Shown here piece after piece: positions 1 through 64,000 of a stretch of 64,000 bases of DNA. The notes beneath the pieces were generated by a model. It was given only the letters and a program-made list of their open reading frames with translations. It did not search any database and had not been told where the DNA came from. The DNA lies in NCBI GenBank assembly GCA_002069725.1, contig MWBW01000001.1, positions 56,583 through 120,582 of the forward strand. The letters are read 5' to 3'. Positions within the stretch are counted from its first letter, which is position 1, and each line of letters begins with the position of its first letter. The position numbers were made by a program, and so were the translations under genes. The DNA comes from Firmicutes bacterium ADurb.Bin248. GTDB lineage: Bacteria > Bacillota > Clostridia > Christensenellales > CAG-138.

Positions 1-242
1 CCACGGAACAGGAAGCGCGAGAAAACGGAAACGATCTGCGTTCCCGCGCCGCATTTGTAGGCGACCTCCGCGATCATCATGTGCAAGAGCCAGCTTGCGG
101 CGAACGCCGCCGCGAGTATGAGCAGCGCGAGCCACACGCCGTTCTTCGCCGCGAGGTAGGGCATGGCGAGCACGCCGCCGCCGATGCCGTAGCCGGTGAT
201 GATGCACGCAGCCTCCCAGACAGTCAGTCGCTTCTTATTCAT
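1..242 (-). CDS. Amino-acid permease-like membrane protein, N-terminal part (runs off window)
   Basis: ATG at 242..240. Translation MNKKRLTVWEAACIITGYGIGGGVLAMPYLAAKNGVWLALLILAAAF... is a hydrophobic N-terminus of Trp/Tyr-type permease style. The ORF is open to the window edge and absent from the ORF track. Confidence 0.55.
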   Translation of the reverse strand, partial: MNKKRLTVWEAACIITGYGIGGGVLAMPYLAAKNGVWLALLILAAAFAASWLLHMMIAEVAYKCGAGTQIVSVFSRFLFR

Positions 243-347
243 AAGAACCGCCTTCGCAATATGATTTACTTTGTAGAAGTGGAACGTCGGGATTATTATA
301 ATACGAAAGCGCAGCGAATGCACGAAAAAGAGCCGCGCCCGCGCGTT

Positions 348-1616
348 TCAGGCGCTTTGCGCCCGGCCGGCCTGCTTTGAGATGCGCGCCGCGCGCAGCG
401 CCACCGGAACCTCCGCCGCGAGTATGCACAGGTTCAGAACAAACGGCAGCATCCTGTCGGATTGGGAGAGGAGCCCCGAGATCCAGCCGACCGGCATGCT
501 GATGAGCAGCACCAGCGCCGCGATCAGGCTGTTGACGCGCGCCCGCTCCCGCGCGGGGATCGCGACCGAGAGCATGGATTCCAACAGAGGGCTCAGTATC
601 GCCAGCGCGAACGCCTCGCACAGCGCCGAGAAAAAAACCGCGGCAAGCGCCGCCGCGCCGAACCCCTGGCACAGCAGCAGCGCGGCGAGCCCCGCGGCCT
701 GCGCGCCGAGGCCGGAGAGCAGCGGATTCCGCGCCGCGTGCAGCCGGATGCGCGGCGTGATGAGGAGATAGACAACCATGGTGATCGCCGCCTTCACGAG
801 AGGAAACAGCGAGAACGTCGAGGCGCTGACTCCGTACGCGCCCGTCACGAACAACGGCCAGAACGTCGCCTGCACGGTGTTGAAGCAGTTCATCAGGGCC
901 ATGAGCGCCACATACGGCCAGAGGCGGGCCTCCCTGAACGCGGTGATCAACGCGTCTTTTCCGCCGAAGGCCAGGGAAAACAGCGACCGCCCCCGGCAGG
1001 CGTTCATGCGGCGCAGGCCGATCGCGCTCTCGCGCAGCAGGCGGTAATGCAGCACATACTTCGCGCCCATCACCGCCGCGCTGGCGAGATACACCACGCG
1101 CATGGTCGGCACCAGCGAAAAACGGTCTATGCACAGGCCGAGCAGCGGCAGGAGGAATCCCGCGACCAGGCCGATCAGGCTCAGTATCGTATAGACGTGC
1201 ACGAGCTTTTCCGAATCGCCGTTCTCGACGATCAGGCAGCTGAAGCAGTTGCCTGAAACACGCCACATGCTGTTGAAAACGACCGCGATCATGAAATGCG
1301 CATATCCCTGGGCCATTCCCCAGAGCACGCACGGTATGGTCCAGCTCAGAAGGCCGAAAACCAGTATGGTCCGGCGCCTGCCCAGCTTGTCGACGATCGC
1401 GCCCGAAAAGACCGCCCAAACGAGCTGCACCGCGAGCCCCACGCTCGCGAGCGCGCCGATCTGCGCATCCCCAAGGCCTATGGCAGCCATATAGACGGAG
1501 GCGTAGGGGGCAAAAAAATAGTACGGAAGCGACCAGAGCGGTTCCGTCACGACGCATGCGCGCTGGTTTCCCCGAAGCGCGCGCGCCGTCTGCCATAAAG
1601 GATGGGACGCTTTCAT
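348..1616 (-). CDS. MFS transporter
   Basis: 422 aa with multiple TM segments and a DKLGRRR loop motif. RBS GAGGAG lies 8 nt upstream of the ATG. Confidence 0.8.
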   Translation of the reverse strand: MKASHPLWQTARALRGNQRACVVTEPLWSLPYYFFAPYASVYMAAIGLGDAQIGALASVGLAVQLVWAVFSGAIVDKLGRRRTILVFGLLSWTIPCVLWGMAQGYAHFMIAVVFNSMWRVSGNCFSCLIVENGDSEKLVHVYTILSLIGLVAGFLLPLLGLCIDRFSLVPTMRVVYLASAAVMGAKYVLHYRLLRESAIGLRRMNACRGRSLFSLAFGGKDALITAFREARLWPYVALMALMNCFNTVQATFWPLFVTGAYGVSASTFSLFPLVKAAITMVVYLLITPRIRLHAARNPLLSGLGAQAAGLAALLLCQGFGAAALAAVFFSALCEAFALAILSPLLESMLSVAIPARERARVNSLIAALVLLISMPVGWISGLLSQSDRMLPFVLNLCILAAEVPVALRAARISKQAGRAQSA

Positions 1617-1930
1617 ATGAAATGCTCCTCGCGCTTGTTAGCGGGCATCAACTCCTTTTTCGAATGCTTCGCCGGCTGCTCCCGGCGGGATAATAGAGCC
1701 TGATGTTTTGCGGCGCATATACGTATCACTTTCTCCGAACCGGCGGTGCGGCTGGTGGTTAGGATGATTATATGACGGACGAGGCGTATGGGCAACAGGG
1801 ACTTATCACCGGCTCGCAAAAGCCCCCGCGCCGGGCGGGGGCCTGTGTGATGAACCGATTCCTGCAATTCAACTTCGCGTTTCCTGCATTTCGCGGGGGC
1901 CGCAATTCCGGCTGCGATCCGGCGCGCGGC

Positions 1931-2146
1931 TCAACGGCCGGCGCGGCGCAGCGTTTCCGGGCAGCAGTACGCGCAGCCGCAGGCGTGGCCGTAGCCCTTC
2001 TCCTCGGCGACGGATACGGCCTTGCGCGGGTCGGCAAACAAACCGACGTAGTCCTTGTGCGCGGCGCCCTTCATCGACGGGCACCATGAGGCGTGCACTT
2101 CGGTCCGGCTTTGCGCCGCATCCCTGTCGATATAATAGTGTTTCAT
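1931..2146 (-). CDS. Small Cys/His-rich hypothetical protein (71 aa, internal Met start)
   Basis: MKHYYIDRDAAQSRTEVHASWCPS...GYGHACGCAYCCPE. RBS GGAAAGG precedes the ATG at 2146; the upstream part of the track ORF lacks an RBS. Confidence 0.4.
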   Translation of the reverse strand: MKHYYIDRDAAQSRTEVHASWCPSMKGAAHKDYVGLFADPRKAVSVAEEKGYGHACGCAYCCPETLRRAGR

Positions 2147-2338
2147 ACGCCAACCTTTCCGCGCCCTTCCGGCGCTAAAAATTTCGAACCCTTTACGGGA
2201 GAGGCGGCGCGCGCCGCCCGGATGCATTTCGCGTCCGATCGCGCTGCATAACCGTTTGGACGCCCTTGCTCCGGAAATCCGAGAAACCGGCCGCGCGGAG
2301 CGGCGTTCCCCGGGAAGATTTCATCATGTTAACACGTA

Positions 2339-2379
2339 AAAATGAAATATGCAATAGTAAATACTGCATATTTCATTTT
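2339..2379. promoter_or_regulatory. Perfect 15-bp inverted repeat (probable GntR-type operator) next to a TATAAT box
   Basis: AAAATGAAATATGCA-N11-TGCATATTTCATTTT with centre AGTAAATACT (GT..AC core). TATAAT at 2386-2391. Sits in an AT-rich island upstream of the GntR gene. Confidence 0.45.
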
Positions 2380-2540
2380 GTTGTCTATAATATATGTGCA
2401 TGGCGCGCGCGTATGCCATCGTTTTCGGAGAAAACCGCCGAATTGCATGAAGCGCGCGGCGAAGCGCGATGTTTACAGGGGCGCTTTGGCTATGTTATAT
2501 TTGAATCGATATTTCTATTTGTTCATGGAAGGGGTGGCCG

Positions 2541-3224
2541 ATGACGACGCAAATGGATATCGGAGACATACTCCTGCTCAAGGACAGGGTCTACAACACC
2601 ATCAAGACGCAGATCATGATGGGCCGCTACAAGCCCGGGGATAAGCTCAACATCGTGGACATCGCCGCGCACATGAACATCAGCTGCGCGCCGGTGCGCG
2701 AGGCGCTGAGCATGCTCAGCCGGGACGGCCTTGTGAACCTGCCGCCGCATAAGAAGCCCGTCGTGACGGAGCCGAACGCCGAGGACTGGAGCGTGAGCAT
2801 GGAGATCCGGCAGATGCTCGAGCCCTACAGCGCGCGCCTGTCGGCCCCGAACGTGCCCAAGGAGGACATCGAGGAGGTGCGCCGCGAGCAGTTGCGCGTG
2901 CTCGCCGACCCGGACGACGCGGAGGCCTACATCGATTCCGACATGGCGCTGCACAGGCTCCTGTACGAATACGCGGAGTCGGCGCTGCTCGGCGAGGTGC
3001 TGAGCATGGTCAAGACCTACAATCTTCGCGTGCGCTACGTCATAGAACGCGCGCTCGCCGACGCGCCGGAGGAGAGGCGGGCGGTCCGCATCGCCTCCAC
3101 GCGCGAGCACATCGCCATACTCGACGCGCTCGAGCGCCGCGATCCCGACCTCGCCTGCAACGCCGTGTACGAGCACATCACCAGCTGCATCTCGCGCGAG
3201 GCGAAATACCACCGCTGCGAGTGA
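2541..3224 (+). CDS. GntR family transcriptional regulator (FadR/FCD-type C-terminal domain)
   Basis: N-terminal wHTH (GDKLNIVDIAAHMNISCAPVREALSMLSRDGLV) followed by a helical C-terminal domain. Confidence 0.85.
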   Translation: MTTQMDIGDILLLKDRVYNTIKTQIMMGRYKPGDKLNIVDIAAHMNISCAPVREALSMLSRDGLVNLPPHKKPVVTEPNAEDWSVSMEIRQMLEPYSARLSAPNVPKEDIEEVRREQLRVLADPDDAEAYIDSDMALHRLLYEYAESALLGEVLSMVKTYNLRVRYVIERALADAPEERRAVRIASTREHIAILDALERRDPDLACNAVYEHITSCISREAKYHRCE

Positions 3225-3312
3225 ATGATTGGCGAGTAGCAATTCAGCGGAAACAGACGCCCTTCGCTTTCATTGCGAGGGGCGCCTTTCAATCGTTCAT
3301 TTCTTTGCGCGC

Positions 3313-4134
3313 TTATTTCTCGAAGTACGCGATCATGACCGTGCCGGGGCCGGCGTGGGTGCCCACGACGCTGCCCACGTCGCTTACGGGCCCCGTGAGG
3401 CCGAGCGTGTCCATGAACAGAGCGAGCCTCTCCTGTCCGCCCGCGGAGCAGGCGAAGGCGACGGGCTGCCTGGCGTCGATGGGGAACTGCTCGAAGACGA
3501 GCATGCGCATTTTCGAAAGCGCGTCGCGTTCGCCGCGCGCCTTGAGTATGGGCTTGACCGCGCCGTCCTCGATCATGAGCACGGGCTTTATGTTGAGCAT
3601 GCCGCCGACGTAGCCGGAAACCTTGCCGAGCCTGCCGCCCTTGACGAGGTTGTGCAGCGTGTCCACCACGCCGATCAGGCGCGAACGCGCGGCGAGCGCC
3701 TCTATGGCCGCAGTGATGTCCGCCGCGCGGCTGCCCTCGCGGGCCATCCACGCTGCGCGGCGCACGAGCAGGCCCAGCGCGGCGCAGACGGTGCGCGTAT
3801 CCACGAGATAGATGTCATCCCGCCCGGAGGCCTCCTTTGCGAGCACGGCGGACTGGTAGGTGCCGCTGAGAATCGAGGAGAGCGTGAGCACGACGAGCTC
3901 CTCGTTCGGGTGCGCGTCGAACACGGCCGCGAAGTCGCCCGGACTGAGCAGCGAGGTCGTGGGCAGTTCCGGCGCGGCGGCGAGCTTTTCGTAAAACTCC
4001 TCGTTGGTGATCTCGCGCTTGTCGAGGTATGATTCCTCTCCGAAATTCACGCTCAGGCTCAGCATCTCGATGTTGAGTTCGTTCGCCTGCGCGAGGGTCA
4101 GGTCGCAGGTGCTGTCTGCGATAATCAGAGCCAT
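3313..4134 (-). CDS. DegV family fatty-acid-binding protein
   Basis: MALIIADSTCDL..., TSLLSPGDF, SGTYQSA and GTHAGPG motifs. RBS AGGAGA. Confidence 0.9.
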   Translation of the reverse strand: MALIIADSTCDLTLAQANELNIEMLSLSVNFGEESYLDKREITNEEFYEKLAAAPELPTTSLLSPGDFAAVFDAHPNEELVVLTLSSILSGTYQSAVLAKEASGRDDIYLVDTRTVCAALGLLVRRAAWMAREGSRAADITAAIEALAARSRLIGVVDTLHNLVKGGRLGKVSGYVGGMLNIKPVLMIEDGAVKPILKARGERDALSKMRMLVFEQFPIDARQPVAFACSAGGQERLALFMDTLGLTGPVSDVGSVVGTHAGPGTVMIAYFEK

Positions 4135-4144
4135 ATACAGTCTC

Positions 4145-4618
4145 CTATCCTTCTTTGATCAGATTTTGAAAAAATCCGTCGAGCGTGGCGACGCTCGCCG
4201 TGAGCGCGGCGAGCTCCGCGTCGCCGAGCGCGTCCATGATGCCGCCGATCATGCGCCTGTGGAATTCCTCGTGCACCGCGAGCGCGTCAAGTCCGGCCGG
4301 GGTCGGGCGGATGGTCACCACGCGCCTGTCCTTCTCGTCCCCGCCGCGGGCGAGATAGCCCTTCCTTACGAGCACGTTGACCGCCGTGGTCAGCGCGCCT
4401 ACGGAAATGCCCATGCGCGCGGCGATCTGGCTCATGGTGTTGAGCCCCTTTTTGCACATTTCGTGCGCGGCCTCGAGCGTGTGCAACTCCTTGACCGAGA
4501 GGTTCGCGAGCCCGGCGGCGCGCAGGCTTCTTTCCTCCCACGCGAGTATGCTGTTGAATGTGCGCACGAAGAAGTGGTTGAGCGTTTCAAAGGACTCTCC
4601 GCGCGTCATAAACGTCAA
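4145..4618 (-). CDS. MarR family transcriptional regulator
   Basis: 157 aa with wHTH (MSQIAARMGISVGALTTAVNVLVRKGYLAR..DEKDRRVV). RBS AAGGAG. Sits 10 nt upstream of degV, so probably one operon. Confidence 0.85.
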   Translation of the reverse strand: MTFMTRGESFETLNHFFVRTFNSILAWEERSLRAAGLANLSVKELHTLEAAHEMCKKGLNTMSQIAARMGISVGALTTAVNVLVRKGYLARGGDEKDRRVVTIRPTPAGLDALAVHEEFHRRMIGGIMDALGDAELAALTASVATLDGFFQNLIKEG

Positions 4619-4850
4619 CTCCTTTTAACATAAAATAATTTTATAATAAAAGGATATTAGCACGACCACGCATAGATGTCAACGGGAAGCGCCGCCGCGC
4701 CGCGAGGAAATCCGAACCAAAAGGAACGGCTTTGATTTTGCCTGCGCGCAATCCCGTATGATTGACAGCGTCTGATCAAAGCGATAAACTGATATTCGGG
4801 GCTGAAAAGCCCGTTTCTTACGAAGGCATACGACGGAGGCATATAGAAGA

Positions 4851-5981
4851 ATGGACGGCGTTTCCCCTTCCGCCCGCACATGGGCGGAAATCGATCTCGC
4901 AAACCTGCTGCACAATTTCAACCTCGCCAAAGCCTGCGGCAAAAAGGTCATGTGCGTCATCAAGGCGGACGCATACGGCCACGGCGCGGTGCGCTGCGGG
5001 CGCTATCTCGAGGATCACGGCGCGGACGCGTTCGCGGTCGCCTGCCTCGCGGAGGCCGCGGAGCTTCGGGAGGGCGGCATCACGAGGCCCGTACTCATAC
5101 TCGGCTACACCGCCGCGCAATACGCGGGGCTCCTCGCGCGATACAACGTCGCGCAGACGCTTGTCGACGAGAGCCACGCCCTCGAGATGAGCGGGGCTGC
5201 GTCGGCCGCCGGCGTCGCGCTCGAATGCCATATCAAGCTCGATACCGGCATGAGCCGCGCGGGGCTGTACGCCCAGGGCAAAGAGGCCGCGTTTGAGGCG
5301 GCGCTTGCCGCGGAGCGCATGATGAAGCTGCCCGGCATCCGCGTGACGGGCATGTATACCCATTTCGCCGTCGCGGACACGCCGGGCGAGGACGATTACA
5401 CGGCCTGGCAGCTCGAAAACTATAACATCGTGCTCGACGAGCTGACGAAAAAGGGCCTTCGCCCCGAAACCTGCCACACGTCGAACAGCGCGTGCATCAT
5501 GAGCCACCCGGAAACCGTCGTCGACATGGTGCGCGAGGGCATCATGCTCTACGGGCTGTATCCCGACAGCGCGCCGCAAGAGGGGCCGCTAAAGTCCGTT
5601 ATGACGCTCAAAACCCGCGTATCGCAGGTGAAGGATTTCCCCGCGGGCACGACCGTCAGCTACGGCCGCACGTTCAGGGGAGGCGGGCCGTTTACAACCG
5701 CCGTGCTGCTCGCGGGCTACGCGGACGGGTATCCGCGGCGGCTCTCGAACAGCGCGAGCGTTGTCATCAACGGCAAAAAATACCCGCAGGCCGGGCGCAT
5801 CTGCATGGATATGTCGATGGCGCTTGTGGATAAAAGCGAGGTCGCGCGCGGCGACGCGGCGACGCTCATCGGCGGGGACTCGATTAGTTGGGAGCAGGCC
5901 GCGCAAATCGTCGGCACGATCAACTACGAACTGACCTGCCTTGTGACCGCGCGCGCCGAGCGGGTCTACGTCAACGGCTGA
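4851..5981 (+). CDS. alr: Alanine racemase
   Basis: VIKADAYGHGA PLP-lysine motif; 376 aa of typical Alr length and C-terminal beta domain. Confidence 0.9.
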   Translation: MDGVSPSARTWAEIDLANLLHNFNLAKACGKKVMCVIKADAYGHGAVRCGRYLEDHGADAFAVACLAEAAELREGGITRPVLILGYTAAQYAGLLARYNVAQTLVDESHALEMSGAASAAGVALECHIKLDTGMSRAGLYAQGKEAAFEAALAAERMMKLPGIRVTGMYTHFAVADTPGEDDYTAWQLENYNIVLDELTKKGLRPETCHTSNSACIMSHPETVVDMVREGIMLYGLYPDSAPQEGPLKSVMTLKTRVSQVKDFPAGTTVSYGRTFRGGGPFTTAVLLAGYADGYPRRLSNSASVVINGKKYPQAGRICMDMSMALVDKSEVARGDAATLIGGDSISWEQAAQIVGTINYELTCLVTARAERVYVNG

Positions 5982-6014
5982 AGGCCGAAACCGGGATCGG
6001 GGGAGGAGGAGCGT

Positions 6015-6944
6015 ATGTGGTATTGGTGGGCGCTGGGCGGCATACTCCTCGCCGCGCTGGCGACGGCGCTCGCGTCCTGGCGGCTCTCCTCACTCGTACT
6101 GCTCCCGAGGCGCGAGGGGTATGACGAGGCCGTCCGAAAGGAGATCGAGCGCGGCTACCTCGCGCCCGGCGAGCTCGAGACGCTGCGCCCCGAGCCGGGG
6201 GAGCTCAAGGCGTTCGACGGCACAACGCTTCGTTATTTCCGGCTTTGCTGCGGGAGGCCTACGGATAAAATCTGCGTGCTCGCGCACGGCTTCGGCAACC
6301 GCAAGGAGCACGTCGTGCGCTACGCCAGGCTCTACCTTGCGCGCGGGTACGACTGCCTGATCTACGACCAGCGCAATTGCGGCGATTCGGGCGGCGCATA
6401 CACCACGATGGGCCATCTCGAGCGGCGCGACCTGCGCGCGATGCTGCGTCTCGCGCGGGAGATGGACTCCCCGCAAAGAAAGGCCGTCGTCGGCGCGCAC
6501 GGGGAATCCCTCGGCGCGGCAACGGCGCTGCTGGCCGCGTGCACGGACGAAGCGCCGGATTTCGTCGTGGCGGACTGCCCGTTCGCGGATCTGAGCGAGC
6601 AGCTCGCCTACAACGTCACGAGCCTCAAGCGCCTGCCGGCGTATCCTTTCGCACCGCTCGCGTGTTTGTTTATGCGGCTTCGCGCGGGCTATCGGGCCTT
6701 CGACGTGTCGCCGTTGCGCGACATCGAGGTGGCGGACGGCCTGTCCGGCGTGCCCGTGCTTTTCATACACGGCGAGGCGGATACGCTGATCCCGTGCGCG
6801 GCGTCGAAGCGGCTGTATGAAGCCAAGCGCGGCATAAAGGGCCTGGCGCTTTTCCCCGGCGCGGAGCACGGCAGGAGCCTCGCCTCGGACCCGGAGCGCT
6901 ACGCGCGGGTGCTCAACGCGTTTCTCAATCAATGCGGCTATTAA
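6015..6944 (+). CDS. Alpha/beta hydrolase, membrane anchored
   Basis: N-terminal TM helix, HGFG oxyanion motif, GESLGA nucleophile elbow, and a C-terminal HG...D/H. Confidence 0.8.
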   Translation: MWYWWALGGILLAALATALASWRLSSLVLLPRREGYDEAVRKEIERGYLAPGELETLRPEPGELKAFDGTTLRYFRLCCGRPTDKICVLAHGFGNRKEHVVRYARLYLARGYDCLIYDQRNCGDSGGAYTTMGHLERRDLRAMLRLAREMDSPQRKAVVGAHGESLGAATALLAACTDEAPDFVVADCPFADLSEQLAYNVTSLKRLPAYPFAPLACLFMRLRAGYRAFDVSPLRDIEVADGLSGVPVLFIHGEADTLIPCAASKRLYEAKRGIKGLALFPGAEHGRSLASDPERYARVLNAFLNQCGY

Positions 6945-6961
6945 ACAAGGAGGATCTGTTT

Positions 6962-7768
6962 ATGAAAAAGCTGTTCATCAGCGCGGACATCGAGGGCACT
7001 TCCGGCATCGTCCACTGGAACGAGACGGATAAGGACAAGCCCCACGACTACGACTATTTTGCGGACCAGATGACGCGCGAAGTCGCGGCCGCCTGCGAGG
7101 GCGCGTTCGCCGCGGGCGCCGTGGAGGTGCTCGTCAAGGACGCGCACGACTCCGGGCGGAACATCGACCCCAGGAGGCTGCCCGAGTACGCGCGCGTGTT
7201 TCGCGGCTGGGCAAGGCATCCGTTCTCCATGATGTACGGGCTCGACGAGAGCTTCGACGGCGTCGTGTTCACGGGCTACCACAGCGCCGCGCAGATGAAC
7301 GGCAACCCGCTCTCCCACACGATGAACACGACCAACAACTACGTCAAGCTCAACGGCGAGCTGATGAGCGAGCTGATGCTCAACTGCCTCACGGCGAGCT
7401 ATGTGGGCGTGCCGGTCTACTGCGCGTGCGGCGACCGCGGCCTTTGCGACTGGCTGCAGAGCGTCAACCCGAACATCGCGGTCGTGGCGGTTTCCGAGGG
7501 CACGGGCAGCGGGTCGCTGGGCATGCACCCGGACGTCGCCGTGCGCGCCATACGCGAGGCGGTCCAAAGATCGATCGAATCCCGTTCGAAGGAAGAATGC
7601 ATGTTCCCGATGCCGGAGCGCTTCCATCTCGAGATCAACTTCAAGGAGCACATGAAGGCGCTCGGCGGCAGCTTCTATCCCGGCATGAAGCAGACCGGCG
7701 CGCGCGTGGTCGAGTTCGAGACGGACAACTGGTTCGAGGCGCTCAGGATGATGCACTTCGTGCTGTGA
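6962..7768 (+). CDS. dppA: D-aminopeptidase DppA (peptidase M55)
   Basis: MKKLFISADIEGTSGIV... M55 signature. RBS AAGGAGG precedes the ATG at 6962, an internal Met of the track ORF. Confidence 0.85.
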   Translation: MKKLFISADIEGTSGIVHWNETDKDKPHDYDYFADQMTREVAAACEGAFAAGAVEVLVKDAHDSGRNIDPRRLPEYARVFRGWARHPFSMMYGLDESFDGVVFTGYHSAAQMNGNPLSHTMNTTNNYVKLNGELMSELMLNCLTASYVGVPVYCACGDRGLCDWLQSVNPNIAVVAVSEGTGSGSLGMHPDVAVRAIREAVQRSIESRSKEECMFPMPERFHLEINFKEHMKALGGSFYPGMKQTGARVVEFETDNWFEALRMMHFVL

Positions 7769-7773
7769 CGGGA

Positions 7774-7957
7774 CAATTGACAATCATATTTGATTCGTGC
7801 GGTCTTCGCTTGAACGGCGAAGGCCGCTTTCCTTTCGCCGCAAGGTCGGATGGGATACGTCCGCCGTCCGCTTCCGCCGCGGCGGGTTTACGTCGCCGCA
7901 TAAGCGGGCTTCCGCTTTTAAAACGGAAGCCGCCCGAATTTTTACGATTGTCAATTG
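7774..7957. repeat. Family-A heptamer heads in inverted orientation flanking about 160 bp (MITE-like unit)
   Basis: CAATTGACAATC at 7774-7785 and GATTGTCAATTG at 7946-7957 are reverse complements. The interior has hairpin GCTTCCGCTTTTAAAACGGAAGC. Confidence 0.6.
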
Positions 7958-8109
7958 CCCTGCGGCGGGCATTTCTCCTTGCCGGATTTGGCCTTGCCCT
8001 GTATCTCGGGCACGGGCTCGTCGATGTTCTTGTTGAAATGCTGCTTGCGGTCGCTTTGCGTCCCGTGCGGCTCGCTCGGGTCGGGCCGCCTCATGCCGGG
8101 CTTTGGCAT
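7951..8109 (-). CDS. Small basic hydrophilic protein (52 aa), composition like minor SASPs
   Basis: MPKPGMRRPDPSEPHGTQSDRKQHFNKNIDEPVPEIQGKAKSGKEKCPPQGN. RBS GAGGAGG lies 5 nt upstream. Below the track size cut-off. The stop codon lies inside a family-A head. Confidence 0.5.
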   Translation of the reverse strand: MPKPGMRRPDPSEPHGTQSDRKQHFNKNIDEPVPEIQGKAKSGKEKCPPQGN

Positions 8110-8119
8110 ACTGTCCTCC

Positions 8120-8254
8120 TCATACGTCGTTGTTTTTTATGGAGTGCTTTTTGGCGTTCCGGTTCTGGTTCTGGTTTTCGCGGCCGATGGGCGTCTGGCC
8201 GCGGCACTTCTCCATGCTTTTCTTCTTGTTGTCGATCTGGCTGTCCTTGGGCAA
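8120..8254 (-). CDS. Small basic hydrophilic protein (44 aa, TTG start)
   Basis: (M)PKDSQIDNKKKSMEKCRGQTPIGRENQNQNRNAKKHSIKNNDV. RBS GGAGGTGA lies upstream. Its stop overlaps the RBS of the next small gene. Confidence 0.4.
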   Translation of the reverse strand: MPKDSQIDNKKKSMEKCRGQTPIGRENQNQNRNAKKHSIKNNDV

Positions 8255-8697
8255 GCGCGTCACCTCCTTCGGCTTAGTATCCGCGCGAACGCGCCCGGTA
8301 TCCGCGCTTCCGCAGGAAAAGACCGGCGAACGCGCATCACGTCCGCGGCGGCGGTTCGGCCGAACGGTTTGCGAACGGCGCGCCGGATATTGTTGTCGAA
8401 TTCTGTATGGTTTTAATCCTGCGGAGCGCGGAGAACGTCAAAAAGAGCATCCTTGAGCAAAAATTAGGTAAAAAAATCAAATATCATGAAAAATAACGAA
8501 AAAATCCTGTTAAAAAAACTATCATTTTTTGGAGAATATGGTATTATATAGGACGCCCGTAGTTTTTTGCGGCCCTTGGACCGGCGGATTTTCCGAGCAT
8601 GCAATTCGGGTTCGCGGCGCGGCGTCGTTTTTTAAGCCGGATAAGCGCCGAATATAAAAACGCGCTTGATCGATACATCAACCTTTGGAGGTGCGGT

Positions 8698-9720
8698 ATG
8701 CCCAAGTCGGCCAACCAGAAGCTCAAGCTCCTGTACATGGCGCGGATACTCCTCACGAAAACCGACGAAGCGCACCCGATGCCGCTCGAGCAGATCAAGC
8801 GGGAGCTTTCCGCCTGCGGCGTGGAGGCGGAGCGCAAGAGCCTTTACGACGACATGGAGGCGCTTCGTACCTTCGGCATCGACGTGCAGATGGTGCGCGA
8901 CCCCAAGGCGCGCTATTTCGTCGCCGAGCGGGAGTTTGAGCTGCCGGAACTGAAGCTGCTCGTGGACAGCGTGCAGTCCAGCCGGTTTTTGACGCAGAAG
9001 AAGACCTGCGCGCTCATCAAAAAGCTCGAGAAGCTGTGCAGCCATTACGAGGCGCAGCTCATGCGAAGGCAGGTCTACGTCGCCGACCGCGTCAAGACCA
9101 TGAACGAGAGCATCTTCTACAATGTGGATTGCATCCATTCCGCCATCGCCGGGGACCGGATGGTCTCTTTTAAATACTTCGAGTTCGACGCGGATAAGAA
9201 AAAGCGGTACCGCCACGGAGGCGGCCGCTATTGCGTGAGCCCTTTCGCGCTCATGCTCTCGAACGAAACCTATTACCTGCTCGCCTACGACGCAGCGGCG
9301 GAGCTCATCAAGCATTACCGCGTGGACAAGATGGATTCCATACAGCTTCTCGAAGCGCCGCGCCAGGGCGGCGAGGCGTTCGCCGAGATGGATGTCGCCT
9401 CCTACGCCAAGCACACCTTCGGCATGTTCGGCGGCGAGCGGCAGCGCGCCACGCTCGAGTTCTCGGACAAGCTTGCGGGCGTTGTGATCGACCGCTTCGG
9501 CAAGGACGTACCCTTCATCCCCGCGGGCGAAGGGCGCTTTTGCATCCATGCGGACGTGACGGTGAGCCCGCAGTTTTACGCCTGGATGTTCGCTCTGGGC
9601 CCCGACGCGCGCATCGCCGCGCCCGGCGAGGTCGCCGCGGGCATGGCCGCGCAGCTCGGGCGCGTCGCGGCGCTCTACTCTGAAACAGGAGGACGGATAC
9701 ATGAAACGGAGCGCGGATAA
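8698..9720 (+). CDS. WYL-domain transcriptional regulator (HTH + WYL)
   Basis: Starts MPKSANQKLKLLYMARILL with RBS GGAGGTG. Central block ...YYLLAYD....IKHYRVDKM is WYL-like. Confidence 0.8.
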   Translation: MPKSANQKLKLLYMARILLTKTDEAHPMPLEQIKRELSACGVEAERKSLYDDMEALRTFGIDVQMVRDPKARYFVAEREFELPELKLLVDSVQSSRFLTQKKTCALIKKLEKLCSHYEAQLMRRQVYVADRVKTMNESIFYNVDCIHSAIAGDRMVSFKYFEFDADKKKRYRHGGGRYCVSPFALMLSNETYYLLAYDAAAELIKHYRVDKMDSIQLLEAPRQGGEAFAEMDVASYAKHTFGMFGGERQRATLEFSDKLAGVVIDRFGKDVPFIPAGEGRFCIHADVTVSPQFYAWMFALGPDARIAAPGEVAAGMAAQLGRVAALYSETGGRIHETERG

Positions 9721-10345
9721 GACAAAAGCCAAGGCGGAGCCCTTCTCGGTTTCCGTGGACGACATGCGGCGAAGCGACGCCTACACCATTGAGCATTCCG
9801 TGCCGGGCGGCGAATTGATGCGCAGGGCGGCGCTTGGCGTGTTTCACGCGGCGGACTGGCGCGGCGGCGTCGCCATCGTGTCCGGCGGCGGCAACAACGG
9901 CGGGGACGGCTACGCGCTCGCGTGCGTGCTCGCAAGGCACGGCGTGCGGCCCGTGGTCTACCGCGTGGGCGAGGGCGTCACGGACACAGCCCGCCCCTTC
10001 CTTGACGAGGCGCGGGAGCTTGGCGTGGACATACTCCCCTTCCGGGAGGACACCGACCTTTCCGGCTTCGACATGGTCGCGGACTGCATACTCGGCACGG
10101 GCTTCAAAGGCCCCGTGCGCGGCCTCGCGCGCGAGGCCATACGCGCAATCAACGCCTCGGGCGCGTACGTCGTGAGCGTGGACATCAACAGCGGCCTCGA
10201 CGGGGACACCGGCGCGGCGGAGCTCGCGGTCGCAAGCGATCTCACGGTTTCCATAGGTTTCTACAAGAAGGGCATGCTGACCTGCGCCGCGAAGAAATAT
10301 ATCGGCGCGCTCGTCAACGCGGACATCGGCATCACGAGAGCGTAG
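9701..10345 (+). CDS. NAD(P)H-hydrate epimerase (YjeF N-terminal domain)
   Basis: GGGNNGGDGYALA motif, 214 aa, RBS AGGAGG. Overlaps the end of the WYL gene by 20 nt. Confidence 0.8.
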   Translation: MKRSADKTKAKAEPFSVSVDDMRRSDAYTIEHSVPGGELMRRAALGVFHAADWRGGVAIVSGGGNNGGDGYALACVLARHGVRPVVYRVGEGVTDTARPFLDEARELGVDILPFREDTDLSGFDMVADCILGTGFKGPVRGLAREAIRAINASGAYVVSVDINSGLDGDTGAAELAVASDLTVSIGFYKKGMLTCAAKKYIGALVNADIGITRA

Positions 10346-10346
10346 G

Positions 10347-10365
10347 GGGCGGACGGCATCCGCCC
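10347..10365. repeat. GC hairpin related to family C (GGGCGGA-CGGCA-TCCGCCC)
   Basis: 7-bp stem immediately after the stop at 10345. Related to the hairpins at 20130-20148 and 60245-60263. Confidence 0.4.
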
Positions 10366-10483
10366 GCGGCGGGGATCATACCGGCAATCCGGAGGACCGC
10401 GCGCGCGGCCCGTTTTCGCCTTTCTTCCTCCCGCGTTCCGTCGGATGTATAATAGATCCATCTTCACAGCCAAGGAGGGTGCT

Positions 10484-11692
10484 ATGTGCGACACGATGGG
10501 CTTCCTCGCGGGAGGCGGGGCGTATTTCGCCAAAAACAGCGACCGCAGCCCGAACGAGCCGCAGCTCGCGGAATACCATCCGCGGCGCGGCGGCGCGGGC
10601 AGGCTCAAGGCCACCTACATTGAAATCGAGGACGCGGGGGAGGCGAACGCAGTTTTGCTCTCGCGCCCTTCGTGGCTCTGGGGCGCGGAAATGGGCCTGA
10701 GCGAGCGCGGGGTCGCCATAGGCAACGAGGCGGTGTTCACCAAAGGCGCTTACGGCAAAACCGGCCTGACGGGCATGGACCTCGTGCGCCTCGGGCTCGA
10801 GCGCGGGGAGAGCGCGCGGCACGCGGTCGAGGTGATCGCCTCGCTGCTCGAGCGCTACGGGCAGGGTGGCAACTGCGGCTTCGACCACGATTTCTACTAC
10901 GACAATTCCTTCCTGATACTCGACGCACACGACGTTTATATTCTCGAAACCGCCGGCAAACGCTGGGCCGCCAAACGCTTCGCGCGCGCGGCCATCTCCA
11001 ACAGGCTCTCGCTGGGCGCGCAGGCCGACCTTCTCGGCGGCGGCGCGAAGGCGGGCGAGGATTTCGCGAAGAAGCACCTCGAACCCGTGTATTCCTTTTT
11101 TTCCGGCTCGAAGCAGAGGAACGGCATGGCCTGCGCCGCGCTCGCGGCAGCGGCGGGCGCGCCGGAGCTGATGCGCGCGCTTCGCGCGCACGCGCCCGGC
11201 GTCGCGAACCCGCTGTGCCAAAACAGCGTCGGGAGCGTGTGCATGCACGCGGGGGGCGCCATAGGCGACCACACGACCGCGAGCATGATCGTCGAGTTCG
11301 GCAAGATCGCGAAAGTGTGGATCACGGGAAGCTCCACGCCCTGCGTATCTCTTTTCAAGCCCTGGGCTTTCGGCAACCCTCCGGCGCCGCCCGTATTCGA
11401 GGCGGGGGACGCGCGCGCGAAGGAACACTGGCTCGCGCGCGAGCGCTTCCACAGGAGCCTTCTCGGCGGGGAATTGCCCGCCGCGTATTTCGCCGAGCGG
11501 GACGCGCTCGAAAAAAGCTGGCTTGCGCAAGCGGAAAACGCCGACCTCGCCGCCATGCGGGAGCTTTCGCTTCGCGCGGCCGCCGAGGAAGAAGCCTTCT
11601 ACGAAAAATGGGGACGGGCGGCGCCCGCCCGGGGCAAGGCGCGCGCGTCCTTTTTGAGCTACTGGAAAAAGAAGAACGCGGCGCTCGAATGA
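10484..11692 (+). CDS. Peptidase C69 / secernin-like Ntn hydrolase
   Basis: Mature N-terminus MCDT..., AKNSDRSPNEPQ motif. RBS AAGGAGG precedes the internal Met at 10484. Confidence 0.75.
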   Translation: MCDTMGFLAGGGAYFAKNSDRSPNEPQLAEYHPRRGGAGRLKATYIEIEDAGEANAVLLSRPSWLWGAEMGLSERGVAIGNEAVFTKGAYGKTGLTGMDLVRLGLERGESARHAVEVIASLLERYGQGGNCGFDHDFYYDNSFLILDAHDVYILETAGKRWAAKRFARAAISNRLSLGAQADLLGGGAKAGEDFAKKHLEPVYSFFSGSKQRNGMACAALAAAAGAPELMRALRAHAPGVANPLCQNSVGSVCMHAGGAIGDHTTASMIVEFGKIAKVWITGSSTPCVSLFKPWAFGNPPAPPVFEAGDARAKEHWLARERFHRSLLGGELPAAYFAERDALEKSWLAQAENADLAAMRELSLRAAAEEEAFYEKWGRAAPARGKARASFLSYWKKKNAALE

Positions 11693-11819
11693 GGCCGGGA
11701 AAGCGGCGCGCCGCGGCCGCCGCGCGTGCAAAAACGAAGTAAAATCCCCGCCTCGTCCGCGCGGGTTCCCCGTTGTTTTCCGCCATGCCGGGCATACTAG
11801 AATAAAAGGAGGCGGGAAC

Positions 11820-11987
11820 ATGCGCGGCAGAACCATCATCCCCGGCGGGGATGCGCCCTTCGATCAGGAGGATTCCTACGGCTGGGGCATGCTCATCGGC
11901 TTTTCGGGAGACGGGGAGGAGCGCGCGGACGCGGATGCGTACGGCCTCCCGGACGACTGGGACGCGGACCCTTTGGAAAGGCCGTAG
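11820..11987 (+). CDS. Small acidic hypothetical protein (55 aa)
   Basis: RBS AAAGGAGG. MRGRTIIPGGDAPFDQEDSYGWGMLIGFSGDGEERADADAYGLPDDWDADPLERP. Not in the track (under 60 aa). Confidence 0.4.
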   Translation: MRGRTIIPGGDAPFDQEDSYGWGMLIGFSGDGEERADADAYGLPDDWDADPLERP

Positions 11988-12065
11988 GAAGCGCGCCCTC
12001 TAAGTCCTGTTTATCGCCCCGGAAAACCGCTATGATGAGGACATAAAACGCAAGGAGGAGCGCGC

Positions 12066-12293
12066 ATGAGGCTTTTCGGCGATCCCTTTGACCTCAACGG
12101 CGACGGCAGGGTCGATCCCGGCGAGGAGCTCGTCAGCCTGCTGGTGATTTACGACGAGGATGAGGAAAAGCTCCTGCTCGATCGGGACGATCCCGACGAC
12201 TTCCTCGACGGCGGGGACGAGCCGGCCGGATATGAGGATGACGACGAGGACGACGGCCTTTTCAGCCTTCCCGGAGACGACGGGGACGAATGA
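12066..12293 (+). CDS. Small very acidic protein with a DxNxDGxxD calcium-loop-like motif
   Basis: RBS AAGGAGG. DLNGDGRVDPGEE followed by a D/E-rich tail. Confidence 0.5.
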   Translation: MRLFGDPFDLNGDGRVDPGEELVSLLVIYDEDEEKLLLDRDDPDDFLDGGDEPAGYEDDDEDDGLFSLPGDDGDE

Positions 12294-12352
12294 GCGGCGG
12301 GGCTTCCGGCAACTGGAAGCCCCGCACGGTTTGTGATAAAGGTTTTGCGGGT

Positions 12353-13201
12353 TTATCGAATGCTTCCCGCAATCTTGCGCGCGAGCGCGTCGAGCCAATC
12401 GCCCTCGAACAGCTCGACCATGCCCGCGTCGCACGCGGCGGCGAGTTTCGGGTCGATGGGCAAGCGCGCGGTGTCGGGTATGTTCAGCCGCGCGGCCGTG
12501 TCCGCGAGGCGGCTCTCGCCGAAGGGGAATATGCGCCTGCCGCAGTCCGGGCAATCGATATAGCTCATGTTTTCGACGAGCGCGATGACGGGTATGTTCA
12601 TCATGGCGGCCATGTTGACCGCTTTTTCAACGATCATGCCCACGAGTTCCTGCGGCGTGGTGACGATGACGATGCCGTCGACCGGTATGGACTGAAATAC
12701 CGTGAGCGGCACGTCTCCCGTGCCCGGCGGCATGTCGATGAGCATCACGTCCACGTCGCCCCAGACGACGTCGGTCCAGAACTGTTTGACCGCGCCCGCG
12801 AGTATGGGCCCGCGCCAGACGACGGGCTGCGTATCCTCATCGAGAAGGAGGTTGATGCTCATCACCGGTATGCCCGTTTTGGTCGTCACGGGATAGATGC
12901 CGTCCTCGCCCGCCTCGGCCTTGCCCGTCAGGCGGAACGCCTTCGGGATCGAGGGCCCCGTCACGTCCGCGTCGAGTATGGCGCACTTCAGCCCCATCCT
13001 TCGCAGCAGCACCGCGCTCAGGGAGGTCACGAGGGATTTGCCCACGCCCCCTTTTCCGCTCACGACGCCGATCACGCGGCGGATGCGGCTCATGCGGTGC
13101 GGCTTCTCCAGAAAATCCGTTTTCTCCCGCGAAGGGCAGTTGGCCTCGCAGGAGGAGCAATCGTGGTTGCAGGTTTCGTTCATGTCGCCTCTCCGTTCCA
13201 T
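12353..13201 (-). CDS. Mrp/NBP35 (ApbC) family Fe-S cluster carrier ATPase
   Basis: GKGGVGKS deviant Walker A, N-terminal CxxC..C cluster, conserved CPxC (IDCPDCG). The start could instead be the Met 6 codons downstream. Confidence 0.9.
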   Translation of the reverse strand: MERRGDMNETCNHDCSSCEANCPSREKTDFLEKPHRMSRIRRVIGVVSGKGGVGKSLVTSLSAVLLRRMGLKCAILDADVTGPSIPKAFRLTGKAEAGEDGIYPVTTKTGIPVMSINLLLDEDTQPVVWRGPILAGAVKQFWTDVVWGDVDVMLIDMPPGTGDVPLTVFQSIPVDGIVIVTTPQELVGMIVEKAVNMAAMMNIPVIALVENMSYIDCPDCGRRIFPFGESRLADTAARLNIPDTARLPIDPKLAAACDAGMVELFEGDWLDALARKIAGSIR

Positions 13202-13340
13202 GTATTCGCACCGTTATTATACACCCGCGTGCCGCAACATAGAAGCCCCGCGATCGTCCCTGAAGGATACGCGCGCGGCGAATTCGATTTCCCGCTTGGG
13301 GCGGGAGCCTCTTGCATATTTCGCGCCAAAACCTTATAAT

Positions 13341-13478
13341 AAGAGCGCTTCGGGGGTGGTGCGATTCCACACCGGCGGTGATGCGGCGTATGCCGACGAG
13401 CCCGCGAACCGGCCATGCGGCCGGCCGAGCCGGTGAGATCCCGGAGCCGACGGTACAGTCCGGATGGGAGAAGCGGGC
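13341..13478 (+). promoter_or_regulatory. FMN riboswitch (RFN element)
   Basis: CTTCGGGGGTGGTGCGATTCCACACCGGCGGT...GAGCCCGCGA...GCCGACGGTACAGTCCGGATGGGAGAAG matches conserved RFN core blocks. Lies upstream of an ECF riboflavin S-component. Confidence 0.85.
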
Positions 13479-13487
13479 TTTTTGCTG

Positions 13488-13520
13488 CGTCCCCCCGCTA
13501 AGAGGCGGGGGTATTTTTTA
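13488..13520 (+). terminator. Riboswitch expression-platform terminator
   Basis: CCCCCCGC-TAAGAG-GCGGGGG followed by TATTTTTT. Confidence 0.7.
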
Positions 13521-13534
13521 TGTCGGGAGGAAAT

Positions 13535-14116
13535 ATGAGAAATCCCAGGATTGAGAAGATCGTCAAGATGGGGCTGCTGTGCGCGATGTCGGTCGCGCTG
13601 ATGTACGTCGTGCGTTTTCCGCTGATACTGCCCTTTCTCGAATACGACATGGCGGACGTGCCCATGCTCATAGGCGCGTTCCTCTACGGCCCTTTCTGGG
13701 GGCTGCTGCTCGTGGGCATCGTGTGCGTGCTGCAGGCTTTGACGGTTTCCGCCGGGAGCGGATGGATCGGCTGCGTCATGCACTTCGTCGCCACGGGCGC
13801 GTATGTGCTCGTCGCGGGCACGATCTACCGCGGGAAGCGCACGCTCGGCGGCGCGCTTCTGGGGCTGCTGCTCGGCTCGCTCGCGATGATGCTGATCATG
13901 GTGCCGATGAACCTGTATCTCTCGCCGCTGTTCCTCATGAGCGCCGAGATGGATTACGCGGCGGCGCAGAGCAGCATCATGGGTATCGTGTGGAGCTTCG
14001 TCGCCTTCAACGCCATCAAGGCCGGCATCAACTCGAGCGTGACGTACTTCCTCTATAAGCCCGTGTCGCGGCTGTTCAAAAAGGACTTCTTTACCTGGGA
14101 AAAACGCGCACAATAG
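13535..14116 (+). CDS. ribU: ECF transporter S component, riboflavin (RibU-like)
   Basis: Multi-TM protein directly downstream of the FMN riboswitch. RBS GGGAGG precedes the ATG at 13535. Confidence 0.8.
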   Translation: MRNPRIEKIVKMGLLCAMSVALMYVVRFPLILPFLEYDMADVPMLIGAFLYGPFWGLLLVGIVCVLQALTVSAGSGWIGCVMHFVATGAYVLVAGTIYRGKRTLGGALLGLLLGSLAMMLIMVPMNLYLSPLFLMSAEMDYAAAQSSIMGIVWSFVAFNAIKAGINSSVTYFLYKPVSRLFKKDFFTWEKRAQ

Positions 14117-14212
14117 CTTTGACGGGCACGCGGATTCCATGTATGATAAAGGGGACACGGGCCAGGGCGCTCATGCGCCGGACCGGGCTGAAAAGGAGGC
14201 CGGAAAGGGACG

Positions 14213-16069
14213 ATGCCCAACAGGGACAAGCGCGAAAACGCAATGCTCGCGGTCATGCTCGCGATCCTCGTGGCGGCGACGTTTTACTCCATGTTCCTCT
14301 ATCAGCACGCGTCCGTCGAACGCATCCGCGGCAAGACGAACGAAACCCTCTCCGCGGAGGTGCGGGAGAACAAAAGCGTGTTCCTCGCCGCGCTCGACTG
14401 GCAGTACCGCTCGCTCGAGGCCGTCGCCGCGGGGCTTTCCGCCGCGGGCGTTGAGAACGCGCAGGCGGAGCTTGAAAGGCTTGGCCAATTCGTCGGAGGC
14501 GCGGCGTTTTTTGAGATCTATCTCGCCGACGCCGCGGGGGATTCCCTTGCCGGCGACGAAGGCGCCATCAACATATCCGACAGGCTCTATTTCCGGCAGT
14601 CCCTCGCGGGGGAGCGCGGGCTCGAGGCGGTCGCGAGCCGCATAGACGGCGCGCCGCGCTTCGCGCTCTCCGTTCCCGTCAAATCGGGGGACGCGGTCGA
14701 ACTTGTGCTTTACGCGCTCTTCAGCGAGGACGCCTTTACGGGCGTGCTGCAAACGAAAGCATCCTACGACGGCAGCCGCACGCTGATACTCTCCTGCGCG
14801 GGCGAGAAGGTCTATGGGGGAAGCGGGCTCATGCAGGGCAGCCTGCTTGTGGATCTCGAGCGCGCCGGGGAAGCCGGGGCGCTCGCCGTTCTTCAAAATG
14901 ATTTTGCATCGGGCGCTTCGGGCATCGTCAACTACACGCTTTACGACACGGAAACATACCTCGCCTACGCGCCTCTGGGCGTGAACGGATGGATGATCTG
15001 CACCAGCGCGCCCGCCGCGCGCGTCAACGAGGAGATCTCGCAGACCGTGAAGTCCGGCTACCTGATCGTTGCGGCGATCCTGATACTCGCGGCGGCGTTC
15101 GTGCTGCTCTTCGCGTACGTGGTCAGGCAAAATACGAAGCGGCTTATCGCGGACCAGACGCGCCTTAACGAGATCGGCGCCCGCTACCGCATGGCGCTCG
15201 AGAACACCTCCGTCGCGGTGTGGGACTTCGACCCCGTGCGCCGCGTGCTTTCGATAGACGCGCGCTCCGCGAGGCTCCTTGGCGTGCGCGAGGGCTCGCA
15301 CGAGGATGTGCCGGAATCGCTCATCGCTTCCGGCTTCGTGCATCCCGACAGCGCGCAAGACCTGCGCGGACTTCACGCGAGACTGGCCGCCGGAGAAAAG
15401 TCGCTCGAGGAAGTTTTTTTGCTGCGCGCGCAGAACGGCGAAGGCTGGCGCTATGAGCGCGTGCGCTACACGAACCTGTTCGACGAGAAGGGGCGCGCGT
15501 ATCTCGCCATAGGCATGGGCGAGGACGTCAGCGCCGAGTACGCCGAAAAGCGCCGGCTCGACGAGCTTTCCCTGGCCGCGCAGAGCGACTCGATGACGGG
15601 CCTGTTGAACCATGACGCGACCTTCAGCCACATCAGGCGCTACCTTCGCGCGGAGGGCGCGACGGGTATGCACGCGCTGTTCGTGATCGACATAGACGAT
15701 TTCAAGCGCGTCAACGACACGCTCGGCCACCAGCGCGGCGACGCGGCCATCGAGCAGATCGCCGCCGCGATACGGGCGACCTTCCGCGCGACGGACGTCG
15801 TGGGCCGCGTGGGCGGGGACGAGTTCATGGTGCTTTTGAAGAACGCGCCGGATTTGAGCTTCATCGAGCGCAAGGCGCGCGAGCTCAGGGACGCGCTGCA
15901 CATCCCCTGCGGCGCGGGGGATTGCCTGCCCGTGTCCGCGAGCGCGGGCGTCGCCCTTTACCGCGGGGACGGGAGGCCCTTCGAGCAGATCTACGCCGAG
16001 GCGGACGAAGCGCTGTACCGCGCCAAGAGCGAGGGCAAGGACCGCTTCTTCATAGGCGCGCGCCCGTGA
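14213..16069 (+). CDS. Membrane sensor diguanylate cyclase (extracytoplasmic sensor-PAS-GGDEF)
   Basis: Two TM segments flank a roughly 250-aa sensor domain, then a PAS-like region and a GGDEF motif (RVGGDEFMVL). Confidence 0.85.
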   Translation: MPNRDKRENAMLAVMLAILVAATFYSMFLYQHASVERIRGKTNETLSAEVRENKSVFLAALDWQYRSLEAVAAGLSAAGVENAQAELERLGQFVGGAAFFEIYLADAAGDSLAGDEGAINISDRLYFRQSLAGERGLEAVASRIDGAPRFALSVPVKSGDAVELVLYALFSEDAFTGVLQTKASYDGSRTLILSCAGEKVYGGSGLMQGSLLVDLERAGEAGALAVLQNDFASGASGIVNYTLYDTETYLAYAPLGVNGWMICTSAPAARVNEEISQTVKSGYLIVAAILILAAAFVLLFAYVVRQNTKRLIADQTRLNEIGARYRMALENTSVAVWDFDPVRRVLSIDARSARLLGVREGSHEDVPESLIASGFVHPDSAQDLRGLHARLAAGEKSLEEVFLLRAQNGEGWRYERVRYTNLFDEKGRAYLAIGMGEDVSAEYAEKRRLDELSLAAQSDSMTGLLNHDATFSHIRRYLRAEGATGMHALFVIDIDDFKRVNDTLGHQRGDAAIEQIAAAIRATFRATDVVGRVGGDEFMVLLKNAPDLSFIERKARELRDALHIPCGAGDCLPVSASAGVALYRGDGRPFEQIYAEADEALYRAKSEGKDRFFIGARP

Positions 16070-17055
16070 ACGGCGCAGCGGACGATCGCGAAGCGCGCCT
16101 TAACGCCGCGCTCGCGCAATTCGGCCTGGCGGGCGCTCAGGTAAAACTCATACGCCACAACGAAAACGAAATCTACGACGTGCAAGCGGAGGAGCGCCGC
16201 TTCGCGTTGCGCATCCATATCCCGGCCGAGGGCTTCGCGCCTTTGCCGCTGTGCGGCGCGGACGGGTTCGCCAAACGGCGCGCCGAGGCGGAGCTGCTCC
16301 TGCTGCTTGCGGAGAACGGCTTTCGCGTGCAGCGCCCCGTGCCGGGGAAGGACGGCAAAACCGTGCAGACGCTCCCCGGCGGCGTCCCCGCGACGCTGCT
16401 TTGCTGGCTCGCGGGCGAGAGCTTCGACGCGCTCTGGAAAGAGGCCGACGTGCCGGACGGCGCGGCCTTCGCCGCGGGGCGCGCCGCGGGCAGGCTCGAC
16501 GGCTTCACGAAGGATTGCGTACGCCGCTTCGCGTCCCGCCGCCCGCACTACGGAGAGCGGACGCTGCCCGTGCTCGCGCAAAGACTTCGCGCGGCGCGCG
16601 AGGCGGGCGCAGTGAACGACGCTCAGCTCGCCGGTCTTCTCGCGGCGCTCGCCGCCATGGCGCCGCGCATGCGCGCGGCGGAGCGGGAAACCGGCCTCTG
16701 CGTCTGCCACGCGGACCTGTCGGGCGGCAACCTCATCTGGGACGGAACGGACGCTTCGCCCATCGACTTTTCGCTTTCGGGCCTCGCGAGCCCGTATTTC
16801 GACCTCGCGGGCATGTTCGCGAGCTTCACGCGCGAAAACGTGCGCAAAGCCCTGCTCGCGGGCTTCGAGGAGGGATATGGAAAAAGGGCCGAGCTTCGGC
16901 TCGCGGAGCCGTACTTCGCCCTCGGGATACTGCTGTTCGTCTGCCAGAGATACGAGGCCGCCGGGGATTGGGACTGGTTCTCCTCGGCGCTCGCGCGCTG
17001 GCTCCGGGAAACATTCCTGCCCCTCGCGCGCGGGGAGAGCTTCCTCGCGCTCTGA
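16066..17055 (+). CDS. Phosphotransferase family protein (APH / homoserine-kinase-II-like)
   Basis: HADLSGGNLIW catalytic loop. GTG start overlaps the upstream stop (GTGA). The longer track ORF start lies inside the GGDEF gene. Confidence 0.7.
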   Translation: MNGAADDREARLNAALAQFGLAGAQVKLIRHNENEIYDVQAEERRFALRIHIPAEGFAPLPLCGADGFAKRRAEAELLLLLAENGFRVQRPVPGKDGKTVQTLPGGVPATLLCWLAGESFDALWKEADVPDGAAFAAGRAAGRLDGFTKDCVRRFASRRPHYGERTLPVLAQRLRAAREAGAVNDAQLAGLLAALAAMAPRMRAAERETGLCVCHADLSGGNLIWDGTDASPIDFSLSGLASPYFDLAGMFASFTRENVRKALLAGFEEGYGKRAELRLAEPYFALGILLFVCQRYEAAGDWDWFSSALARWLRETFLPLARGESFLAL

Positions 17056-17059
17056 TCCT

Positions 17060-17881
17060 CTACGCCTTTTTTAAAAACTCCATGACGAGCTTTGAGAAAT
17101 AGGGCTTGGCGCGCTCCGCCGCCTCGAGCACCTCCTGCTCGGTGACGGGTTTGTCCGAAAGTCCGGCCGCATAGTTGCACAAAAGAGAGATGCCAAGCGT
17201 CCTTATGCCGCAGTGCGCGGCCGCGATGCTCTCGGGCACCGTGGACATGCCCACCGCGTCCCCGCCGAGCATGCGAAACGCCCGTATCTCCGCGTGCGAC
17301 TCGTACTGCGGGCCGAGCGCGTTGCAATATACGCCCTCGCGAAGCGCGAGGCCCATTTCCGCGGCGGCTTCCCTGGCCAGGGCGCGGTAGTCCTTGTTGA
17401 ATACGACGCCCACATCCGGGAAGCGCACGCCGAACGCGGGGATGTTCGGCCCCGCGAGCGGGCTTGCCTGCGACAGGTTCAGATAATCCGAAATCAGCAT
17501 CAGCTCGCCTATGCGAAAGTCCGTGTTGAGGATGCCCGCGGCGTTGGTGACGACCATGCTCCGCGCGCCCAGAAGCTTTGCGACGCGCACCGGGAAGGCG
17601 ACCTCGGCGGGCTCGTAGCCCTCGTAGCGGTGCATGCGTCCCTGCATGATCATGACGCGCTTGCCGCACAGCTCGCCGAGAACGAGCCTGCCCTTGTGGC
17701 CCGGCGCGGTCGAAGCGCGAAAGCCGGGGATTTCTTCGTAGGGAATATACGCCGCGCCCTCGGCCAAATCGCCGAGGAAACCCAGCCCTGAGCCGAGTAT
17801 CAGCAGGAATTCCGGCTCCAGCGGGGTTTTTTGGCGTATGGCCTGCGCCGCGCGCAGGTAATCGTCGTAGGTGTAGAACAT
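17060..17881 (-). CDS. punA: Purine nucleoside phosphorylase (PunA type)
   Basis: GHKGRLVLGEL..GRMHRYEGY motifs. RBS AAGGAGG precedes the ATG at 17881. The N-terminal 12 aa of the track ORF read through a repeat. Confidence 0.85.
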   Translation of the reverse strand: MFYTYDDYLRAAQAIRQKTPLEPEFLLILGSGLGFLGDLAEGAAYIPYEEIPGFRASTAPGHKGRLVLGELCGKRVMIMQGRMHRYEGYEPAEVAFPVRVAKLLGARSMVVTNAAGILNTDFRIGELMLISDYLNLSQASPLAGPNIPAFGVRFPDVGVVFNKDYRALAREAAAEMGLALREGVYCNALGPQYESHAEIRAFRMLGGDAVGMSTVPESIAAAHCGIRTLGISLLCNYAAGLSDKPVTEQEVLEAAERAKPYFSKLVMEFLKKA

Positions 17882-17900
17882 GCGCCGGCCTCCTTTGGGG

Positions 17901-17950
17901 CAATTGAAAATTGACAATTGACAATCAGGGAACGCCGCCGTCGGGCGGGA
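17901..17950 (+). repeat. Family-A repeat (heptamer head + GC hairpin)
   Basis: CAATTGAAAATTGACAATTGACAATC + AGGGAACGCCGCCGTCGGGCGGGA. Followed by the 10-bp hairpin GCGGGGCGGC-TTGC-GCCGCCCCGC (17958-17981). Confidence 0.7.
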
Positions 17951-17995
17951 AATTTTTGCGGGGCGGCTTGCGCCGCCCCGCTGCGTTCGTCGTTC

Positions 17996-18988
17996 TTACT
18001 GGCGGCCTATGGTCGCGACCATGACGGCCTTGATGGTGTGCATGCGGTTTTCCGCCTCGTCGAACACCTTGGATTGCGCGGAGCGGAACACTTCGTCCGA
18101 AACCTCCATCTCCCTGAGGCCGTACTTCTCGAAGATCTCGCGGCCCACGCTCGTTTCGAGGTCGTGGAAGCTCGGCAGGCAATGCAGGAAGATGCAATCC
18201 AGGTTGCCGGTTCTTTCCATGAGCGCCCTGTCGACGCGGTACGGCTCGAGAAGCCTGATGCGCTCCTCGAACTGCGCCTCCTCGCCCATGGATACCCACA
18301 CGTCGGAGTAGACCGCGTCCGCGCCCGCGACCGCTTCGAGGTCCTCGGAAAACTCGATCACGGCGCCGGTCGCTTTGGCGACCTCGCGCATTTCGGCGAT
18401 GAGTTTTTCCTCCGGGAACAGCGCCTTCGGCGCGACGCCCACGAAGTGCATGCCCATCTTTGCGCAGCCGATCATCAAAGCGTTGCCCATGTTGTTGCGC
18501 GCGTCGCCTACGAAGCACAGCTTCACCTTCGAGAGGGGTTTGTGGACGTGCTCCTCGATGGTCATGAAGTCCGCGAGTATCTGCGTGGGGTGGTCCACGT
18601 CGGTCAGGCCGTTCCACACGGGCACGCCCGAGTGCCTGGCGAGAAGCTCGACGTCGCTCTGCCTGTAGCCGCGGTATTCTATGCCGTCGTAGTAGCGGCC
18701 GAGCACCTTGGCGGTATCCTCGAGCGATTCCTTCTTGCCCATCTGCGAGTTCGAGAGGAAGGTGCAGCACGCGCCCTCGTCGAACGCCGCGACCTCGAAG
18801 GCGCAGCGCGTGCGCGTGGAGGTCTTTTCGAACAGCAGCACGATGTTGCGGCCCGCGAGCAGATCGCCCCGGATGCCCGCGCGCTTCTTGGCCTTGAGGT
18901 CGTGCGAAAGGTCGAGAAGGTAGCGGAGCTCTTCGGGGGTGAAGTCCTTGAGCGTGAGCAGGGAGCGTCCCTTCAGATTGACTGGCAT
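17996..18988 (-). CDS. argF: Ornithine carbamoyltransferase
   Basis: STRTR, HPTQ and HCLP motifs; 330 aa. Could be the catabolic (ArcB-type) enzyme given its neighbours. Confidence 0.9.
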
Positions 18989-19024
18989 ATGCTTTCTCCT
19001 TTTCTTATTCTGATTGACGGTAAG

Positions 19025-20101
19025 TCAACATTCGTCTCCCGTATACGCCTTTTCGACGTACGCGCTCGTGAAGGCGCGCAGCAGCGCGCCGTAGTCCGGC
19101 GTGAAGGAAAGCACGTCGCCGACCCGGTATTGCTCCCCCGCGCGCGTGAGGTCGACGATCAGGTGGTCCGAACTCGCGCCGAGGATATCGACGCCCGCGC
19201 CGCGCGGCGCGAGGCCGTCGGGCACGACGTCCTGCCGGCCGACGGCTAATATGCCGCGCAACATCTCGCCTCTGTCCTCGAACGAAACATATTCGCCGAA
19301 GGCATTCGGCCCGCTCCGGCCGATGGGCTTGCTGGGCTTGCGCTTGACTTCGACAAGCTGCGCTTCGAGCGTGAAGCAGTCAGGGTGGAACCCCTCCATC
19401 CGCGTTCCCGAGGCGGTTTCGTTGCCAAGAAGATACCCTTCCCCGATGCGGAGGCCGTTGACGCCTGAAGGCAGCTTCCCCGCGAGCAGCATGGGCAGCG
19501 TGCTCGAGTTGCCGCCCGAAACGAGCGGGATGGGAAGCTTGGTTTCGGCGCGGAGCCACTCCGCGATTTCAACGAGGCAGCCGAGGTTATCCGCATCCGG
19601 CAGTATGCCGCCGAAGCAAGTCAGGTTCACGCCCACGCCGTGGAGCTCGAGCATGTCCTCGCATGCGACGGCTTTGGCGAGCGCGAGGATTTCCGCGCGG
19701 TCCCGGCAGAACACGCCCTCGCGCAAATCGCCCATGTCGAGCATCAGCACGATCTTGTGCCGCCGTGCCTGACGCTTTGCCTGCGCGCCGAGCAGCCGCA
19801 CGGTCGAAATCTCGCTCTGCTGGCTCACCTCGCTGTGTGCGACGACCTGCGCCGCTTCGCACGGCTGCGCGACGCGCAGCAGGTAGCGCGGCTTTCGAGT
19901 TTTGAGCGAAGCGAGGTTTTGGAGGCGCGAGTCCGCGATATAATCCGCGCCGCTTTTTTCGATGACGGCCGCGACGAGCGCGTCCGCGCAGACGCACTTG
20001 GTCACGATCGCGCACGACGCGCCCGCGCCGTGGCAGAGGGTGACGACGCGCTCGACGTTATGCTTGAGCTTTTCCAAATCCGTAACGATTCTCGGATACA
20101 T
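19025..20101 (-). CDS. orr: Ornithine racemase (alanine-racemase-fold PLP enzyme)
   Basis: Starts MYPRIVTDLEKL with RBS GGAGGAAGC. Has a VTKC PLP-lysine region. Last gene of the ornithine degradation cluster. Confidence 0.75.
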   Translation of the reverse strand: MYPRIVTDLEKLKHNVERVVTLCHGAGASCAIVTKCVCADALVAAVIEKSGADYIADSRLQNLASLKTRKPRYLLRVAQPCEAAQVVAHSEVSQQSEISTVRLLGAQAKRQARRHKIVLMLDMGDLREGVFCRDRAEILALAKAVACEDMLELHGVGVNLTCFGGILPDADNLGCLVEIAEWLRAETKLPIPLVSGGNSSTLPMLLAGKLPSGVNGLRIGEGYLLGNETASGTRMEGFHPDCFTLEAQLVEVKRKPSKPIGRSGPNAFGEYVSFEDRGEMLRGILAVGRQDVVPDGLAPRGAGVDILGASSDHLIVDLTRAGEQYRVGDVLSFTPDYGALLRAFTSAYVEKAYTGDEC

Positions 20102-20176
20102 GCTTCCTCCGGTGGTTGGTTTCGGATGCGGGCGGATGATATCCGCCCCTACAGGGATTGTGGGTTCCCGTTCCCC

Positions 20177-20369
20177 GATTGTCAATGATCAATTGTCAAT
20201 TGTCAATTACCCCGTCCCCCGCCCGCAGGCGGGCGTTCCCTAGATTGTCAATTGTCAATTATCAATTATCCCGTCCCCGCCCGCAGGCGGACGTTCCCTT
20301 GATTGTCAATTGTCAATTATTCCGTCCCCGCTCGCAGGCGGACGTTCCCTAGATTGTCAATTGTCAATC
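20177..20369 (-). repeat. Family-A array: 3 full units plus a terminal head (periods 66, 58, 51 bp)
   Basis: GATTGTCAAT(T/G)...(heptamers) + CCGTCCCCGCCCGCAGGCGG(G/A)CGTTCCC, repeated at 20177, 20243 and 20301. The final head at 20352-20369 contains the stop of the upstream gene. Confidence 0.85.
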
Positions 20370-21727
20370 ACCCCAAGGCTTTTGCGCAGCAGCTTCAGCG
20401 CCGCCTCCGGATAATGCTTTGAGAGCACGCCGAGCGAGGCCATGATGTAATCGTCGTCAAACAGAAGCCGCGCTTCGCCGGGCTTGGGGTAGAGCATCAT
20501 GCCCGCGGAGTTGCAGTCCGCGATGGCGCGAAGGAGCGTTTCCCTGTGGGGCAGCCTTGTGAGCGCGCCGCCCGTGCCCACGATCGTTCGCACGGCGCTC
20601 AGATCCTTGCCCTCGGCGACGGTCTTTCGGCCCGACGGCGTGTAGATGTAGCGAAGCGCGCCCGCGTGGCGCTCCACGGCGCGGATGCCCGCCTCGCGGC
20701 AGAGGCGCGAGGCCAGCAAAAACTGTTCCGGCGTCTCCGGGATGGGCTTATAATCGGCCAGGACGGCCGCGACATCGAGCCTGAGCTCGTTTTTGAGCGC
20801 GTCGAGGCCGATCATGTCCACAACGTTCCTGGCGTTGATGTAAAGGCCGAGATCGCCCTCGACCGTGCGCTTGGCGAACGGCTCGGGATTGGTCAGAAGG
20901 ATCGCGATCTCCTCGGAGCCGCCGGTCACGCTGTGCACGTCCGTCGTCGCGCCGCCGATGTCTATGGCCACGAGATCGCCTATGTCGTCATAAAGAAGCT
21001 GAGCCGCCTCCATGACCGCGCCGGGCGTGGGGATGATGCTGCCCGTGACCATATCGCGGATGTGCTCCATGCCGGGCGCTTTGACGATGTGCTCCTCAAA
21101 AACCGCGTGTATGATTTTGCGCGCGGGCTCGATGTTCAGCTTATCGAGCCGGGGATAGACGTTTTCCACGACGCTGCACGGGATGCCCGCCGCGTCGAAT
21201 ATCTCCCGCACGGCGCGCTGGTTCTGGATGTTCCCCGCGTAGATGACCGGCGCGCGGACGCCGGAACCGGCCAAACGCTTCGCGTTGTAGAGCGCGGTTT
21301 CGCGCTCGCCGTAATCCGTGCCGCCCGCGAGGAGGATAAGGTTGGGCTTGACCGCGTCGATGTCCGCGAGGTCGTAATCGGTGAGCCTGCCCGCCGTCGC
21401 GAGCTTGATGATGGCGCCCGCGCCGAGCGCGGCGGCTTCTGCGGCACGGACGGTCATGTCGTACACGAGGCCGTGCACGCACATACGAAGGCCGCCCGCG
21501 GCGGAGCTGGTCGCGAGCATCTCGCCGAAGGTGATCCCGTCGCAGCCCATGCTGCGCGAAAGACCGTCTATCGCGCCCTGAAGGCCCGCGCGCACATCCC
21601 CCGCGAGCACGGAGGTCGGCGCGCAGCCCTGTCCCAAAAAGCGCGGCTCGCCCTCGTGAACGCCCGAGAAGGCGTTCACGAGGGTCGTGGTCGAGCCGAT
21701 TTCCGCTACGAGTACGTCGATATGCAT
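20357..21727 (-). CDS. MutL(GlmL)-like protein, putative aminomutase reactivase
   Basis: Starts MHIDVLVAEIGSTTT (ASKHA-like ATPase N-terminus). Position downstream of oraE matches ornithine clusters. C-terminus ...GVIDN-stop is encoded by repeat sequence. Confidence 0.7.
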   Translation of the reverse strand: MHIDVLVAEIGSTTTLVNAFSGVHEGEPRFLGQGCAPTSVLAGDVRAGLQGAIDGLSRSMGCDGITFGEMLATSSAAGGLRMCVHGLVYDMTVRAAEAAALGAGAIIKLATAGRLTDYDLADIDAVKPNLILLAGGTDYGERETALYNAKRLAGSGVRAPVIYAGNIQNQRAVREIFDAAGIPCSVVENVYPRLDKLNIEPARKIIHAVFEEHIVKAPGMEHIRDMVTGSIIPTPGAVMEAAQLLYDDIGDLVAIDIGGATTDVHSVTGGSEEIAILLTNPEPFAKRTVEGDLGLYINARNVVDMIGLDALKNELRLDVAAVLADYKPIPETPEQFLLASRLCREAGIRAVERHAGALRYIYTPSGRKTVAEGKDLSAVRTIVGTGGALTRLPHRETLLRAIADCNSAGMMLYPKPGEARLLFDDDYIMASLGVLSKHYPEAALKLLRKSLGVIDN

Positions 21728-21741
21728 GGTTCTTATTCCTA

Positions 21742-21866
21742 GATTGTCAATTGCCCCCACGGTTCGGGCCGATACGGCCCTCGGGCGACGCTCTCGGACA
21801 CTGGGCTGCGGCCGTCAGGATCGGCCCCTGCAGCCCGCCCGCGGCGGCGTTTTCCGATTGTCAATT
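21742..21866 (-). repeat. Two family-A fragments filling the oraE-reactivase spacer
   Basis: Head GATTGTCAATTG at 21742-21753. Hairpin CCCGCCCGCGGCGGCGTT + head GATTGTCAATTA at 21834-21866, overlapping the oraE stop. Confidence 0.6.
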
Positions 21867-24081
21867 ATTTGTTCGCTTCCAACTCCCTGCGGCGCTTCAC
21901 GAGGAAGGTCGCCACGTGGTTGCCGTGGCTGCCGCGGCCGAAGCCCTCGTCCGCGCCGTTGGCGCGCGCCTGGGCGGAGGCCACCTGCGTGCCGCCCGCG
22001 ACGAAAATAAGCTTGTCGCGCACGCCCATTTCGGTGGCGATGCGGTTGATCTTGCCGATGTTCTTATAGTGGATGTCGTCGTGGCTGATGATGGTGGAGG
22101 CCAGCATCGCGTCCGCGTTCAACTCTATGGCGGCGTTGACGAGCTTTTCGGGCGGCACGGAGGTCCCCAGGTAGTGCACCTCTATGCCGTATTTCTCGAT
22201 GCCGCCGTGCTTGATGTCGATGATCTCGCGAAGGCCCACGCTGTGCTCGTCCTCGCCCACGGTGCCGCACACGATCTTCATCGGGCGGCGCTCGATGTCC
22301 TTGCGGATTTCCTCGTCGCTCAATACGTCCGGCTCCTTGGGAATCACGAGCTTGTCGATCTCGATGGAGAAGGGCACCTTGCCCTTGATCTCGATGCGCG
22401 TGCCCTCGGCGCGGTGGCCGGTCTCGCGGGAAATGACCTCCACGTCCGTGAGGCCCATGCGCCTGCCGCACTCGATGGCCGCGGCCTCGGCGATGCCCTT
22501 TTCGGCGGGGAAGAACATCGTGAGCATCACGGTGCCGTCGGCGAGCCATTCCATTTCGGGGCGGATGAGCTTGGCGCCGGGCTGGGCGAATTCCTTGACC
22601 TCGGCCATGCGCACGTTGCAGTTGTCCTCCTCGTCGAGCTCGTCGATATAGACGATTTTCTCGGGCTTTTCGAGCGTGCAGCCGCCGATGAGGTCGGAAG
22701 GATTGCTCGCGCCGTACTGCGCGACGTTGTTGCAGCCGTAGTGCGCGGTAACGGGCGCGCAGTAGTCCTCCGCGCGCTTGACGATGGTGCCCGCGCCTAT
22801 GCCGCCGTTGATCTTGCGCGCGATGCCGTCGCCGTTGCGCTCGGGGTACATGCCCGAGTCGACGAACATGCCCGCCTCGACCGCGGCGAAGTAGCCGCCG
22901 AGCTCCACGATCTCCTCCATGAAGAGCACCGCGCGCTCCTTGAGCTCGCGCGCCTTGTCCCTGAGATAGCCGTCCTTCTTGAGTTCGACCATCTCCATGA
23001 GGCCGTCCATGCCCACGAGCGCCTGCTTGGCGGTGTCGCACGCCTCGAGGTTGTAGATGTGCCAGGGCACGTTTCGGCCTTCGTCCGGCGTGATGGTGGA
23101 CTGTATGTCCGCGCTGGTCAGCTTGGAGATTACCATGTTCAACACGTGCGTCACCGTCGCCTCGCGCGTAGAGGATTCGATGTATTTCGTGTTCATCTGC
23201 GCGCGCATGCGGTACTCGTGGAACAGGTCGCGCAGCGCCACCGCGTAGGGCAGATCCTGATGGATGCACGGCCCCGGCGTCGCCGAGGGCGGCACGGTCG
23301 AGAGGCAGATGTTCTTTTTGGGCACGCCGACCTTCGCGGAGAAAATCGAGTTGATCGCGTGCTGCACCATCAGTTCCGGCATGACCTTCCAGGCGTCGCG
23401 CGCTGTGGCGTTGGCGTTGTGCGCGCCGTCGATCTGCGCCTGTTTCGCCCAGGCGATCAGGGTCTTTGATTCGCACGCGTCCACGAAGGAGCGGACCATG
23501 TTGATGTTGCGGTAAATGACGTTGTACTGCGGGTCCTGGTGGGCGCCGTTGACGCCCTCCTCGGCGAACATCACGGCGATGTCCGGCCCCGCCACGCCCG
23601 AAACGTAGCTGTGGTAGTTGATGGGGCGGCCGACCTCATCCTCGATCCGGTCGAGCGCCTTCCTCTGCGCGCGGACCTGCTTGCGCGTGACCGGCACGCC
23701 GCCCATGCCCTGCGGGGTACCCTCGATGAGGCCGTCGAAATGGCTCTGCCCTGCGGTGCGTATGACCATGATGTGGTCCGCGCCGTGGTGCGCCGCCATG
23801 CGCATGCGACGGATGTCGTCCTCGAAACGGCCCGAGGAGATCTCGGTCGTGATCACGGGCGAGGGCTGCGGGTCGATGTCCCCGAAATAGTGCGCGGGGG
23901 GCAGGGGCACGGAGTCCGCGAGCGGCTTGGTGCAATCCTGATATTCGAAGGGGCCCATGCGAAGCCCGGGCGCGGGCTCGCGCCACGTCCAGCCGCGCCT
24001 GCGGGGGCGGTAGTTCCCGAGGTCCTTGAGTATCTCGGCGACGTCGATGTTCTCGTTCGGGTCAAGCTTATATTCGCTCAT
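21865..24081 (-). CDS. oraE: D-ornithine 4,5-aminomutase, E (large, B12/PLP) subunit
   Basis: 738 aa. C-terminal B12-binding DxHxxG motif (GEDEHSVG). RBS GGGAGG. Confidence 0.9.
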   Translation of the reverse strand: MSEYKLDPNENIDVAEILKDLGNYRPRRRGWTWREPAPGLRMGPFEYQDCTKPLADSVPLPPAHYFGDIDPQPSPVITTEISSGRFEDDIRRMRMAAHHGADHIMVIRTAGQSHFDGLIEGTPQGMGGVPVTRKQVRAQRKALDRIEDEVGRPINYHSYVSGVAGPDIAVMFAEEGVNGAHQDPQYNVIYRNINMVRSFVDACESKTLIAWAKQAQIDGAHNANATARDAWKVMPELMVQHAINSIFSAKVGVPKKNICLSTVPPSATPGPCIHQDLPYAVALRDLFHEYRMRAQMNTKYIESSTREATVTHVLNMVISKLTSADIQSTITPDEGRNVPWHIYNLEACDTAKQALVGMDGLMEMVELKKDGYLRDKARELKERAVLFMEEIVELGGYFAAVEAGMFVDSGMYPERNGDGIARKINGGIGAGTIVKRAEDYCAPVTAHYGCNNVAQYGASNPSDLIGGCTLEKPEKIVYIDELDEEDNCNVRMAEVKEFAQPGAKLIRPEMEWLADGTVMLTMFFPAEKGIAEAAAIECGRRMGLTDVEVISRETGHRAEGTRIEIKGKVPFSIEIDKLVIPKEPDVLSDEEIRKDIERRPMKIVCGTVGEDEHSVGLREIIDIKHGGIEKYGIEVHYLGTSVPPEKLVNAAIELNADAMLASTIISHDDIHYKNIGKINRIATEMGVRDKLIFVAGGTQVASAQARANGADEGFGRGSHGNHVATFLVKRRRELEANK

Positions 24082-24093
24082 GTTCTGCCTCCC

Positions 24094-24444
24094 TCAAAAC
24101 GCGGCCGCGGCTTCGTCCCAAAGCCTGCCCTCGCACAATGCGAGTCCCGCGTCCCGTATGTCCAGCTTCTGCGCCCGCGCGAGCCGCAGCACCACGTTGC
24201 CCGCGCCGTGGGCGAGCAGGTTCCTTTCGATGCAGCCGTCCACGATCTGCTTCGCCTCGATGGAGGAGAAGCCCATGCGCAGCAGCACGCTGCGCTCGAT
24301 GGCGGGCGAGGTGTTCTCATAGCCCATTTTCAGCATGGGCTCTACGATCTGCCCCGCGAGCGCCCAGAAGCGCTCCCCGAGCTCCTTATCGCTCAGGTTC
24401 GCGAGGGGTGCGCGCCTTACTTGATAATCGTCCTCTCTCTTCAT
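24094..24444 (-). CDS. oraS: D-ornithine 4,5-aminomutase, S (small) subunit
   Basis: 116 aa, directly upstream of oraE. RBS AAGGAGA. Confidence 0.85.
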   Translation of the reverse strand: MKREDDYQVRRAPLANLSDKELGERFWALAGQIVEPMLKMGYENTSPAIERSVLLRMGFSSIEAKQIVDGCIERNLLAHGAGNVVLRLARAQKLDIRDAGLALCEGRLWDEAAAAF

Positions 24445-24454
24445 GGTGCTCTCC

Positions 24455-25858
24455 TTACTGGTTGGCCTCTATGGCCGCGCGTACGAACGCCTCGTCCGTC
24501 CTGGTTTCCTCGGCGAGGAAGGCGACGTCCGCGTCGGTCGGCGCGACTTTGAAGTTCGCGAGTGCGTTGCGGATCAAAGAACCGCGCAGGTGGCCGAGGT
24601 CGGCGTCGCGCGCTTTGATCAGGTTGGGATGCGCGGGCAGTATGATGCTCTTGCCCGGAACCTCCTCGGCGGGGTCGCCGAAGCGGATGTCTATGCCGTT
24701 TTTCCTCGCGAAGTCGAGCTGCGGGTTGATGTGCTTGCCCGCGCCCGTATATTCGGTCTCCTGCACGACGATGCACTGATCCGCGTCCATTTCCTGCGCG
24801 ATGGAGAACGCCGCCGCGAGCGACACGTTGCCCGCGGGCCCGCGCTCGAGCCCCTCGAGGGAGGCGAGCATCTCGGTGGTGTAGAACACCTCGCCCTGGC
24901 TGAGGGTGACGTAGCGCTCCATATAGCGCAGCGGGCGCGCCGCGCTCCTCGGCACGTCGCTCCTGTCCGGCCAGGTGGAAAACGGCATGCCGAAGCCCGT
25001 GTGGCCCGTCGTGAAGGACTTTCTGTTAAACTGCGTGTCGCTTGCCATGTGGAGGCCCGCGAGGTTCACGCTCGCGCCGATGACCGTGGCCTTGCAGCCG
25101 GCCTTGATGAGACCGCGCGCCGTGCCCGTGAGGTTGCCGCCGCCTGCGTTGGTGGCGACGACCGCGTCCGGATCGCGGCCGAACTTGGCGCGGAACTGCT
25201 CGGCGATTTCGTAGCCGAGCGTCTCCACGCCGACGACGCCGTAGGCGTTGTAGAGCGAGGCGTTGAAGTAGCCCGTATCCTCGAGCGCCCTGAGGAACAT
25301 GTAAAAGAGCTCGGGGCCGACCGTGAGCTGCACGACCTCCGCGCCGAAGGCCTCGCACTTCCTGGCTTTTTCGATGATTTCGGGCTGGCCGAGCTTATGC
25401 GAGTCGTAGCATTCCTGCATGACGATGCAGCGAAGGCCGCTCATGGCGCACACGCTGGCCACCGCCGCGCCGTAGTTGCCCGAGGTCGCAGCGATGGCGC
25501 CCTTGTAGCCCATCTTTTTGGCGGTGTAAATGCTCGTCGCCGCGCGGCGGGCCTTGAAGCTGCCCGAAGGGTTCGCGGCCTCGTCCTTGATGAAGATGCG
25601 CGCGCCCTTGCCCGCGGGGGCGAGCTTGCGCGCGAGGGCCGTGATGTTTTTGAGTTCGATCAGAGGCGTGTTGCCGATCGAGAAGCCGCTCTGGATGCGC
25701 CTGACCTCCTCGATGTTAAGGCCGGTGGAGGCGAGCATGCCCTCGTAATCGAAGGCGATCGAGCCGGATTCGAACTTCGCGTAATCCATGCCGACTGCCG
25801 TCTTCATGATTTCGCCCTTGCGGGCCATGACCGCTTCGTAGCTGTTGTCGCGCATCAC
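24455..25858 (-). CDS. ortB: 2-amino-4-ketopentanoate thiolase, beta (PLP) subunit
   Basis: Tryptophan-synthase-beta-fold PLP enzyme with SGSFKARRA lysine motif. Start is GTG 25858 or ATG 25855, overlapping the ortA stop. Confidence 0.85.
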   Translation of the reverse strand: MMRDNSYEAVMARKGEIMKTAVGMDYAKFESGSIAFDYEGMLASTGLNIEEVRRIQSGFSIGNTPLIELKNITALARKLAPAGKGARIFIKDEAANPSGSFKARRAATSIYTAKKMGYKGAIAATSGNYGAAVASVCAMSGLRCIVMQECYDSHKLGQPEIIEKARKCEAFGAEVVQLTVGPELFYMFLRALEDTGYFNASLYNAYGVVGVETLGYEIAEQFRAKFGRDPDAVVATNAGGGNLTGTARGLIKAGCKATVIGASVNLAGLHMASDTQFNRKSFTTGHTGFGMPFSTWPDRSDVPRSAARPLRYMERYVTLSQGEVFYTTEMLASLEGLERGPAGNVSLAAAFSIAQEMDADQCIVVQETEYTGAGKHINPQLDFARKNGIDIRFGDPAEEVPGKSIILPAHPNLIKARDADLGHLRGSLIRNALANFKVAPTDADVAFLAEETRTDEAFVRAAIEANQ

Positions 25859-26154
25859 CGCTCACCTCCGAACAAAATGTCGCGCACGTCGTCGCCGATT
25901 TTGAGTATCTCCGGCACGAAATCGCCGTAGCCGTGCCTGTGCTGCGGATCGACCTCGACGAGCGTGCCGCGAAGGCTGCGCTTTGTCCGGGTCGTGATCT
26001 CGACCTCGTCGCCGATCTCGGCGTCCTGCGTGAGGTAGCCCTTCGTCCACATCTCCAGAGGCACCCGACGGGTATCCTCCGGCACCTGCGGAGCGCGCTG
26101 CTCCGGCGTGAGCACGACGGTGTGCAGCAGCACCCAATCGCCTTTTTTAGCCAT
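25855..26154 (-). CDS. ortA: 2-amino-4-ketopentanoate thiolase, alpha subunit
   Basis: 99 aa (MAKKGDWVLLHTVVL...). RBS GGAGGG lies 6 nt before the ATG at 26154. Confidence 0.8.
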   Translation of the reverse strand: MAKKGDWVLLHTVVLTPEQRAPQVPEDTRRVPLEMWTKGYLTQDAEIGDEVEITTRTKRSLRGTLVEVDPQHRHGYGDFVPEILKIGDDVRDILFGGER

Positions 26155-26244
26155 GACCATCCCTCCGATTTTTTAATGATAAACCAATGATTGCGGGGGA
26201 GCGCCGGAAGGCCGAAGCCCGCCGGCGTCCCAATGATGCTCCGT

Positions 26245-27291
26245 TTATTTTTCGATCATGTCCCTCATGTCGCCCATGATGGCGTGGGGGACGGGCAGGT
26301 CGAGCATGGTCTTGAGGCCGGGCCTCGCGTTGATGACGTGCGGGATCATATTGACGCACATGGCGATGGTGCCTATGCCGCCGTCCACCTCGGGGGTGTT
26401 GGCCATGTTGATGTTCGGCGTGCCCTTGATGACGATGTAGTCGCCGGTCTGGGTGCCTTCCATCTCGGGCTCGATCTGCTGGGGATGGATGAGGTCGATG
26501 CGCTGCACGCCGTCCACATAGGCCTGCGCGGTCATGTTGACGCCGGCCACGTCGCCGGCCTTGGCGAAGCCGTAGGGGGACTTGCGATCCACGCCCGTCA
26601 CGATGGGCTTCATCTGCTGCTCGAATTTGTCGATCTTCCAGCCCATGGCTTCGGCGATCATGCCCGCGGACTCCGCGAAGCCCACGTGGCCCGAGAGATG
26701 GCCGTTCTTGCAGCCTTCCTCGAACTCTTTCACCGTGATGCCGATGCCCTGCTCCTTCATGACCAGCGGGCCGAAGGGCGAGAGGGAGTTGACGCGCTTG
26801 CACATCACGCTCTCGACGTCCGTCATGCAGCCGGAGAAGCAGATCGCCAAAAGATCCATCATCAGGCCGGGGTTGATGCCCGTGCCGAGCACCGTGACGC
26901 CGTTTTCCTTGGCGAGCCGGTCCATCTCGGCAGCGAGCTCGGGCTCCTGCGCCTTGGGGTAGCTCATCTCCTCCGCGATGGAGACGACGTTGATGCCCTG
27001 CTCGACGGCGTACTTGATCTTGGGGAACACGTCGCGCGTGAACGAGTCGGTCGCGATCACGCAGATGTCGGCCGCGCCCTTGTAAACGACCTTGGTGATG
27101 TCGGTGTGGATGAGCGCCTCGGGACGATCTCCGCGCTCGATGCCCAGCACCTCGTACATGCTCTTGCCCTCGTACTTGGGGTTCTGACGGCATACGCCCG
27201 TGATTTCGACGCCCTTTTTGCGGCAGAGCACCTCGGCGATGCCGCTGCCCATGGCCCCGAAGCCCCACATAGCTACCCTGATGTTGTTCAT
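26245..27291 (-). CDS. ord: 2,4-diaminopentanoate dehydrogenase
   Basis: N-terminal Rossmann motif (VAMWGFGAMGSG), dihydrodipicolinate-reductase-like fold, 348 aa. First gene of the cluster. RBS GGAGGAAG. Confidence 0.85.
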   Translation of the reverse strand: MNNIRVAMWGFGAMGSGIAEVLCRKKGVEITGVCRQNPKYEGKSMYEVLGIERGDRPEALIHTDITKVVYKGAADICVIATDSFTRDVFPKIKYAVEQGINVVSIAEEMSYPKAQEPELAAEMDRLAKENGVTVLGTGINPGLMMDLLAICFSGCMTDVESVMCKRVNSLSPFGPLVMKEQGIGITVKEFEEGCKNGHLSGHVGFAESAGMIAEAMGWKIDKFEQQMKPIVTGVDRKSPYGFAKAGDVAGVNMTAQAYVDGVQRIDLIHPQQIEPEMEGTQTGDYIVIKGTPNINMANTPEVDGGIGTIAMCVNMIPHVINARPGLKTMLDLPVPHAIMGDMRDMIEK

Positions 27292-27494
27292 GTTTCTTCC
27301 TCCGTCATGATGATGATTCTTATTGATTTTGCAGCGCCCTCATTATAACACGGCTACTGCATAAGGTGAACCGATTCATTGAAAATATGCATTATCGACA
27401 TTTCAACTATCGATACTTAGTGTACTATATGCCCGCGGAATCCGCAAGGGTCAAACGCATGTAAAACTTAAGCAAACGGCGTGGCGGACGAGGG

Positions 27495-27550
27495 CAATTG
27501 ACAATGGACAATGGACGATTGACAATCGGGAACGCCGCCTGCGGGCGGGG
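27495..27550 (+). repeat. Family-A repeat (variant head + GC hairpin)
   Basis: CAATTGACAATGGACAATGGACGATTGACAATC + GGGAACGCCGCCTGCGGGCGGGG. Confidence 0.75.
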
Positions 27551-27694
27551 GTTTCCCGTTCCTTTTATGCGCCGGGGACGGTTCCGCGTTTTTCCGGCGT
27601 CCCTGTTCCGGCGAAGCGGCATCTTCATCCTTTGCCCTGCTCATCCTCACGCGTGCAAAACCGTCCCCCGAGCGGCGAAGAACCTTTTGTTCCG

Positions 27695-27980
27695 CTCCGG
27701 GGACGGTTTTCGGTGAAAGAGGGTAGTGAAAGTCAAAGGCGGCCGCTGCCGCTTTTCGGAAGATGACCTGCCGGAAGCTGCCGAGAACCGTCGCCGACGC
27801 CCGAACAAACAGAGTTCCCCGCCCGCAGGCGGCGTTTTATGCTCCGGGGACGGCTCTCAGTAAAAGAGGGTGGTGAAAGTCAAAGGCGGTCGCTGCCGCT
27901 TTTCGGAAAATGACCTGCCGGAAACTGCCGAGAACCGGCGCTCGAAGGAAAAGAGTTCCCCGCCCGCAGGCGGCGTTTCT
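27695..27980 (+). repeat. Tandem duplication, 2 x about 147 bp, each unit ending in a family-A hairpin
   Basis: Units start CTCCGGGGACGG at 27695 and 27842. They share ...GTGAAAGTCAAAGGCGG(C/T)CGCTGCCGCTTTTCGGAA.ATGACCTGCCGGAA.CTGCCGAGAACCG...GTTCCCCGCCCGCAGGCGGCGTT. Confidence 0.8.
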
Positions 27981-28020
27981 TGTCCCCGATTGTCAATTGT
28001 CCATTGTCAATTGTCCATTG
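27955..28020 (-). repeat. Family-A repeat, inverted relative to 27495-27550
   Basis: GTTCCCCGCCCGCAGGCGGCGTT ... GATTGTCAATTGTCCATTGTCAATTGTCCATTG. The head contains the stop codon of the 28007..29374 gene. Confidence 0.75.
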
Positions 28021-29374
28021 CTTTCAGCGCCGCGTTCGTCAGCTGCCGCATCTCCTCGTCGCCGACGGCGTCGGTGCGCCCGGTCAGGAACATCGCGTCC
28101 ACGGCTTGTTTGACGCTGCGCACGACGGGGGAGGTTTTGTCGAGCGAGAGGCCGAAGTGCCGGTTGATCCAGAACGTCACGCCCGCGGCGCCGCTTCGCG
28201 CGTCGACGACGACCTCGTTTTCGCGCCCGAGGAGCGATCGCGTGTCGAATATCGAGTAGATGCGCTCGTCCTTCAGCAGGCCGTCCGCATGGACGCCCGC
28301 GCGCGTCGTGCAGAAACCGTCGCCCACGAAGGGCGTTTGCGGGGGAATGGCGTAGCCGAGCTCGCGCTTGAAGTATTCGGCGATCTTCGTGAGCGCCGGG
28401 AGGTTCATTCCGCCGCTCGCGCCGCGAAGCTGGCAGTATTCCATGACCATCGCCTCGAGCGGCACGTTGCCCGTGCGTTCGCCTATGCCCAGCAGGCAGC
28501 AGTTGACCGCGGCCGCGCCGTAGAGCCACGCGGCGGAGGCGTTGGCCACGCCCATGTGGAAGTCGTTGTGCCCGTGCCACTCGAGCTGCGCGCACGGCAC
28601 GCCCGAAACGGTGCGAAGCGCGTGGAGTATGCCCGGCACGCTCCGGGGCAGCGCCGCGCCCGGATATGGAACGCCGACGCCGAGCGTGTCGCAGCAGCGG
28701 ATTTTGATGGACACGCCGGACTCGCGCGCGAGCTTCATCAGTTCGTCCGCGAAGGGCAGCACGAAGCCCGCGATGTCCGCGCGCGTGACGTCCTCGAGGT
28801 GGCAGCGCGGCCTGATGCCGCGCGCGAGCGCCATCTTGACGACGGAGAGATACTTCTCCATCGCCTGCGCGCGCGTGAGGCGGAGCTTGTGGAAGATGTG
28901 GTAATCCGAGCAGGAGGTCAGTATGCCGGTTTCCGATATGCCCAGATCGCGCACGAGGTCGAAATCCTCCTTCGTCGCGCGAATCCACGAGGTGATCTCA
29001 GGGAAGCGATGGCCCCGCTCGCGGCAGAGAGCCAGCGCGCGCCTGTCCTCGGGCGTATAGACGAAGAATTCACATTGCCGCACGATGCCCTTCGGCCCGC
29101 CCAGCTCGTGCATCAGCTCGTAGAGGCCGCGCACCTGCCCGGCCGTGAACGGCGCGCGCGCCTGCTGCCCGTCGCGAAAGGTCGTGTCGGTGATGAAGAT
29201 CTCCTCCGGCACGCGCATGGGGATTTCCCCCGCGCCGAAAGCGACCCTTGGCACCTCGCGGTAGGGGAAAAGCTCGGGATAGAGGTTGGCCTCGTCCGCG
29301 TCCCGCGCGGCGCGCTCCTTCGCGCGCACATGAAGCAGATTTGTGTCGTCGTCGAAAACAAGCCCGTCCGTCAT
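28007..29374 (-). CDS. HMGL-like family synthase (Re-citrate synthase / homocitrate synthase-like)
   Basis: FITDTTFRDGQQA and HGHNDFHMG motifs of the isopropylmalate/homocitrate synthase family. 455 aa without a LeuA regulatory domain. Confidence 0.65.
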   Translation of the reverse strand: MTDGLVFDDDTNLLHVRAKERAARDADEANLYPELFPYREVPRVAFGAGEIPMRVPEEIFITDTTFRDGQQARAPFTAGQVRGLYELMHELGGPKGIVRQCEFFVYTPEDRRALALCRERGHRFPEITSWIRATKEDFDLVRDLGISETGILTSCSDYHIFHKLRLTRAQAMEKYLSVVKMALARGIRPRCHLEDVTRADIAGFVLPFADELMKLARESGVSIKIRCCDTLGVGVPYPGAALPRSVPGILHALRTVSGVPCAQLEWHGHNDFHMGVANASAAWLYGAAAVNCCLLGIGERTGNVPLEAMVMEYCQLRGASGGMNLPALTKIAEYFKRELGYAIPPQTPFVGDGFCTTRAGVHADGLLKDERIYSIFDTRSLLGRENEVVVDARSGAAGVTFWINRHFGLSLDKTSPVVRSVKQAVDAMFLTGRTDAVGDEEMRQLTNAALKAMDN

Positions 29375-29511
29375 ATTGCGCCTCCTTTGTATTTACGTAT
29401 CCATGTATACGTGTATACAATTTATAAGCCATATTATACGCGCGGCGCGGGATTTGTCAAGCGCCGAACCGGAGGCTTGCGCGAGGAACCGCGGGGTGCT
29501 ACACTGCTCCC

Positions 29512-30489
29512 ATGAACGCATTGTATTTTGGCGATTCCTTCGATCCGTGGCGCAACCTCGCCGCGGAGGAAATCATGTTCGACGAGCCTGACGACGCTAT
29601 GACGCTCTACCTGTGGCAGAACGCGAACACAGTCGTCGTCGGCCGCAACCAGAACGCCTGGAGGGAGTGCCGCGCGGCGCTGCTCGAGCAAGAAGGCGGC
29701 AGGCTTGCGCGGCGCACGACGGGCGGCGGCGCGGTCTACCACGATTTGGGCAACCTCAACTTCAGCTTCGCCTGCAAGCGGGAGGCCTACGACCTCGCGC
29801 GGCAGACATCGGTGATACTCGAAGCCGTGCGCGCGCTCGGCGTGGACGCGATGTTCTCCGGGCGAAACGACCTTGTGACCTCCGACGGGGCGAAGTTCTC
29901 GGGCAACGCGTTCCGCTTCACGAAGCATTCGGCGCTGCAGCACGGCACGCTGCTCGTGAACGTCGAGATGGACAGGCTCGCGCGCTACCTCGCGCCCTCT
30001 CCGGAAAAGCTTCGCAGCAAGGGCGTGGAGAGCGTGCGCGCGCGCGTGAAGAACCTTTCGGAATACGGGCCGCACATCACGGTAAAGAGCGTGCGCGACG
30101 CTGTCGCCAACGCGTTTTTCGGGGAATACGGCGCGTATGAAGTCCGTGCGGTCGAGGAGTTCGACGCGCAAAAGCTCGCGCGGCTTTACGAGCGGAACGC
30201 CTCGTGGGAATGGCGCATGGGCGCGACGCCGCAGTTCGACGCGTCGCTCGAAACACGCTTCGCCTGGGGCGCGCTCGAGGTGCAGCTCTCGGTCGAAAAC
30301 GGCCGCGTCGCGCGCGCGGCGGTCTATTCGGACGCCATGGACGAGGCGTTCATACGCAAGCTCGCGCCGGCGCTCGCGGGCGCGCGGCTCGAGGGGAGCG
30401 CGCTCGCCGAGCGGATTCAAAAAATCGGATGTGAAAACCTGGAAATTGCGGCAGACATTACGGCGTGGCTCTCGTCGAAAACGTTTTGA
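29512..30489 (+). CDS. lplA: Lipoate-protein ligase A
   Basis: RRTTGGGAVYHDLGN and KFSGNA lipoyl-AMP motifs; 325 aa. Confidence 0.85.
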   Translation: MNALYFGDSFDPWRNLAAEEIMFDEPDDAMTLYLWQNANTVVVGRNQNAWRECRAALLEQEGGRLARRTTGGGAVYHDLGNLNFSFACKREAYDLARQTSVILEAVRALGVDAMFSGRNDLVTSDGAKFSGNAFRFTKHSALQHGTLLVNVEMDRLARYLAPSPEKLRSKGVESVRARVKNLSEYGPHITVKSVRDAVANAFFGEYGAYEVRAVEEFDAQKLARLYERNASWEWRMGATPQFDASLETRFAWGALEVQLSVENGRVARAAVYSDAMDEAFIRKLAPALAGARLEGSALAERIQKIGCENLEIAADITAWLSSKTF

Positions 30490-30553
30490 CCGGCCGCATA
30501 GCGCGTTCCTTTTCGGGCACACTAAGCTCAGTCAATGAACAGGAGGATGCGTA

Positions 30554-30730
30554 ATGTCCGGTAAGAGAGCAGGAACCCAGACCATTGGCTGCCGCGTTAC
30601 CAGTTGTCGCTACAACAGCGAGGGGAGCGGATGTTCGCTTTCCAAAATCGAGGTCGAGCCTTCACCCAATTGCCATAGCGGCGAGGCGTGTGACGAAAGC
30701 CTTTGCGGAAGCTACGTATCTCGCAACTGA
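30554..30730 (+). CDS. DUF1540-like Cys-rich small protein (58 aa)
   Basis: RBS AGGAGG. MSGKRAGTQTIGCRVTSCRYNSEGSGCSLSKIEVEPSPNCHSGEACDESLCGSY... Below the track cut-off. Confidence 0.6.
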   Translation: MSGKRAGTQTIGCRVTSCRYNSEGSGCSLSKIEVEPSPNCHSGEACDESLCGSYVSRN

Positions 30731-30743
30731 CGCGGTAAAAAAG

Positions 30744-30771
30744 AGGAGGGGCAATACGCTCCTCCTTTTTT
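30744..30771 (+). terminator. Rho-independent terminator
   Basis: AGGAGGGGC-AATAC-GCTCCTCCT followed by TTTTT. Confidence 0.7.
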
Positions 30772-30827
30772 ATGTCCGCATGCGGCGGATTTACTGGAAT
30801 TCCATGTTTCGGGCGTCCGGATTTCAA

Positions 30828-30856
30828 TTGTCATTTATGTTTCAATATGCTAAAAT
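30828..30856 (+). promoter_or_regulatory. Sigma-A-type promoter for the ABC ATPase gene
   Basis: TTGTCA, 17-nt spacer, TG-n-TAAAAT (extended -10). Followed by a leader of about 185 nt. Confidence 0.5.
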
Positions 30857-31041
30857 CCGTATTAAATAACAACGCGCGGCGCTACTCCACAAAATAGCCC
30901 GCAGACGTTGGAAAAAGGAGGCCGTTCCAACCGCGCGGGCTCGCGGTGCGGCAGTGTGGAGACCTGCCGTAATGCGCGTCGTATCAATTTTGCGCGCGCG
31001 AGGCGTATTCCGCGGAGGCGGGTGCGCCGGAGCCCGGATGT

Positions 31042-32235
<1,194 letters not shown>

Positions 32236-32253
32236 TCGAAACTTATTGAAACC

Positions 32254-32441
32254 CCGGGGATTGTCAAGGGGCCGCGGCCCCTTGACTTTCATTCCGGCTT
32301 TGACGACACGCGCGTCAAAACGGATGAAAGCCGTAGGCGTTCGTACCTTTCACGCTTTGCCGCTCGGAAATACCGCAGTATTTTGGGCAAAGCGTGCAGT
32401 CTAAAAAAAAGCGGCTTTGTCGCTTTTTTGAAAGCGAAGCG
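32254..32441 (+). repeat. Family-B structured repeat, copy 1
   Basis: GGGGATTGTCAAGGGGCCGCGGCCCCTTGAC... Shares four helices with the copies at 48087 and 53238. Lies between the msmX-like stop and a terminator. Confidence 0.75.
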
Positions 32442-32447
32442 CAGCGC

Positions 32448-32476
32448 GGGGCGGATTCGTTCCGCCCCGTTTTTTT
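32448..32476 (+). terminator. Rho-independent terminator
   Basis: GGGGCGGA-TTCGT-TCCGCCCC followed by GTTTTTTT. Confidence 0.75.
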
Positions 32477-32494
32477 GAAAGGAAACGGCAGAAT

Positions 32495-33007
32495 ATGGAC
32501 ATCTCTCCCCGCGAACGGGAAACGCTCGCCCTGCTCGACGCCCGCGGCGTATCGTATGCGCGCATCGAACATCCCCTCGCGTTGACCATGCGGGATTGCG
32601 AGGCCGTGGGCGCACAGCTCGGCGCGCGCCACTTCAAAAACCTGTTCCTCGTCAACCGGCGGGGCACGGAGTTTTATTTGCTGCTCATCGCGGCGCAAAA
32701 GTCGTTCCGCACGGCGGAAATGTCAAAGCGGCTCGGCGTGTCGCGGCTGTCGTTCGCCACGAACGCGCAGCTTATGGAAAAGCTCGGCCTCCTGCCCGGC
32801 AGCGTCACGCCGCTCGCGCTGGCCCGCCCCGGCGCGCGGGACGTGACTGTCGTCATCGACCGGGAAATACTCGATATGGGCCTCGTCTGCGTCCATCCCT
32901 GCGCCTCGACGGCCTCGCTCGCGCTTGAATGGCGCGACGTGCTCGCCTTCATCGAAAGCTGCGGCAACCGCGCGGTGGTTCTGGATATCGCGGACGCGCC
33001 GGTTTGA
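32495..33007 (+). CDS. YbaK/ProX-type aminoacyl-tRNA deacylase
   Basis: 170 aa. KNLFL...G..TPL motifs typical of the YbaK/EbsC family. Confidence 0.75.
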   Translation: MDISPRERETLALLDARGVSYARIEHPLALTMRDCEAVGAQLGARHFKNLFLVNRRGTEFYLLLIAAQKSFRTAEMSKRLGVSRLSFATNAQLMEKLGLLPGSVTPLALARPGARDVTVVIDREILDMGLVCVHPCASTASLALEWRDVLAFIESCGNRAVVLDIADAPV

Positions 33008-33075
33008 CAAGCCCCCATGCGCGCTCCTATAATGAGCGTAGCGGCATCTCCATCCCCCGTTAAGGAGCGTTTGGT

Positions 33076-34167
33076 ATGAAACTCGGCGTCGTCGGCTTGC
33101 CCAACGTGGGCAAATCTACACTGTTCAACGCCATCACGCGCGCGGGCGCGGCGGCGGCGAACTATCCTTTTTGCACCATAGAGCCCAACGTGGGCATCGT
33201 CGCCGTGCCGGACGAGCGGCTCGACGTGCTCGCGGCAATGTATTCCCCCGAGAAGTACACGCCCACGGCCATCGAGTTCGTGGACATCGCGGGCCTCGTC
33301 AGGGACGCGCACAAAGGCGAGGGCCTCGGCAACAAGTTCCTCTCGCACATACGCGAGGTGGACGCCGTCGTCCACGTCGTGCGCTGCTTCGAGGGCGGCA
33401 ACGTCGTGCACGTCGACGGCTCGGTGAGCCCCGCGCGGGATGTGGAAACCATCGAAATCGAGCTGATCTTCGCCGACCTCGAGACCGTCGAGCGCCGCGC
33501 GGAGCGCGCGAGGAAGGCCAGCAAGTCGGGCGACAAGGCCGTCGCCGCGGAGGCGGATTTTTACGAGGCCATCAAGGCCTGGCTCGAGGCGGGCAAGCCC
33601 GTGCGCACCATGCCCATGGACGAGAAGCAGGCGGAGTTCGCAAAAAGCCTGTTCCTTCTCACGACAAAGCCCGTCATCTATGTGGCCAACATCGCCGAGG
33701 GCGACATCGGCATGCCCGACAACGCGCATGTTCGCGCCGTAAAGCAGATCGCGGCCGCCGAGGGCGCGGAGGCCGTCGTCATTTGCGCCAGGGTCGAGGA
33801 GGAGATCGCCGAGCTTTCCCGCGAGGAGAAAGAGGCGTTCATCGAGGAGCTGGGCATAGGCGAGAGCGGCCTCGACAAGCTCGTGCGCGCGTGCTACAAG
33901 CTGCTCGGGCTTATCAGTTTCCTGACCGCGGGGCCTAAGGAGGTGCGCGCGTGGACCATAGAGCGCGGCACGAAGGCGCCGCAGGCCGCGGGCAAGATCC
34001 ACACGGACTTCGAGCGTGGCTTCATCCGCGCGGAAATCGTGCCGTTCGAAACGCTCAGGCAGTTCGGCTCCATGCAATCCTGCAAGGAGAAAGGGCTCGT
34101 GCGCAGCGAGGGCAAGGATTACGTCATGCAGGACGGCGACGTGACGCTGTTCCGGTTTAACGTGTAG
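33076..34167 (+). CDS. ychF: Redox-regulated ATPase YchF
   Basis: [10 protein letters not shown]-loop, a 363-aa OBG-family protein with a TGS-like C-terminus. Confidence 0.95.
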
Positions 34168-34168
34168 G

Positions 34169-34290
34169 GCAATTGACAATTGAAAATTGACAATTGACAA
34201 TCAGAGAACGCCGCCTGCGGGCGGGGCACGGAGCAATTGACAATTGAAAATTGACAATTGACAATCAGAGAACGCCGCCTGCGGGCGGGG
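34169..34290 (+). repeat. Family-A repeat, two tandem full units (period 64 bp)
   Basis: Twice: GCAATTGACAATTGAAAATTGACAATTGACAATCAGAGAACGCCGCCTGCGGGCGGGG. Starts 2 nt after the ychF stop. Confidence 0.9.
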
Positions 34291-34348
34291 TTTCGTGCGG
34301 GGACGGATTCCGAGGGCCGCATCCGCCCGCGCTTTGCCGGGAGAAAAC

Positions 34349-35473
34349 ATGGATCTTCGCATCAAGGTATTCCTCCGAAAAAATCCGTACGATACCTCCC
34401 GCGTGTCGCCGCATTTCGTCGCGGCGGCGCGGGAAAACCTGCGCTTCCACGCGCGGCGCTGCCCGGAATACGCGAAGCTTCTCGCTTCTTTTGATTTTGA
34501 TCCCGATTCGCTGAAAACGGAGGACGATCTCCCCCGCATACCGCCGCTGCCCACGCTCTTTCTCAAGCGGCACAAACTTCTGAGCGTTCCCGAGGAAAAA
34601 ATCGTGCTTCGCGCGGCCTCGTCCGGCACGAGCGGGGCGCGCAGCGCACTCGCTTTCGACGCGGCGAGCTATCGTTTGGGCGCAGGCGCGCTCGTCAGGC
34701 TGTTCGGCTATCTCGGCCTCATCTCGGCGGTTCCCGCCAACTATGTCGTATTGAGCTATCCGCCCGGCGAGGGCATGGAGCTTGGCGCGGCGAAAACCGC
34801 GCTTGGCGCGACGCGCTTCGCGCCCGCGCTCTCGCGCATCTACGCGCTCAGGCGGGACGGAGGCGGCTATGCGCCCGATATCGAGGGCGTCGCCGCGGCG
34901 CTCTCGCGCTTCGCAAAGGAGCCCTTCCCCGTGCGCTTCACGGGCTTCCCGGCGTATCTGTACGCGCTGTGCGGCATGATGGAGGCGTGCGGCATGGCGC
35001 TCAAATTGCCGCGCGGCTCGCTCGCGCTTCTCGGCGGCGGCTTCAAGGGAATGGACGCTGACGCGCAGGCGCTGCGCCCGCTCGCGGAACGCGCGCTCGG
35101 GCTGCCGCGCGAACGCATCTTCGAGTTCTTCAGCGCGGCGGAGCATCCGCTGGCGTATTACAAATGCAAAAACGGGCATTTCCACATCCCCGCGTACAGC
35201 CGCGTCTACATCCGCGGCGCGGACGGGATATCCGTGCTGCCCGACGGGGAGGCGGGGCTTTTGAGCTTCGTGTCGCCCTTGGTCACGAGCATGCCGCTCC
35301 TCTCGCTCATGACGGACGACGTGGCCGTCCGCTCTGCCGGCGGCTGCGGCTGCGGCATCGAGTCGCCTTACTTCGCGCTGCTCGGGCGCGCGGGCGGCTC
35401 GGGCGTCGTCACCTGCGCCGCCAACGCCGCGCAGACGCTCGCGGGCGGGGAAGGAGGGGACAAGCGTGTTTGA
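34349..35473 (+). CDS. LuxE-like acyl-protein synthetase / adenylate-forming enzyme
   Basis: Starts MDLRIKVF with RBS GGGAGA. ...DDLPRIPPLPTLFLKRHKL... and the overall pattern resemble the LuxE family. Confidence 0.65.
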   Translation: MDLRIKVFLRKNPYDTSRVSPHFVAAARENLRFHARRCPEYAKLLASFDFDPDSLKTEDDLPRIPPLPTLFLKRHKLLSVPEEKIVLRAASSGTSGARSALAFDAASYRLGAGALVRLFGYLGLISAVPANYVVLSYPPGEGMELGAAKTALGATRFAPALSRIYALRRDGGGYAPDIEGVAAALSRFAKEPFPVRFTGFPAYLYALCGMMEACGMALKLPRGSLALLGGGFKGMDADAQALRPLAERALGLPRERIFEFFSAAEHPLAYYKCKNGHFHIPAYSRVYIRGADGISVLPDGEAGLLSFVSPLVTSMPLLSLMTDDVAVRSAGGCGCGIESPYFALLGRAGGSGVVTCAANAAQTLAGGEGGDKRV

Positions 35474-36722
35474 GGAGCTTTCCCGGTCGATCAACCTCGC
35501 GCTCGCCAAGCCCGTTCCGCCGGTCGATGCCGTGATCGCCGCGTGCGACAGGCTCGCGGGCATGCTCAACGAAGAAACGCACGCCCCGCTGCTCATGCGC
35601 CTGGGCATGGGCCGCGGGAAGGCGCTGTGGGAGCTCGCGCACGCGAAGCGCATGATGAGCAGGCCGTATCTTGAGCAGCGCGTTCGCGCGGAGTTCGGCG
35701 CGGCGGGCATTCCGGGCAGGCGGGAGTACGTGCCTTTGGGAGAAACGCAAACCGTGATCGAGGAGTGGCGGCCGCTCGGCGTGCTCCTTCACATTTCCGC
35801 GGGCAACGCCGACGCTCTGCCGGCCTACTCGGTCATAGAAGGGCTAATCACGGGCAACGTCAACCTGCTCAAACTCCCCGAGGGGGAGAGCGGGCTTTCC
35901 GCGGGCATACTCGAGGCGCTGTGCGCGGCGGAGCCTTGTCTCGCGGACAGGGTACACATACTCGACGTCCGCTCGCGCGAGACGGAGAAGCTCAAAGCCC
36001 TCGCCGTGCTCGCGGACGGCATTGCCCTGTGGGGGTCGGACGAGGCCGTGCGCGCGGTGCGCGCGCTCGCCGAACCGCGGACAAAGCTCATCGAGTGGGG
36101 GAACAGGCTCAGTTTCGCCTACGTTTCGCCGGAAGCAGCCGACGAATTCCTGCGCGGCGTCGCGCGGGACATGGCCTTCACGAACCAGCTCTACTGCTCC
36201 TCCGCGCAGGGCATTTTCGTCGATACGCAGGAGTGGGAGGACGTCCGCCGCATCGCTTCGCGCTTCCTGCCGCTGCTCGAAGCCGAGGCGCGCGATCATC
36301 CCGCGAACCTCGACGCCTTCGCGCGCGCGGGGCTTTCCTTCGGCCTCCTGGCGGATTCTCTCGAGGCGCGCCTTTCGGGTGAGTGGGAGCTCCTTCGCGG
36401 GGAAAATTGCAGCGTCGCGGCGTATCCGGATTTCGCGCTCGCATCTTCCCGGCAATACGCCAACTGCTGGGTGCGGCCGCTGCCGCGCGGGCAGATCATA
36501 GAAAGGCTCCGCCCGCACGCGGGGCTGTTGCAGACCGTGGCGCTTCAGTGCGCGGACGGCGTCCGCGCGCAGGTCGCGCACGCGCTGTTCGCCGCGGGCG
36601 CGGCGCGCGTCACGGACGGCTTTCACATGTCGCAGACCTATTGCGCCATGCCGCGCGACGGAATGCTTCCGCTCTCGCGCTGCATGAAGCGGGTGAGTAT
36701 GGCGCGCGAAAACGGCGTGTGA
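35466..36722 (+). CDS. LuxC-like acyl-CoA reductase
   Basis: GTG start overlaps the upstream stop. LLHISAGNADALPAYSVIEGLITGNVNLLKLP resembles the LuxC signature. Confidence 0.65.
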   Translation: MFEELSRSINLALAKPVPPVDAVIAACDRLAGMLNEETHAPLLMRLGMGRGKALWELAHAKRMMSRPYLEQRVRAEFGAAGIPGRREYVPLGETQTVIEEWRPLGVLLHISAGNADALPAYSVIEGLITGNVNLLKLPEGESGLSAGILEALCAAEPCLADRVHILDVRSRETEKLKALAVLADGIALWGSDEAVRAVRALAEPRTKLIEWGNRLSFAYVSPEAADEFLRGVARDMAFTNQLYCSSAQGIFVDTQEWEDVRRIASRFLPLLEAEARDHPANLDAFARAGLSFGLLADSLEARLSGEWELLRGENCSVAAYPDFALASSRQYANCWVRPLPRGQIIERLRPHAGLLQTVALQCADGVRAQVAHALFAAGAARVTDGFHMSQTYCAMPRDGMLPLSRCMKRVSMARENGV

Positions 36723-36734
36723 TATAATGCCCGC

Positions 36735-38099
36735 ATGAAGGAAAAGATCGCGGCGTTTATCCGGGAAAACGGGCTGATCCCCGCGGGAAGCGGGGTCGTC
36801 GCGGGCGTGAGCGGGGGCGCGGATTCCGTGGCGCTGCTGCGCGCGCTGACGTTGCTTGCGCCGGGGATGGGTTTTTCCGTGTTCGCCGCGCACCTCAACC
36901 ACGGCATACGCGGGGAGGAGGCCGACGCGGACGAAGCTTTCGTCGCGGACCTGTGCGAAAGCTGGGGCGTGCCGCTGATCCGCGAAAAGCTCGATATTCC
37001 CGCGCTCGCGCGCGCGCATTCCCGCACGCTCGAGCAGGAGGGGCGCGAGGCGCGCTACGCGTTTTTCGAGCGGGCGAAGGCGCGCTTCGGCGCGGACCTC
37101 GTCGCGGTCGCCCACCATAAGGACGACCAGGCTGAAAGCGTATTGCTGCACCTGACGCGGGGGAGCGGCCTCGCGGGCCTTGCGGGCATGCGGCCCAGGC
37201 GCGGGAGCCTCATCCGCCCCATGCTGTGCGTGCGCCGCGCCGAGATCGAGGCGTATCTCGAGGCCGAGGGCATCCCCTACCGCACGGACGCGACCAACCT
37301 CGTGCCCGCAGGCACGCGCAACCGCCTCAGGCTCGACGTGATCCCGTACATCGAGGCGCACATCAACCCGGCGTTCACGGAAATGCTCTGCTCCGGGGCG
37401 GAGCTTCTCAGGCGGGATGAGGACTACCTCGCGGACGCCGCGCGCGAAGCGCTCGCGCAGGCTTTGCGGGAGGGCGGGTACGACCGCGCGCAGCTTCTTG
37501 CGCTGCCGCCGCCCATAAGGACCCGCGCCGTGCGCCTCGCGCTGGCCGCAATCGGCGCGGACGTGGACGTCGAGCGCACGCACGTCGAAAAGGCGTGCGA
37601 GCTTCTCGCGGCGAAAACCGGCGCGCGGCTCGACTTGCCGGGCGCGCGCGTGCGCACGAGCTACGGCCTCGTGTTCTTCGGGAAGCCGGGGAAGCCCGCG
37701 CCGCGGGAATTCGAATCGAAGCTCGCGATCCCCGGGGATACCGCCGCGCCGGAGGGCGTTTTTCGCGCCGAGATCACGCCGGATACGGCGGTCACGGCCG
37801 ACCCGTACGTCGCCTGCTTCGACCTGGACAGGCTCCCGCCGGACGTCGTCGCCCGCCGCAGGAGGGCGGGGGACCGGTTCTTCCCGCTCGGCGCGCCGGG
37901 GAGCCGCAAGCTCAAGGAATGCTTCATCGACCGGAAGGTCCCGCGCGAGGCGCGCGACGCGCCGCTGCTCGCCTCGGGGAGCGATGTGCTCTTCGTGCCG
38001 GGCTTTCGCATCGCCGAGTCCGTGAAGGTGATTGGGGAAACGACGCGCGTGCTGCGCGTTACATATATTTCCACAGGAAAAAAAGGAGGAACCGAATGA
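36735..38099 (+). CDS. tilS: tRNA(Ile)-lysidine synthase
   Basis: SGGADS PP-loop; 454 aa with a TilS C-terminal domain. Confidence 0.9.
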   Translation: MKEKIAAFIRENGLIPAGSGVVAGVSGGADSVALLRALTLLAPGMGFSVFAAHLNHGIRGEEADADEAFVADLCESWGVPLIREKLDIPALARAHSRTLEQEGREARYAFFERAKARFGADLVAVAHHKDDQAESVLLHLTRGSGLAGLAGMRPRRGSLIRPMLCVRRAEIEAYLEAEGIPYRTDATNLVPAGTRNRLRLDVIPYIEAHINPAFTEMLCSGAELLRRDEDYLADAAREALAQALREGGYDRAQLLALPPPIRTRAVRLALAAIGADVDVERTHVEKACELLAAKTGARLDLPGARVRTSYGLVFFGKPGKPAPREFESKLAIPGDTAAPEGVFRAEITPDTAVTADPYVACFDLDRLPPDVVARRRRAGDRFFPLGAPGSRKLKECFIDRKVPREARDAPLLASGSDVLFVPGFRIAESVKVIGETTRVLRVTYISTGKKGGTE

Positions 38100-38638
38100 C
38101 GCAGCGCACCGACATGAACAGGGACATCGACCATGTGCTCATCAGCGCGGAGCAGATCGGCCGCAGGGTCAGGGAGCTGGGCGCGCAGATCAGCGAGGAT
38201 TACGAAGGCAAGGACGTCGTGCTCGTATGCATACTCAAAGGCGCGGTGATTTTCTTTTCGGATCTCGCGCGCGCGATCACCTGCCACATGGAGATGGATT
38301 TCCTTTCGATCTCAAGCTATGGCAACAACACCAAAACCTCCGGCATCGTTCGCATCTCCAAGGATATGGATACCTCCATCACGGGGCGGCACGTGCTCAT
38401 CGTCGAGGACATCATGGACAGCGGCCTCACGCTCAACCACCTGACGCATCTGCTGAAGGCGCGCGAGCCCGCGAGCCTGAGGATCGCGTGCCTGCTCGAC
38501 AAGCCCGAGCGGCGCGAGTGCGCCATCACGCCGGACTACGTGGGCTTCGTGATCCCCAACGAGTTCGTGCTCGGCTACGGCCTCGATTACGAGCAGAGGT
38601 ACAGGAATCTGCCGTACGTGGGGGTTATGAAGACGTAA
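38096..38638 (+). CDS. hpt: Hypoxanthine phosphoribosyltransferase
   Basis: VLIVEDIMDSGLTL PRPP motif. ATGA overlap with the tilS stop. Confidence 0.9.
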   Translation: MTQRTDMNRDIDHVLISAEQIGRRVRELGAQISEDYEGKDVVLVCILKGAVIFFSDLARAITCHMEMDFLSISSYGNNTKTSGIVRISKDMDTSITGRHVLIVEDIMDSGLTLNHLTHLLKAREPASLRIACLLDKPERRECAITPDYVGFVIPNEFVLGYGLDYEQRYRNLPYVGVMKT

Positions 38639-38680
38639 CAGGCCGCCGCCGCCATAACCCGGGCTGAAACGGAAAACGGG

Positions 38681-38714
38681 GAATCCCTGCGGGGAAAAGC
38701 AGGGATTCTTCTTT
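38681..38714 (+). terminator. Rho-independent terminator after hpt
   Basis: GAATCCCTGC-GGGGAAAA-GCAGGGATTC followed by TTCTTT. Confidence 0.65.
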
Positions 38715-38875
38715 ACCCTTTCTCCGGAAATTCGGTTTCGCGCAGACCGAAGCCGGGGGGATTGGCCGCTTGTTTCGGCCAAATCCCCCCGGCTTTTCAT
38801 TGTTATTGCTCGGTTGCTGCGTGTTTCTCTGCTTTAACTGGCGATTAGCTCGCCAGCCGGCAATTGCCCGGCGTT

Positions 38876-39247
38876 TTACTTGATTTCGACCGTCGCGCCG
38901 ACTTCCTTGAACATGGCGGCGATCTTCTCGCACTCTTCCTTGGAAACGCCTTCCTTGAGGGGCTTGGGCGCGCCGTCCACGAGGTCCTTGGCTTCCTTGA
39001 GGCCCAGGCCCGTCAGCTCGCGCACGGCCTTGATGACCTTGATCTTCTCGGGGCCGACTTCCTTGAGTATGGCGTCGAACTCGGTCTTTTCCTCGACCTC
39101 CTCGGCGGGGCCCGCGGCGGGACCCGCGACGGCGACGGCGGTCGCGGCGGCGGATACGCCGAACTCCTCCTCGAGGGCTTTGACGAGCTCTGCGAGCTCC
39201 AGAACGGTCATGGACTTGATGTCCGCAATCAGCTGCTCCTTATTCAT
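38876..39247 (-). CDS. rplL: 50S ribosomal protein L7/L12
   Basis: [31 protein letters not shown]... Confidence 0.97.
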
Positions 39248-39289
39248 GTTATCTTCCTCCCATATTTATTCGGTTGATGGTGTGCCGCT

Positions 39290-39808
39290 TTACTCCGCGG
39301 CGGCCGCGGGTTCGCCGCGCTTCTTGGCGATCTGGTCGAGCGCGATGACGAAGCCGGAAATCGGGCTCATCATGCTGCCCAGCAGCCTTGCGATGAGCTG
39401 CTCGCGCGAGGGCAGGTCGGCCAGGGTTTCCATCGCCGCGGCGTTGGCCACGGTGCCGTTGATGAGGCCGCCCTTGATCGCGCACTTCTTGAGTTTTTTG
39501 ACGGAGTCCCTGAGTATGCGCGCGGGCGCGACGGGATCGTCGTACCCGAAGGCGAACGCGGAGGGGCCCTTGAGATGCTCGCCGAACGAGGCGTCGATGC
39601 CGGCGGCCTGCGCCGCGCGCTCGACCATGCCGTTCTTGAGCACGACGTACTCGACGCCGGCGTTGCGCATATCCTTGCGAAGGTTCGTGACCTCCTCGAC
39701 CGTAAGGCCGCGGTAATCGAACACCACCATGGACTGTGCCTTTTCGATGCGCGCCCTGATCTCTTCGACCTGCTGCGCTTTCATCTCGATGTTCTTGATG
39801 TTTGCCAT
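39290..39808 (-). CDS. rplJ: 50S ribosomal protein L10
   Basis: 172 aa, L10 family, upstream of rplL. Confidence 0.95.
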   Translation of the reverse strand: MANIKNIEMKAQQVEEIRARIEKAQSMVVFDYRGLTVEEVTNLRKDMRNAGVEYVVLKNGMVERAAQAAGIDASFGEHLKGPSAFAFGYDDPVAPARILRDSVKKLKKCAIKGGLINGTVANAAAMETLADLPSREQLIARLLGSMMSPISGFVIALDQIAKKRGEPAAAAE

Positions 39809-39811
39809 AGT

Positions 39812-39987
39812 TTCACCTCCTTGAAAATAAAATCCTTTGCCTAAGACAAAGGATGAAAGGACGCCGTATGCTTGCGTCGCGCTTCACCTCGGCGGGATAT
39901 TGAGCCGCAAAGCGGCACCTGCTGTCTTCGGCCTGCGGTATTTGATTTTCCACGGGGCAGTGTATCACACCGCCCCGCGGTTGTCAA
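39812..39987 (-). promoter_or_regulatory. rplJL promoter plus L10-leader-like attenuator
   Basis: Minus strand: TTGACA (39987-39982), 17-nt spacer, TACACT (39964-39959). The roughly 130-nt leader ends in hairpin ATCCTTTG-N7-CAAAGGAT + TTTTATTTT (39854-39823) just before the RBS. Confidence 0.55.
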
Positions 39988-39994
39988 CGATGGT

Positions 39995-40684
39995 TTAGAA
40001 CTTCAACCCGCTGAATTTCACGCCCGGGCCCATGGTGGTCGAGAGCACGAGGCTCTTGATGTAGGTGCCCTTGGCGGAGGCGGGCTTGGCCTTGATGACG
40101 GCGTCCATGAGCGCGGAGAGGTTCTCGACGAGCTTCTCGCCGCCGAAGGATACCTTGCCCACCGGCACGTGTATGATGGAGGTCTTGTCCACGCGGTATT
40201 CGACCTTGCCGGCCTTGATGTCCGCGATGGCCTTGGCGACGTCCATGGTCACGGTGCCGCTCTTGGGGTTGGGCATAAGGCCTTTGGGACCGAGTATGCG
40301 CGCGATGCGGCCGATGGTGCCCATCATGTCCGGAGTCGCGACGCACACGTCGAAATCGAACCAGTTCTCGGTCTGGATCTTCTTGACCATGTCGTCGTCG
40401 CCCACGTAATCCGCGCCGGCGTCCTGCGCCTCCCTGGCCTTGTCGCCCTTGGCGAAGACCAGCACGCGGACCTTCTTGCCCGTGCCGTGCGGCAGCACAA
40501 CCGTGCCGCGGACCTGCTGGTCGGCGTGGCGGGGGTCTACGCCCAGGCGGATGCTCGCCTCGACGGTTTCGTCGAACTTGGCCTTCGAGGTGGAGATGAC
40601 CACGTCCATGCCCTCGCGCGGGTCATAGAGCTTCTGGGGATCGACCAGCTTTACGCTTTCCTGATACTTTTTGCCATGCTTCAT
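39995..40684 (-). CDS. rplA: 50S ribosomal protein L1
   Basis: 229 aa, L1 family. Confidence 0.95.
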
Positions 40685-40749
40685 ATTATTTTCCTTCCTG
40701 TGGTAGTAGCGGCCTTTGGCCTCCCACTTCTATATCAGGGCGGCGCCCA

Positions 40750-41175
40750 TCAGTCCACTACGGTGACGCCCATGCTGCGGGCGGTGCCGGCGACCATGCT
40801 CATGGCGGCCTCAATGCTTGCGGCGTTGAGGTCGGGCATCTTCATGGCCGCGATCTCGCGGACCTGCGCCTGGGTGATCTTGGCGACCTTGTCCGCGTTC
40901 GGGCGGCCGGAGCCGGACTGGAGGCCGCAATACTTCTTGATGAGCACGCTGGCGGGCGGGGTTTTGGTCACGAAGGTGAAGGTGCGGTCCTGATAAACGG
41001 TGATCACGACCGGGATGATCAGCCCCATGTCCTTGGCGGTGCGCTCGTTGAACTCCTTGCAGAAGCCCATGATGTTGACCTGATGCTGGCCGAGCGCGGG
41101 GCCGACCGGCGGCGCGGGCGTTGCTTTGCCGGCAGGGATCTGCAGCTTCACAAAGCCTGTGATCTTCTTTGCCAT
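40750..41175 (-). CDS. rplK: 50S ribosomal protein L11
   Basis: [29 protein letters not shown]... Confidence 0.97.
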
Positions 41176-41503
41176 TGAAATTTCCTCCTAAAAATAATGT
41201 GGTGCGAGCGGACAAATCTTATGTCCTCCCACCTATGCGAACCCCGGAGGGGTGCATACCTGAACTGCTTGCCTCGCAGTTCACAATGGTCGCCGCGCGT
41301 CGCCGTGGGAACGGCTTCCTTCGGCTCCCCTGTTCACTGGCCTTGCGCCTCGCTCCGTCCGCCTCTGACAGCGCTCGGCTCCGGCCTAACACTATATGGA
41401 CCCCAAACTAAGAAGGGGTACATACCTGAATAAACGTTCGGCGGCGCAACTAATAATTGTAGTGATTCACCATTCACTATTAGTTGTTAGCTGCAAAAGC
41501 TCT

Positions 41504-42022
41504 TCAGAGCTTTTGCACCTGTATGTAGTCGAGCTCCACCGGCGTGTTGCGCCCGAACATCGACACAACCAGCTTGACCTTCTGCCGCTCGGGATCGAGC
41601 GCCTCGACGGTGCCTATGAAGTTCTCGAGAGGCCCGGAGATCACGCGCACGCTTTCGCCCACGACGATGTCCAGCTCGATGGGAATGTGCTCCACGCCCA
41701 TGGCCGTGACTTCCTCGTCGGTGAGGGGGATGGGCTTGCTTCCCGGCCCCACGAAGCCCGTGACGCCGCGGGTGTTGCGCACGACGTACCAGGTGTTGTC
41801 GTTCATGATCATCTTGACCATGACGTAGCCGGGGAAGAGCTTGCGCTGGACGACCTTGCGCTTGGAGTCTTTCATCTCCACGACTTCCTCCGTGGGGTAC
41901 TTGACCTCCAGGATCAGGTCCTGCAGGCTGCGGTTCTCCACGGTCTTTTCAAGGTCTTCCTTAACCTTGTTCTCGTAGCCCGAATAGGTATGGACTACAT
42001 ACCATTTGGCTTCCTCGGACAT
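41504..42022 (-). CDS. nusG: Transcription termination/antitermination factor NusG
   Basis: Starts MSEEAKWYVVHTYSGYENKV; 172 aa with a KOW domain. A hairpin overlaps the stop codon (41491-41516). Confidence 0.95.
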   Translation of the reverse strand: MSEEAKWYVVHTYSGYENKVKEDLEKTVENRSLQDLILEVKYPTEEVVEMKDSKRKVVQRKLFPGYVMVKMIMNDNTWYVVRNTRGVTGFVGPGSKPIPLTDEEVTAMGVEHIPIELDIVVGESVRVISGPLENFIGTVEALDPERQKVKLVVSMFGRNTPVELDYIQVQKL

Positions 42023-42030
42023 AATGCTCC

Positions 42031-42381
42031 TCAGTTGGCCGCGGCCGGCGTGGCGGCCGCATCCGGGGTAGCGGTTGCCTCGGGCGTTGGGGTCGCCTCG
42101 GGCGTCGCGGTCGCGCTGACGGCGGCGCCGAGATCGACGGCGCTCAGCGCCGTGAAGCCCTTGCCGAAGCCGAAGTCGAGCACGCCGATCATCACCGAGA
42201 TGATCACGATGAACGCCAGCACCGTCGCCGTATAGGCGATCAGCTCCTTGGGCGTCGGCCAGGTGACCTTCTTGAGCTCGCCGTACACCTCGCGGAAGAA
42301 CTTGCCCGCGCGCTGGAGAATGTTGGGTCCGGCGGACCTGCCCTTTTCCTTCTTGTCCTTCTTGTCCGTATCCTTGGCCAT
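42031..42381 (-). CDS. secE: Preprotein translocase SecE with a low-complexity C-terminal extension
   Basis: KVTWPT motif plus a single TM helix, then an extra tail AAVSATATPEATPTPEATATPDAAATPAAAN. Confidence 0.85.
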   Translation of the reverse strand: MAKDTDKKDKKEKGRSAGPNILQRAGKFFREVYGELKKVTWPTPKELIAYTATVLAFIVIISVMIGVLDFGFGKGFTALSAVDLGAAVSATATPEATPTPEATATPDAAATPAAAN

Positions 42382-42396
42382 CGTGCTCTCCTTTGC

Positions 42397-42546
42397 TTAC
42401 TTGGCTTCCCTGTGCGGGGTGTGCTTGCGGCAGAAGCGGCAATACTTGCTGAACTCCACGCGGTCGGGATCGTTCTTCTTGTTCTTGAACGTATTGTAGT
42501 TCCTCTGCTTGCACTCCGTGCAGGCCAACGTGATCTTGACGCGCAT
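42397..42546 (-). CDS. rpmG: 50S ribosomal protein L33
   Basis: [49 protein letters not shown]. Confidence 0.95.
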
Positions 42547-42754
42547 TCCGGTAACCTCCTGTATTTCACGGCACGCCGCCGCCATCGCAAACTACGTACC
42601 TAAATAAACCCCCCTCGCGGGGGATACCTTCAATAATCTACCACACGGACGTATCGATGTCAACGAAAAGAAATGCAAAAACGCTGGTTTTTTCAGGCAG
42701 TTTTGGGGCGTTTGTACCTGTGTTTGCGCGATGCCGCCATATGTTGTGGCGCTC

Positions 42755-43630
42755 TCATCGCGGCCTTCCGGAGCGCCCGCGCGGCTGCCTTGCGTTGCGG
42801 CTCACGGACGGATAGACGCCGTGTCTCCCGGCGGGCGGAAAGGGGGCGCGCGCGTTGCGTACGCTGCGCCTGACGCCGTAGCCCTGCGTGGACGGGGCGG
42901 GCTTTTGCGTACCGGCGCCTTTCTCGACGTAGGCGGTCTCGGCGCCTTCTTTGCCCGAGGGGGTAAAAAGCCTGTTCGCCATGGATACGATCGAGAGCGC
43001 GGCCTCGCTTTTGACATCGGGCATGCGCAGCGCCTCCCGCATGAGGCGCTCCGCGCGCTCTTCGCGTTTGATTGAGCGGTTCGCCCCGGCGGGGGAGGAA
43101 AACGGCGTTTCCGCCGCCCGGCTCGCGGGGACGATGCGCTCCCTTTGCGCCTGCGTCTGAGCCTGCGTTTGGTCCTGCGCCTGCGGCGGCCTTGCTTGGG
43201 CGGGCTTCGGGGAAACCGCTTCCGGCTCCGGGACGGCCGCAGCCTCCGCCGCGCGGACGGGTTCCTCCGCGCGCTGCCGCGCGGCCGGGGGCTTCGGCCC
43301 GGACCCTTGCGCGAGCGCGAGCTGCACGCGCAGCGCCGCCGCTTCCATCTGCGCGCGGGTCAGGCCGGAAAATCCGCTGGCGACGATCTTCCCCGCGCGG
43401 GAGACGAGCACGCCGGAGGCGTCCTTCGCGTTTGCGGGGAGGCTCGCCGTCATCGCGGGACCGAGCGGCGCGCGCAACAGCGCGCCCGCGCCGTGCACGA
43501 GCCACGCCACATACTCTCCGTCCCCGCGGGGGAGGAGTTCCACGGCGAGCGCGCCGGACGAGCCCTCGTACGACAGGCGCGCCGCGCCGCGCGCCTCGCC
43601 CTGAAGCGCGAACAGCTTTCGATTTGGCAT
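42755..43630 (-). CDS. Hypothetical protein with a P/A/Q-rich central region
   Basis: Starts MPNRKLFALQGE with RBS GGAGGATG. The longer track ORF overlaps the opposite-strand NUDIX gene and is rejected. Confidence 0.45.
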   Translation of the reverse strand: MPNRKLFALQGEARGAARLSYEGSSGALAVELLPRGDGEYVAWLVHGAGALLRAPLGPAMTASLPANAKDASGVLVSRAGKIVASGFSGLTRAQMEAAALRVQLALAQGSGPKPPAARQRAEEPVRAAEAAAVPEPEAVSPKPAQARPPQAQDQTQAQTQAQRERIVPASRAAETPFSSPAGANRSIKREERAERLMREALRMPDVKSEAALSIVSMANRLFTPSGKEGAETAYVEKGAGTQKPAPSTQGYGVRRSVRNARAPFPPAGRHGVYPSVSRNARQPRGRSGRPR

Positions 43631-43726
43631 TATATCATCCTCCGCGCGAATTTCATACTTATATATATTGCCGTCGCCGGGATATGATATAATCGACGCG
43701 ATGAAAATACCGGAGGAAATGGGGAT

Positions 43727-44344
43727 ATGCGGGAAATGCTTGACGAAAAGGGACGCACGCTCGCGCGATTTCTCGCCGAGTACGACATAGACAAGTACCG
43801 CCGCCCGTCCTGCGCGGTCGACATGGCGGTGTTCACCGACGAACAGGAACCCTCCGTGCTGCTCATCCGGCGGCGCAACCATCCCTACATCGGCCGCTGG
43901 GCGCTGCCGGGCGGCTTCGTCGGGTTCGACGAAACGCTCGAGCACGCCGCCGCGCGCGAGCTCGAGGAGGAAACGGGCGTAACGGACGCGGAGCTTCACC
44001 CGTTCGGCGTGTTCGACGCGGTGGACCGCGACCCGCGCACGCGCGTCATTTCGACCGGGTTTTACGCCGTGCTGCCGCGCGAGCGGCTTTGCTTTCGCGC
44101 GGGGGACGATGCCGCAGACGCCGCGCTTTTCTGCGTAACTTCCGTGCGCGAGCTCGCGCACAGCGCCGCGGCCTCGATCTTGGGCATAACGCTCGTCGGG
44201 CCGGCTCTCATAGAATGCCGCGCGCGCGTGCTCTACGGCGCGCGCGGCGAGAAGGTCGTTCCCCTGGCAAAGCCCGGCGAAGGGGGCCTCGCCGCCGACC
44301 ACGACTGCATTTTGCTGAGCGCGCTGCGCGCTTTAAACAATTGA
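43727..44344 (+). CDS. NUDIX hydrolase
   Basis: Nudix box GGFVGFDETLEHAAARELEEETGV. Extended -10 TGATATAAT upstream. The stop TGA lies inside a family-A head. Confidence 0.85.
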   Translation: MREMLDEKGRTLARFLAEYDIDKYRRPSCAVDMAVFTDEQEPSVLLIRRRNHPYIGRWALPGGFVGFDETLEHAAARELEEETGVTDAELHPFGVFDAVDRDPRTRVISTGFYAVLPRERLCFRAGDDAADAALFCVTSVRELAHSAAASILGITLVGPALIECRARVLYGARGEKVVPLAKPGEGGLAADHDCILLSALRALNN

Positions 44345-44532
44345 CAATTGAAAATTGACAATTGACAATCGGCTTACAATCGAACGGGCTTTCGCTTTAA
44401 GGTGCGCAAGCCCGTTTTCGTTGGGTTCCTCACATGTTTTTCGCGGTTTTCTGTCCGCGATGCAAATAACCGGCAGCCAAACCGATTCACTTGATTGTCA
44501 ATTGTCCATTGTCAATTGTCAATTGTCAATTA
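44338..44532. repeat. Inverted pair of family-A heads bracketing a convergent intergenic region
   Basis: CAATTGACAATTGAAAATTGACAATTGACAATC (44338-44370) and GATTGTCAATTGTCCATTGTCAATTGTCAATTGTCAATTA (44493-44532). The interior has hairpin AACGGGCTT...AAGCCCGTTTT. Confidence 0.8.
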
Positions 44533-44766
44533 TTCATCGATCACAAGGTACGGCCGCAGCCGCTCGAAGTCCGCCGGATTGCTCACGACCAGCTCCACGC
44601 AGGTGATGCGCTCGTCCTGGAACATCTGCGTCAGGGCGATGTACTGGCAGAGCGTGGACTTGAGGTTGAGCCTGTCCCCCTCCTGCGTGACGAGCTCCAC
44701 GCGGCCGGGGCAGGCGTTGACCGCCGCGAAGAAGAGCCGCGGCTCGGCGATATTGGTGATCTTCAT
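44530..44766 (-). CDS. Hypothetical protein (78 aa)
   Basis: ORF with good coding character, 4 nt downstream of the preceding gene. Confidence 0.5.
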   Translation of the reverse strand: MKITNIAEPRLFFAAVNACPGRVELVTQEGDRLNLKSTLCQYIALTQMFQDERITCVELVVSNPADFERLRPYLVIDE

Positions 44767-44770
44767 ACTC

Positions 44771-45094
44771 TCACTCCCATTCTATGGCGCCCACGGAGGC
44801 GAGGTATTCCTCCGCGAAATCCATGTAGTCCTCCGCGAGGCGCATGGCGTACATTTTGTATTGGGGGAAGCGGGCCTTCATCCCCTCGAAGAGCACCTCG
44901 TAGGCCGCGTCGTCGTCGTATACTTCGCCCGCGTCCGCGCCCGACGCTTTCATATACTGTTCGTCGAGCGCCATGAGCGCGTCCACCATCGCGGGCAGCT
45001 CCCCTTCCTTGAGGAAGGAGAAATCCCCTTCGGCGTCGAATTTGCCGAGGATATACTTCTTCATTTCGTTGACATCCACATCGGCGTACATCAT
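44771..45094 (-). CDS. Hypothetical acidic protein (107 aa)
   Basis: ORF overlaps the pepF stop by 4 nt (translational coupling). Confidence 0.5.
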   Translation of the reverse strand: MMYADVDVNEMKKYILGKFDAEGDFSFLKEGELPAMVDALMALDEQYMKASGADAGEVYDDDAAYEVLFEGMKARFPQYKMYAMRLAEDYMDFAEEYLASVGAIEWE

Positions 45095-46881
45095 TTCACC
45101 CCCTTGAGCTGCGTTTCAAAATCGGCGAGCGCTTCTGCGAACGCGTCCAGAGAGGAAAGCACCGCCTCGGGCTTTGTGAGGTCCACGCCCGCGATCTTGA
45201 GTTCCTCGAGCGGATAGTCGCTGCCGCCCGTCGAGAGGAAGCGGAGGTAATCCGCCGCGTCCCCGGTCTTTAATATGCGCGTCGCGATGGCGACCGCGCT
45301 GCAAAAGCCCGTCGCGTACTGGTAAACGTAGAACGCGCGGTAGAAGTGCGGTATGCGCGCCCACTCGACCGCCTGGCAGTCGTCCACGACCGCGCCCTCG
45401 TAATAGAGCTCGTTGAGCGAGCGGTACAGCGCGTTGAGGCTCTCGGCCGTGAGCGGCTCGCCCGCCTCGTGCATCTCGTGCGCCTTGCGCTCGAACTCGG
45501 CGAACAGCGTCTGGCGGAACACGGTCGTGCGGAAGCCCTCGAGGAAGTGGTTCAACACGTACGCGCGCCGCGCGGGATTGGTTTCCGTCGCGAGCAGGTA
45601 TTTGCACAACAGCACCTCGTTGACGGTCGAGGCCACCTCCGCGACGAGTATGTGGTAATCGTGGTTGACGTAATCCTGCGCCGCGTTGGATTTGTAGGAG
45701 TGCATGGCGTGGCCGAGCTCGTGCGCCATGGTGAAGGCGTCGTCGAGCTTGCCCGCGTAGTTCAGGAGGATGTACGGGTGCGAGCCGTACACGCCGCAGG
45801 AGAACGCGCCCGTGGTCTTGCCGCGGTTTTCGTAGGCGTCCATCCAGCGGTTGGCGTACGCTTCGTCGAGAAGCTTTCCGTATTCCTCGCCCAGCGGCGC
45901 GAGCGCCTTTTTAACGAGCGTTTTGCTCGCCTCATAGTCGATGTGGAAATCCACCTCGGGCAGCAGCGGGCAGTAGAGGTCGTACATGTGCAGCTCGTCG
46001 AGCCCGAGCGCCTGCTTTCGCACGGCGAGGTATTTTTTCATCGTCGAGAGGCGGGCGTGTATGGCCTCCGTGAGGCTGTCGAGCACGCTTACGGGCACGT
46101 TACTGCGGAACAGCGCGGCCTCGCAGGCGTTTTTGTAGCCGCGCGTCGAGGCGTCGTAGCAGTCGAGCTTGACGGAACCCGAATAGAGCGCGGCGATGGT
46201 GTTGATGAACTTGTTGTATTCGCCGAAGTATGTTTCGAACGCTTCCTTCCTCACGCGGCGGTCCGCGCTCTCGCGGTATACGCCGAAGCGCGCGTGCGTA
46301 AGCGGCGCCTTCTCCCCGTTTTCATCCGTGATGTCGGGGAAGGTCATGTCCACGCTCGAGAGCATCGTGAAGGCGTTGTGCGGCGTCTGCGCGGCGTCCC
46401 CGAGGCGGGCGAGCATCTCCTCGCGCGCGGCGTCGAGCGTGTGGGCGCGGGCGCGGCAGATGTCCTCGACCATGTGGCGGTAGGTCGCAAGGCCCGGGGA
46501 CTGCATGTATTGCGCGAGCGTGTCCGCGGGGATGGCGAGCAGTTCCGGCGTCAGGAACGATTCCGCGGCGCGCGCGGATACGGACAGGCGCGTCGCCCGG
46601 GCTTCCATCTTCTGGTACTCGGGGTCGGAATTGTCCGCGCTCTTGTGCAGCATGGCGTAGACGTAGACGAGCTCGAGCTTCTGCTCCATGGCCATGACGG
46701 CGTCGAGCGCCGCCTGGAGGGCTTCCGCGCTCCTGCCAAGCGTGCCCGCGCGCGCGGGGATGCCTTCGATGAGCGCCTCCGTTTCCGAAAACGCCTTTTC
46801 CCATTCCGCTTTCGACGCGTAGATGTGGGCGAAGTCCCACAGGTAGCGCGGGTCCATATCCTTTCTGTGTTTAAGCTCCAT
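45091..46881 (-). CDS. pepF: Oligoendopeptidase F (M3B)
   Basis: HELGH zinc motif. Starts MELKHRKDMDPRYLWDF with RBS GGAGGAGA. Confidence 0.9.
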   Translation of the reverse strand: MELKHRKDMDPRYLWDFAHIYASKAEWEKAFSETEALIEGIPARAGTLGRSAEALQAALDAVMAMEQKLELVYVYAMLHKSADNSDPEYQKMEARATRLSVSARAAESFLTPELLAIPADTLAQYMQSPGLATYRHMVEDICRARAHTLDAAREEMLARLGDAAQTPHNAFTMLSSVDMTFPDITDENGEKAPLTHARFGVYRESADRRVRKEAFETYFGEYNKFINTIAALYSGSVKLDCYDASTRGYKNACEAALFRSNVPVSVLDSLTEAIHARLSTMKKYLAVRKQALGLDELHMYDLYCPLLPEVDFHIDYEASKTLVKKALAPLGEEYGKLLDEAYANRWMDAYENRGKTTGAFSCGVYGSHPYILLNYAGKLDDAFTMAHELGHAMHSYKSNAAQDYVNHDYHILVAEVASTVNEVLLCKYLLATETNPARRAYVLNHFLEGFRTTVFRQTLFAEFERKAHEMHEAGEPLTAESLNALYRSLNELYYEGAVVDDCQAVEWARIPHFYRAFYVYQYATGFCSAVAIATRILKTGDAADYLRFLSTGGSDYPLEELKIAGVDLTKPEAVLSSLDAFAEALADFETQLKGVK

Positions 46882-48031
46882 ATTCTCCTCCGTTGTTCTC
46901 ATTGCCGGGCGCGCCGTCCTGCCCAACGCGCCGCGCGTCGTTCTGGTTCGTTTGCGCCGCCTCGTCGTAGTGCGCCTGCCCGGCCGGGTATGCTTCCGGC
47001 CCGCTTCGGGCTTCGGGCTTCTCCATGCGAAGCCACGCGTCTCCCTCGAGCCGTACGCGCGCGTCGTAGTAGAGCACGGTGTCGAGCGCGGGGACATAGA
47101 GCGTGCACACGATTGTCGCGCACGTTGCCGCGAGCGCGAGCACGGCCGAAATGACAATGCCCGCCGTGACGCTCGCCGCGCTTGCGGAATCGATGAGCAG
47201 CAGTATGCCGGGCAGCATCAGCGCGCCGAGCGCCAGCTCGCCGCACAGGACGATCAGCAGGAACAGCGCCTTTACACCGAGTATGCGGCCGAAGCGCTTT
47301 GAGGCGAGCTTGAGGGATCTTCCCACGGCGTCGAAGTTGAAAGCGCTCTCGTTGACCGCGACCGGATAGGTGAAGCACAGAAAGCTCTGCCCGCACAGCT
47401 GCACGCCGAACTGCAGTATCATCGTGAACAGGAAGAAGCCCGCGAGGCCCGCGCCGAAGCTCGAGATCAGGCGCAGCGGGTCCGCGAACGAACCGTTCCA
47501 CGCGCGCTCCATCAGGCCGCCCGAGAAGATGGCGGGCAGCGCCGCCGCGGTCCCGGCGAAGCTGAATATGCCGCCGAACAGGCCCGACAGGATCGACTGC
47601 GCGATGCTCACGACGATGCCGCACACGACCAGGCAAAGGTAGGTCGTAAAAAAGCGCTTGAGCGCGTATTTCGAGCGGCGGAACAGGTTGCCCAAAGACG
47701 CGCCGTGGCCGTACACGCGCGCGGACATTTCCCCGTAAACCACGCCGCTGTAAATGGGCTGGTAGAGCAGAAACACCGCGAGCATCAGGGCAAGGAACAG
47801 CAACACCGCCACGACGATGCCGATGACGAAGTCCGCGCTCTCGTAATCGCCCTTGATGAGGCTGCCCAGCACCGGCGAGACCGCGACGGCCGCGCCGAAT
47901 AAAAGTATGAGCTGCATGATGAGCGCATAGAAGAAGGCCGCGCCGAAGTTGCGGCGCAGGAGCCTCCACGCGATGCCGAACGTGCCGCGCACCGTCAGCG
48001 GCCGGATGTCGATGGGTCCCTCGAATCTCAT
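46871..48031 (-). CDS. Polytopic membrane protein, unknown function
   Basis: Six or more TM segments. RBS AAAGGAGAT precedes the ATG at 48031. Overlaps the pepF start by 11 nt. Confidence 0.6.
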   Translation of the reverse strand: MRFEGPIDIRPLTVRGTFGIAWRLLRRNFGAAFFYALIMQLILLFGAAVAVSPVLGSLIKGDYESADFVIGIVVAVLLFLALMLAVFLLYQPIYSGVVYGEMSARVYGHGASLGNLFRRSKYALKRFFTTYLCLVVCGIVVSIAQSILSGLFGGIFSFAGTAAALPAIFSGGLMERAWNGSFADPLRLISSFGAGLAGFFLFTMILQFGVQLCGQSFLCFTYPVAVNESAFNFDAVGRSLKLASKRFGRILGVKALFLLIVLCGELALGALMLPGILLLIDSASAASVTAGIVISAVLALAATCATIVCTLYVPALDTVLYYDARVRLEGDAWLRMEKPEARSGPEAYPAGQAHYDEAAQTNQNDARRVGQDGAPGNENNGGEYGA

Positions 48032-48086
48032 GCGGATCTCCTTTCGCAAAGCCGCGTCGGAGCAGCTTTTGCACGATAATGTCTTT

Positions 48087-48308
48087 GGGGATTGCCAAGG
48101 GGCCGCGCCCCTTTATTTTTATTCCGGCTTTGACGAACAAGGCGGATTGCCGCGCGGCGGCAAGAGGGGATTTCCTGGGGCACATGCGCGTCAAAACGGA
48201 TAAAAGCCGAAGGCTTTTGCACCCGTCGCGCTTTGGCGCCCGGAAACGCGCAGCGGTCCGGGCAAAGCGCGCAGCCTCAAAAAAGCGGCGGAGCCGGGTT
48301 TTTGAAAG
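48087..48308 (+). repeat. Family-B structured repeat, copy 2 (with a roughly 45-nt loop insertion)
   Basis: GGGGATTGCCAAGGGGCCGCGCCCC...TTTTATTCCGGCTTTGACG...CGTCAAAACGGATAAAAGCCG...CGCGCTTTGGCGCCCGG...CCGGGCAAAGCGCG... Confidence 0.75.
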
Positions 48309-48309
48309 A

Positions 48310-49671
48310 CTAGAGCAGTTTCTTCGTTTGCACGTATACGTCCCCGCTGCCCACGGTGACCACGAGGTCGCCCGGGCGCGCGTTTTTCTCAAGATAGCTG
48401 TTGATTTCCTCGAAGGTCGCAAGGTATACGGCCTCCGATCCTCCCGCCCGGATGCCGCGCACCATGTCGCGCGCATGGACGCTTCCGTCGTCCTTCTCGC
48501 GGCCGGGGTAGATGTCCGGCACGAGCACGGCGTCCGCGTCGGCAAAGCAGGTCACGTTTTCGAGGAAAAGCGTCTTGGCGCGCGTGTAGGAGTTGCACTG
48601 GAACACGCAGTAGAGCTTCCCGTGACGCATGCGCTTTGCCGCGGCGAGCGTCGCGGCGATCTCGGCGGGGTGGTGCCCGTAGTCATGGTAGATCCTCACG
48701 CCGTTCTTCTCGCCGTAGAATTCGAAGCGCCTGCGCGTGTTCTCGAACCGGGCGAGGGCGAAGGAGATCTGCTCCATCGGCGCGCCGAGCGCGAGGGCGA
48801 CCGCCGCGGCCGCCACCGCGTCTATGAGCGCGTGCCCTCCCGGCACCTTAAGCTTTATGCTGCCCAGTTTTTCCCCGCGGAACACGAGCTCGAACGAGGC
48901 GCAGCCGAACTCGTCGAACGCGACGTTTTCGGGGGTGTAATCCGCGTCCCTCATGCCGTAGGAAAGCTTGTTCCCCGCGTGCGCCGCGAGCAGCGCACGC
49001 ACGCGCGGGTCGTCCGCGCAGCCGAGGAAAAGCCCGTCCCCGGGCAAAAGCGCGACGAATCTTCGGAACGCGTCAACGATGTGCTCCATATCCCCGTAGT
49101 AGTCGAGGTGGTCGTTGTCGATGTTGTTGACGAGCGCGACGGTGGGCCGGAGCGTCAAAAAGCTTTCGACGTACTCGCACGCCTCGGTGATGAACAGCTC
49201 GTGCGAGCCCAGGCGCACGCCGCCCTTGAGGAAATCCACGAAGCCGCCGACGTGCACCGTCGCGTCGAGCGCGCCGGTTTCGCAGATCAGCGCGAGCATC
49301 GAGGTGACGGTGGTCTTGCCGTGGCAGCCCGCGATGCCCGCGACCTGCCCGTAGCCCTCCGTGAGCTGCCCGAGCGCCGCGCTGCGCTCGATTTCGGGTA
49401 TGCCCCGCGCCCGCGCCGCCGCGCGTTCGATGTTATCCGCCCTGACCGCCGCGGAGTAGATCACGAGATCCGCGTCGCCGAGGTTCCCCGCGTCGTGGCC
49501 GATGAAAACGGGTATTTTAAGCTCGGCCAGCCTCTGCGTGAACGGGGAAACATTCTGGTCCGAGCCCTGCACCGCGTATCCGCGCGCGTTAAGTATCTGC
49601 GCGAGGCCGCTCATCGAGCAGCCGCCGATGCCGATCAAATGGATGCGTTTGTGTTCGCTGATGTGCGCCAT
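48310..49671 (-). CDS. murC: UDP-N-acetylmuramate--L-alanine ligase
   Basis: GIGGCSMSGLA and GCHGKTT motifs; 453 aa. Confidence 0.95.
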   Translation of the reverse strand: MAHISEHKRIHLIGIGGCSMSGLAQILNARGYAVQGSDQNVSPFTQRLAELKIPVFIGHDAGNLGDADLVIYSAAVRADNIERAAARARGIPEIERSAALGQLTEGYGQVAGIAGCHGKTTVTSMLALICETGALDATVHVGGFVDFLKGGVRLGSHELFITEACEYVESFLTLRPTVALVNNIDNDHLDYYGDMEHIVDAFRRFVALLPGDGLFLGCADDPRVRALLAAHAGNKLSYGMRDADYTPENVAFDEFGCASFELVFRGEKLGSIKLKVPGGHALIDAVAAAAVALALGAPMEQISFALARFENTRRRFEFYGEKNGVRIYHDYGHHPAEIAATLAAAKRMRHGKLYCVFQCNSYTRAKTLFLENVTCFADADAVLVPDIYPGREKDDGSVHARDMVRGIRAGGSEAVYLATFEEINSYLEKNARPGDLVVTVGSGDVYVQTKKLL

Positions 49672-49703
49672 GTCAGACTCCCATATTGGTTTTCAAATAC
49701 TGA

Positions 49704-50531
49704 TTATACCACATGATAGACGCCCGCGCACGCGCGCGCGAAGGGCAGATCCCGAAACGCCTCCAAAGCGCGCCGCGCCGCTTCTTCCCGCTCGAATATG
49801 CCGAACACCGCGCTGCCGCTGCCCGTCATGGAAGCGGCAAGGGCGCCGGAGCGCCGCATGCGCGAAAGAAGCTCCGCGATCTCGGGCGCGAGCGAGCCGG
49901 CGGCGTCCGTCAGCGCGTTGCCGACGTGCGGGAGCAGCCCCGCGAAATCGCCCTTGCGGATGGCGGCGAGCGCGCCGTCCGTCGTGCCCGCGGGATAGGG
50001 CGGGCGGAGCCGCGCGAACACCTCCCGCGTCGAAGCGCCCCGCCCGGGCTTGACGACGAGCAGGTTCATGCGCATCGGCGTCAGGGGCGTTACGATCTCG
50101 CCCCGTCCCTCGCACAGCGCGAGGCCGCCCCGCATCAAAAACGGCACGTCGGAGCCGACGGACGAGGCGAGGCAAACCAGCTCCTCCTCTGTCAGCGCGC
50201 CGTAGCGGGCCTGCAGCGCGCTAAGCACCGCCGCCGCGTCCGCGGAGGAGCCGCCCAGGCCCGCCTCGGGCGGTATGTTCCGGCGGATGAACGCGCGCAG
50301 GCCCTTGCCGCCGCAGCGCGCGAGGTAGCCCTTTGCCGCGCGGTACGCGGCGCTGTCGTCCGGGAGCGGAGGGTCCGCCTCTATTCTTATGCCGGGCGCG
50401 TCGAAGCTAAGCGCGAGTTCGTCGGCAAGGTCGATGGCGAGCATGATTGTGCGAAGGCTGTGGTAGCCGTCCGCCGTTTTGCCCAGAACGTCGAGCGTGA
50501 GGTTGATCTTCCCGTAAGCCGCTGCATCCAT
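49704..50531 (-). CDS. ispE: 4-diphosphocytidyl-2-C-methyl-D-erythritol kinase
   Basis: Starts MDAAAYGKINLTLDV. GHMP kinase motif PPEAGLGGSSADAA. Confidence 0.9.
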   Translation of the reverse strand: MDAAAYGKINLTLDVLGKTADGYHSLRTIMLAIDLADELALSFDAPGIRIEADPPLPDDSAAYRAAKGYLARCGGKGLRAFIRRNIPPEAGLGGSSADAAAVLSALQARYGALTEEELVCLASSVGSDVPFLMRGGLALCEGRGEIVTPLTPMRMNLLVVKPGRGASTREVFARLRPPYPAGTTDGALAAIRKGDFAGLLPHVGNALTDAAGSLAPEIAELLSRMRRSGALAASMTGSGSAVFGIFEREEAARRALEAFRDLPFARACAGVYHVV

Positions 50532-50623
50532 ACCTGCATTATATACAAGCCCGGCATAAAAATCACGCTTCCTGTCAATGCTAACCAAAGGATTTATGGG
50601 AATCACGGGAACGGAGGGGTTCT

Positions 50624-51214
50624 ATGCTGACGAAACGCCTGCTTGCCGCCGCCGTCGCGGCGGCGCTCTGCCTGCTGACGGTTAAGCCCTGCGATGAAAA
50701 CATACTCAGATTGCACGTGATCGCCAACAGCGACGGCGCCGCCGACCAGGCGGCCAAGCTCGCGGTCCGCGACGCGATACTCGCTTACGAAGCCGATATG
50801 GCGTCCTGTTCAAACAGCGGCCAGGCCAGGGCCGCGCTCATGGAGGACGGGGGAGAACTGCTCGATATAATTGAAGATACGCTGCGCGCGCAAGGCATGG
50901 ACTACGGCGCGCAGCTCATGATCGGCGTCTACGATTTTCCCGACAGGACCTACGGGGACGCGTTTTACCCCGCGGGAAAATACGAGGCGCTGCGCGTCGT
51001 GCTCGGCGCGGGCGAGGGGCATAACTGGTGGTGCGTGATGTTTCCGCCGCTGTGCATATTGGAGCTTCCCGGCGGGAAAATTGACTATGAGGAGTTGGAC
51101 GCCGACTTCGAGCTGGACGGACTCAAGCTCAACAGCCTGCTCCTGAAGCTCCTCAAAAGCATTGACGGAGGGAAGCTATGGCAAAGGATACGGGACATGC
51201 AAAATTCGCCGTAA
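50624..51214 (+). CDS. spoIIR: Stage II sporulation protein R
   Basis: ILRLHVIANSD...WWCVMFPPLC signature. Confidence 0.9.
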   Translation: MLTKRLLAAAVAAALCLLTVKPCDENILRLHVIANSDGAADQAAKLAVRDAILAYEADMASCSNSGQARAALMEDGGELLDIIEDTLRAQGMDYGAQLMIGVYDFPDRTYGDAFYPAGKYEALRVVLGAGEGHNWWCVMFPPLCILELPGGKIDYEELDADFELDGLKLNSLLLKLLKSIDGGKLWQRIRDMQNSP

Positions 51215-51870
51215 CGCTCGCTTTGGCGCTCGCGCTGTGCGTGCTGCTGCAGAGCGCGGCGTACGCGGCCTCGGTGCTCAAGGTCGGTTCGTCCGGGGAC
51301 GAGGTGGTGACGCTGCAGACCAAGCTCAAGCGCTGGGGCTACTACACGGGCAGCATAGACGGCAAATTCGGCACGCAGACAAAGAAGGCCGTCGTCTATT
51401 TTCAACAGAAGAACGGCCTCGTGGCGGACGGCGTCGTCGGCCCCGCGACGGCCAAGGCCATGGGCATGGCGCTTTCGACCTCGAGCTCCGGCTCGAGCGG
51501 CGCGTCGAACTCAAACAGCGATCTCTACCTGCTCGCGCGGTGCGTCTACGGCGAGGCGCGCGGCGAACCCTACAAGGGGCAGGTCGCCGTGGCGGCGGTG
51601 ATCTTAAACCGCGTCAAGAGCGGCGAATTTCCGGATTCGATCAGCGGCGTGATCTACCAGAGCGGCGCGTTCGACGCCGTGAAGGACGGGCAAGTCAATC
51701 TAACGCCGGATGAAACCTCAATCAAGGCCGCGACCGACGCCATGAACGGCTGGGACCCGACCAACGGCTGCCTGTTCTATTACAACCCGGCCACGAGCAC
51801 GAACAAGTGGATGCTATCGCTTCCCGTCACGCTCTCCATCGGCCGGCACAACTTCTGCCTGGGGAATTGA
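51178..51870 (+). CDS. sleB: Spore cortex-lytic enzyme SleB-like (PG-binding + hydrolase domain)
   Basis: Signal peptide, PG_binding_1 repeat (GSSGDEVVTLQTKLKRWGYY), and SleB domain (ARCVYGEARGEPY...VILNRV). Confidence 0.85.
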   Translation: MAKDTGHAKFAVTLALALALCVLLQSAAYAASVLKVGSSGDEVVTLQTKLKRWGYYTGSIDGKFGTQTKKAVVYFQQKNGLVADGVVGPATAKAMGMALSTSSSGSSGASNSNSDLYLLARCVYGEARGEPYKGQVAVAAVILNRVKSGEFPDSISGVIYQSGAFDAVKDGQVNLTPDETSIKAATDAMNGWDPTNGCLFYYNPATSTNKWMLSLPVTLSIGRHNFCLGN

Positions 51871-51873
51871 ATT

Positions 51874-53220
51874 ATGAAATACGAAAAAGCTGAAAAAGCC
51901 GGTCACATCATCACCAGGGTGATCGTTCCGCTGGCCCTCGTGGTCGCGGTCGTGTCGCTCGCGTTCTGGGGCACGCAGCAGCGCGCGCTCGCGGACGAAT
52001 ACAAAAACACGGCCACCAACATGTACAAACGCGCGTTCAACGAGCTCTGCACGGATATGAACGATCTGCAGACGGCGCTGGGCAAGCTGCGCGTCGTGAC
52101 GAGCCCGACGCAGAACGTGCTGCTCCTGGACGACATCTGGCGGATATCGGGCTCGTGCGTGAGCATGTTGAGCCAGATCCCCTCGAGCCACCTGGACGTC
52201 GGCGAACTGAACCTGTTCATCACGCGCGTGGGCGACTACGCGCATGCTCTCACCAAGAAGGCGCTCGCCGGGGAAACGGCCTCCGACGAGGACAGGGATC
52301 AGCTCGACCAGCTCTACGCGCGCTGCGGGGAGATCGCCAAAGACCTCAACGACCGCCTCTCGGTCGGAGACGTGCCCGTCGCCGCGATCACGAGCGACGA
52401 GTTCCTCACCGCCGTGGACGACACCTACGCGAGCACGGAGGACGAATCGAAGTTCCCCACGCTCATCTACGACGGCCCGTTCTCCGAGAGCACGCAGAAG
52501 CAGGAGGCGCGCGGCGTCACGGGGGACGAGGTCGACATGGACAAGGCGCGCGAGCTCGCGCTCAAGCTTGCGGACATCCCCTCGTTTGACAGCGAGGGCG
52601 ACTCGAACGGCAAGATCCCCGCCTACGACTTCCACGGGACCTACGAAGACGGCCGCGAAGTGGATATTTCCATCACAAAGACCGGCGGGCTGCTGATTTG
52701 GCTCATGTCCTCGGCGACGGGCACGGCCTCCGGCATACCCGACGACGCGACCGTCGAGGAGCTTAAGAAGGCGGCGCTCGACTGGCTCTCCGCGCAGGGC
52801 TACGAGAGCATGAAGGCGACCTACGCGCAGTATTACGCGGGTACGGCGCTGATCAACTTCGCCTATGTCGAGAACGACGCCATCGTCTACAACGACCTGA
52901 TCAAGGTATGGGTCGACCGGGAGACGCGCGGCATCGTGGGCGCGGACGCGCGCAACTACCTCTTCAGCCATGTCGAGCGGGACATACCCGCCCCGACGCT
53001 CTCCAAGGAAGAGGCCGAGGCAAAGGTCTCCGTCAACCTCGACATCGAGAGCAGCGAGCTCGCGCTCATCCCCGTGACGCCCACGAAAGAGAGGCTGTGC
53101 TACGAGTTCAAGGGCAAGTGCGACGGGGATGAGTACATCGTCTATATCGACGCCGAAACCGGAGAGGAACAGCAGATATTCGTGATCATCAACACCGAAA
53201 ACGGGCAGCTCACGCTGTAA
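51874..53220 (+). CDS. ypeB: Germination protein YpeB
   Basis: N-terminal TM helix, 448 aa, C-terminal PepSY-like repeats, immediately after sleB. Confidence 0.8.
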   Translation: MKYEKAEKAGHIITRVIVPLALVVAVVSLAFWGTQQRALADEYKNTATNMYKRAFNELCTDMNDLQTALGKLRVVTSPTQNVLLLDDIWRISGSCVSMLSQIPSSHLDVGELNLFITRVGDYAHALTKKALAGETASDEDRDQLDQLYARCGEIAKDLNDRLSVGDVPVAAITSDEFLTAVDDTYASTEDESKFPTLIYDGPFSESTQKQEARGVTGDEVDMDKARELALKLADIPSFDSEGDSNGKIPAYDFHGTYEDGREVDISITKTGGLLIWLMSSATGTASGIPDDATVEELKKAALDWLSAQGYESMKATYAQYYAGTALINFAYVENDAIVYNDLIKVWVDRETRGIVGADARNYLFSHVERDIPAPTLSKEEAEAKVSVNLDIESSELALIPVTPTKERLCYEFKGKCDGDEYIVYIDAETGEEQQIFVIINTENGQLTL

Positions 53221-53237
53221 AATCAATCGTTTCAATC

Positions 53238-53436
53238 CGGGGATCGTCAAGGGGCCGCGGCCCCTTGACTTTTGATCCGGCTTCGGCGGCATGTGCGCCG
53301 AAACGGACGAAAGCCGGAGTTTTTTGGTTCCGCCGCGCTTTGGTCCGCGGCGGAAGCGCCGCCCGGAAACGCGCGGCATTTCAGGCAAGAGCCTGCAGGC
53401 TCAAAGAAACGGCGAAACCGCCGCTTTGAAGGCGAA
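53238..53436 (+). repeat. Family-B structured repeat, copy 3
   Basis: GGGGATCGTCAAGGGGCCGCGGCCCCTTGAC...GGCTTCGGCG...CGCCGAAACGG... with compensatory changes relative to copies 1 and 2. Confidence 0.75.
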
Positions 53437-53446
53437 GCCTGAATCG

Positions 53447-53475
53447 TTGACAAGCAAAAGAGAATACTTTATGAT
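53447..53475 (+). promoter_or_regulatory. Sigma-A-type promoter
   Basis: TTGACA, 17-nt spacer, TATGAT. Confidence 0.55.
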
Positions 53476-53531
53476 TAGTTAAATCGCACAGTTGCCTCAT
53501 AACCGTGCGATTCTTTTACCCGGAGGCGCCC

Positions 53532-53960
53532 ATGGAGGATGTATACCGCCTGCTTCTGGGGCAGGACGCCCCCGAATGGCGCGAGAGGCCGCCGGCGCTC
53601 GATTTCGCGGCGCTCGCGGCGCGCGCAAGCGCGCTTTTGCCCGAGGCGGGCGAGGCGGATGTTTCAACGCCGGAGGGCTTCGCGCTCGCCCGGCTCAAGA
53701 CCCTCGCCCGCAAGCCGCGCGCCGGCATCCCCGGGGACGAGAGGGTCGGGCGCGCGCTGTGGCTCTGCATCGGCGCGATCGCCTTCCCGAACGAGCCCGC
53801 GCGCGCCCGGACGAGGCTTCGCGCGGCGGCGGAGGCATCGCTCGGGCTCACGCACGGCGTGCCCGCGCGCGAGCGCGAGGCGCTGCGCAGCCGCCTGGGC
53901 GCCGCGGCGGACGCCATGGCGCGGCTTTTATCCCTTGCGATCCGACAGAAAGGAGCTTGA
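53532..53960 (+). CDS. Hypothetical protein (142 aa)
   Basis: RBS GGAGG precedes the ATG at 53532 (MEDVYRLLLGQD...). Confidence 0.45.
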   Translation: MEDVYRLLLGQDAPEWRERPPALDFAALAARASALLPEAGEADVSTPEGFALARLKTLARKPRAGIPGDERVGRALWLCIGAIAFPNEPARARTRLRAAAEASLGLTHGVPAREREALRSRLGAAADAMARLLSLAIRQKGA

Positions 53961-53963
53961 CGC

Positions 53964-54623
53964 ATGGACATCAAATGGTATGGCCACAGCTGTTTCCTGA
54001 TCGCGGCCGAAAGCGGCCTTAAAATCCTGACCGATCCCTACGACCCCAAGGTCGGCTATCCGATGCACAGCATCGCCTGCGACGTCGTGACCGCGAGCCA
54101 CCAGCACTACGACCACAACTACTTCGCCATGTGCGAAGGGGACCCCCTGCGCATCACCGAGCCCGGCGAATACCGGGTCGGGGAGGTTTCCATCACGGGC
54201 GTACCGACCTTCCACGACGACGCGCGCGGGGAGAAGCGCGGGCGCAACATCGTGTTCGTGTTCGACATCGAGGGCATGCGCGTGGCGCACGCGGGGGACC
54301 TCGGGGAAATGCCGGACGAGGAGGCGCTCGCTGCCATCGGCCGCGTGGACGTGCTGCTCGTGCCCGTGGGCGGGTATTACACCATAGACGCGCGCGGCGC
54401 GCGCGAATTTGCCAACCGGCTCAAACCCAAGGTCGTCATCCCTATGCACTACCGCACGGCCGCGCTCGGGCGCAACTTCAAAATCAGCGACATCGATCCG
54501 TTCATCTCCACGCTGGCCAACTGCGCCATACACCGCCTGCGCCAGAGCGACTGCGTGCTGAGCAAGGAAAGCCTCGGCAACGACCGCGTCATCACGCTCG
54601 AGTACGCGGGGGAAGATGAATAA
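53964..54623 (+). CDS. MBL-fold metallo-hydrolase (UPF0173-like)
   Basis: WYGHSCF...TASHQHYDH motif; 219 aa. Confidence 0.85.
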   Translation: MDIKWYGHSCFLIAAESGLKILTDPYDPKVGYPMHSIACDVVTASHQHYDHNYFAMCEGDPLRITEPGEYRVGEVSITGVPTFHDDARGEKRGRNIVFVFDIEGMRVAHAGDLGEMPDEEALAAIGRVDVLLVPVGGYYTIDARGAREFANRLKPKVVIPMHYRTAALGRNFKISDIDPFISTLANCAIHRLRQSDCVLSKESLGNDRVITLEYAGEDE

Positions 54624-54731
54624 TCGGCAACCGTATTGCCGGTTATTCAGCTAATAACCAATGACCAATGGTGAATAACTATATGGAAAACAGGCGGCTT
54701 CCGTTTTAAGGGAACCGCCTGAATCTCATAT

Positions 54732-54764
54732 GATTATCAATTGTCAATTATCAATTATCAATTG
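54732..54764 (-). repeat. Family-A head (GATAAT-rich variant), no hairpin
   Basis: GATTATCAATTGTCAATTATCAATTATCAATTG, 6 nt from the stop of the 54771..56111 gene. Confidence 0.7.
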
Positions 54765-54770
54765 CCCCCG

Positions 54771-56111
54771 TCACCTCAGCTCCACGCCCGCGAATATGAA
54801 CCCCATGGGCGAAGCGCCGCTCGAAGTCAGCGTTACGGTCGCTGCGCACAGCTCGCCCGAGTCGGAGGTGCCGGGCACGCCGTAGAGTATCATGCCGTAG
54901 AGCACGAGGCCGGTATCGGTGCGCACGGCTTCGTCTATGCGCATCGACCAGACGCCGTGCGGATATACGGGCAGCATGTAGGCGTCCCCCTCGAGGCGGG
55001 TGCCGTCGCCCGCTTCGGCGAAGTCTGCCGGGAACGCGCCGGAGAAGAAGCGCGAATAGAGCGCCTCGTATTCCGCGCGCGCGACGGGCACGTAGAGCGC
55101 GTCCTCGGCGCCCGTGGTCAGCGTCAAAGTCATAAACGCGGTCGCGATGAAGGCGGGGGGCGAGGAGGAATCGAAGCCCGCGTAATAATCCATGCCGAAC
55201 GCGGAAACCAGCGTGTCGAGCGGGCCGCGTATGGCCTCGTATTCCTCGGCGGAGATCACAGTGCCCACGGCATCCGGGTAGAAAGCCGCGCGGTCGACGA
55301 GGAACACCAGCATGCCGTCGTCCTCGGGCGCGAGCGTGCCCGGCGCCGCGACGAGGCCGAATCCCTCCTCCGTGACGAAAAAGCCGTTATAGAGGTCGAG
55401 CGCGTTGGGGATGTCGTCGAGCGTGACGTCCCCGTAGTACGCGGCCCGGTTCGCGTCGATGAGGTTGAACACCTGCTGCGCGGCCACTGCTTCCACGCCG
55501 TAGACGCCCGTGGCCGAGTAGAGCGACTCGCGCGCGCCGCCCGGCCCGAGCACGAGCACGCGCGGGAGCAGCTCTTCCCCGCCGCCGAACGAGGTGAACT
55601 CATAAAGGTAGACGTTGACGTAGTCGCCGCAAGCTTCCGCGCGGCACTCGACGCGCGTGTAGGGCACAGCGCCGCCTTCGGCCGCGTCCGCGTAGGGCAG
55701 GCGCTCCGCGCTCACGCGCTCGAGCAACTCCTCCTCGTAGAGCGCCGCCTGCGCGTTCATCGCCTCATACGCGGGGAACGCGTCGCCAAACACGGGAAGC
55801 GTGTAGTCGAGCCGGAACTGCGCGTCCGCCTCGCCCGCCCCGTCGGGATAGAACACGGTCTTGCCGGCGAAGCTCACGCCGTCCGCCTCGCCCAACGCGC
55901 CGGCCGCGGGAGTCCCCTCGGGCGTCATGGGCATTGCGGGCGTCGCGCCCTCGGCGGCGGGCGAGGTTTCGGGGAAGCCGGTCTGCCCGGGCGCGGGGGT
56001 ATCGCCCGTCTGCGCGGGCGGGGCGAAGCCGATTTCATCGCAGCCCGATATGCTCAGCATCAACAGCAGCGCGGCAAAAGCCGCGAAAATTTTGAAAGCT
56101 TGCTTTTTCAT
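54771..56111 (-). CDS. Putative lipoprotein, unknown function
   Basis: Signal peptide plus lipobox LSISGC, then a P/T/A-rich linker. Confidence 0.6.
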   Translation of the reverse strand: MKKQAFKIFAAFAALLLMLSISGCDEIGFAPPAQTGDTPAPGQTGFPETSPAAEGATPAMPMTPEGTPAAGALGEADGVSFAGKTVFYPDGAGEADAQFRLDYTLPVFGDAFPAYEAMNAQAALYEEELLERVSAERLPYADAAEGGAVPYTRVECRAEACGDYVNVYLYEFTSFGGGEELLPRVLVLGPGGARESLYSATGVYGVEAVAAQQVFNLIDANRAAYYGDVTLDDIPNALDLYNGFFVTEEGFGLVAAPGTLAPEDDGMLVFLVDRAAFYPDAVGTVISAEEYEAIRGPLDTLVSAFGMDYYAGFDSSSPPAFIATAFMTLTLTTGAEDALYVPVARAEYEALYSRFFSGAFPADFAEAGDGTRLEGDAYMLPVYPHGVWSMRIDEAVRTDTGLVLYGMILYGVPGTSDSGELCAATVTLTSSGASPMGFIFAGVELR

Positions 56112-56237
56112 GGATACAACTTATCACAACGCGCAGGCGCTTACAACTGAATAATTTGTGACAACTGCGCCCGCCATTGCGAAAAACGTGCGGAAGATTG
56201 TATAATAACATCAAATCAGGGAGGAGATGGAGGCATT

Positions 56238-56951
56238 ATGTCGAACGCCGTGACCCCCGAGATGATACGGCTTCTCAACAGCGGCGACCAACGCGAGCTT
56301 CGGGCGTTTCTCACGCTCTACGCGAAGCCCGTATACGACCGCGCCATGGCCATAACCGGGAACGAGACGGACGCGCGCCGCGTCACGCGCCGCGTCGTGT
56401 CCGAAACGGCCCTGCTCGCCGTCAAGGGCGCGCTCGAGGAGGATGTGGACGCGCAGCTCATGAAACTGACCGACGCCTGCTGCAGCGAGGACCTTTTCTT
56501 TGCCAGGCTTGTGGACGAAACCATGCAGGAGCTTTCCGTCCGCCCGGCCGGCGAGCCGGACAGGCTCCTGCCGCGCGCCCCGGCTTTCGCGCCCGAGCCC
56601 CCGCAGGATCCGCCCGCGCAGAAAAAGGTTGTTCCCGCCGAGGCGCCGCCGCCCGACGCCGCGCCCGCGCCAAGGGAAGCGCCCGAGGCGCCCCCGCCCT
56701 TGTACGTGTCCGACCTCGCCCCGGCCCAAGAGGTCGATGTGCCCGACCTTTTCGCCGAGGAGGAAGCCGAGGCCGAGGCCGAGGGCAAAAAGGCCGGCCC
56801 GCTGATGGTGGTGCTGATCTTTACGCTCTCGCTGATCACCATCGCGCTCGTATGGGTGCTGCTCGTGAAGCTCATGTACGTCGGCGCGATACCCAAGTTC
56901 GATTTCGGTTTTGCCGAATGGTTCAACGCGCACATGTTTAAATTGTATTAA
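56238..56951 (+). CDS. Membrane-anchored hypothetical protein (proline-rich linker, C-terminal TM)
   Basis: RBS GGGAGGAG. A C-terminal TM helix (LMVVLIFTLSLITIALVWVLLV) follows a P/A/E-rich region. Confidence 0.5.
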   Translation: MSNAVTPEMIRLLNSGDQRELRAFLTLYAKPVYDRAMAITGNETDARRVTRRVVSETALLAVKGALEEDVDAQLMKLTDACCSEDLFFARLVDETMQELSVRPAGEPDRLLPRAPAFAPEPPQDPPAQKKVVPAEAPPPDAAPAPREAPEAPPPLYVSDLAPAQEVDVPDLFAEEEAEAEAEGKKAGPLMVVLIFTLSLITIALVWVLLVKLMYVGAIPKFDFGFAEWFNAHMFKLY

Positions 56952-57016
56952 GCGTATATCCTTGCATCCGTTTGTGCTGGATATGATATAATAAACGAAG
57001 AAAGGGGGGGTGTCGT

Positions 57017-57526
57017 ATGGAATTTTTCGCGCAATACATCGCGGGATGGAGCCTCGTCGCGCTGATCTGCCTGATCGCGGGGCTCGTGCTGATGGTGGTT
57101 GAAATGTTCATCCCCGGTATGGGCGTGCCCGGCATACTCGGCTTCCTGCTGCTCATCGCGGCGGTGGTGCTCAGGGCGAACTCGTTCGCAAACGGCGCGA
57201 TGACGCTCGCCATCATACTGGTGCTGCTCTGCGGCGCGGGGTTTTTCATCTTCCGCTCGTTCCGCAGGGGCGCGATCTCGCGCTCGCCGATCGTGCTCAA
57301 GGAAAGCATCGACCGGGAGTCCACCGAGCTTTCCAACAAGGAGATGCAGTCCCTCGCCGGGCGCGAGGGTGTCGCGCTCACCGCGCTTCGTCCATCGGGC
57401 AACGCCGAGATCGACGGGCGGCGCGTGGACGTCGTGAGCGAGGGCGCGTTCGTCGCCAAGGGCGCGAAGATCGTCGTCATGCGCGTGGAGGGGCTCCGCG
57501 TGCTCGTAAAACCCGCCGCGGAATAA
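57017..57526 (+). CDS. NfeD family membrane protein
   Basis: N-terminal TM helices plus a C-terminal OB-fold (GREGVALTALRPSGNAEIDGRRVDVVSEG). Confidence 0.8.
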   Translation: MEFFAQYIAGWSLVALICLIAGLVLMVVEMFIPGMGVPGILGFLLLIAAVVLRANSFANGAMTLAIILVLLCGAGFFIFRSFRRGAISRSPIVLKESIDRESTELSNKEMQSLAGREGVALTALRPSGNAEIDGRRVDVVSEGAFVAKGAKIVVMRVEGLRVLVKPAAE

Positions 57527-57593
57527 GCGGCGCGCAAGCGAAACGCCCGTTTGTTGTCGGCAAACCGCACCATTATAAACAGGAGGTAACATT

Positions 57594-58598
57594 ATGCCCA
57601 TCGTGTTGCTCGAAAGCGGCCTGAACGTCGTGCTCGCCGTCGTCATCATCATCGCGGCGATCATCTTCCTCGCGATCTTCTTCAGCTACGTGCCCATCAG
57701 CCTGTGGATCTCCGCCACCGCGTCCGGCGTCAAGGTCGGCATCTTCCAGCTCGTGGCCATGCGCATCAGAAAGGTCGTCCCCAGCCGCATCATCAACCCC
57801 ATGATCAAGGCGACCAAGGCCGGCCTCGTGCTCTCGCTCAACAAGCTCGAGGCGCACTACCTCGCGGGCGGCAACGTGGACCGCGTGGTAAACGCGCTCA
57901 TCGCCGCGCAGCGCGCGGGCATACCGCTCGAATTCGAGCAGGCCTGCGCCATTGACCTCGCCGGGCGCGACGTGTTGAACGCCGTGCAGATGAGCGTCAA
58001 CCCCAAGGTCATCGAAACCCCGGTCATCGCCGCCATCGCCAAGGACGGCATAGAGCTTCGCGCCAAGGCGCGCGTGACGGTGCGCGCGAACATCGGCCGC
58101 CTCGTGGGCGGCGCGGGCGAGGAGACCATCATCGCGCGCATCGGCGAGGGCATCGTGACGACCGTCGGTTCCTCGGCAAGCCACAAGGACGTGCTCGAAA
58201 ACCCGGACCTCATCTCCCAGACCGTTTTGAACAAGGGCCTCGACGCGGGCACCGCTTTCGAGATACTTTCCATCGACATCGCGGACGTGGACGTGGGCAG
58301 GAACATCGGCGCGCAGCTCCAGATCGACCAGGCCGAGGCAGACAAGCGCATCGCCCAGGCCAAGGCCGAGGAACGCCGCGCCATGGCCGTCGCGCAGGAG
58401 CAGGAGAACAAGGCCGACGTGCAGGGCATGCGCGCGCGCGTCATCGAGGCGGAGGCAGAGGTGCCAAAGGCCATCGCGATGGCTTTCCGCGAGGGCAAGC
58501 TCGGCGTCATGGATTACTACAACATGCAAAACGTCATCTCCGATACGAGGATGCGCGAAACCATCGCGGGCGTCGGCCACAGCGAGAAAAAGGAATGA
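57594..58598 (+). CDS. floA: Flotillin-like protein FloA (UPF0365/YqfA)
   Basis: N-terminal TM helix plus an SPFH-like domain with very conserved blocks ([25 protein letters not shown]). Confidence 0.85.
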
Positions 58599-58639
58599 GC
58601 TTACTCGCCGCCATACCGCTTGGGAAAGGGGGATAAGCC

Positions 58640-59416
58640 GTGGAAGGCTTCATTATCTTCGCGATCATCGTGATCGTGTTCATCAGCGCCGCCTCCAAGG
58701 CGAAGAAACAGCAGCAGCGCAAGGTGCCCCCGGACCAGTCCGCCGCCCCGAGGGCGCCGCTCACGCCCGCTCAGCTCGCGCAGCTCGAGGCGCACAGGCG
58801 CGCCGCCGTGGAGGCGGAGCGCCGCCGCGCGGCGGGCCGGACGGCGGCGCCCCGCGTGCAGCCGTCCGTATCCGCGCCCGGCGCGGGAACGGCCGCCGGC
58901 GGGCAAGGCGCGGGCTGGCACTGCGCCTGCGGCAAGGACAACCGCAGCGAAGCGCGCTTTTGCGTCAAGTGCGGGCGCAGCCGCGCCGACGGGGAGACGG
59001 GCTCGCTCGGCTACTACTCCACGCAGGGCGAATCCCTGCGCGGGAGCGGGGAGGGCATGAGTTCGGAGGGCGCGGGCCTTCGGGGCGACACGGAGGGCTA
59101 TTCCACCGAGGGACGCTTTGCGGGCGCGCCGGGCGCTGCCAAGCCGAGCCTTCGCCACGTCGTCCGGGCCGTGACGGAATCCGCGCACGCGCACACGGAG
59201 GGAGGCCCTTCGGAGGAGGGCGGCGCGCTTTGCGAGGAGGAGTACGACCCGCACACGCGCGACAGCTACGAACTCACGGGGCCCGACGCTTACGAGATCG
59301 GCCAGGAAACGCAGGAGCTGCCCTACGGGCTGAGCTTCGCGGGCTCCGGCGACCTCGCGCGCGGCGTGCTTCTCGCCGAAATACTCGCCAAACCCCGGGC
59401 GCTGCGCGCCCGCTGA
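58640..59416 (+). CDS. Membrane-anchored zinc-ribbon protein
   Basis: GTG start, N-terminal TM helix, CACGKDN...CVKCG zinc ribbon. Confidence 0.5.
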   Translation: MEGFIIFAIIVIVFISAASKAKKQQQRKVPPDQSAAPRAPLTPAQLAQLEAHRRAAVEAERRRAAGRTAAPRVQPSVSAPGAGTAAGGQGAGWHCACGKDNRSEARFCVKCGRSRADGETGSLGYYSTQGESLRGSGEGMSSEGAGLRGDTEGYSTEGRFAGAPGAAKPSLRHVVRAVTESAHAHTEGGPSEEGGALCEEEYDPHTRDSYELTGPDAYEIGQETQELPYGLSFAGSGDLARGVLLAEILAKPRALRAR

Positions 59417-59446
59417 ACGGACATCACCAACTACGGAGGTCGCATT

Positions 59447-60154
59447 ATGCCCATACCCACGCCGCACATCAGCGCGAAAGCGGGCGATTTCGCCCAAACG
59501 GTTCTCATGCCGGGCGATCCGCTGCGCGCGAAGTTCATCGCCGAAACGTATTTCGAAAATCCCGTGCTCGTCAACAACGTGCGCGGCGTGCAGGGGCACA
59601 CGGGCTTTTATAAGGGCAAGCGCGTGTCCGTCATGGCAAGCGGCATGGGCATGCCCGCCATAGGCATCTATTCCTACGAACTGTACAACTTCTACGGCGT
59701 GGAGAACATCATCCGCGTCGGCTCGGCGGGGTCGATCAGCAAGGATCTGCCGCTTCGAAGCCTCGTCATCGCCATGAGCGCGTCGACCAACTCCAACTTC
59801 GCCGCGCAGTACGGCATGCCCGGCCTCATCGCGCCCACCGCGAGCTGGAATCTCGTCAAAAAGGCCGCGGAGCAGGCCGAGCGCATGGGCCTTGTCTACA
59901 AGGTCGGCAACATACTCTCGAGCGACACCTTCTACGACGACGCGGGCCGCACGCTCGAGTGGGGGCGCATGGGCGCGCTCGCCGTCGAGATGGAGGCCGC
60001 GGCGCTTTATTTGAGCGCCGCCCGCGCGGGCAAGCAGGCGCTTTGCGTGTGCACCATTTCCGACAGCCTCGTAACCGGCGAGGAATGCACGAGCGAGGAG
60101 AGGCAGAACACGTTCACCGCCATGATGGAGCTGGCCTTGGAGATCGCGGAGTGA
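59447..60154 (+). CDS. deoD: Purine nucleoside phosphorylase DeoD type
   Basis: MPIPTPHISAKAGDFAQTVLMPGDPLRAKFIAE... Confidence 0.95.
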   Translation: MPIPTPHISAKAGDFAQTVLMPGDPLRAKFIAETYFENPVLVNNVRGVQGHTGFYKGKRVSVMASGMGMPAIGIYSYELYNFYGVENIIRVGSAGSISKDLPLRSLVIAMSASTNSNFAAQYGMPGLIAPTASWNLVKKAAEQAERMGLVYKVGNILSSDTFYDDAGRTLEWGRMGALAVEMEAAALYLSAARAGKQALCVCTISDSLVTGEECTSEERQNTFTAMMELALEIAE

Positions 60155-60158
60155 TCGG

Positions 60159-60199
60159 TAATTGACAATTGATAATTGACAATTGACAATCGGGGAACG
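60159..60199 (+). repeat. Family-A head with a degenerate tail
   Basis: TAATTGACAATTGATAATTGACAATTGACAATC + GGGGAACG, 4 nt after the deoD stop. The family-C hairpin follows at 60245-60263. Confidence 0.7.
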
Positions 60200-60375
60200 A
60201 CAACGGCGTTGGGGACGATCCCGTTTCTCCGCGGTGTGAAAGGCGGGCGCATGATATCCGCCCCTATAACGAAATATGCGCGAGCAAACAGTACCGTCCC
60301 GTTTACCCCGTGTAAGGGCGGCCCTGTGCGGCCGCCCGATACGGGACGCATCAATACTCCCAAAGGAGAAATTCC

Positions 60376-60963
60376 TTGGCCAAAAAGAAAGCGCGCAACA
60401 CCAAGAGCAGGATCGTGACCGCGGCGTGGAAGCTCTTCTACGAGCAGGGCTACGACGACACCACCGTGGAGGAGATCATCGAGGCTTCGGGCACCTCGCG
60501 CGGCTCGTTCTACCACTACTTCGAAGGCAAGGACGCGCTGCTCTCGTCGCTCTCCTACCTGTTCGACGACAAATACGTTTCGCTCATGGAAGCGGTCGAA
60601 TCCGATATGAACGCCTTCGACAAGCTCATGTACCTCAACGGCGAGCTGTTCGGCATGATCGAAAACAGCGTGGCCCTCGACCTGCTCGCCAGGCTCTACT
60701 CCTCGCAGCTCGTCACCCGCGGCGACAAGCACCTGCTCGACCACAACCGCGTCTATTACAGGCTGCTGCGCCAGATCGCCTCCGAGGGCATCGCGCGGGG
60801 CGAGTTTTCCGCACGCTTCACGGTCAACGAGATCGTCAACGCCTACGCCATGCTCGAGCGCGGGCTGCTGTACGACTGGTGCATCTCGGGCGGCGGCTAC
60901 TCCCTGAAAAACTACGCGGCGCGCATGCTCCCGCTGCTGTTCGGCTTTGCGCGCGGGGGATAA
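60376..60963 (+). CDS. TetR/AcrR family transcriptional regulator
   Basis: TTG start after RBS AAAGGAGA. HTH TTVEEIIEASGTSRGSFYHYF. Confidence 0.85.
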   Translation: MAKKKARNTKSRIVTAAWKLFYEQGYDDTTVEEIIEASGTSRGSFYHYFEGKDALLSSLSYLFDDKYVSLMEAVESDMNAFDKLMYLNGELFGMIENSVALDLLARLYSSQLVTRGDKHLLDHNRVYYRLLRQIASEGIARGEFSARFTVNEIVNAYAMLERGLLYDWCISGGGYSLKNYAARMLPLLFGFARGG

Positions 60964-61046
60964 TATATTTTACATCACAAATAGTATTTAGATAATCGTA
61001 CGGTAAAAAAGCCAAATAAAATAAGTATAAACCGTGAATGACGCGG

Positions 61047-61071
61047 TATAATGTACAGAATTTATTCTGTA
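61047..61071 (+). promoter_or_regulatory. -10 box plus 8-2-8 palindrome (probable TetR operator)
   Basis: TATAAT 61047-61052, followed by TACAGAAT-TT-ATTCTGTA (61054-71). Sits between the TetR gene and the LOR/SDH gene. Confidence 0.5.
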
Positions 61072-61141
61072 TTTCATCCTGTTTTTTTATATGCTATTAT
61101 GTCACCCATTGAAGCGCGTTTGCGCGATGGGAGGCTGTGCA

Positions 61142-62314
61142 ATGCTCCGCATGCCCGAGTTCAAAGCGCCGGATTTTACCCGGCTCAAATATACGGCGGC
61201 GCCCCGGGTCAAAACCGTCCCCGCCCCGGCGGACGGGGTTCTGCCCGAGGATTTCTACGCGACCACCATCTATCCCGAGTTCTTCAAGCTCGCGGGCGGC
61301 TGGACGCTCATCGAGAACGCGCGCATGGACTGCGCCGCCGTCGTCAAAGGCGCGCGCGTCTTTGCCGTGGAGGCGCGCCGCGTGAAGCAGGGGGACGCCG
61401 TGGTCGTCGGCCGCGCGGAGGATCTTTCCAACGGCGTATGCATCGTGACGGACGGCTTTTGCGCGGCGGAGCGGCGCGCTTCGCAGGCGTTCGCCTTCCG
61501 TACGGAGCGCTCGCGCGAGACCGCGAGCTCGCAGGATTACGACAGGCTCTGCGATATTTTGCGCCACGACCGCGACCGCGGGCACATCGTCTGGGTGCTC
61601 GGCCCGGCCGTGGATTTCGACCGCAACGCGCGCGAAGCCATGGCGGGGCTGATCCGAAACGGCTACGCGCACGCGATCTTCGCGGGCAACGCCCTGGCCA
61701 CGCACGACCTCGAGGCCGCGCTGTTCCACACGGGCCTCGGGCAGGACATCTATACCAAGGAGCCCGTATTCAACGGGCATTACCACCACCTCGACGCCAT
61801 CAACCGCGCGCGCCGCGCAGGCTCCGTCGGGAAGCTCATCAAACAGGAGGGCATCGCGGACGGCATACTCGCCGCCTGCGTCGAGAAAAACGTGCCCTTC
61901 GTGCTCGCGGGCTCCATACGCGACGACGGGCCCCTGCCCGGCGTGATCTCGGACGTATACGAAGCACAGGACGCCATGCGCGCCCATACGATCCGGGCGA
62001 CCACGATCATAGGCCTCGCGACGCAGCTCCATTCGATCGCGACCGGCAACATGACGCCGACCTGGCAGCGCGTCGCGGGCGATGTGCGCCCCGTGTACTT
62101 CTACACTGTGGATATCTCGGAGTTCGCCGTCAACAAGCTCAGGGACCGCGGAAGCCTCGCCGTCAACAGCATCGTGACCAACGTGCAGGACTTCCTCGTC
62201 AACACGTCGAGGTCGCTGATTCCCGCGTTCGGGGCCGCGGCGCGCTGCCGCCTCGCGGACGCCGCGCGGGGGGAAAAGCGCGCCGTCACGCTCGGCGCGG
62301 GCGCGAAAGCGTAA
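61142..62314 (+). CDS. LOR/SDH-domain protein (TIGR00300-like)
   Basis: RBS GGGAGG. 390 aa with conserved blocks HIVWVLGPAV, FAGNALATHD, GHYHHL and AGSIRDDGPLP typical of this family as I recall it. Confidence 0.6.
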   Translation: MLRMPEFKAPDFTRLKYTAAPRVKTVPAPADGVLPEDFYATTIYPEFFKLAGGWTLIENARMDCAAVVKGARVFAVEARRVKQGDAVVVGRAEDLSNGVCIVTDGFCAAERRASQAFAFRTERSRETASSQDYDRLCDILRHDRDRGHIVWVLGPAVDFDRNAREAMAGLIRNGYAHAIFAGNALATHDLEAALFHTGLGQDIYTKEPVFNGHYHHLDAINRARRAGSVGKLIKQEGIADGILAACVEKNVPFVLAGSIRDDGPLPGVISDVYEAQDAMRAHTIRATTIIGLATQLHSIATGNMTPTWQRVAGDVRPVYFYTVDISEFAVNKLRDRGSLAVNSIVTNVQDFLVNTSRSLIPAFGAAARCRLADAARGEKRAVTLGAGAKA

Positions 62315-62418
62315 GCGCGGACGCGTCGGCGCAAGCGGATCAAAGCGGAAACGGACGAGCGCCTTCGCGGGCGCTTTTTCTTAATAAGAAAGCCGGCTTC
62401 GTTCCCGGGAAATAAAAC

Positions 62419-62455
62419 TTGACAGATTTAACTGTAACTGTTATAAATACAGTAT
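62419..62455 (+). promoter_or_regulatory. Promoter with embedded 26-nt operator motif (copy 1)
   Basis: TTGACA, 17-nt spacer, TATAAA. Motif AACTGTAACTGTTATAAATACAGTAT at 62430-62455. Confidence 0.6.
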
Positions 62456-62476
62456 AAATCTCCCGGAGGCTTTCAT

Positions 62477-63172
62477 ATGACGTTCAAGCATAGATCGGGC
62501 GGCTCCGCCCTGCCGCGCGCGGCGGCTCTGCTGCTCGCGCTCCTGTTCCTTTTCGCCGGATGCGCGGGAAGCGGCGGGGCCGGCGGCACGCAGCCGCCCG
62601 CGCCGAGCGAAAGCGGTATCGACAGCGGCACGCAACCGCCCGCGCCGGGGCAAGGCGGCGCTGACGGCGGCGCGCAGTCGCCCGCCCCAAGTGAAAGCGG
62701 CGCGGACGGCGAGGTATCCGACAAGGCGCTCTTTGGCGATTTCACAGCCAAGGACACCGAAGGCAACGCCGTCACCAACGACATCTTCGCGGATTACGAC
62801 GTAACCATGGTCAACATCTGGGCCACGTTCTGCGGCTATTGCGTGCGGGAGATGCCCGCGCTCGAAGAACTCGACGAGGAGTATCGCGACCGCGGCTTCC
62901 AGATCGTGGGCGTCGTCGTCGACGCGACGGACCAGAAGGGCAACGTGGACGACGCGCTGCTCGCCGAGGCGCTGGACATCATCGCGCAAACCGGCGCGGA
63001 CTACACGCACATCGTCCCCTCGGCCGAAATGTTCGGCAAGTTCCTCAAGGGCGTGCGCTATCTGCCCACGACCGTGTTTGTCAACAGCAGGGGCGAAGCC
63101 ATAGGTTCCGCCTACGAGGGCGCTATGGAAAAGGAGGACTGGGCGAAAATCATCGAGGAAAAGCTCGGATAA
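62477..63172 (+). CDS. TlpA/ResA-like thiol-disulfide oxidoreductase lipoprotein
   Basis: Lipobox LFAGC; thioredoxin-fold WATFCGYC active site. Confidence 0.85.
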   Translation: MTFKHRSGGSALPRAAALLLALLFLFAGCAGSGGAGGTQPPAPSESGIDSGTQPPAPGQGGADGGAQSPAPSESGADGEVSDKALFGDFTAKDTEGNAVTNDIFADYDVTMVNIWATFCGYCVREMPALEELDEEYRDRGFQIVGVVVDATDQKGNVDDALLAEALDIIAQTGADYTHIVPSAEMFGKFLKGVRYLPTTVFVNSRGEAIGSAYEGAMEKEDWAKIIEEKLG

Positions 63173-63359
63173 CCATAACGGGAAGGCCGCGCGCGGCGGA
63201 ATTTCTCCCGTGCGGCGCGGCAGGCGGACGTAAACCTGTGAATAAAATGTGTCAATGCGTCGCATTTATGCAAAACGTATTTTGAAAAAAGCGCCATGCG
63301 CCATAGGGATTTGAGCGTTTTCCAGAAAACGGAATGGGAATTCGCCTAACAATATGCAT

Positions 63360-63396
63360 TTGACGCCTCCAACTGTAACTGTTATAACTACAGTAT
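63360..63396 (+). promoter_or_regulatory. Promoter with embedded 26-nt operator motif (copy 2)
   Basis: TTGACG, 17-nt spacer, TATAAC. Motif AACTGTAACTGTTATAACTACAGTAT at 63371-63396, matching copy 1 at 25 of 26 positions with the same geometry. Confidence 0.6.
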
Positions 63397-63420
63397 CAAA
63401 AATGTTTGGAGGTAAGTTTG

Positions 63421-64000
63421 ATGAAGTTTTCGGAACAGCTCAAGGGATTCATTCGGCTGCGCAACCTCGTCGTTGCCGCGCTGCTCGCGATAATGCTGAC
63501 GCTGGGCGGGTGCGCGGGCAACGCCGCGATCATCGACGAACAGGCTGAGCCCGAGGCGCGCAGCGCGCAGCTTGCGCCCGAGACGACCGAGCCCGAGGCC
63601 GCCCCGACCGAGGCCGCCGCGACCGACGAACCCGCGCTCGACGCGAGCGCGACCGAGCCCGCGGTTTCCGGCGCAGACGAAAGCGCCGCCCCCGCGAACG
63701 AGAGCGCCGCGCCCGCGGCCAAGCCGGACGCGACCGCCACGGCGAAGCCTGCGGCGAGCGCCAAGTCGACCACGGCCCCGACCGCGAAGCCGACCGCGGC
63801 CCCGACGGCGAAGCCGACTACAGCTCCGACCGCGAAGCCAACTGCGGCTCCGACGGTGAAGCCGACCGCGGCCCCAACGGCGAAGCCGACTGCGAAGCCG
63901 ACCACGGCCCCGACGGCGAAGCCGACCGCGAAGCCCACGGCTGCGCCGACCGCCAAGCCGACCGCGAAGCCCACGGCCGCGCCGACCGCCAAGCCTGCCG
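63421..64000 (+). CDS. Lipoprotein with a (T/A)AKPT(A/T)AP tandem-repeat region, partial (runs off window)
   Basis: RBS GGAGG. MKFSEQLKGFIRLRNLVVAALLAIMLTLGGCAG has a lipobox. From about 63700 the sequence repeats PTAKPTAA. The minus-strand track ORF 63396..63992 is its shadow. Confidence 0.65.
   Translation, partial: MKFSEQLKGFIRLRNLVVAALLAIMLTLGGCAGNAAIIDEQAEPEARSAQLAPETTEPEAAPTEAAATDEPALDASATEPAVSGADESAAPANESAAPAAKPDATATAKPAASAKSTTAPTAKPTAAPTAKPTTAPTAKPTAAPTVKPTAAPTAKPTAKPTTAPTAKPTAKPTAAPTAKPTAKPTAAPTAKPA

Follow-up and report, generated by a model that had tools for sequence, protein, structure and literature searches.

The Or-4/orr spacer of a clostridial ornithine operon is a BIME-like mosaic of two lineage-specific small repeat families

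The 64-kb stretch of DNA analyzed here, hereafter the window, carries an ornithine operon in which two neighboring genes, both on the minus strand, are separated by a spacer of 255 bp (20102-20356), running from the stop codon of the upstream gene (20357-20359) to the ATG of the downstream gene (20099-20101). The upstream gene (20357..21727) encodes a GlmL-related ornithine degradation protein, Or-4, which matched NCBIfam NF040744 at 662.8 bits, and the downstream gene, orr (19025..20101), encodes an ornithine racemase-like protein, Orr, which matched NF040742 at 413 bits, under the family's 480-bit cut-off. The first-pass annotation had named the upstream gene a reactivase; the NF040744 match supports its place in ornithine degradation, and a reactivase activity would be a reading of that match. 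The same annotation had described an intercistronic array in an almost all-repeat spacer of this length, and the sequence agrees, with the amendment that the first heptamer run also belongs to the coding region, given that it writes the last four codons of Or-4 (V-I-D-N) together with the TGA stop (20357-20371).

Read in the sense of the mRNA (minus strand), AT-rich heptamer runs of the form (AATTGAC)2-4, which we call heads, alternate with three short GC hairpins, with all heads in one orientation (n=4) and the hairpin modules likewise (n=3). Head 1, GA-TTGACAA-TTGACAA-TC (20352..20369), overlaps the end of Or-4, whose TGA falls within the second heptamer, at -11 relative to the head start. 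It is followed by hairpin module 1, TAGGGAACGTCCGCCTGCGAGCGGGGACGGA (20321..20351; -10.1 kcal/mol, z -0.34), in which a G-to-A change weakens the stem, and then by head 2, ATAA-TTGACAA-TTGACAA-TC (20301..20320), and hairpin module 2, AAGGGAACGTCCGCCTGCGGGCGGGGACGGG (20270..20300; -13.0 kcal/mol, z -1.3). Head 3, ATAA-TTGATAA-TTGACAA-TTGACAA-TC (20243..20269), precedes hairpin module 3, TAGGGAACGCCCGCCTGCGGGCGGGGGACGGGG (20210..20242; -16.2 kcal/mol, z -0.87), and the terminal, four-unit head 4, TAA-TTGACAA-TTGACAA-TTGATCA-TTGACAA-TC (20177..20209), is common to the related species represented by contig L024. Next comes a G-rich tail, GGGGAAC-GGGAACC-CACAATCCCT (20153..20176), made of two G-rich heptamers and a -10-like CACAAT; its first part is also found in L024, and (GGGGAAC)x3.5 follows a head in L045/L046. 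The last repeat is a member of a second family, C, with the form GTAG-GGGCGGAT-ATC-ATCCGCCC-GC (20128..20152; -14.9 kcal/mol, z -2.64), and the remaining 20102..20127 is an ancestral spacer, kept in all relatives, that includes the orr RBS GGAGGA at 20105-20110. On the plus strand the heptamer runs start at 20178, 20244, 20302, and 20353, which gives the periods of 66, 58, and 51 bp that had been annotated for four heads alternating with three hairpins. The family C hairpin (20128-20150) likewise lies just upstream of the orr RBS, as had been proposed; of the suggested order of stop, heptamers, and hairpin, the alternation of heptamers and hairpins stands, and the stop sits inside the second heptamer.

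Chance and an assembly artefact were rejected as sources of this pattern: shuffle controls argued against them, and the entire 255-bp gap recurs unchanged in six contigs from independent assemblies (L001, L003, L004, L006, L007, and L055), which may include the window's own source. Tandem Repeats Finder reported the array with a period of 51, 3.2 copies, and a score of 263. The hairpin pattern CCGTCCCCGCCCGCAGGCGGRCGTTCCC had three matches, with 0, 1, and 3 mismatches, compared to 0 in shuffled sequence, and a two-heptamer pattern matched 50 times in the window against 0.14 expected. The family C sequence GCGGGCGGATGATATCCGCCCCT (20128-20150) recurs with 1 mismatch at 60243. A CRISPR array was rejected, given that both alternating parts are repeats with no unique spacers and that the flanking genes encode ornithine-pathway enzymes. 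Rfam returned nothing relevant at the gathering threshold across the whole window, and a permissive Rfam search of the gap gave as its best match a chance miRNA (E = 0.81). A full-text literature search with the heptamer strings found no paper, and the viral contigs scanned gave 0 matches.

The heptamers and GC hairpins belong to a dispersed element, family A, in which the head comprises 2-5 AATTGAC heptamers in tandem and has AATC as its end, with RGGGAACG and the minimal GC hairpin CCGCC-NGCG-GGCGG coming next. There are ~13 family A loci in the window, and further copies occur in related Clostridia/Christensenellales MAGs and anaerobic-digester metagenomes. Sources of the assemblies include ERZ795030, ERZ795058, and JGI Ga0116159-61. 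Hits in a Verrucomicrobia MAG and in soil and other metagenome contigs (L015, L032, L044, L050, L051, and L052) were chance occurrences of TTGACAATTGACAATC-N-GAACG with the hairpin absent and were excluded. Among 58 non-redundant heads, four units is the commonest size (30 heads), compared to 10 heads of two units, 14 of three, and 4 of five; 7 of the 58 are internal to arrays, leaving ~51 independent loci. A co-oriented stop codon lies within -18 to +14 nt at 39 of these 51 loci (~76%), against 4-8% under random placement (p below 1e-30), and at 24 of the 39 the element itself provides the stop. On the gene-sense strand every head has a TGA in each of the three frames, and on the opposite strand it has none, so that an element inserted in the last codons of a gene would end the protein at once, as for Or-4. 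Where a stop precedes a head by 1-14 nt (n=15), six have the sequence TGAC with a run of G after it. In its placement the array resembles dispersed heptameric SSRs, which occupy many intergenic loci near ORF ends and vary in length between relatives.

We looked for signs of how family A moves. Neither a target-site duplication nor a parent IS, as would be seen for a MITE, was identified for the family, and a comparison of filled with empty orthologous gaps, whose junctions were not cleanly alignable, revealed no element ends or target-site duplications. The TGAC stops ahead of some heads are a hint that TGAC/TTGAC may be an insertion target. A Pfam scan of 20 proteins encoded beside the REP clusters of L017 and L033 and beside window heads found housekeeping or unrelated domains and no transposase or RAYT. 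Heads in the window are split ~6 to 7 between the strands, tracking gene orientation, which is weak evidence against IS200/IS605-like single-strand transposition. Inverted head pairs occur elsewhere (7771/7947, 27492/27989, 44335/44494, and L035), and the heads of the ornithine array are direct repeats. The family A hairpin is not a GTAG- or CGTC-tagged palindrome: CGTC occurs in ~4 of 48 aligned units, and units 1 and 2 of the array read ACGTC-CGCC compared to the family consensus ACGCC-GCC. Its stem is nearly invariant (CCGCC/GGCGG), with register shifts only, so covariation carries little information, and a search for G-U wobble bias in 31 stems (17 perfect, 12 with an outer G-G mismatch) was an uninformative test that found no G-T excess.

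Family C is a GTAG-tagged REP-like palindrome. The copy in the gap has a stem of 8 bp, a loop of 3 nt, and an unpaired GTAG tag at 20152-20149 (minus strand), and other copies are tagged GTAG, GCAG, or ATAG. The window holds at least 3 clear copies (10342, 20152, and 60267), and ~420 kb of related DNA holds dozens. We found 28 distinct variants with stems of 7-9 bp, in which compensatory changes on both sides were seen at 3 of the 7 scored stem pairs (10 cells). Stem cells were paired in 99% of cases, compared to 42-59% with the partner slid, a difference that arises partly by construction given that copies were chosen for their stem.

Folding separated single hairpins from larger units. Taken singly, the hairpins (z -0.3 to -1.3) do not exceed shuffled GC-rich sequence in stability, and with GC stems of only 5 bp each alone would be a weak exonuclease barrier. 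In contrast, head-hairpin-head modules fold strongly (z -3.8 and -4.9), and the entire gap in the sense orientation gave a z of -2.65. Every family A hairpin in the gap is followed by GGA(A/U)AAUUGAC and has no U-tract; an intrinsic (Rho-independent) terminator or attenuator was rejected for this reason, and a terminator scan of the minus strand across 20102-20369 detected no intrinsic terminator. The lack of an intrinsic terminator on the mRNA strand makes co-transcription of the array with the operon plausible.

The same junction in related species suggests how the array came about. In five related species (six contigs), the order of the operon is otherwise identical, the Or-4/orr gap is 11-70 bp, and the array is present in none. 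Gaps of 11, 19, and 20 nt (L027, L057, and L029) contain no element; a gap of 44 nt (L026) contains the REP alone, with its GTAG giving a TAG stop; and a gap of 70 nt (L024) contains one 4-unit head and the tail, compared to the full array in the 255 nt of the window. The head immediately upstream of orr is thus common to the window species and L024. A conspecific contig, L002, has 230 nt with two hairpins rather than three, and a second array counts 2 units, 100% identical, in the window compared to 3 in L040. Within the ornithine array itself, four contigs come to an end. These comparisons show that the ancestral gap was 11-20 nt, that the array arose in the lineage of the window species, and that it has expanded recently, with hairpin modules and heptamers gained and lost within the species. 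Judged in this way, the array is not a conserved operon device. Heads are kept at the same gene junctions across species that are ~18-23% apart in Orr protein (L016 and L024 at the site of window 17901, L023 at 60163, L010 at 7771, and L057 at 21743), and these orthologous sites differ in unit count. This persistence would fit selective retention and hot-spot reinsertion or homogenization equally, and a purely neutral reading is therefore not proven.

Collectively, the spacer is a BIME-like mosaic cluster of two lineage-specific small repeat families. The likeness to REP-type modules that the first-pass annotation had noted is supported, as a cluster of REP/BIME type, given that both components are dispersed, extragenic, hairpin-forming, and mostly oriented with the upstream gene, and we are highly confident in this identity and in the origin proposed for the cluster. 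We consider it probable that the whole represents a mosaic repeat, mobile or expanding, that is transcribed together with the operon and may act as a decay barrier or a weak internal promoter. The array could have grown by unequal recombination or slippage between heads, which are nearly self-complementary because CAATTG is a palindrome. RNA polymerase would read through it, as no U-tailed hairpin is present, and in the mRNA neighboring heads would pair around each GC hairpin, giving three extended stem-loops (about -22 to -29 kcal/mol), with the REP hairpin as a fourth structure. Such stem-loops would abolish the ancestral tight Or-4/orr junction and would most plausibly block 3'-to-5' decay or serve as processing sites, so that the ord-to-Or-4 and orr-OTC-PNP segments could differ in mRNA lifetime. 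A regulatory role is unproven, and what the array does to the operon is wholly a matter of inference. An RNA-barrier effect large enough to measure is possible but less likely than not; that the array has no measurable effect on the operon seems to us somewhat unlikely, and a weak internal promoter effect would be unlikely.

We considered that selection might keep the array as an adaptive intercistronic RNA module, with the stem-loops stabilizing the ord-to-Or-4 mRNA or attenuating read-through and so setting orr/OTC/PNP dosage against that of the aminomutase. The E. coli REPs that separate malE from malF serve as the model here, a case of mRNA stabilization, and AU-rich single-stranded tracts adjoining GC hairpins resemble RNase Y or RNase E cut contexts. 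The sense orientation of the array with plausible co-transcription, the strong composite stem-loops, the identical array in six full-length assemblies, the head-type elements at all four distal junctions of the operon, and the heads kept at orthologous junctions are all consistent with such a module. The first-pass annotation had taken the array as a device that sets differential expression, and that proposal is not supported: five related species whose operon order is otherwise identical have no array at this junction, its unit number is polymorphic within the species, the stem of unit 1 is weakened by mutation, and the single hairpins are no stabler than shuffled sequence. The same element also lies at many unrelated gene ends, including convergent ones with their own terminators, and the stems carry no wobble-pair sign of selection at the RNA level. 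We regard the adaptive module as distinctly unlikely.

An internal sigma-70-like promoter would, on consensus matches, be an equally good alternative to an RNA role for the array. In that case orr-OTC-PNP would have one or more internal promoters within the cluster, and the REP hairpin would be a 5'-proximal stabilizing stem-loop of the resulting transcript. Two overlapping matches (20157..20206; consensus match only) lie on the mRNA strand of the gap, TTGACA-N17-GACAAT (20206 to 20178), which is intrinsic to a 4-unit head, and TTGACA-N17-CACAAT (20185 to 20157), which the last head adds 56 nt upstream of the orr ATG; both score 10/12, and shuffled sequence gives a mean of 0.7 such matches for the whole 4.3-kb region. 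Across the family, 30 of 34 heads of at least four units score at least 10/12, with A2 and T6, and four units is the commonest head size (30/58). In 4-unit heads, unit 1 (-35) and unit 4 (-10) are consensus in 26/30 each and unit 2 (spacer) is variant in 22/30, a pattern inflated by a detection rule that demanded near-consensus edge units and equally expected of subfamilies copied from a few master sequences. A head stands just upstream of orr in both the window species and L024, and the sole antisense copy in the operon, 17901, has a T-run terminator after its hairpin. However, the -10 elements GACAAT and CACAAT do not have the conserved first T, the organism's own ord promoter is canonical (TTCACC-17-TG-n-TATAAT), and many heads face convergent genes with terminators directly after them and no obvious promoter use. 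A portable promoter is in our view improbable as the explanation of the cluster.

Still more improbable is that family A is a domesticated or self-targeting gene-end cassette that lands at or creates stops, TTGAC having TGA within it, and then re-initiates or reshapes downstream expression. The 28-bp head would be a portable TTGACA-N17-GACAAT promoter, an AU-rich RNase entry site, or both, and the hairpin a 5' or 3' protective stem. If this were true, a single mobile module would wire about a quarter of the lineage's gene junctions, the ornithine array would be a multi-copy version tuning orr-OTC-PNP output, and the four-unit mode that the family has in common with the G-rich Xanthomonas and Nostoc heptamers would suggest a shared cause in which G-quadruplexes play no part.

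We give almost no credence to a DNA-level element acting on supercoiling, roadblocking, or replication, in which the heptads would be a protein-binding platform, by analogy with the ribbon-helix-helix omega repressor that binds contiguous 7-bp heptads and with ring proteins such as HutP, which recognize RNA triplets at a period of 7, or sense-strand G-quadruplexes would form in the G-rich modules. The strict 7-bp periodicity, the well-defined head length, the four G-runs of at least three read directly from the sequence of units 2 and 3 (GGG-N13-GGG-C-GGGG-AC-GGG), and the G4 formed in vitro by similarly placed heptamer arrays (PMC4692102) favor it, but none of the loci examined links a candidate binding protein to the element, the AT-rich heads cannot form G4, and unit 1 does not have the required G-runs.

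Returning to the co-transcribed mosaic repeat that we prefer, the description alone adds a well-defined small-repeat system, in which AT-rich heptamer runs are joined by a mini-hairpin and a GTAG REP, to the Clostridia, a group with no entry in the 2013 REP survey (PMC3733652). The junction provides a natural series from empty to REP only, to one head, to a 2- or 3-unit array, which is useful for studying the origin and expansion of repeats. Family A and C repeats also account for MAG contigs that break at gene ends and for some long intergenic spacers in otherwise tight operons, and annotators should note that many C-termini and stop codons in these MAGs are repeat-encoded. If the heads are promoters or RNase entry sites, they would constitute a lineage-wide mechanism shaping operon stoichiometry and would bear on the four-unit preference beside stops in the heptamer arrays of unrelated bacteria.

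Several known repeat systems share parts of this organization. Pneumococcal BOX elements are modular, with a variable number of tandem boxB units, and Neisseria Correia elements are co-transcribed small repeats that have promoter-like boxes at their ends, where the RNA can form RNase III substrates; in some contexts the two systems change the expression of neighboring genes. Their sequence and architecture are unrelated to those of family A; Correia elements are bounded by true terminal inverted repeats with a TA duplication, and neither system is known to have heptamer runs or to target stop codons. The closest analogues are clusters of REP/BIME type and the heptamer arrays dispersed in Xanthomonas and Nostoc. 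REP/BIME sequences are short, GC-rich extragenic palindromes of high copy number that form mosaics, lie mostly downstream of ORFs, are co-transcribed, and vary in unit number between strains, with mRNA stabilization among their proposed roles (PMC2817692, PMC3733652). Like those of Enterobacteria and Pseudomonas, the gap is a mosaic, here of heads, hairpin modules, a G-rich tail, and a REP, with 2 or 3 modules in conspecifics. Unlike BIMEs, in which REPs alternate in orientation, the array has its units head-to-tail, the family A hairpin is ~5 bp with the GTAG/CGTC tag missing in most copies, an AT-rich heptamer run is integral to each unit, and no RAYT was found among the 20 proteins scanned. 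Family C is closer to the GTAG REPs mobilized by a cognate RAYT (a Y1 HUH transposase), whose gene usually has REPs on its flanks; such REPs sit downstream of ORFs and often provide TAG stops (PMC3733652): it has an unpaired tag and an 8-9-bp stem, compensatory subfamilies, and sites just after ORFs, and the TAG of its tag is used as a stop in L026 and at window 10343-10345. It differs in its clostridial host, given that the 2013 survey recorded GTAG REPs in Proteobacteria, Cyanobacteria, Chloroflexi, and PVC and not in Firmicutes/Clostridia (PMC3733652), and in that no RAYT gene was seen in the window and the short flanks of related contigs.

Dispersed heptamers have been described as (GGGAATC)n in Xanthomonas, (GGGGAYT)n in Nostoc, and three families in Calothrix PCC 7601 (PMC4692102). 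In Xanthomonas and Nostoc they are short runs of 7-nt units at ~100-200 intergenic loci, most commonly with 4 units, that overlap a stop codon or are found no more than 50 nt from one; the published arrays also occur inside operons (pecE-pecF) and at the same junctions in sister species with length variation, and their function is unknown (PMC4692102). Their units are G-rich and G-quadruplex-forming, and G4 has been offered as the cause of the four-unit preference (PMC4692102). Family A heads share with these heptamers the short 7-nt runs, the four-unit mode, and the position near stops. They are distinct in being 71% A+T, with a single G per AATTGAC, no G4, and G-rich sequence only in the adjoining GGGGAAC-type motifs, and in that a GC hairpin accompanies every run, which provides TGA in all three frames.

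The Or-4/orr spacer is a clustered mosaic of two repeat families specific to this lineage, one of AT-rich heptamer runs ("heads") followed by short GC hairpins (family A) and one of REP-like palindromes (family C). Read in the mRNA sense, it starts with head 1, (TTGACAA)x2-TC, and hairpin module 1, TAGGGAACGTCCGCCTGCGAGCGGGGACGGA, proceeds through head 2 (two units), hairpin module 2, head 3 (three units), hairpin module 3 and head 4 (four units), and then passes through a G-rich tail, GGGGAACGGGAACCCACAATCCCT, into the palindrome GTAGGGGCGGATATCATCCGCCCGC and a last 26 nt that form the RBS region (GGAGGA) next to the orr ATG. The feature is real and was accurately described by the first-pass annotation, whose coordinates, periods (66, 58 and 51 bp) and motif strings were all verified in the sequence; only the bounds of the spacer required adjustment. 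The Or-4 frame enters head 1 as ...GGG GTG ATT GAC AAT TGA, so that head 1 encodes the last four residues of Or-4 and its stop codon (20357-20359), and the gap proper spans 20102-20356. A chance origin of the array was excluded by shuffle controls, with 50 matches to the double heptamer versus 0.14 expected and three matches to the hairpin pattern versus none in shuffled sequence.

The array is surrounded by nine minus-strand genes, recovered by NCBIfam search in a window of 63.7% G+C: ord (26245-27291), ortA (25855-26160), ortB (24455-25858), oraS (24094-24444), oraE (21865-24081), the GlmL-related Or-4 (20357-21727), orr (19025-20101), ornithine carbamoyltransferase (OTC; 17996-18988) and purine-nucleoside phosphorylase (PNP; 17060-17884). 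The oraS gene had no NCBIfam match and was identified through the precomputed Pfam match of its orthologue to PF16552 (OAM_alpha), and Orr scored 413 bits against NF040742, below the family cut-off of 480 bits. In some strains PNP is shorter (247 versus 273 aa), and behind it comes a block with a serine recombinase, a relaxase and a NikA-like component (contigs L003, 8221-10658, and L008), which has the appearance of a mobile element integrated at the operon end.

The same operon junction, retrieved in related species through Orr homologues, shows a recent expansion of the array at a junction that was tight in the ancestor. The gap is 11, 19 and 20 nt with no repeat in relatives L027, L057 and L029 (Orr identity 77%, 77% and 68%), 44 nt with the REP alone in L026 (81%), 69 nt of unrelated sequence in L059 (77%) and 70 nt in L024 (82%), where one four-unit head with a GGGGAACGGGAA tail supplies a TAA stop; the window species, taken as reference, has 255 nt with the full array. 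The 25 nt nearest the RBS are conserved in all compared species, and the insertions therefore entered between the stop codon and the RBS.

Within the species, the array is identical in six full-length contigs from different projects, and four further conspecific contigs terminate inside it. In the conspecific contig L002 the gap is 230 nt, with a five-unit first head, no first hairpin module and a last head longer by one heptamer. Another array (34167-34290), situated downstream of a YchF-like GTPase gene, consists of two 64-bp units that are 100% identical and has three units in the conspecific metagenome contig L040 (4824-4978), making it a second copy-number polymorphism. The 137-nt oraE/Or-4 gap (21728-21864, minus strand) is itself a second mosaic in the operon: it opens with TAA|TTGACAATC and a family A hairpin, continues with two REP-like palindromes (GCAGGGGCCGAT... 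and GGGCCGTATCGGCCC) and closes with a short head, GGGGGCAATTGACAATC, directly before the Or-4 RBS. This gap is 15-52 nt in relatives; L057 has the short head alone, its TGA being the oraE stop, and in the window species a hairpin and REP-like block of ~110 nt interrupts that head with TTGACAATC on both sides. These variants show that modules are continually gained and lost at heads, and their structure suggests either unequal recombination or slippage between heads or the insertion of hairpin modules into heads.

Family A is a dispersed gene-end repeat, with the double-heptamer motif at ~13 loci in the 64-kb window. The head-hairpin junction, used as a query against public genomes and metagenomes, recovered 38 stretches. 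Six of these (soil, Verrucomicrobia and other metagenome sequences) were set aside as chance matches; the others come from a few related MAGs, labeled Clostridia bacterium, Christensenellales bacterium or "uncultured Clostridium," or from anaerobic-digester metagenomes. The viral collection held no junction match. We identified 58 non-redundant heads, of which 10 have two heptamers, 14 have three, 30 have four and 4 have five. The family shows a strong preference for the stop codon of the gene upstream and in many cases supplies it: 39 of the 58 heads fall between -18 and +14 nt from the stop of an ORF that is gene-like and co-oriented. With array-internal heads (7 of the remaining 19) left out, this amounts to ~39 of 51 independent loci, whereas random intergenic placement and orientation predict 4-8% (p below 1e-30). 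The stop is a TGA within the head in 15 cases and a TAA made with the leading AA of the head in 9. If the forward strand is defined as that reading GGG-YAA-(TTGACAA)n-TC, the heptamer run carries TGA in all three frames inside 21 nt, and its reverse strand carries no stop codon. The orientation bias is explicable without any function, given that only the forward orientation stops a disrupted frame at once. The 3' side of a head carries either the family hairpin (consensus RGGGAACG-CCGCC-NGCG-GGCGG-GG) or, where two genes converge, an ordinary U-tailed terminator.

Further copies lie around the operon. One unit between OTC and PNP (17901-17972) is antisense to the operon, and the T-run after its hairpin was scored as a plus-strand terminator; it also occurs at the orthologous site in related species (L016/L024), followed there by an extra block of ~118 nt. 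Upstream of ord, inverted heads with hairpins (27492-27553 and 27955-28020) enclose ~460 nt that contain two direct repeats of ~101 nt (27694-27794 and 27841-27941; 91% identical). At the orr end, the near-palindrome TTGAC-TTACC-GTCAA-TC (19012-19028, minus strand), with the orr stop inside its T-TGA-C, is conserved across the window, L024 and L026 and could be either a head that has decayed or a site resembling an operator ahead of the OTC gene.

In the family C palindrome (20128-20152) an unpaired GTAG precedes an 8-bp stem, a layout that matches the published definition of GTAG-tagged REPs (Di Nocera et al. 2013, PMC3733652); at the sequence level, family C qualifies as a GTAG REP. The related DNA examined contains 28 sequence variants with this layout, and paired changes distinguish the subfamilies (GGGCGGAT, GGGACGAT, GGGCCGAT, GGGCGGCC), with both-sided change at 3 of 7 stem pairs among copies that were selected for having a stem. 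GTAG REPs are located 3' of ORFs and frequently contribute the TAG that serves as stop codon (PMC3733652), as occurs in L026, where the GTAG supplies the Or-4 stop, and at 10342-10345 in the window, where the tag of the REP at 10342-10367 ends the upstream ORF. The groups in which that survey found them are Proteobacteria, Cyanobacteria, Chloroflexi and PVC, Firmicutes not being among them (PMC3733652). Besides 10342-10367, the window has GTAG-type REPs at 60243-60340, where copies at 60243-60267 (minus) and 60312-60340 (plus, GTAA tag) point toward one another in the manner of a REPIN dimer, the pair being located downstream of a family A unit.

Intergenic repeats of a third family, ~65-110 nt long (32254-32370, 48182-48246 and 53237-53353; 62-83% identity among copies), bear no relation to families A and C and had no Rfam match at the gathering threshold. 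Above their gathering scores, Rfam placed a malK-I RNA (30868-31047, plus), an FMN riboswitch upstream of an ECF-transporter-type gene (13342-13479, plus) and a ribosomal protein L10 leader (39817-39949, minus). A long GC-rich tandem repeat lies at 62569-62711 (42-nt unit, 3.4 copies), and GC-rich units of 12/24/36 nt in up to ~9 copies at the window's end (63683-63995), inside an apparent ORF, probably encode a repetitive low-complexity protein segment.

Our best guess for the array is that it would be co-transcribed with the operon and fold into the REP hairpin and three long stem-loops, which could abolish any translational coupling, delay 3'-to-5' decay or provide processing sites. A consensus scan found no terminator-like site on the mRNA strand within the gap. 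Single hairpin modules (-10 to -16 kcal/mol, z -0.3 to -1.3) are ordinary for their composition; the two head-hairpin-head modules tested reach -22 kcal/mol (z -3.8) and -29 kcal/mol (z -4.9), because CAATTG is palindromic and two heads pair as 6-bp helices with A-A mismatches between them. The REP hairpin folds at -14.9 kcal/mol (z -2.6). The signal for the whole gap is present on both strands (z -2.65 sense, -3.83 antisense) and is not strand-specific, and no G-U wobble bias was found. We consider such an RNA effect possible and hold it tentatively. The proposal that the array is a stabiliser or attenuator setting differential expression is a reasonable analogy, and the regulatory reading stays at that level; as an evolved function it finds no support. 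The closest relatives run the same operon with 11-70 nt here. That the array has no measurable effect is, in our estimate, almost as likely as an RNA effect.

We regard a weak internal promoter as unlikely. Any four-unit head reads TTGACA-N17-GACAAT, the last head also yields TTGACA-N17-CACAAT 56 nt from the orr ATG, and 30 of 34 heads with at least four units score at least 10/12 as promoter matches. Units 1 and 4 are each consensus in 26 of 30 four-unit heads and unit 2 departs from the consensus in 22 of 30, as would be expected if the -35 and -10 mattered; the same pattern is equally expected from a few master-copy subfamilies, and the detection rule partly favors it. The likely promoter of ord (TTCACC-N17-TG-T-TATAAT, ~27340-27375, outside the inverted-head bracket at 27492-28020) has the canonical TG-n-TATAAT, and GACAAT would therefore be weak at best as a -10. 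Protein binding at the DNA level or G4 formation by the array takes the little probability that is left.

As a kind, the feature is ordinary, namely small repeats colonising gene ends. What is new is that an AT-rich heptamer run contributes stop codons in three frames, that it is coupled to a mini-hairpin and GTAG REPs, and that such a repeat system occurs in an uncultured Clostridia lineage. The cluster resembles REP/BIME mosaics in look and, by analogy, would do so in action, but the family A array lacks the alternating orientation of BIMEs and a GTAG or CGTC tag. A close published analogue of the heads, absent from the first-pass annotation, is the set of heptamer arrays dispersed in Xanthomonas, (GGGAATC)n, and in Nostoc, (GGGGAYT)n, which occupy ~180 loci, also within operons, overlap stop codons or lie no more than 50 nt from them, are most commonly four units long and keep their position but vary in length between sister species (PMC4692102). 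Three heptamer families in Calothrix PCC 7601 are cited in the same paper. G-rich heptamers recall these arrays in our data as well: GGGGAAC is repeated 3.5 times directly 3' of a head in the related contigs L045 (603-640) and L046 (12888-12925), and the window tail (20153-20176) has two units of this type. The authors attributed the four-unit preference to G-quadruplex formation (PMC4692102), whereas family A heads are AT-rich and can form no G4, yet have the same four-unit mode and placement, which is a small but real point of interest.

Follow-up and report, generated by a model that had tools for sequence, protein, structure and literature searches.

The 715 bp spacer between ord, the first gene of the ornithine operon, and the HMGL-like gene upstream of it is non-coding and filled with small DNA repeats, and it is most probably a mosaic of selfish or neutral elements, similar to the BIMEs of E. 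coli, rather than a device specific to ord. At its centre is a palindromic repeat of approximately 245 bp, referred to here as the core, which is a member of a low-copy, dispersed family found near the 3' ends of genes at at least six loci in an uncultured, high-GC organism belonging to the Clostridia. If the spacer is ordinary repeat biology, there is no need to seek an ornithine-specific control element in it, and the ord promoter and a conserved candidate operator are the parts worth study. The palindromic repeat family, for which coordinates and an alignment are given, enlarges the known repeat content of uncultured Clostridia from digesters, which is poorly charted. All positions given are those of the window, the whole 64,000 nt stretch of DNA that was analysed (GenBank accession number MWBW01000001.1, positions 56,583 to 120,582).

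Layout of the spacer

In the window, ord (2,4-diaminopentanoate dehydrogenase; 26245-27291, minus strand; Pfam DAP_DH_C, 1.9e-94) is followed downstream by ortA, ortB and oraE, identified using Pfam. The HMGL-like gene (28007-29374, minus strand; Pfam HMGL-like, 1.1e-34) is upstream of the repeat patchwork. From left to right, the repeats are family A (+), the left arm (-), unit 1 (+), a GC hairpin, unit 2 (+) and family A (-). The whole of 27492-28020 makes up a single long imperfect palindrome with the right arm doubled, centred on a hairpin with a 19 bp stem. As RNA, the block folds at -280.8 kcal/mol, compared with -204.9 +/- 7.3 for shuffled sequences. The earlier description of the spacer as the largest non-coding block in the window may not hold, as no Pfam-supported ORF lies in the gaps at 1617-2540 (924 bp) and 7769-8598 (830 bp).

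The outer frame of the mosaic consists of two convergent family-A modules with the core between them. The left module (27492-27550, plus strand) includes heptads of the CAATTGA/CAATGGA type at 27494-27530 and the GC hairpin AACGCCGCCTGCGGGCGGGG at 27531-27550, and is an orphan, away from any gene end. The right module (27958-28020, minus strand) includes a GC hairpin at 27958-27977 and heptads at 27986-28020. The right heptad array starts on the coding sequence of the HMGL-like gene, and the TGA stop codon of this gene (28009 to 28007) lies within the second CAATTGA heptad. The family-A copies had been described as mutual reverse complements, and their complementarity is 81% over 59 nt (27492-27550 and 27958-28016) and 90% over the 40 nt heptad part. 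The GC hairpin sequence CCCCGCCCGCAGGCGGCGTT is found exactly at 27531-27550 (-), 27817-27836 (+) and 27958-27977 (+). When near matches to this 20-mer are included, there are 8 in the window versus 0.07 expected, and the heptad motif has 39 matches versus 0.01 expected. The heads of the family-A modules are thus tandem 7 nt units in intergenic DNA at a gene boundary, as are the heptamer direct repeats of the TAACTGA type (PMC4679880), which are likewise short arrays that contain a stop codon and are found at gene ends. What sets the family-A heads apart is their CAATTGA/CAATGGA unit, its coupling to a GC hairpin, and their role here as no more than the outer frame of the mosaic.

Metagenome contigs that match the region cover the heptad heads at 10-100 times the depth of the flanks and the hairpin region at 2-5 times. 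The summed contig depth is 10-30 times that of the flanks for the left family-A module and approximately 100 times for the right one. A joint between 27549 and 27987, which skips 437 positions and was seen in four runs, was not taken as an empty site, as its sides are just 30 nt long, and it probably derives from other family-A loci.

Two tandem units, each ending in its own hairpin, had been noted at a spacing of 147 bp, and both are real. Unit 1 (27694-27840, plus strand) comprises the right arm of the core and an internal copy of the family-A GC hairpin (27817-27836). Unit 2 (27841-27981, plus strand) is a duplicate of the right arm and hairpin, with its box at 27846-27853 and its hairpin at 27958-27977. 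The units each end in CCCCGCCCGCAGGCGGCGTT and are 87-91% identical, with direct repeats between 27694-27794 and 27841-27941 (91%) and between 27794-27837 and 27935-27978 (89%). A 6 nt deletion in unit 2 changes the spacing from 147 to 141. The description of two units was incomplete, as a third, inverted copy had been overlooked. A comparison of the region with itself, which the earlier note had proposed, bore out the repeats and also revealed this arm. In blastn, 27569-27836 matched 27800-27531 with 66.4% identity over 274 nt (E 5e-25), so the unit is present a third time, in inverted and older form, to the left of the central hairpin. This left arm (27531-27675, minus strand) is an inverted, diverged copy of the 147 bp unit, with approximately 66% identity.

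Unit 2 arose in place. It shares 88.4% identity with unit 1 and just 55-81% with the arms at other loci in pairwise comparisons, and nhmmer detected it as a half-element at 27837-27941. At the M20 peptidase locus described below, an extra arm is found on the opposite side of the core and is 89% identical to its own neighbour. As both extra arms are closest to their own neighbours, they therefore arose in place and independently at the two loci. Both start at a GGGGACGG box and each has an adjoining GC hairpin of the family-A type. The boxes and GC hairpins would be the points of slippage or recombination that produce local changes in copy number. An independently inserted mini-element was considered for unit 2, which begins with TTTTATGC, resembling the left terminal repeat of the core, and was rejected as unit 2 is nevertheless closest to the adjacent unit 1. 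The earlier proposal of a composite element or nested insertions holds, in that a dispersed core lies between family-A modules; unit 2 is a local duplication and not a separate insertion.

The number of units varies between strains. Contig L005 lacks exactly 27841-27981 (141 bp), with the junction TTTTATG|TCCCCG, and otherwise differs by a few SNPs. The one unit in L005 shares 97.5% identity with unit 1, from which it follows that the duplication long predates the separation of the strains and that copy number is polymorphic. The form with two units is the common one, found in at least 7 runs and 13 contigs.

An assembly artefact or a collapsed tandem can be rejected. The identical 715 bp spacer was found in 13 contigs from independent assemblies (NCBI, ENA and JGI), and Logan contigs of separate runs that span 27521-28013 (X1 and X3) and 27633-28012 (X14) show 0 differences. 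Listings of Nanopore and PacBio libraries contained no runs. The 870 bp version in GCA_035367135.1 is not a further variant and is due to a 100-N scaffold gap with a 55 bp overlap at the hairpin. Two contigs of another assembly terminate within the block. With one scaffold gap and two contig ends inside it, the block can serve as a practical marker of misassembly and help to type strains.

A dispersed palindromic core

The core (27559-27804, plus strand) is an imperfect palindrome of approximately 245 bp with four GGGGACGG boxes, which form an inner and an outer inverted pair. In the window, the boxes are at 27574-27581 (+), 27661-27668 (-) and 27699-27706 (+), and the fourth is degenerate (AACCGTCGCCGACG) at 27786-27800. 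The left end of the family is CCTTTTGAAKCGYYGGGGACGGTTC, followed by the left arm. The centre consists of CACCCTCAYGCGCGC-AAAACCGTCCCC, an inner stem with a GAAGAACCTTTYGTTCC loop, and GGGGACGGTTTT-CGGTGCCGGAGGGTGATG. The right arm contains an invariant GGAAGATGAC, and the right end is CCGAGAACCGTCCCCGACGATTCAAAAGG. Six copies share terminal inverted repeats (TIRs) of approximately 25 nt, a feature of MITEs, with CCTTTTGAAKCGYYGGGGACGGTTC on the left side and the complementary sequence on the right. The tetranucleotide ahead of the boxes varies (CGTC, CGTT or CGCC).

With an HMM built from the six copies, nhmmer gave the core in the window 239 bits in the + orientation and 72 bits in the other, and all six copies scored 226-244 bits in one orientation versus 72-83 in the other. 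The core is therefore a palindrome with distinguishable arms, that is, it has polarity. As single-stranded DNA, it folds at -64.9 kcal/mol (z -4.6). RNAalifold also predicts a long hairpin for the six copies, with a covariation term of +2.45; double changes were found in just 7 of the 67 pairs, and most pairs are invariant. Several single-nucleotide indels distinguish the copies in the alignment and exclude a conserved reading frame. Protein coding was rejected on these grounds, as the indels disrupt every frame. Kinship with the so-called family B (32254-32441) was also rejected, as a 10 nt TGAAAGTCAA match is the sole common part.

It had been suggested that a 147 bp unit confined to this locus would argue against a mobile composite. 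The unit is not unique, as the arm of the core recurs at five further loci. Full-length copies were found using blastn and nhmmer between M20 peptidase and ABC genes (L102 and L105), between PG_binding_1 and sigF (L055 and L107-116), between asparaginase and Dabb-uvrB (L049 and L121-129), between a P-type ATPase and flavodoxin (L094 and L131-138), and between nrdG and ileS (L093, which is the same as L142, and L143). Together with ord these are six distinct loci, a number that is a lower bound and comes from a scan that required two exact 12-mers. A mosaic comparable to the ord block is also present in L102.

The metagenome scan used the outer 12-mers of the hairpin (AAAACCGTCCCC, a gap, then GGGGACGGTTTT) and recovered 70 loci. 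Most of them are unrelated terminator hairpins of 40-42 nt from gut samples. Hairpins of 54-55 nt, as in the window, were found at 9 of the 70, among them the ord locus itself (L056, 99.7% identity). Five other loci, with related hairpins and the same outer 12-mers, align with the block over 240-530 nt at 63-87% identity. Diverged metagenome contigs also match 27563-27740 and 27648-27715. A degenerate pattern for the body of the unit gave 8 single matches over representative genomes, which is near the number expected by chance, mostly in unrelated taxa, and the two of these that were inspected (L020 and L025) are coding sequence of unrelated genes. The window's own locus was not among the 8 and is apparently absent or masked in that collection. 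The core family was not found in Rfam, in phage, plasmid or viral collections (including IMG/VR), or in a limited literature search. A scan of viral contigs with GGGGACGGTTTTCGGTG gave 4 chance matches, none with the core.

The copies belong to the same organism. Exact-protein look-ups of the neighbouring genes placed the ord, sigF, asparaginase-uvrB and P-type ATPase loci in GCA_022706965.1, the ord, sigF and ATPase loci in GCA_035367135.1, and the ord and ATPase loci in GCA_029553945.1. Co-occurrence with the ord locus was thus established in MAGs for the sigF, asparaginase and ATPase copies. For the M20 peptidase and nrdG-ileS copies it was established by sample, as they come from samples that also contain ord contigs. 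All of the loci have very high third-position GC, as does the window.

All six copies adjoin the 3' end of at least one gene, the flanking genes being convergent in three cases and co-directional in three, though this placement is not significant for six loci (P about 0.18, an estimate). The orientation of the core relative to the neighbouring genes varies among loci. The copies are 55-89% identical to one another and are mostly fixed among strains. At nrdG-ileS, a 303 bp segment bearing the core (L142 and L143) is replaced by 10 bp in five other contigs, with flanks that are 99% identical. The stretch between these flanks is just approximately 77% identical, which indicates diverged haplotypes and not a clean insertion. 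No direct repeat that would represent a target-site duplication flanks any of the six copies, and no transposition event or parent element was found for the core. The term mobile therefore rests on the dispersal and on one presence/absence polymorphism in a diverged haplotype. Spread of the core elements would be rare, and likely via a hairpin-recognizing enzyme or recombination.

Relationship to known repeats and possible modes of spread

REPs are short (20-40 bp) imperfect palindromes with an unpaired GTAG or CGTC tag (PMC3733652). The unit here differs in that it is approximately 245 bp long, with four boxes and a central hairpin of 54 nt where a REP is a 20-40 bp stem-loop. There is also no constant GTAG tag, and the CGTY found ahead of the boxes is variable. 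REPs number in the tens to hundreds per genome; six or more copies of the core are known, which is a lower bound.

The likeness is closer to the BIME clusters of Enterobacteria and Pseudomonas, which are associated with REP-associated tyrosine transposases (RAYTs; PMC2817692, PMC3733652). These are also made up of non-coding palindromic units at gene ends, in alternating orientation with conserved linker motifs, and they likewise have local variation in copy number and hairpins that resemble terminators; the ord block displays the alternation and linkers by which such a cluster is defined. The lineage here has a RAYT-like gene, flanked by other hairpins, and no RAYT gene flanked by core repeats, which is the arrangement of a REPtron, was found. 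In the REPINs of Pseudomonas fluorescens (PMC3116915), as in the core, an inverted doublet folds into one long hairpin that is thought to be the moving unit, and neither has a target-site duplication. The element here is, however, 2-3 times longer, has nested inner and outer box pairs and polarity, and is low in abundance. Its arms are 66% alike, a single arm is not a REP stem-loop, and the cognate RAYT is only a candidate. Overall, the core lacks both the defining features of a REP and the target-site duplication of a MITE, and on these comparisons its closest analogy appears to be a BIME cluster or a REPIN.

Against this background, the core could be a REPIN-like or TIR-type element that is moved by the RAYT of the lineage, with the GGGGACGG boxes as recognition hairpins and the arm duplications as by-products of cleavage, though we regard this as unlikely. 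RAYT genes with flanking families of long TIRs have been described (PMC3733652), and strain variants of the organism carry a RAYT-like gene (L139:4851-5519) at nrdG-ileS, where it is separated from the polymorphic core site by approximately 50 bp. This gene matches NCBIfam REP_Tyr_transpos with 66.5 bits (E 2e-18; curated cut-off 80) and Pfam Y1_Tnp with 21.4 bits (curated cut-off 23), so that it falls short of both thresholds, and it has an internal insertion of a 5-unit repeat. It is flanked by GGGCCGAT...ATCGG..CCTAC hairpins and there is no GGGGACGG box within 1 kb. The haplotypes that have the gene also lack the core at nrdG-ileS and instead carry an insertion of approximately 800 bp that contains the gene. 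Core ends without a target-site duplication are what Y1 transposition would leave, and the start of both independent arm duplications at a box is consistent with cleavage there. The excess of GGGGACGG in the window, where 15 occurrences, mostly inside repeats, were found versus 3.35 expected, also fits this reading. The age of the copies, judged from identities as low as 55% and no higher than 89%, argues against it.

A broader form of this proposal, which we hold to be equally doubtful, is that the GGGGACGG box is a signal shared by the 245 bp core, the flanks of the family-A GC hairpins and the GCGGGGACGGAT-type hairpins, and is read by a resident Y1/RAYT-like enzyme. If that were true, Clostridia would have a REPIN-like system made up of several families, and cutting at the boxes would both disperse the elements and generate the arm duplications. 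Gain and loss of elements would also be ongoing in the population, for example at nrdG-ileS and in unit 2.

Derivation of the core from a DDE-type insertion sequence (IS), as a MITE with TIRs that are recognized in trans and inserted with a target-site duplication, is less probable still. Bacterial MITEs such as the Correia and ERIC/IRU elements (PMC3184786) share with the core a length of 100-300 bp, TIRs, an intergenic location and a possible role as terminators or insulators. The conservation of the TIRs in the six copies, together with the intergenic location and low copy number, fits a MITE, and one MAG has, 2 kb away from its sigF copy, a polymorphically present IS1182-type DDE transposase, whose IS is a candidate parent. 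What speaks against a MITE is that the six copies have no visible target-site duplication and that the core, unlike typical MITEs, is palindromic over its full length and has internal boxes. No match to a parent IS with the ends of the core was found in the phage or plasmid collections. We retain the interpretation of the spacer as a BIME-like mosaic.

The ord promoter and transcription of the spacer

The promoter of ord and its candidate operator are outside the mosaic, on the side proximal to ord, as the earlier note had proposed. The promoter (27342-27370, minus strand) consists of a -35 TTCACC (27370 to 27365), a 17 nt spacer and a TG-extended -10 TATAAT (27347 to 27342). It was recovered in the claimed place by a promoter scan, with 10 of 12 matches and the TG present. 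In three metatranscriptomes, RNA contigs have their ends at 27320, 27320 and 27318, which is consistent with a transcription start at about 27335, the position suggested by the -10 hexamer. The inverted repeat TATCGA-N11-TCGATA (27393-27415), found by sequence where it had been reported, is a candidate site for a regulator of ord.

This inverted repeat is also present, with one change in the spacer, upstream of an ord that is 97% identical (L033). The latter has a different upstream gene and a 281 bp spacer with no patchwork, and the ord spacers of other relatives are 166-293 bp and lack the mosaic. The mosaic is therefore lineage-specific, located at a synteny breakpoint and distal to the promoter. 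No evidence for an ord-specific function or an RNA gene was found in it.

The central hairpin of the core, AAAACCGTCCCC...GGGGACGGTTTT, occupies 54 nt (27657-27710) and can be read on both strands. Its 19 nt arms (27657-27675 and 27692-27710) are 16 nt apart, with 18 of the 19 positions paired (95%), in agreement with the stem of roughly 19 bp described previously. The predicted RNA folding energies are -37.8 kcal/mol for the plus strand and -40.2 kcal/mol for the minus strand (z about -4.3), and UUUU follows the stem on both strands, as in intrinsic terminators. By these features the hairpin resembles a two-way terminator. It would probably stop transcription from the HMGL-like gene as well as any antisense transcription, and a stop there would leave ord under the control of its own promoter. 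Over its whole length, the HMGL-like gene yielded no RNA contigs in a first set of four RNA runs, and a second set was compared with its 3' end; assembled contigs, however, cannot show absence.

That the core or the 147 nt unit is a structured non-coding RNA or a cis-regulatory leader for ord is highly improbable: the strongly stable folds and conserved polarity would suit it, but there is no Rfam match to the region at E values up to 1, covariation in the core is almost nil, orientation relative to the neighbouring genes is inconsistent among loci, the core adjoins unrelated genes elsewhere, and the ord RNA contigs begin downstream of the block. Four runs that express ord had no RNA contigs of at least 95% identity within 27377-27911, and neither did three of a further four, making 7 of the 8 runs with none. 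One contig of 151 nt, from an ambiguous library labelled 'RNA?', covers 27674-27823, and some transcription of unit 1 may therefore occur.

Sequence shared between repeat families

The box GGGGACGG, of which the core (the dispersed imperfect palindrome upstream of ord) has four, one of them degenerate in the window copy, was found 15 times in the window, where 3.35 occurrences are expected. Its locations include 27574-27853, 20212-20329 and 34299-34306. Several repeat families thus have GGGGACGG in common: in the family-A array (20178-20370) it borders the GC hairpins, and in the hairpin at 34293-34330 it makes up the left arm.

A short stretch of the right arm of the core also has a counterpart in 'family B' (27726-27760 compared with 32254-32290). 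TGAAAGTCAA and a GC hairpin are common to the first hairpin of 'family B' and the right arm in the subfamily made up of the window copy and L102, the copy at the M20 peptidase locus. Core copies outside this subfamily differ at the TGAAAGTCAA patch, and the similarity may reflect a small recombined patch or chance.

A palindromic family-A-like element, in which heptads are followed by TTCCGTTCCCCGCCGCAGCGGCCGT and then by inverted heptads, was recovered in metatranscriptome contigs (RNA runs X26-X28 and X32; joint 28020>27983). Its source is some locus other than the 28020/27983 site, and its presence in these contigs indicates that transcription reaches at least some of the heptad-hairpin modules.

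RAYT-like and DDE transposase genes at the nrdG-ileS and sigF loci

In some strains of the organism (L139, L140, L141, L145 and L146), the nrdG-ileS spacer includes a gene for a RAYT-like (REP-associated tyrosine transposase) protein (L139:4851-5519). The insertion divides a small ORF of 43 codons, which overlaps the stop codon of nrdG, and the hairpins on both sides of the gene are of the GGGCCGAT...ATCGG..CCTAC type. Five tandem 18-nt units (translated DSISAR x5) interrupt the gene close to its 5' end.

In one MAG (GCA_022706965.1), an IS1182-type DDE transposase gene (L108:5448-5807) is located 2 kb away from the core copy at sigF, replacing the GDSL-lipase gene of other strains (L107).

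Other non-coding regions of the window

The 715-bp mosaic upstream of ord was described in the earlier note as the largest non-coding block. No ORF with Pfam support was found in the gaps at 1617-2540 (924 bp) and 7769-8598 (830 bp), the second of which contains family-A heads (at about 7767-7961), and either may be a bigger non-coding block.

A structured leader of roughly 185 nt corresponds to a match to the Rfam malK-I RNA (RF03069) at 30868-31047, scoring 131.6 bits (gathering score, 60.3). Two further matches exceeded their Rfam gathering thresholds: one to the FMN riboswitch at 13342-13479 (86.5 bits), the other to the leader of ribosomal protein L10 at 39817-39949 (56.7 bits).

Follow-up and report, generated by a model that had tools for sequence, protein, structure and literature searches.

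Family B, a widespread family of small mobile repeats in Clostridia built from a fixed chain of co-varying hairpins

Introduction

A non-coding repeat with helices that seem to be preserved by compensatory substitutions recurs within a 64-kb stretch of the Firmicutes bacterium ADurb.Bin248 genome (the whole stretch of DNA that was analysed, hereafter the window). An earlier note on this DNA named the repeat, family B, a candidate ncRNA or structured MITE, and the question raised by the locus is which of these it is, in what form its fold is selected and how its copies arise. We find that family B is a widespread, undescribed family of small mobile repeats made of a fixed chain of hairpins, and that its fold was probably selected in single-stranded DNA.

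Copies in the window

A covariance-model scan of the whole window bore out the claim of three same-strand copies: family B is represented by exactly three non-coding copies of 185-250 nt, all on the plus strand. Model R1 matches copy 1 at 32246-32433 (167.7 bits, E = 1.3e-46), and the model matches copy 2 at 48077-48307 (134.3 bits) and copy 3 at 53229-53431 (120.2 bits); there is no fourth copy in the window, the remaining scores all being at or below 18 bits. The bounds proposed earlier were roughly right, the true extents being slightly wider. With the sequence taken into account, copy 1 spans 32246-32445, copy 2 48080-48309 and copy 3 53232-53441. The 24-nt palindrome said to open every copy is perfect in copies 1 and 3 and degenerate in copy 2 (GCCAAGGGGCCGCGCCCCTTTAT). 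Its 19-nt core occurs six times in the window, against 0.09 expected (both strands, up to three mismatches). The suspected kinship with family A appears to come down to one common 9-mer, GATTGTCAA, of which the window has 17 occurrences where 0.18 are expected, 16 of the 17 belonging to family A; family A itself was not found in the loci of other species that carry family B.

Copy 1 lies, as had been proposed, in the 3' UTR of an msmX-like gene, between the gene for the MsmX/MalK-like ATPase (31042-32235) and a canonical intrinsic terminator of the host (32446-32477, plus strand), which is outside the element. It was found in eight of eight conspecific assemblies. We rejected the idea that copy 1 is more conserved than its flanks within the species: two variable sites in 259 nt are typical, at a diversity of ~0.6%, and the apparent extra conservation is an artefact of a family A indel.

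A chain of co-varying hairpins

From 5' to 3', the element consists of an A-rich/GGGG lead, the hairpins P1, P2 and P3, a long P4 with an inner hairpin, P5 and sometimes P6. In copy 1, the lead (TTGAAACCCCGGGGATT) is followed by P1 (32263-32286), the 24-nt perfect palindrome GTCAAGGGGCC GC GGCCCCTTGAC; P1 bears a GGGATT tail. In P2 (32293-32324), UCCG..CGGA closes the helix UUUGACG/CGUCAAA around the loop ACACGCG, for which the family consensus is RCAUGYR, with a conserved CAUG. P3 (32325-32343) is a C(GNA)G triloop hairpin, UGAAAGCC-GUA-GGCGUUCG. P4 (32351-32397) pairs CACGCUUUGCC with GGCAAAGCGUG and contains an asymmetric internal loop and the inner hairpin P4b, and P5 (32401-32431) is an A-run/T-run hairpin, CUAAAAAAAAGCGGC..GUCGCUUUUUUGA, that resembles a two-way terminator. 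The lead and the GCGAAGC mini-hairpin P6 (32434-32442, GCGAAGCGC) carry the copy beyond its earlier bounds, to 32445. P6 is an optional module of this mini-hairpin type, present in roughly one third of copies as judged by eye. Further optional domains are located in the P2 loop and in P4. Copy 2, in which P1 and P5 are degenerate, has an extra hairpin domain of ~46-52 nt in the P2 loop (48136-48181, plus strand), making this loop 52 nt long versus 6 in the covariance model, and copy 3 has both a 16-nt hairpin in P4 and P6 (GGCGAAGCC).

All stems are held by compensatory changes across species. In the first sequence set, 93.1% of cells are paired versus 35-47% with slid partners, double changes occur in 36 of 59 pairs, and the double-change cells number 157 versus 40.8 in shuffles. 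In a second, independent set of P1-anchored metagenome copies, the paired fraction is 93.2% versus 34-49% and 52 of the 59 pairs show double changes. The covariation was thus reproduced with further copies. P2 pairs 58-74 and 60-72 have 12 double changes each, all nine pairs of P3 co-vary in the independent set, and all eight inner pairs of P5 show double changes.

Four of the five co-varying helices described in the earlier note are family-wide, namely P2 (TTTGACG/CGTCAAA changing to TTCGGCG/CGCCGAA), P4 (CACGCTTTGCC/GGCAAAGCGTG), the inner P4b and the terminal A-run/T-run P5. The fifth, TTTCAT/ATGAAA, is not conserved across the family; the change of G to A that yields ATAAAA co-varies instead with GGCTTTTG, which builds hairpin P3 (AUGAAAGCC-GNA-GGCUUUCGU). 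An exhaustive scan of column pairs for long-range or pseudoknot helices returned P1-P5 alone, and we rejected a helix that would close the element by pairing its 5' A-run with the 3' U-run, there being no co-variation when P5 changes. In most copies, P5 fits an intrinsic terminator, a GC-rich hairpin followed by a U-run, in both directions. In at least eight copies its A/U part co-varies into G-C pairs, and the U-run is therefore lost there. P1 is followed by only a weak U-run.

Mobility, target duplications and ends

In the presence/absence check at orthologous loci, copies 2 and 3 are missing from the syntenic sites of three related species (L093, L094 and L095), in which the junction downstream of murC is only 22-28 nt long. 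The insertion point of copy 2 is the stop codon of a MurC-like gene on the minus strand (48310-49671), where the copy lies between the arms of a target duplication of ~20 bp that is absent from the empty sites. Both arms are given on the plus strand; the left arm (48060-48079, GAGCAGCTTTTGCACGATAA) is decayed, and the right arm (48313-48336, GAGCAGTTTCTTCGTTTGCACGTA) holds, on its minus strand, the final codons of that gene. Copy 3 lies after the ypeB stop codon and before the TTGACA-17-TATGAT promoter of the next gene; it is flanked by the 7-bp duplication AATCGTT (53225-53231 and 53442-53448, plus strand), and the empty site of L094 reads CTGTGAATCGTTGACAAGC. Copies 2 and 3 are thus recent, lineage-specific insertions. 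Around at least eight other copies, it is a host terminator that is duplicated, over ~15-57 bp.

The element ends are ragged, the 3' end falling at the P5 U-run or a few nucleotides beyond. Degenerate, truncated and nested forms are common, and some copies are arranged tail-to-tail; 5'-truncated copies (for example L044:388-595), 3'-truncated and internally deleted copies are all present. Terminal inverted repeats of 10-12 bp (TGTCAAAAAA...TTTTTTGACA) mark a subset of copies (L010, L045, L060 and others) and are absent from the three window copies.

We found no transposase in ~1.3 Mb of flanking DNA and, by tblastn, no RT in the window or in the family B loci. All-against-all clustering of ORFs from ~60 and ~119 loci linked the element only to orthologous housekeeping genes, no ORF family recurs in the 2-20-kb pieces around copies, and Pfam assigned the window ORFs adjoining the repeats to housekeeping genes. 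A locus with two inverted P1 copies 5 kb apart (L126) was considered as a transposon and rejected, housekeeping genes being enclosed. Adenine mutagenesis of the DGR type is absent among the copies: A columns are 12-18% variable, T columns 14-23%, and transitions dominate.

Because of the empty syntenic sites, the flanking target duplications and the many copies per genome, we regard the copies as insertions. Together with the compensatory helices, these observations sustain the structured MITE half of the earlier proposal; the ncRNA half stays as a rival, an unlikely one in our judgement. Like MITEs, family B is a small non-coding element with presence/absence at orthologous sites, although its duplications, of 7, ~20 and ~15-57 bp, have no fixed family-specific length. 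Like REP/BIME, it comprises extragenic GC-rich palindromes with a conserved 5' tail, and forms mosaics. A PATE derived from IS200/IS605 was rejected, given the target duplications and the lack of a common target oligonucleotide, and so was a diversity-generating retroelement, there being neither an RT nor A-biased variation and only the hairpin module in common.

Distribution

Besides those in the window, we recovered ~90 copies, ~60 in genome loci and ~30 in metagenome loci. The carriers include at least 12 other Christensenellales-like species, and digester and gut metagenomes. At least 10 copies are present per genome, beside unrelated genes, the number in draft genomes being in the tens and not in the hundreds. 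Some syntenic copies are shared by species only 72-74% identical and differ by 11 compensatory pair changes. A divergent subfamily has other stem sequences and retains the architecture. Modules are common to family B, family B2 and a gut family G, and chimeric and inverted arrangements occur, the family G arrays holding modules in both orientations.

A match to an Rfam family, which had been named as a possible refutation, was found for none of the copies: the gathering-threshold scan of the window with Rfam 15 reported only malK-I, FMN and L10 leader, none on family B, scans of the three copies at E <= 10 gave chance-level matches far below gathering, and in eight related loci the element was unmatched. 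Likewise, plasmid and phage collections searched by blastn with a consensus-like copy gave no match, and the literature search on such elements in Christensenellaceae or Clostridia, or on terminator-duplicating repeats, yielded nothing specific.

Gene context and transcription

By crude ORF calls, on which a second caller did no better, a convergent gene has its stop codon directly at the 3' end of the element in ~24 of 28 clear cases, and in ~85% of the clear cases the element is antisense to the gene whose 3' end it adjoins. No terminator separates copies 1 and 3 from the upstream gene, to which both are sense, and many copies have a host terminator in front of them. No conserved promoter was seen upstream, where the base-frequency profile shows the A-run and CC/GGGG of the lead and no -35/-10, and scans of copies 1 and 3 with promoter consensus sequences were negative; an AT-rich stretch lies 6-10 nt upstream of the GGGG start.

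DNA-type hairpins and phage counterparts

On the element strand, C(GNA)G accounts for 93 of 178 perfect triloop hairpins versus five C(TNC)G, with a background of 2.7%, and GNRA and UNCG tetraloops are nearly absent from family B loops. Three to four flanking host terminators, inspected by eye, have UUCG, ACAA, UAAA and UUACU tetra- or pentaloops and no GNA triloops. Hairpins of the d(GCGNAGC) type are far more stable than their RNA counterpart and are found at ssDNA priming sites, GCGAAAGC-type hairpins being present at those of G4 and ssiA (PMC13037366). Judged from sequence, the C(GNA)G triloops on one strand are a signature of DNA mini-hairpins. GNA triloops are also possible in RNA. G-U pairs number 138 versus 63 A-C pairs, or ~80 versus 63 (a ratio of ~1.3) once two near-invariant positions are set aside; such near-equality would fit DNA or decay, without proving DNA. 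Nearby copies are mostly on the same strand (all three in the window, and 7 of 11 neighbouring pairs on other contigs), in a window with weak GC skew and mixed gene orientation.

P1 also occurs in phages. It is present in three Microviridae non-coding regions, in one of them immediately after the major capsid gene, beside further GNA/GNNA hairpins of these ssDNA gut phages, and one of the regions has P3-, P4- and P5-like hairpins as well. In phages of the phiX174/G4 type, the complementary-strand origins are located in the intergenic region after the capsid gene. In addition, phage DGRs from two RT clades, 30-32% identical to each other, have P1 and its 5' lead directly behind the VR; the DGR sequence at this position is near-identical to the family B lead and P1 (CAAAAACC..GGGGATTGTCAAGGGG-CGCA-CCCCTTGAC), and P2-P5 have no counterpart in the DGR loci. 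DGR targets require an IMH plus a strand-specific hairpin, and the target-primed reactions of DGRs as well as of group IIC introns make use of hairpins that resemble terminators (PMC3240598).

Discussion

We consider family B to be, with a probability of about 0.55, a non-autonomous, REP/BIME- or MITE-like structured mobile repeat of Clostridia that was selected as folded ssDNA. We infer that the selected state is one folded DNA strand, the plus strand of the window, because C(GNA)G loops are very stable in DNA and not in RNA and appear on that strand only, because P1 is the hairpin that phage DGRs place behind the VR, where cDNA integration needs a strand-specific hairpin, and because the same hairpin is found in the non-coding region of ssDNA gut phages. 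A single-stranded copy would be joined to the chromosome at hairpin-rich gene ends, in a target-primed or replication-coupled reaction, with two offset breaks around the target hairpin, which would explain the variable duplications and imprecise ends. The inserted element would be tolerated, the host terminator being duplicated and not destroyed; P1 and P5 themselves look like transcription stops, and this tolerated, stop-like character may explain the persistence of some copies at one locus in deeply diverged species.

Several observations count against selection as ssDNA. The 11 compensatory changes between syntenic copies also fit an RNA or host function selected in place, most copies have in P5 a textbook intrinsic terminator, which makes the 3' end of the element a plausible transcript end, and there remain the bias toward convergent-gene stop codons, the failure to find a mobilising enzyme and the terminal inverted repeats of a subset. 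We think it rather improbable that family B and its relatives are, in addition, a hitherto unrecognised kind of bacterial mobile element, SINE-like or hairpin-homing, that spreads via folded ssDNA or cDNA, is inserted by target-primed synthesis at hairpins and uses, in P1 and its lead, the signal by which DGRs integrate cDNA and which ssDNA phages carry in their non-coding DNA; P1 would then be portable between systems and recognised by some host factor.

If family B were a structured ncRNA family, its plus strand would be transcribed within a 3' UTR or from a left-flank promoter, fold into P1-P5 and end at P5, acting in cis (as stabiliser, terminator or insulator of convergent genes) or in trans, and occasional duplication would multiply the copies. 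The strong covariation of every helix, the optional domains of variable size, as in many functional RNAs, the intrinsic-terminator hairpin and U-run of P5, copies 1 and 3 being sense to an upstream gene with no intervening terminator, the AT-rich stretch 6-10 nt before the GGGG start and the persistence of some syntenic copies across deep divergence with 11 compensatory changes all agree with an RNA. Yet no -35/-10 is conserved at a constant spacing, many copies would be shielded from upstream transcription by the host terminator before them, and ~85% of clear cases are antisense to the adjoining gene 3' end. The fold, moreover, is a plain hairpin chain without junctions, pseudoknots or long-range helices, its triloops are GNA and not GNRA or UNCG, the G-U:A-C ratio is ~1.3, Rfam offers no match, and copies 2 and 3 in the window were inserted recently; on balance, we find an ncRNA family unlikely, if far from implausible. 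Close to negligible, in our estimate, is a riboswitch- or attenuator-like RNA in which CGGCUUU pairs either in P2 or with AAAGCCG and so controls a downstream terminator, the mutually exclusive folds of the earlier note. CGGCUU/AAGCCG can indeed pair, in 77.8% of cells and with 10 double-change cells versus 4.2 in shuffles, and P5 is terminator-like; but this helix is weaker than the competing P2 and P3, which pair at 89-91%, its two outer pairs do not form in 10-14 of 28 sequences, its invariance is confined to the set ascertained with that same pattern, and its companion TTTCAT/ATGAAA is not conserved. Most copies have no same-orientation downstream gene, and the 10 or more copies per genome are insertions beside unrelated genes. 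The riboswitch/transcription attenuator class was rejected on the mostly convergent downstream gene, the weak alternative helix and the unrelated neighbours.

The integration footprint would also suit a SINE-like retroposon, in which a P5-terminated plus-strand RNA is reverse-transcribed by an RT acting in trans (for example a hairpin-recognising one of DGR or group II type), cDNA synthesis being primed on a nicked target next to a terminator hairpin, and the variable position of the second-strand break giving variable duplications. Consistent with this are the duplications of variable length that enclose hairpins, the raggedness of both ends, of which the 3' one lies near the P5 U-run, 5'-truncated copies such as L044:388-595, the equivalence of lead plus P1 to the IMH-like region and hairpin of DGR targets, and the use of terminator-like hairpins by both DGRs and group IIC introns (PMC3240598). 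We nevertheless hold a retroposon to be improbable: an RT is absent from the window and all family B loci, the mutation spectrum is not adenine-specific, 3'-truncated and internally deleted copies occur too, the hairpin of DGRs is part of the target and not of the mobile RNA, no promoter would travel along, and it is the RNA-sense strand, not the cDNA, that has the GNA loops. Very unlikely, finally, are domesticated host ssDNA signals, either priming or primosome-assembly sites or barriers to forks or transcription at gene ends, which phages would have copied. The P1 and GNA hairpins of Microviridae non-coding DNA, once immediately after the major capsid gene, the GCGAAAGC-type hairpins at the G4 and ssiA priming sites and the shared strand of most nearby copies (3/3; 7/11 pairs) point that way, whereas copies 2 and 3 are lineage-specific and relatives do without them, and degenerate, truncated and nested copies are common.

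Among known repeats, REP/BIME elements, which are mobilised by RAYT Y1 transposases, share with family B an extragenic position, mostly next to gene 3' ends, a make-up of GC-rich hairpin modules that bear a conserved 5' tail, the lack of coding capacity, mosaics comparable with the subfamilies, chimeric copies and family G arrays, and strand-specific hairpins that imply a single-strand state. Family B differs in that five to six different hairpins in fixed order move as a ~190-nt unit, no RAYT is present in the 2-20-kb pieces, draft genomes hold tens and not hundreds of copies, and target duplications are left, which is not known of REPs. MITEs with folded transcripts (for example Correia, ERIC, BOX/RUP and bcr1) are likewise small, non-coding, multi-copy and intergenic, show insertion polymorphism between relatives and target duplications, and may be co-transcribed with neighbours, and some family B copies have short terminal inverted repeats as well. 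In contrast to MITEs, the duplications of family B range from 7 to 57 bp, often spanning a whole terminator, its ends are ragged, its several local hairpins each co-vary in place of one long TIR-derived hairpin, and no parent IS was found.

The GC-rich 10-bp stem of P1, its small conserved loop and its place at a gene 3' end recall the DGR target signal (PMC3240598), but family B has no VR/TR pair, nearby RT or Avd, or adenine mutagenesis. With the G4 ori-c, ssiA and rolling-circle sso, it shares a chain of hairpins over 100-300 nt, mini-hairpins of the GCGAAGC or GCGAAAGC type, the P1-like hairpins of Microviridae non-coding regions and, putatively, function on one strand; unlike these origins, it is chromosomal, multi-copy and mobile, and a priming role is only a candidate. 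Group IIC introns, too, prefer terminator hairpins at gene ends, whereby gene damage is avoided, whereas family B, at ~190 nt, lacks ribozyme domains and an ORF, and its target is duplicated and not merely flanked.

Family B is thus a widespread structured repeat of digester, gut and other anaerobic Clostridia, copies of which annotators and ncRNA hunters will keep meeting. Its variable, terminator-enclosing duplications and ragged ends point to an insertion mechanism unlike that of classical transposases. Insertion within operons, as for copy 2, or between a gene and the next promoter, as for copy 3, has probably reshaped transcription units. Furthermore, the lead hairpin links three systems that all handle ssDNA, namely the integration of DGR cDNA, the non-coding regions of Microviridae and the chromosomal repeats, and so suggests that they share a host factor. 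Common to many elements within one bacterial group, it may provide a handle on the host function by which the DGR target hairpin is recognised, a question of long standing.

Copies and distribution of family B

Family B is a real and widespread non-coding repeat. A covariance model built from copies of other genomes recovered the three same-strand copies described in the earlier note as one element, all on the + strand, at 32246-32433 (copy 1, 167.7 bits), 48077-48307 (copy 2, 134.3 bits) and 53229-53431 (copy 3, 120.2 bits), with no fourth match above 18 bits in the whole window. The 24-nt palindrome said to open all copies is perfect in copies 1 and 3 and degenerate in copy 2; its core occurs six times in the window, both strands counted, against 0.09 expected. 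The Rfam search suggested in the same note gave no match to family B at gathering score or at E<=10.

One pattern scan of species-representative genomes yielded 84 loci, of which ~55 are true family B copies, spread over 12 uncultured Christensenellales-like or Clostridia species, including Christensenella sp. UBA7707, several 'Bacillota OH_' bins and Ca. Pelethousia, with up to ~15 copies per draft assembly. The family B covariance model detected extra copies missed by the pattern within the same loci, including a divergent subfamily, and a second scan anchored on the first hairpin (P1) only added ~30 copies from digester and gut metagenomes. The window matches GCA_022706965.1 (contig JAKJBN010000003.1) at 100% identity, and copy 1 was found in 8/8 conspecific assemblies. 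The only SNPs in copy 1 among strains are two in one conspecific strain (L088), which change the P1 loop from CGCG to CGCA (equivalent of 32276) and the P2 loop from ACACGCG to ACATGCG (equivalent of 32309), both toward the family consensus. Seemingly stronger conservation of copy 1 within the species was rejected as an alignment artefact; within-species diversity (~0.6%) is too low to judge constraint on family B.

Structure and covariation

Family B is a plain chain of hairpins in constant order: a lead, (TGTC)AAAAAACC-N-GGGGATT in the consensus; P1, GUCAAGGGGC/GCCCCUUGAC, whose loop is in most cases CGCA or CGCG; P2, UCCG/CGGA closing UUCGGCG/CGCCGAA, with the loop RCAUGYR; P3, AUGAAAGCC-GNA-GGCUUUCGU; P4, CACGCUUUGCC/GGCAAAGCGUG, interrupted by an asymmetric internal loop and enclosing another hairpin, P4b; P5, CUCAAAAAAGUGGC..GCCACUUUUUUGA; and, in about one third of copies as judged by eye, P6, a GCGAAGC-type mini-hairpin. 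An exhaustive column-pair scan of the alignment revealed no long-range helices. Additional hairpin domains are located in the P2 loop (~50 nt extra in copy 2) and in P4 (16 nt extra in copy 3), with bigger ones in L006, L037, L066 and L070, and the divergent subfamily retains an identical chain with different P1-P4 stem sequences.

The structural constraint is strong. In an alignment of 45 copies, standard base pairs make up 93.1% of pair cells, compared to 35-47% with slid partners, and 36/59 pairs changed on both sides (157 cells vs 40.8 in shuffles). Among 33 distinct metagenome copies, which were ascertained via P1 alone and aligned by fitting to the model and are thus biased toward structure, 93.2% of cells are paired (34-49% slid) and 52/59 pairs changed on both sides, including 9/9 P3 pairs.

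These data bear out the co-varying helices P2, P4, P4b and P5 proposed in the earlier note. The TTTCAT/ATGAAA helix, also proposed there, is not kept across the family: the A of ATAAAA in copy 2 pairs with U in GGCUUUUG and therefore belongs to P3, and L031 and L062 show the equivalent P3 compensation with the 5' side unchanged. Two mutually exclusive folds had been envisaged, with CGGCUU/AAGCCG as the alternative pairing, which was invariant in the first copy set because the search pattern required it. In the P1-anchored set, 77.8% of its cells are paired, with few double changes, and the two outer pairs break in 10-14 of 28 sequences. With these pairs often broken and TTTCAT/ATGAAA not conserved, the two-state switch is poorly supported, and we regard it as improbable in the extreme.

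Insertion, rearrangement and gene context

Family B is mobile, with target duplications that vary in length. Syntenic regions were reached through homologues of YpeB, the protein encoded beside copy 3, and the presence/absence comparison at orthologous loci recommended earlier showed that copies 2 and 3 are absent from three related species (L093, GCA_040767925.1; L094; L095/L096). At the copy 2 site, the distance from the MurC-like gene to the next gene is 22-28 nt in the relatives vs ~280 nt (260 nt by the ORF list) in the window, where the gap contains the copy; for copy 3, ypeB and the next gene are separated by 90-161 nt vs 318 nt, again containing the copy. AATCGTT lies on either side of copy 3 (53232-53441), directly upstream of the next gene's TTGACA-17-TATGAT promoter, and the empty site in L094 is CTGTGAATCGTTGACAAGC; the pair is therefore a 7-bp target duplication. 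Copy 2 (48080-48309) begins exactly at the murC stop codon and has a decayed repeat of the last murC codons on its opposite side, GAGCAG..TTGCACG (48060-48079 vs 48313-48336), a target duplication of ~20 bp.

At least eight insertions in other genomes lie between two copies of an entire host terminator hairpin, the duplications spanning 57 nt in L010, where the end of a convergent gene is included, ~22-28 nt each in L045, L057, L007 and L028, and ~15-27 nt in L022, L060 and L067. The start and end points of these inserts vary slightly, and a 10-12-bp inverted repeat, TGTCAAAAAA...TTTTTTGACA, is present in only part of the inserted segments. There are also truncated copies (P1-P3 only in L094; P2'-P5 only in L044:388), internally deleted copies (L179, L181, L215), chimeric or nested copies (L026, L031), and two tail-to-tail copies sharing a single P5 (L078). 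No recurrent protein family was found among the ORFs flanking the collected loci, and the window ORFs adjoining the repeats are housekeeping genes.

Two loci carry a copy in species whose flanking genes share just 72-74% DNA identity, one beside a 399-aa convergent gene (L025, L054, L003) and the other beside a 749-908-aa ORF with a C-terminal CPCGSGKKYKNCCG motif, probably SecA by eye (L012, L068, L044, L056). The syntenic copies at each are 11 compensatory pair changes apart, implying that the copy either was kept in place by selection or was exchanged for one of another subfamily. Copy 1 is located, as claimed, 3' of the MsmX/MalK-like ATPase gene (31042-32235), with a canonical terminator and then a YbaK-like gene downstream. 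Directly upstream of the ATPase gene is a malK-I RNA (RF03069; 30868-31047, + strand, 131.6 bits), so that this gene has a known candidate cis-regulatory leader. Copy 2, which has the most degenerate P1 and P5 of the three, is antisense within what is a compact pair of genes in relatives. In ~24 of 28 clear cases, the element points with its 3' end at the 3' end of a convergent ORF, often 0-22 nt away, and on its 5' side there is either the end or the start of a gene; this 3'-end bias looks real, with counts based on crude calls of ORFs >=200 aa that a second gene caller did not improve.

Family A and other window features

Family A consists of a heptad array, CAATTGACAATTGAAAATTGACAATTGACAATC, beside the hairpin GCCGCC-TGCG-GGCGG, and is found at 7777-7954, 17894-17972, 20176-20360, 21742-21864, 27495-27527, 27987-28019, 34170-34312, 44324-44545, 54731-54763 and 60145-60237, often as inverted pairs facing inward, and lies between genes of an ornithine-fermentation operon. 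The likeness of the family B 5' end to family A, suggested previously, extends to the common 9-mer GATTGTCAA (17 occurrences in the window vs 0.18 expected) and nothing beyond it; family A was not found in the loci of other family B species. A 64-nt family A unit is present in two or three tandem copies depending on the conspecific assembly, a copy-number polymorphism (window 34170-34312; L085-L092 around 6145-6290). Between inverted family A ends are two 101-nt direct repeats (27694-27794 and 27841-27941, 91% identical). The window also contains an FMN riboswitch (13342-13479, + strand, 86.5 bits) and a ribosomal protein L10 leader (39817-39949, - strand, 56.7 bits). Near its end, at 63683-63994 and 62569-62694, there are 12 copies of a tandem 12/24-nt repeat and three repeats of 42 nt, which probably lie within repetitive coding sequence.

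The P1 hairpin in other systems

The majority of metagenome P1 matches are not family B. Many belong to family G, a very abundant human-gut repeat without an Rfam match (L126 1400-2450 and ~60 other human-gut metagenome loci, such as L097, L101 and L102), in which one P1 hairpin is embedded in long BIME-like mosaics of hairpin modules (GCC-GNNA-GGC, GGTTCCTTTTG..CAAAAGGAAC and others) that occur in both orientations. Further matches, from soil and termite metagenomes, lie beside the starts of genes; in four soil loci (L103, L114, L120, L142), a repeat, GCGTAYGGGCGATG, is followed by P1 immediately upstream of unrelated genes, and in L120 a LarC-like gene apparently uses the TTG in the P1 3' arm as its start codon.

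The lead module is common to family B, targets of diversity-generating retroelements (DGRs) and ssDNA phages. In IMG/VR and metagenome sequences, P1 with a CGCA-type loop, as in family B, lies directly 3' of the variable repeat of phage DGRs (L218 2862-2894, L219, L220/L223, L221, L222, L169, L138), and the DGR lead, CTCAAAACCCCCTGAGGGGGATTGTCAAGGGGG, resembles the family B lead, TGTCAAAAAACC-N-GGGGATTGTCAAGGGG. The target gene encodes a BppU_N domain, and downstream of it are the template repeat and a reverse transcriptase (RT; RVT_1) belonging to one of two clades with mutual identity of only 30-32%; L220 additionally contains an RT-18 RNA (RF03021, 4494-4572). Integration of DGR cDNA is directed by the IMH signal together with a GC-rich hairpin whose small loop is sensitive to orientation (PMC3240598).

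P1 is also present in non-coding regions of three Microviridae: L216 (MK496756.1, 1627-1657), immediately 3' of the major capsid gene and followed by GTAAGGC-GAA-GCCTTAC; L217 (MT135357.1); and L224 (3005-3300), a 4955-nt contig from IMG/VR that encodes Phage_F and Rep, where P1 has a CAAAAACC lead and precedes C(GAA)G, C(GATA)G and long hairpins, to which the family B model aligns P3, P4 and P5 (E 8.7e-5). In phiX174/G4-type phages, the complementary-strand origin is immediately after the major capsid gene.

Selected form and possible mode of insertion

Among perfect hairpins with a 3-nt loop and a stem of at least 4 bp, C(GNA)G accounts for 93/178 on the element strand, with all four bases at N, and the reverse-complement type C(TNC)G for only 5/178; the C(GNA)G share in surrounding DNA is 2.7%. 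One strand is therefore the selected folded form. Loops of the C(GNA)G and C(GNNA)G types are those found in d(GCGNAGC) and d(GCGNNAGC), DNA mini-hairpins of exceptional stability whose RNA counterparts are far less stable and which occur where priming on ssDNA takes place in phage G4 and at ssiA (PMC13037366). GNRA and UNCG tetraloops are nearly missing from family B, G-U pairs are only modestly more numerous than A-C, and the three or four flanking host terminators inspected by eye have tetra- or pentaloops (e.g. UUCG, ACAA, UAAA, UUACU). We consider this moderate evidence for a fold at the DNA level.

Given these loops, a transcribed structured RNA acting in cis or in trans, to which the compensatory changes and the location of copy 1 3' of a gene would also be congenial, appears unlikely. 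A SINE-like retroposon would account for mobility and variable target duplications, and the resemblance to DGR targets brings reverse transcription to mind; no RT was found near family B copies in the loci searched, nor adenine-specific mutation among the copies, and we consider this origin quite improbable. Domestication of a single-strand signal by the host is highly improbable, given copies that are absent from relatives or truncated.

We favor, with a probability of about 0.55, a repeat selected as folded single-stranded DNA, which would insert by a target-primed or replication-coupled reaction at gene ends rich in hairpins. Family B differs from MITEs in its variable duplications, ragged ends and the lack of a detected parent IS, from REP/BIME in moving as a 190-nt unit and duplicating its target, from IS200/IS605 derivatives in having target duplications, and from DGRs in having no VR/TR or RT; because it fits none of these well, we class it among structured extragenic repeats. 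Such insertions may be tolerated because host terminators are duplicated rather than destroyed and because terminator-like hairpins would lie at both ends of the element.
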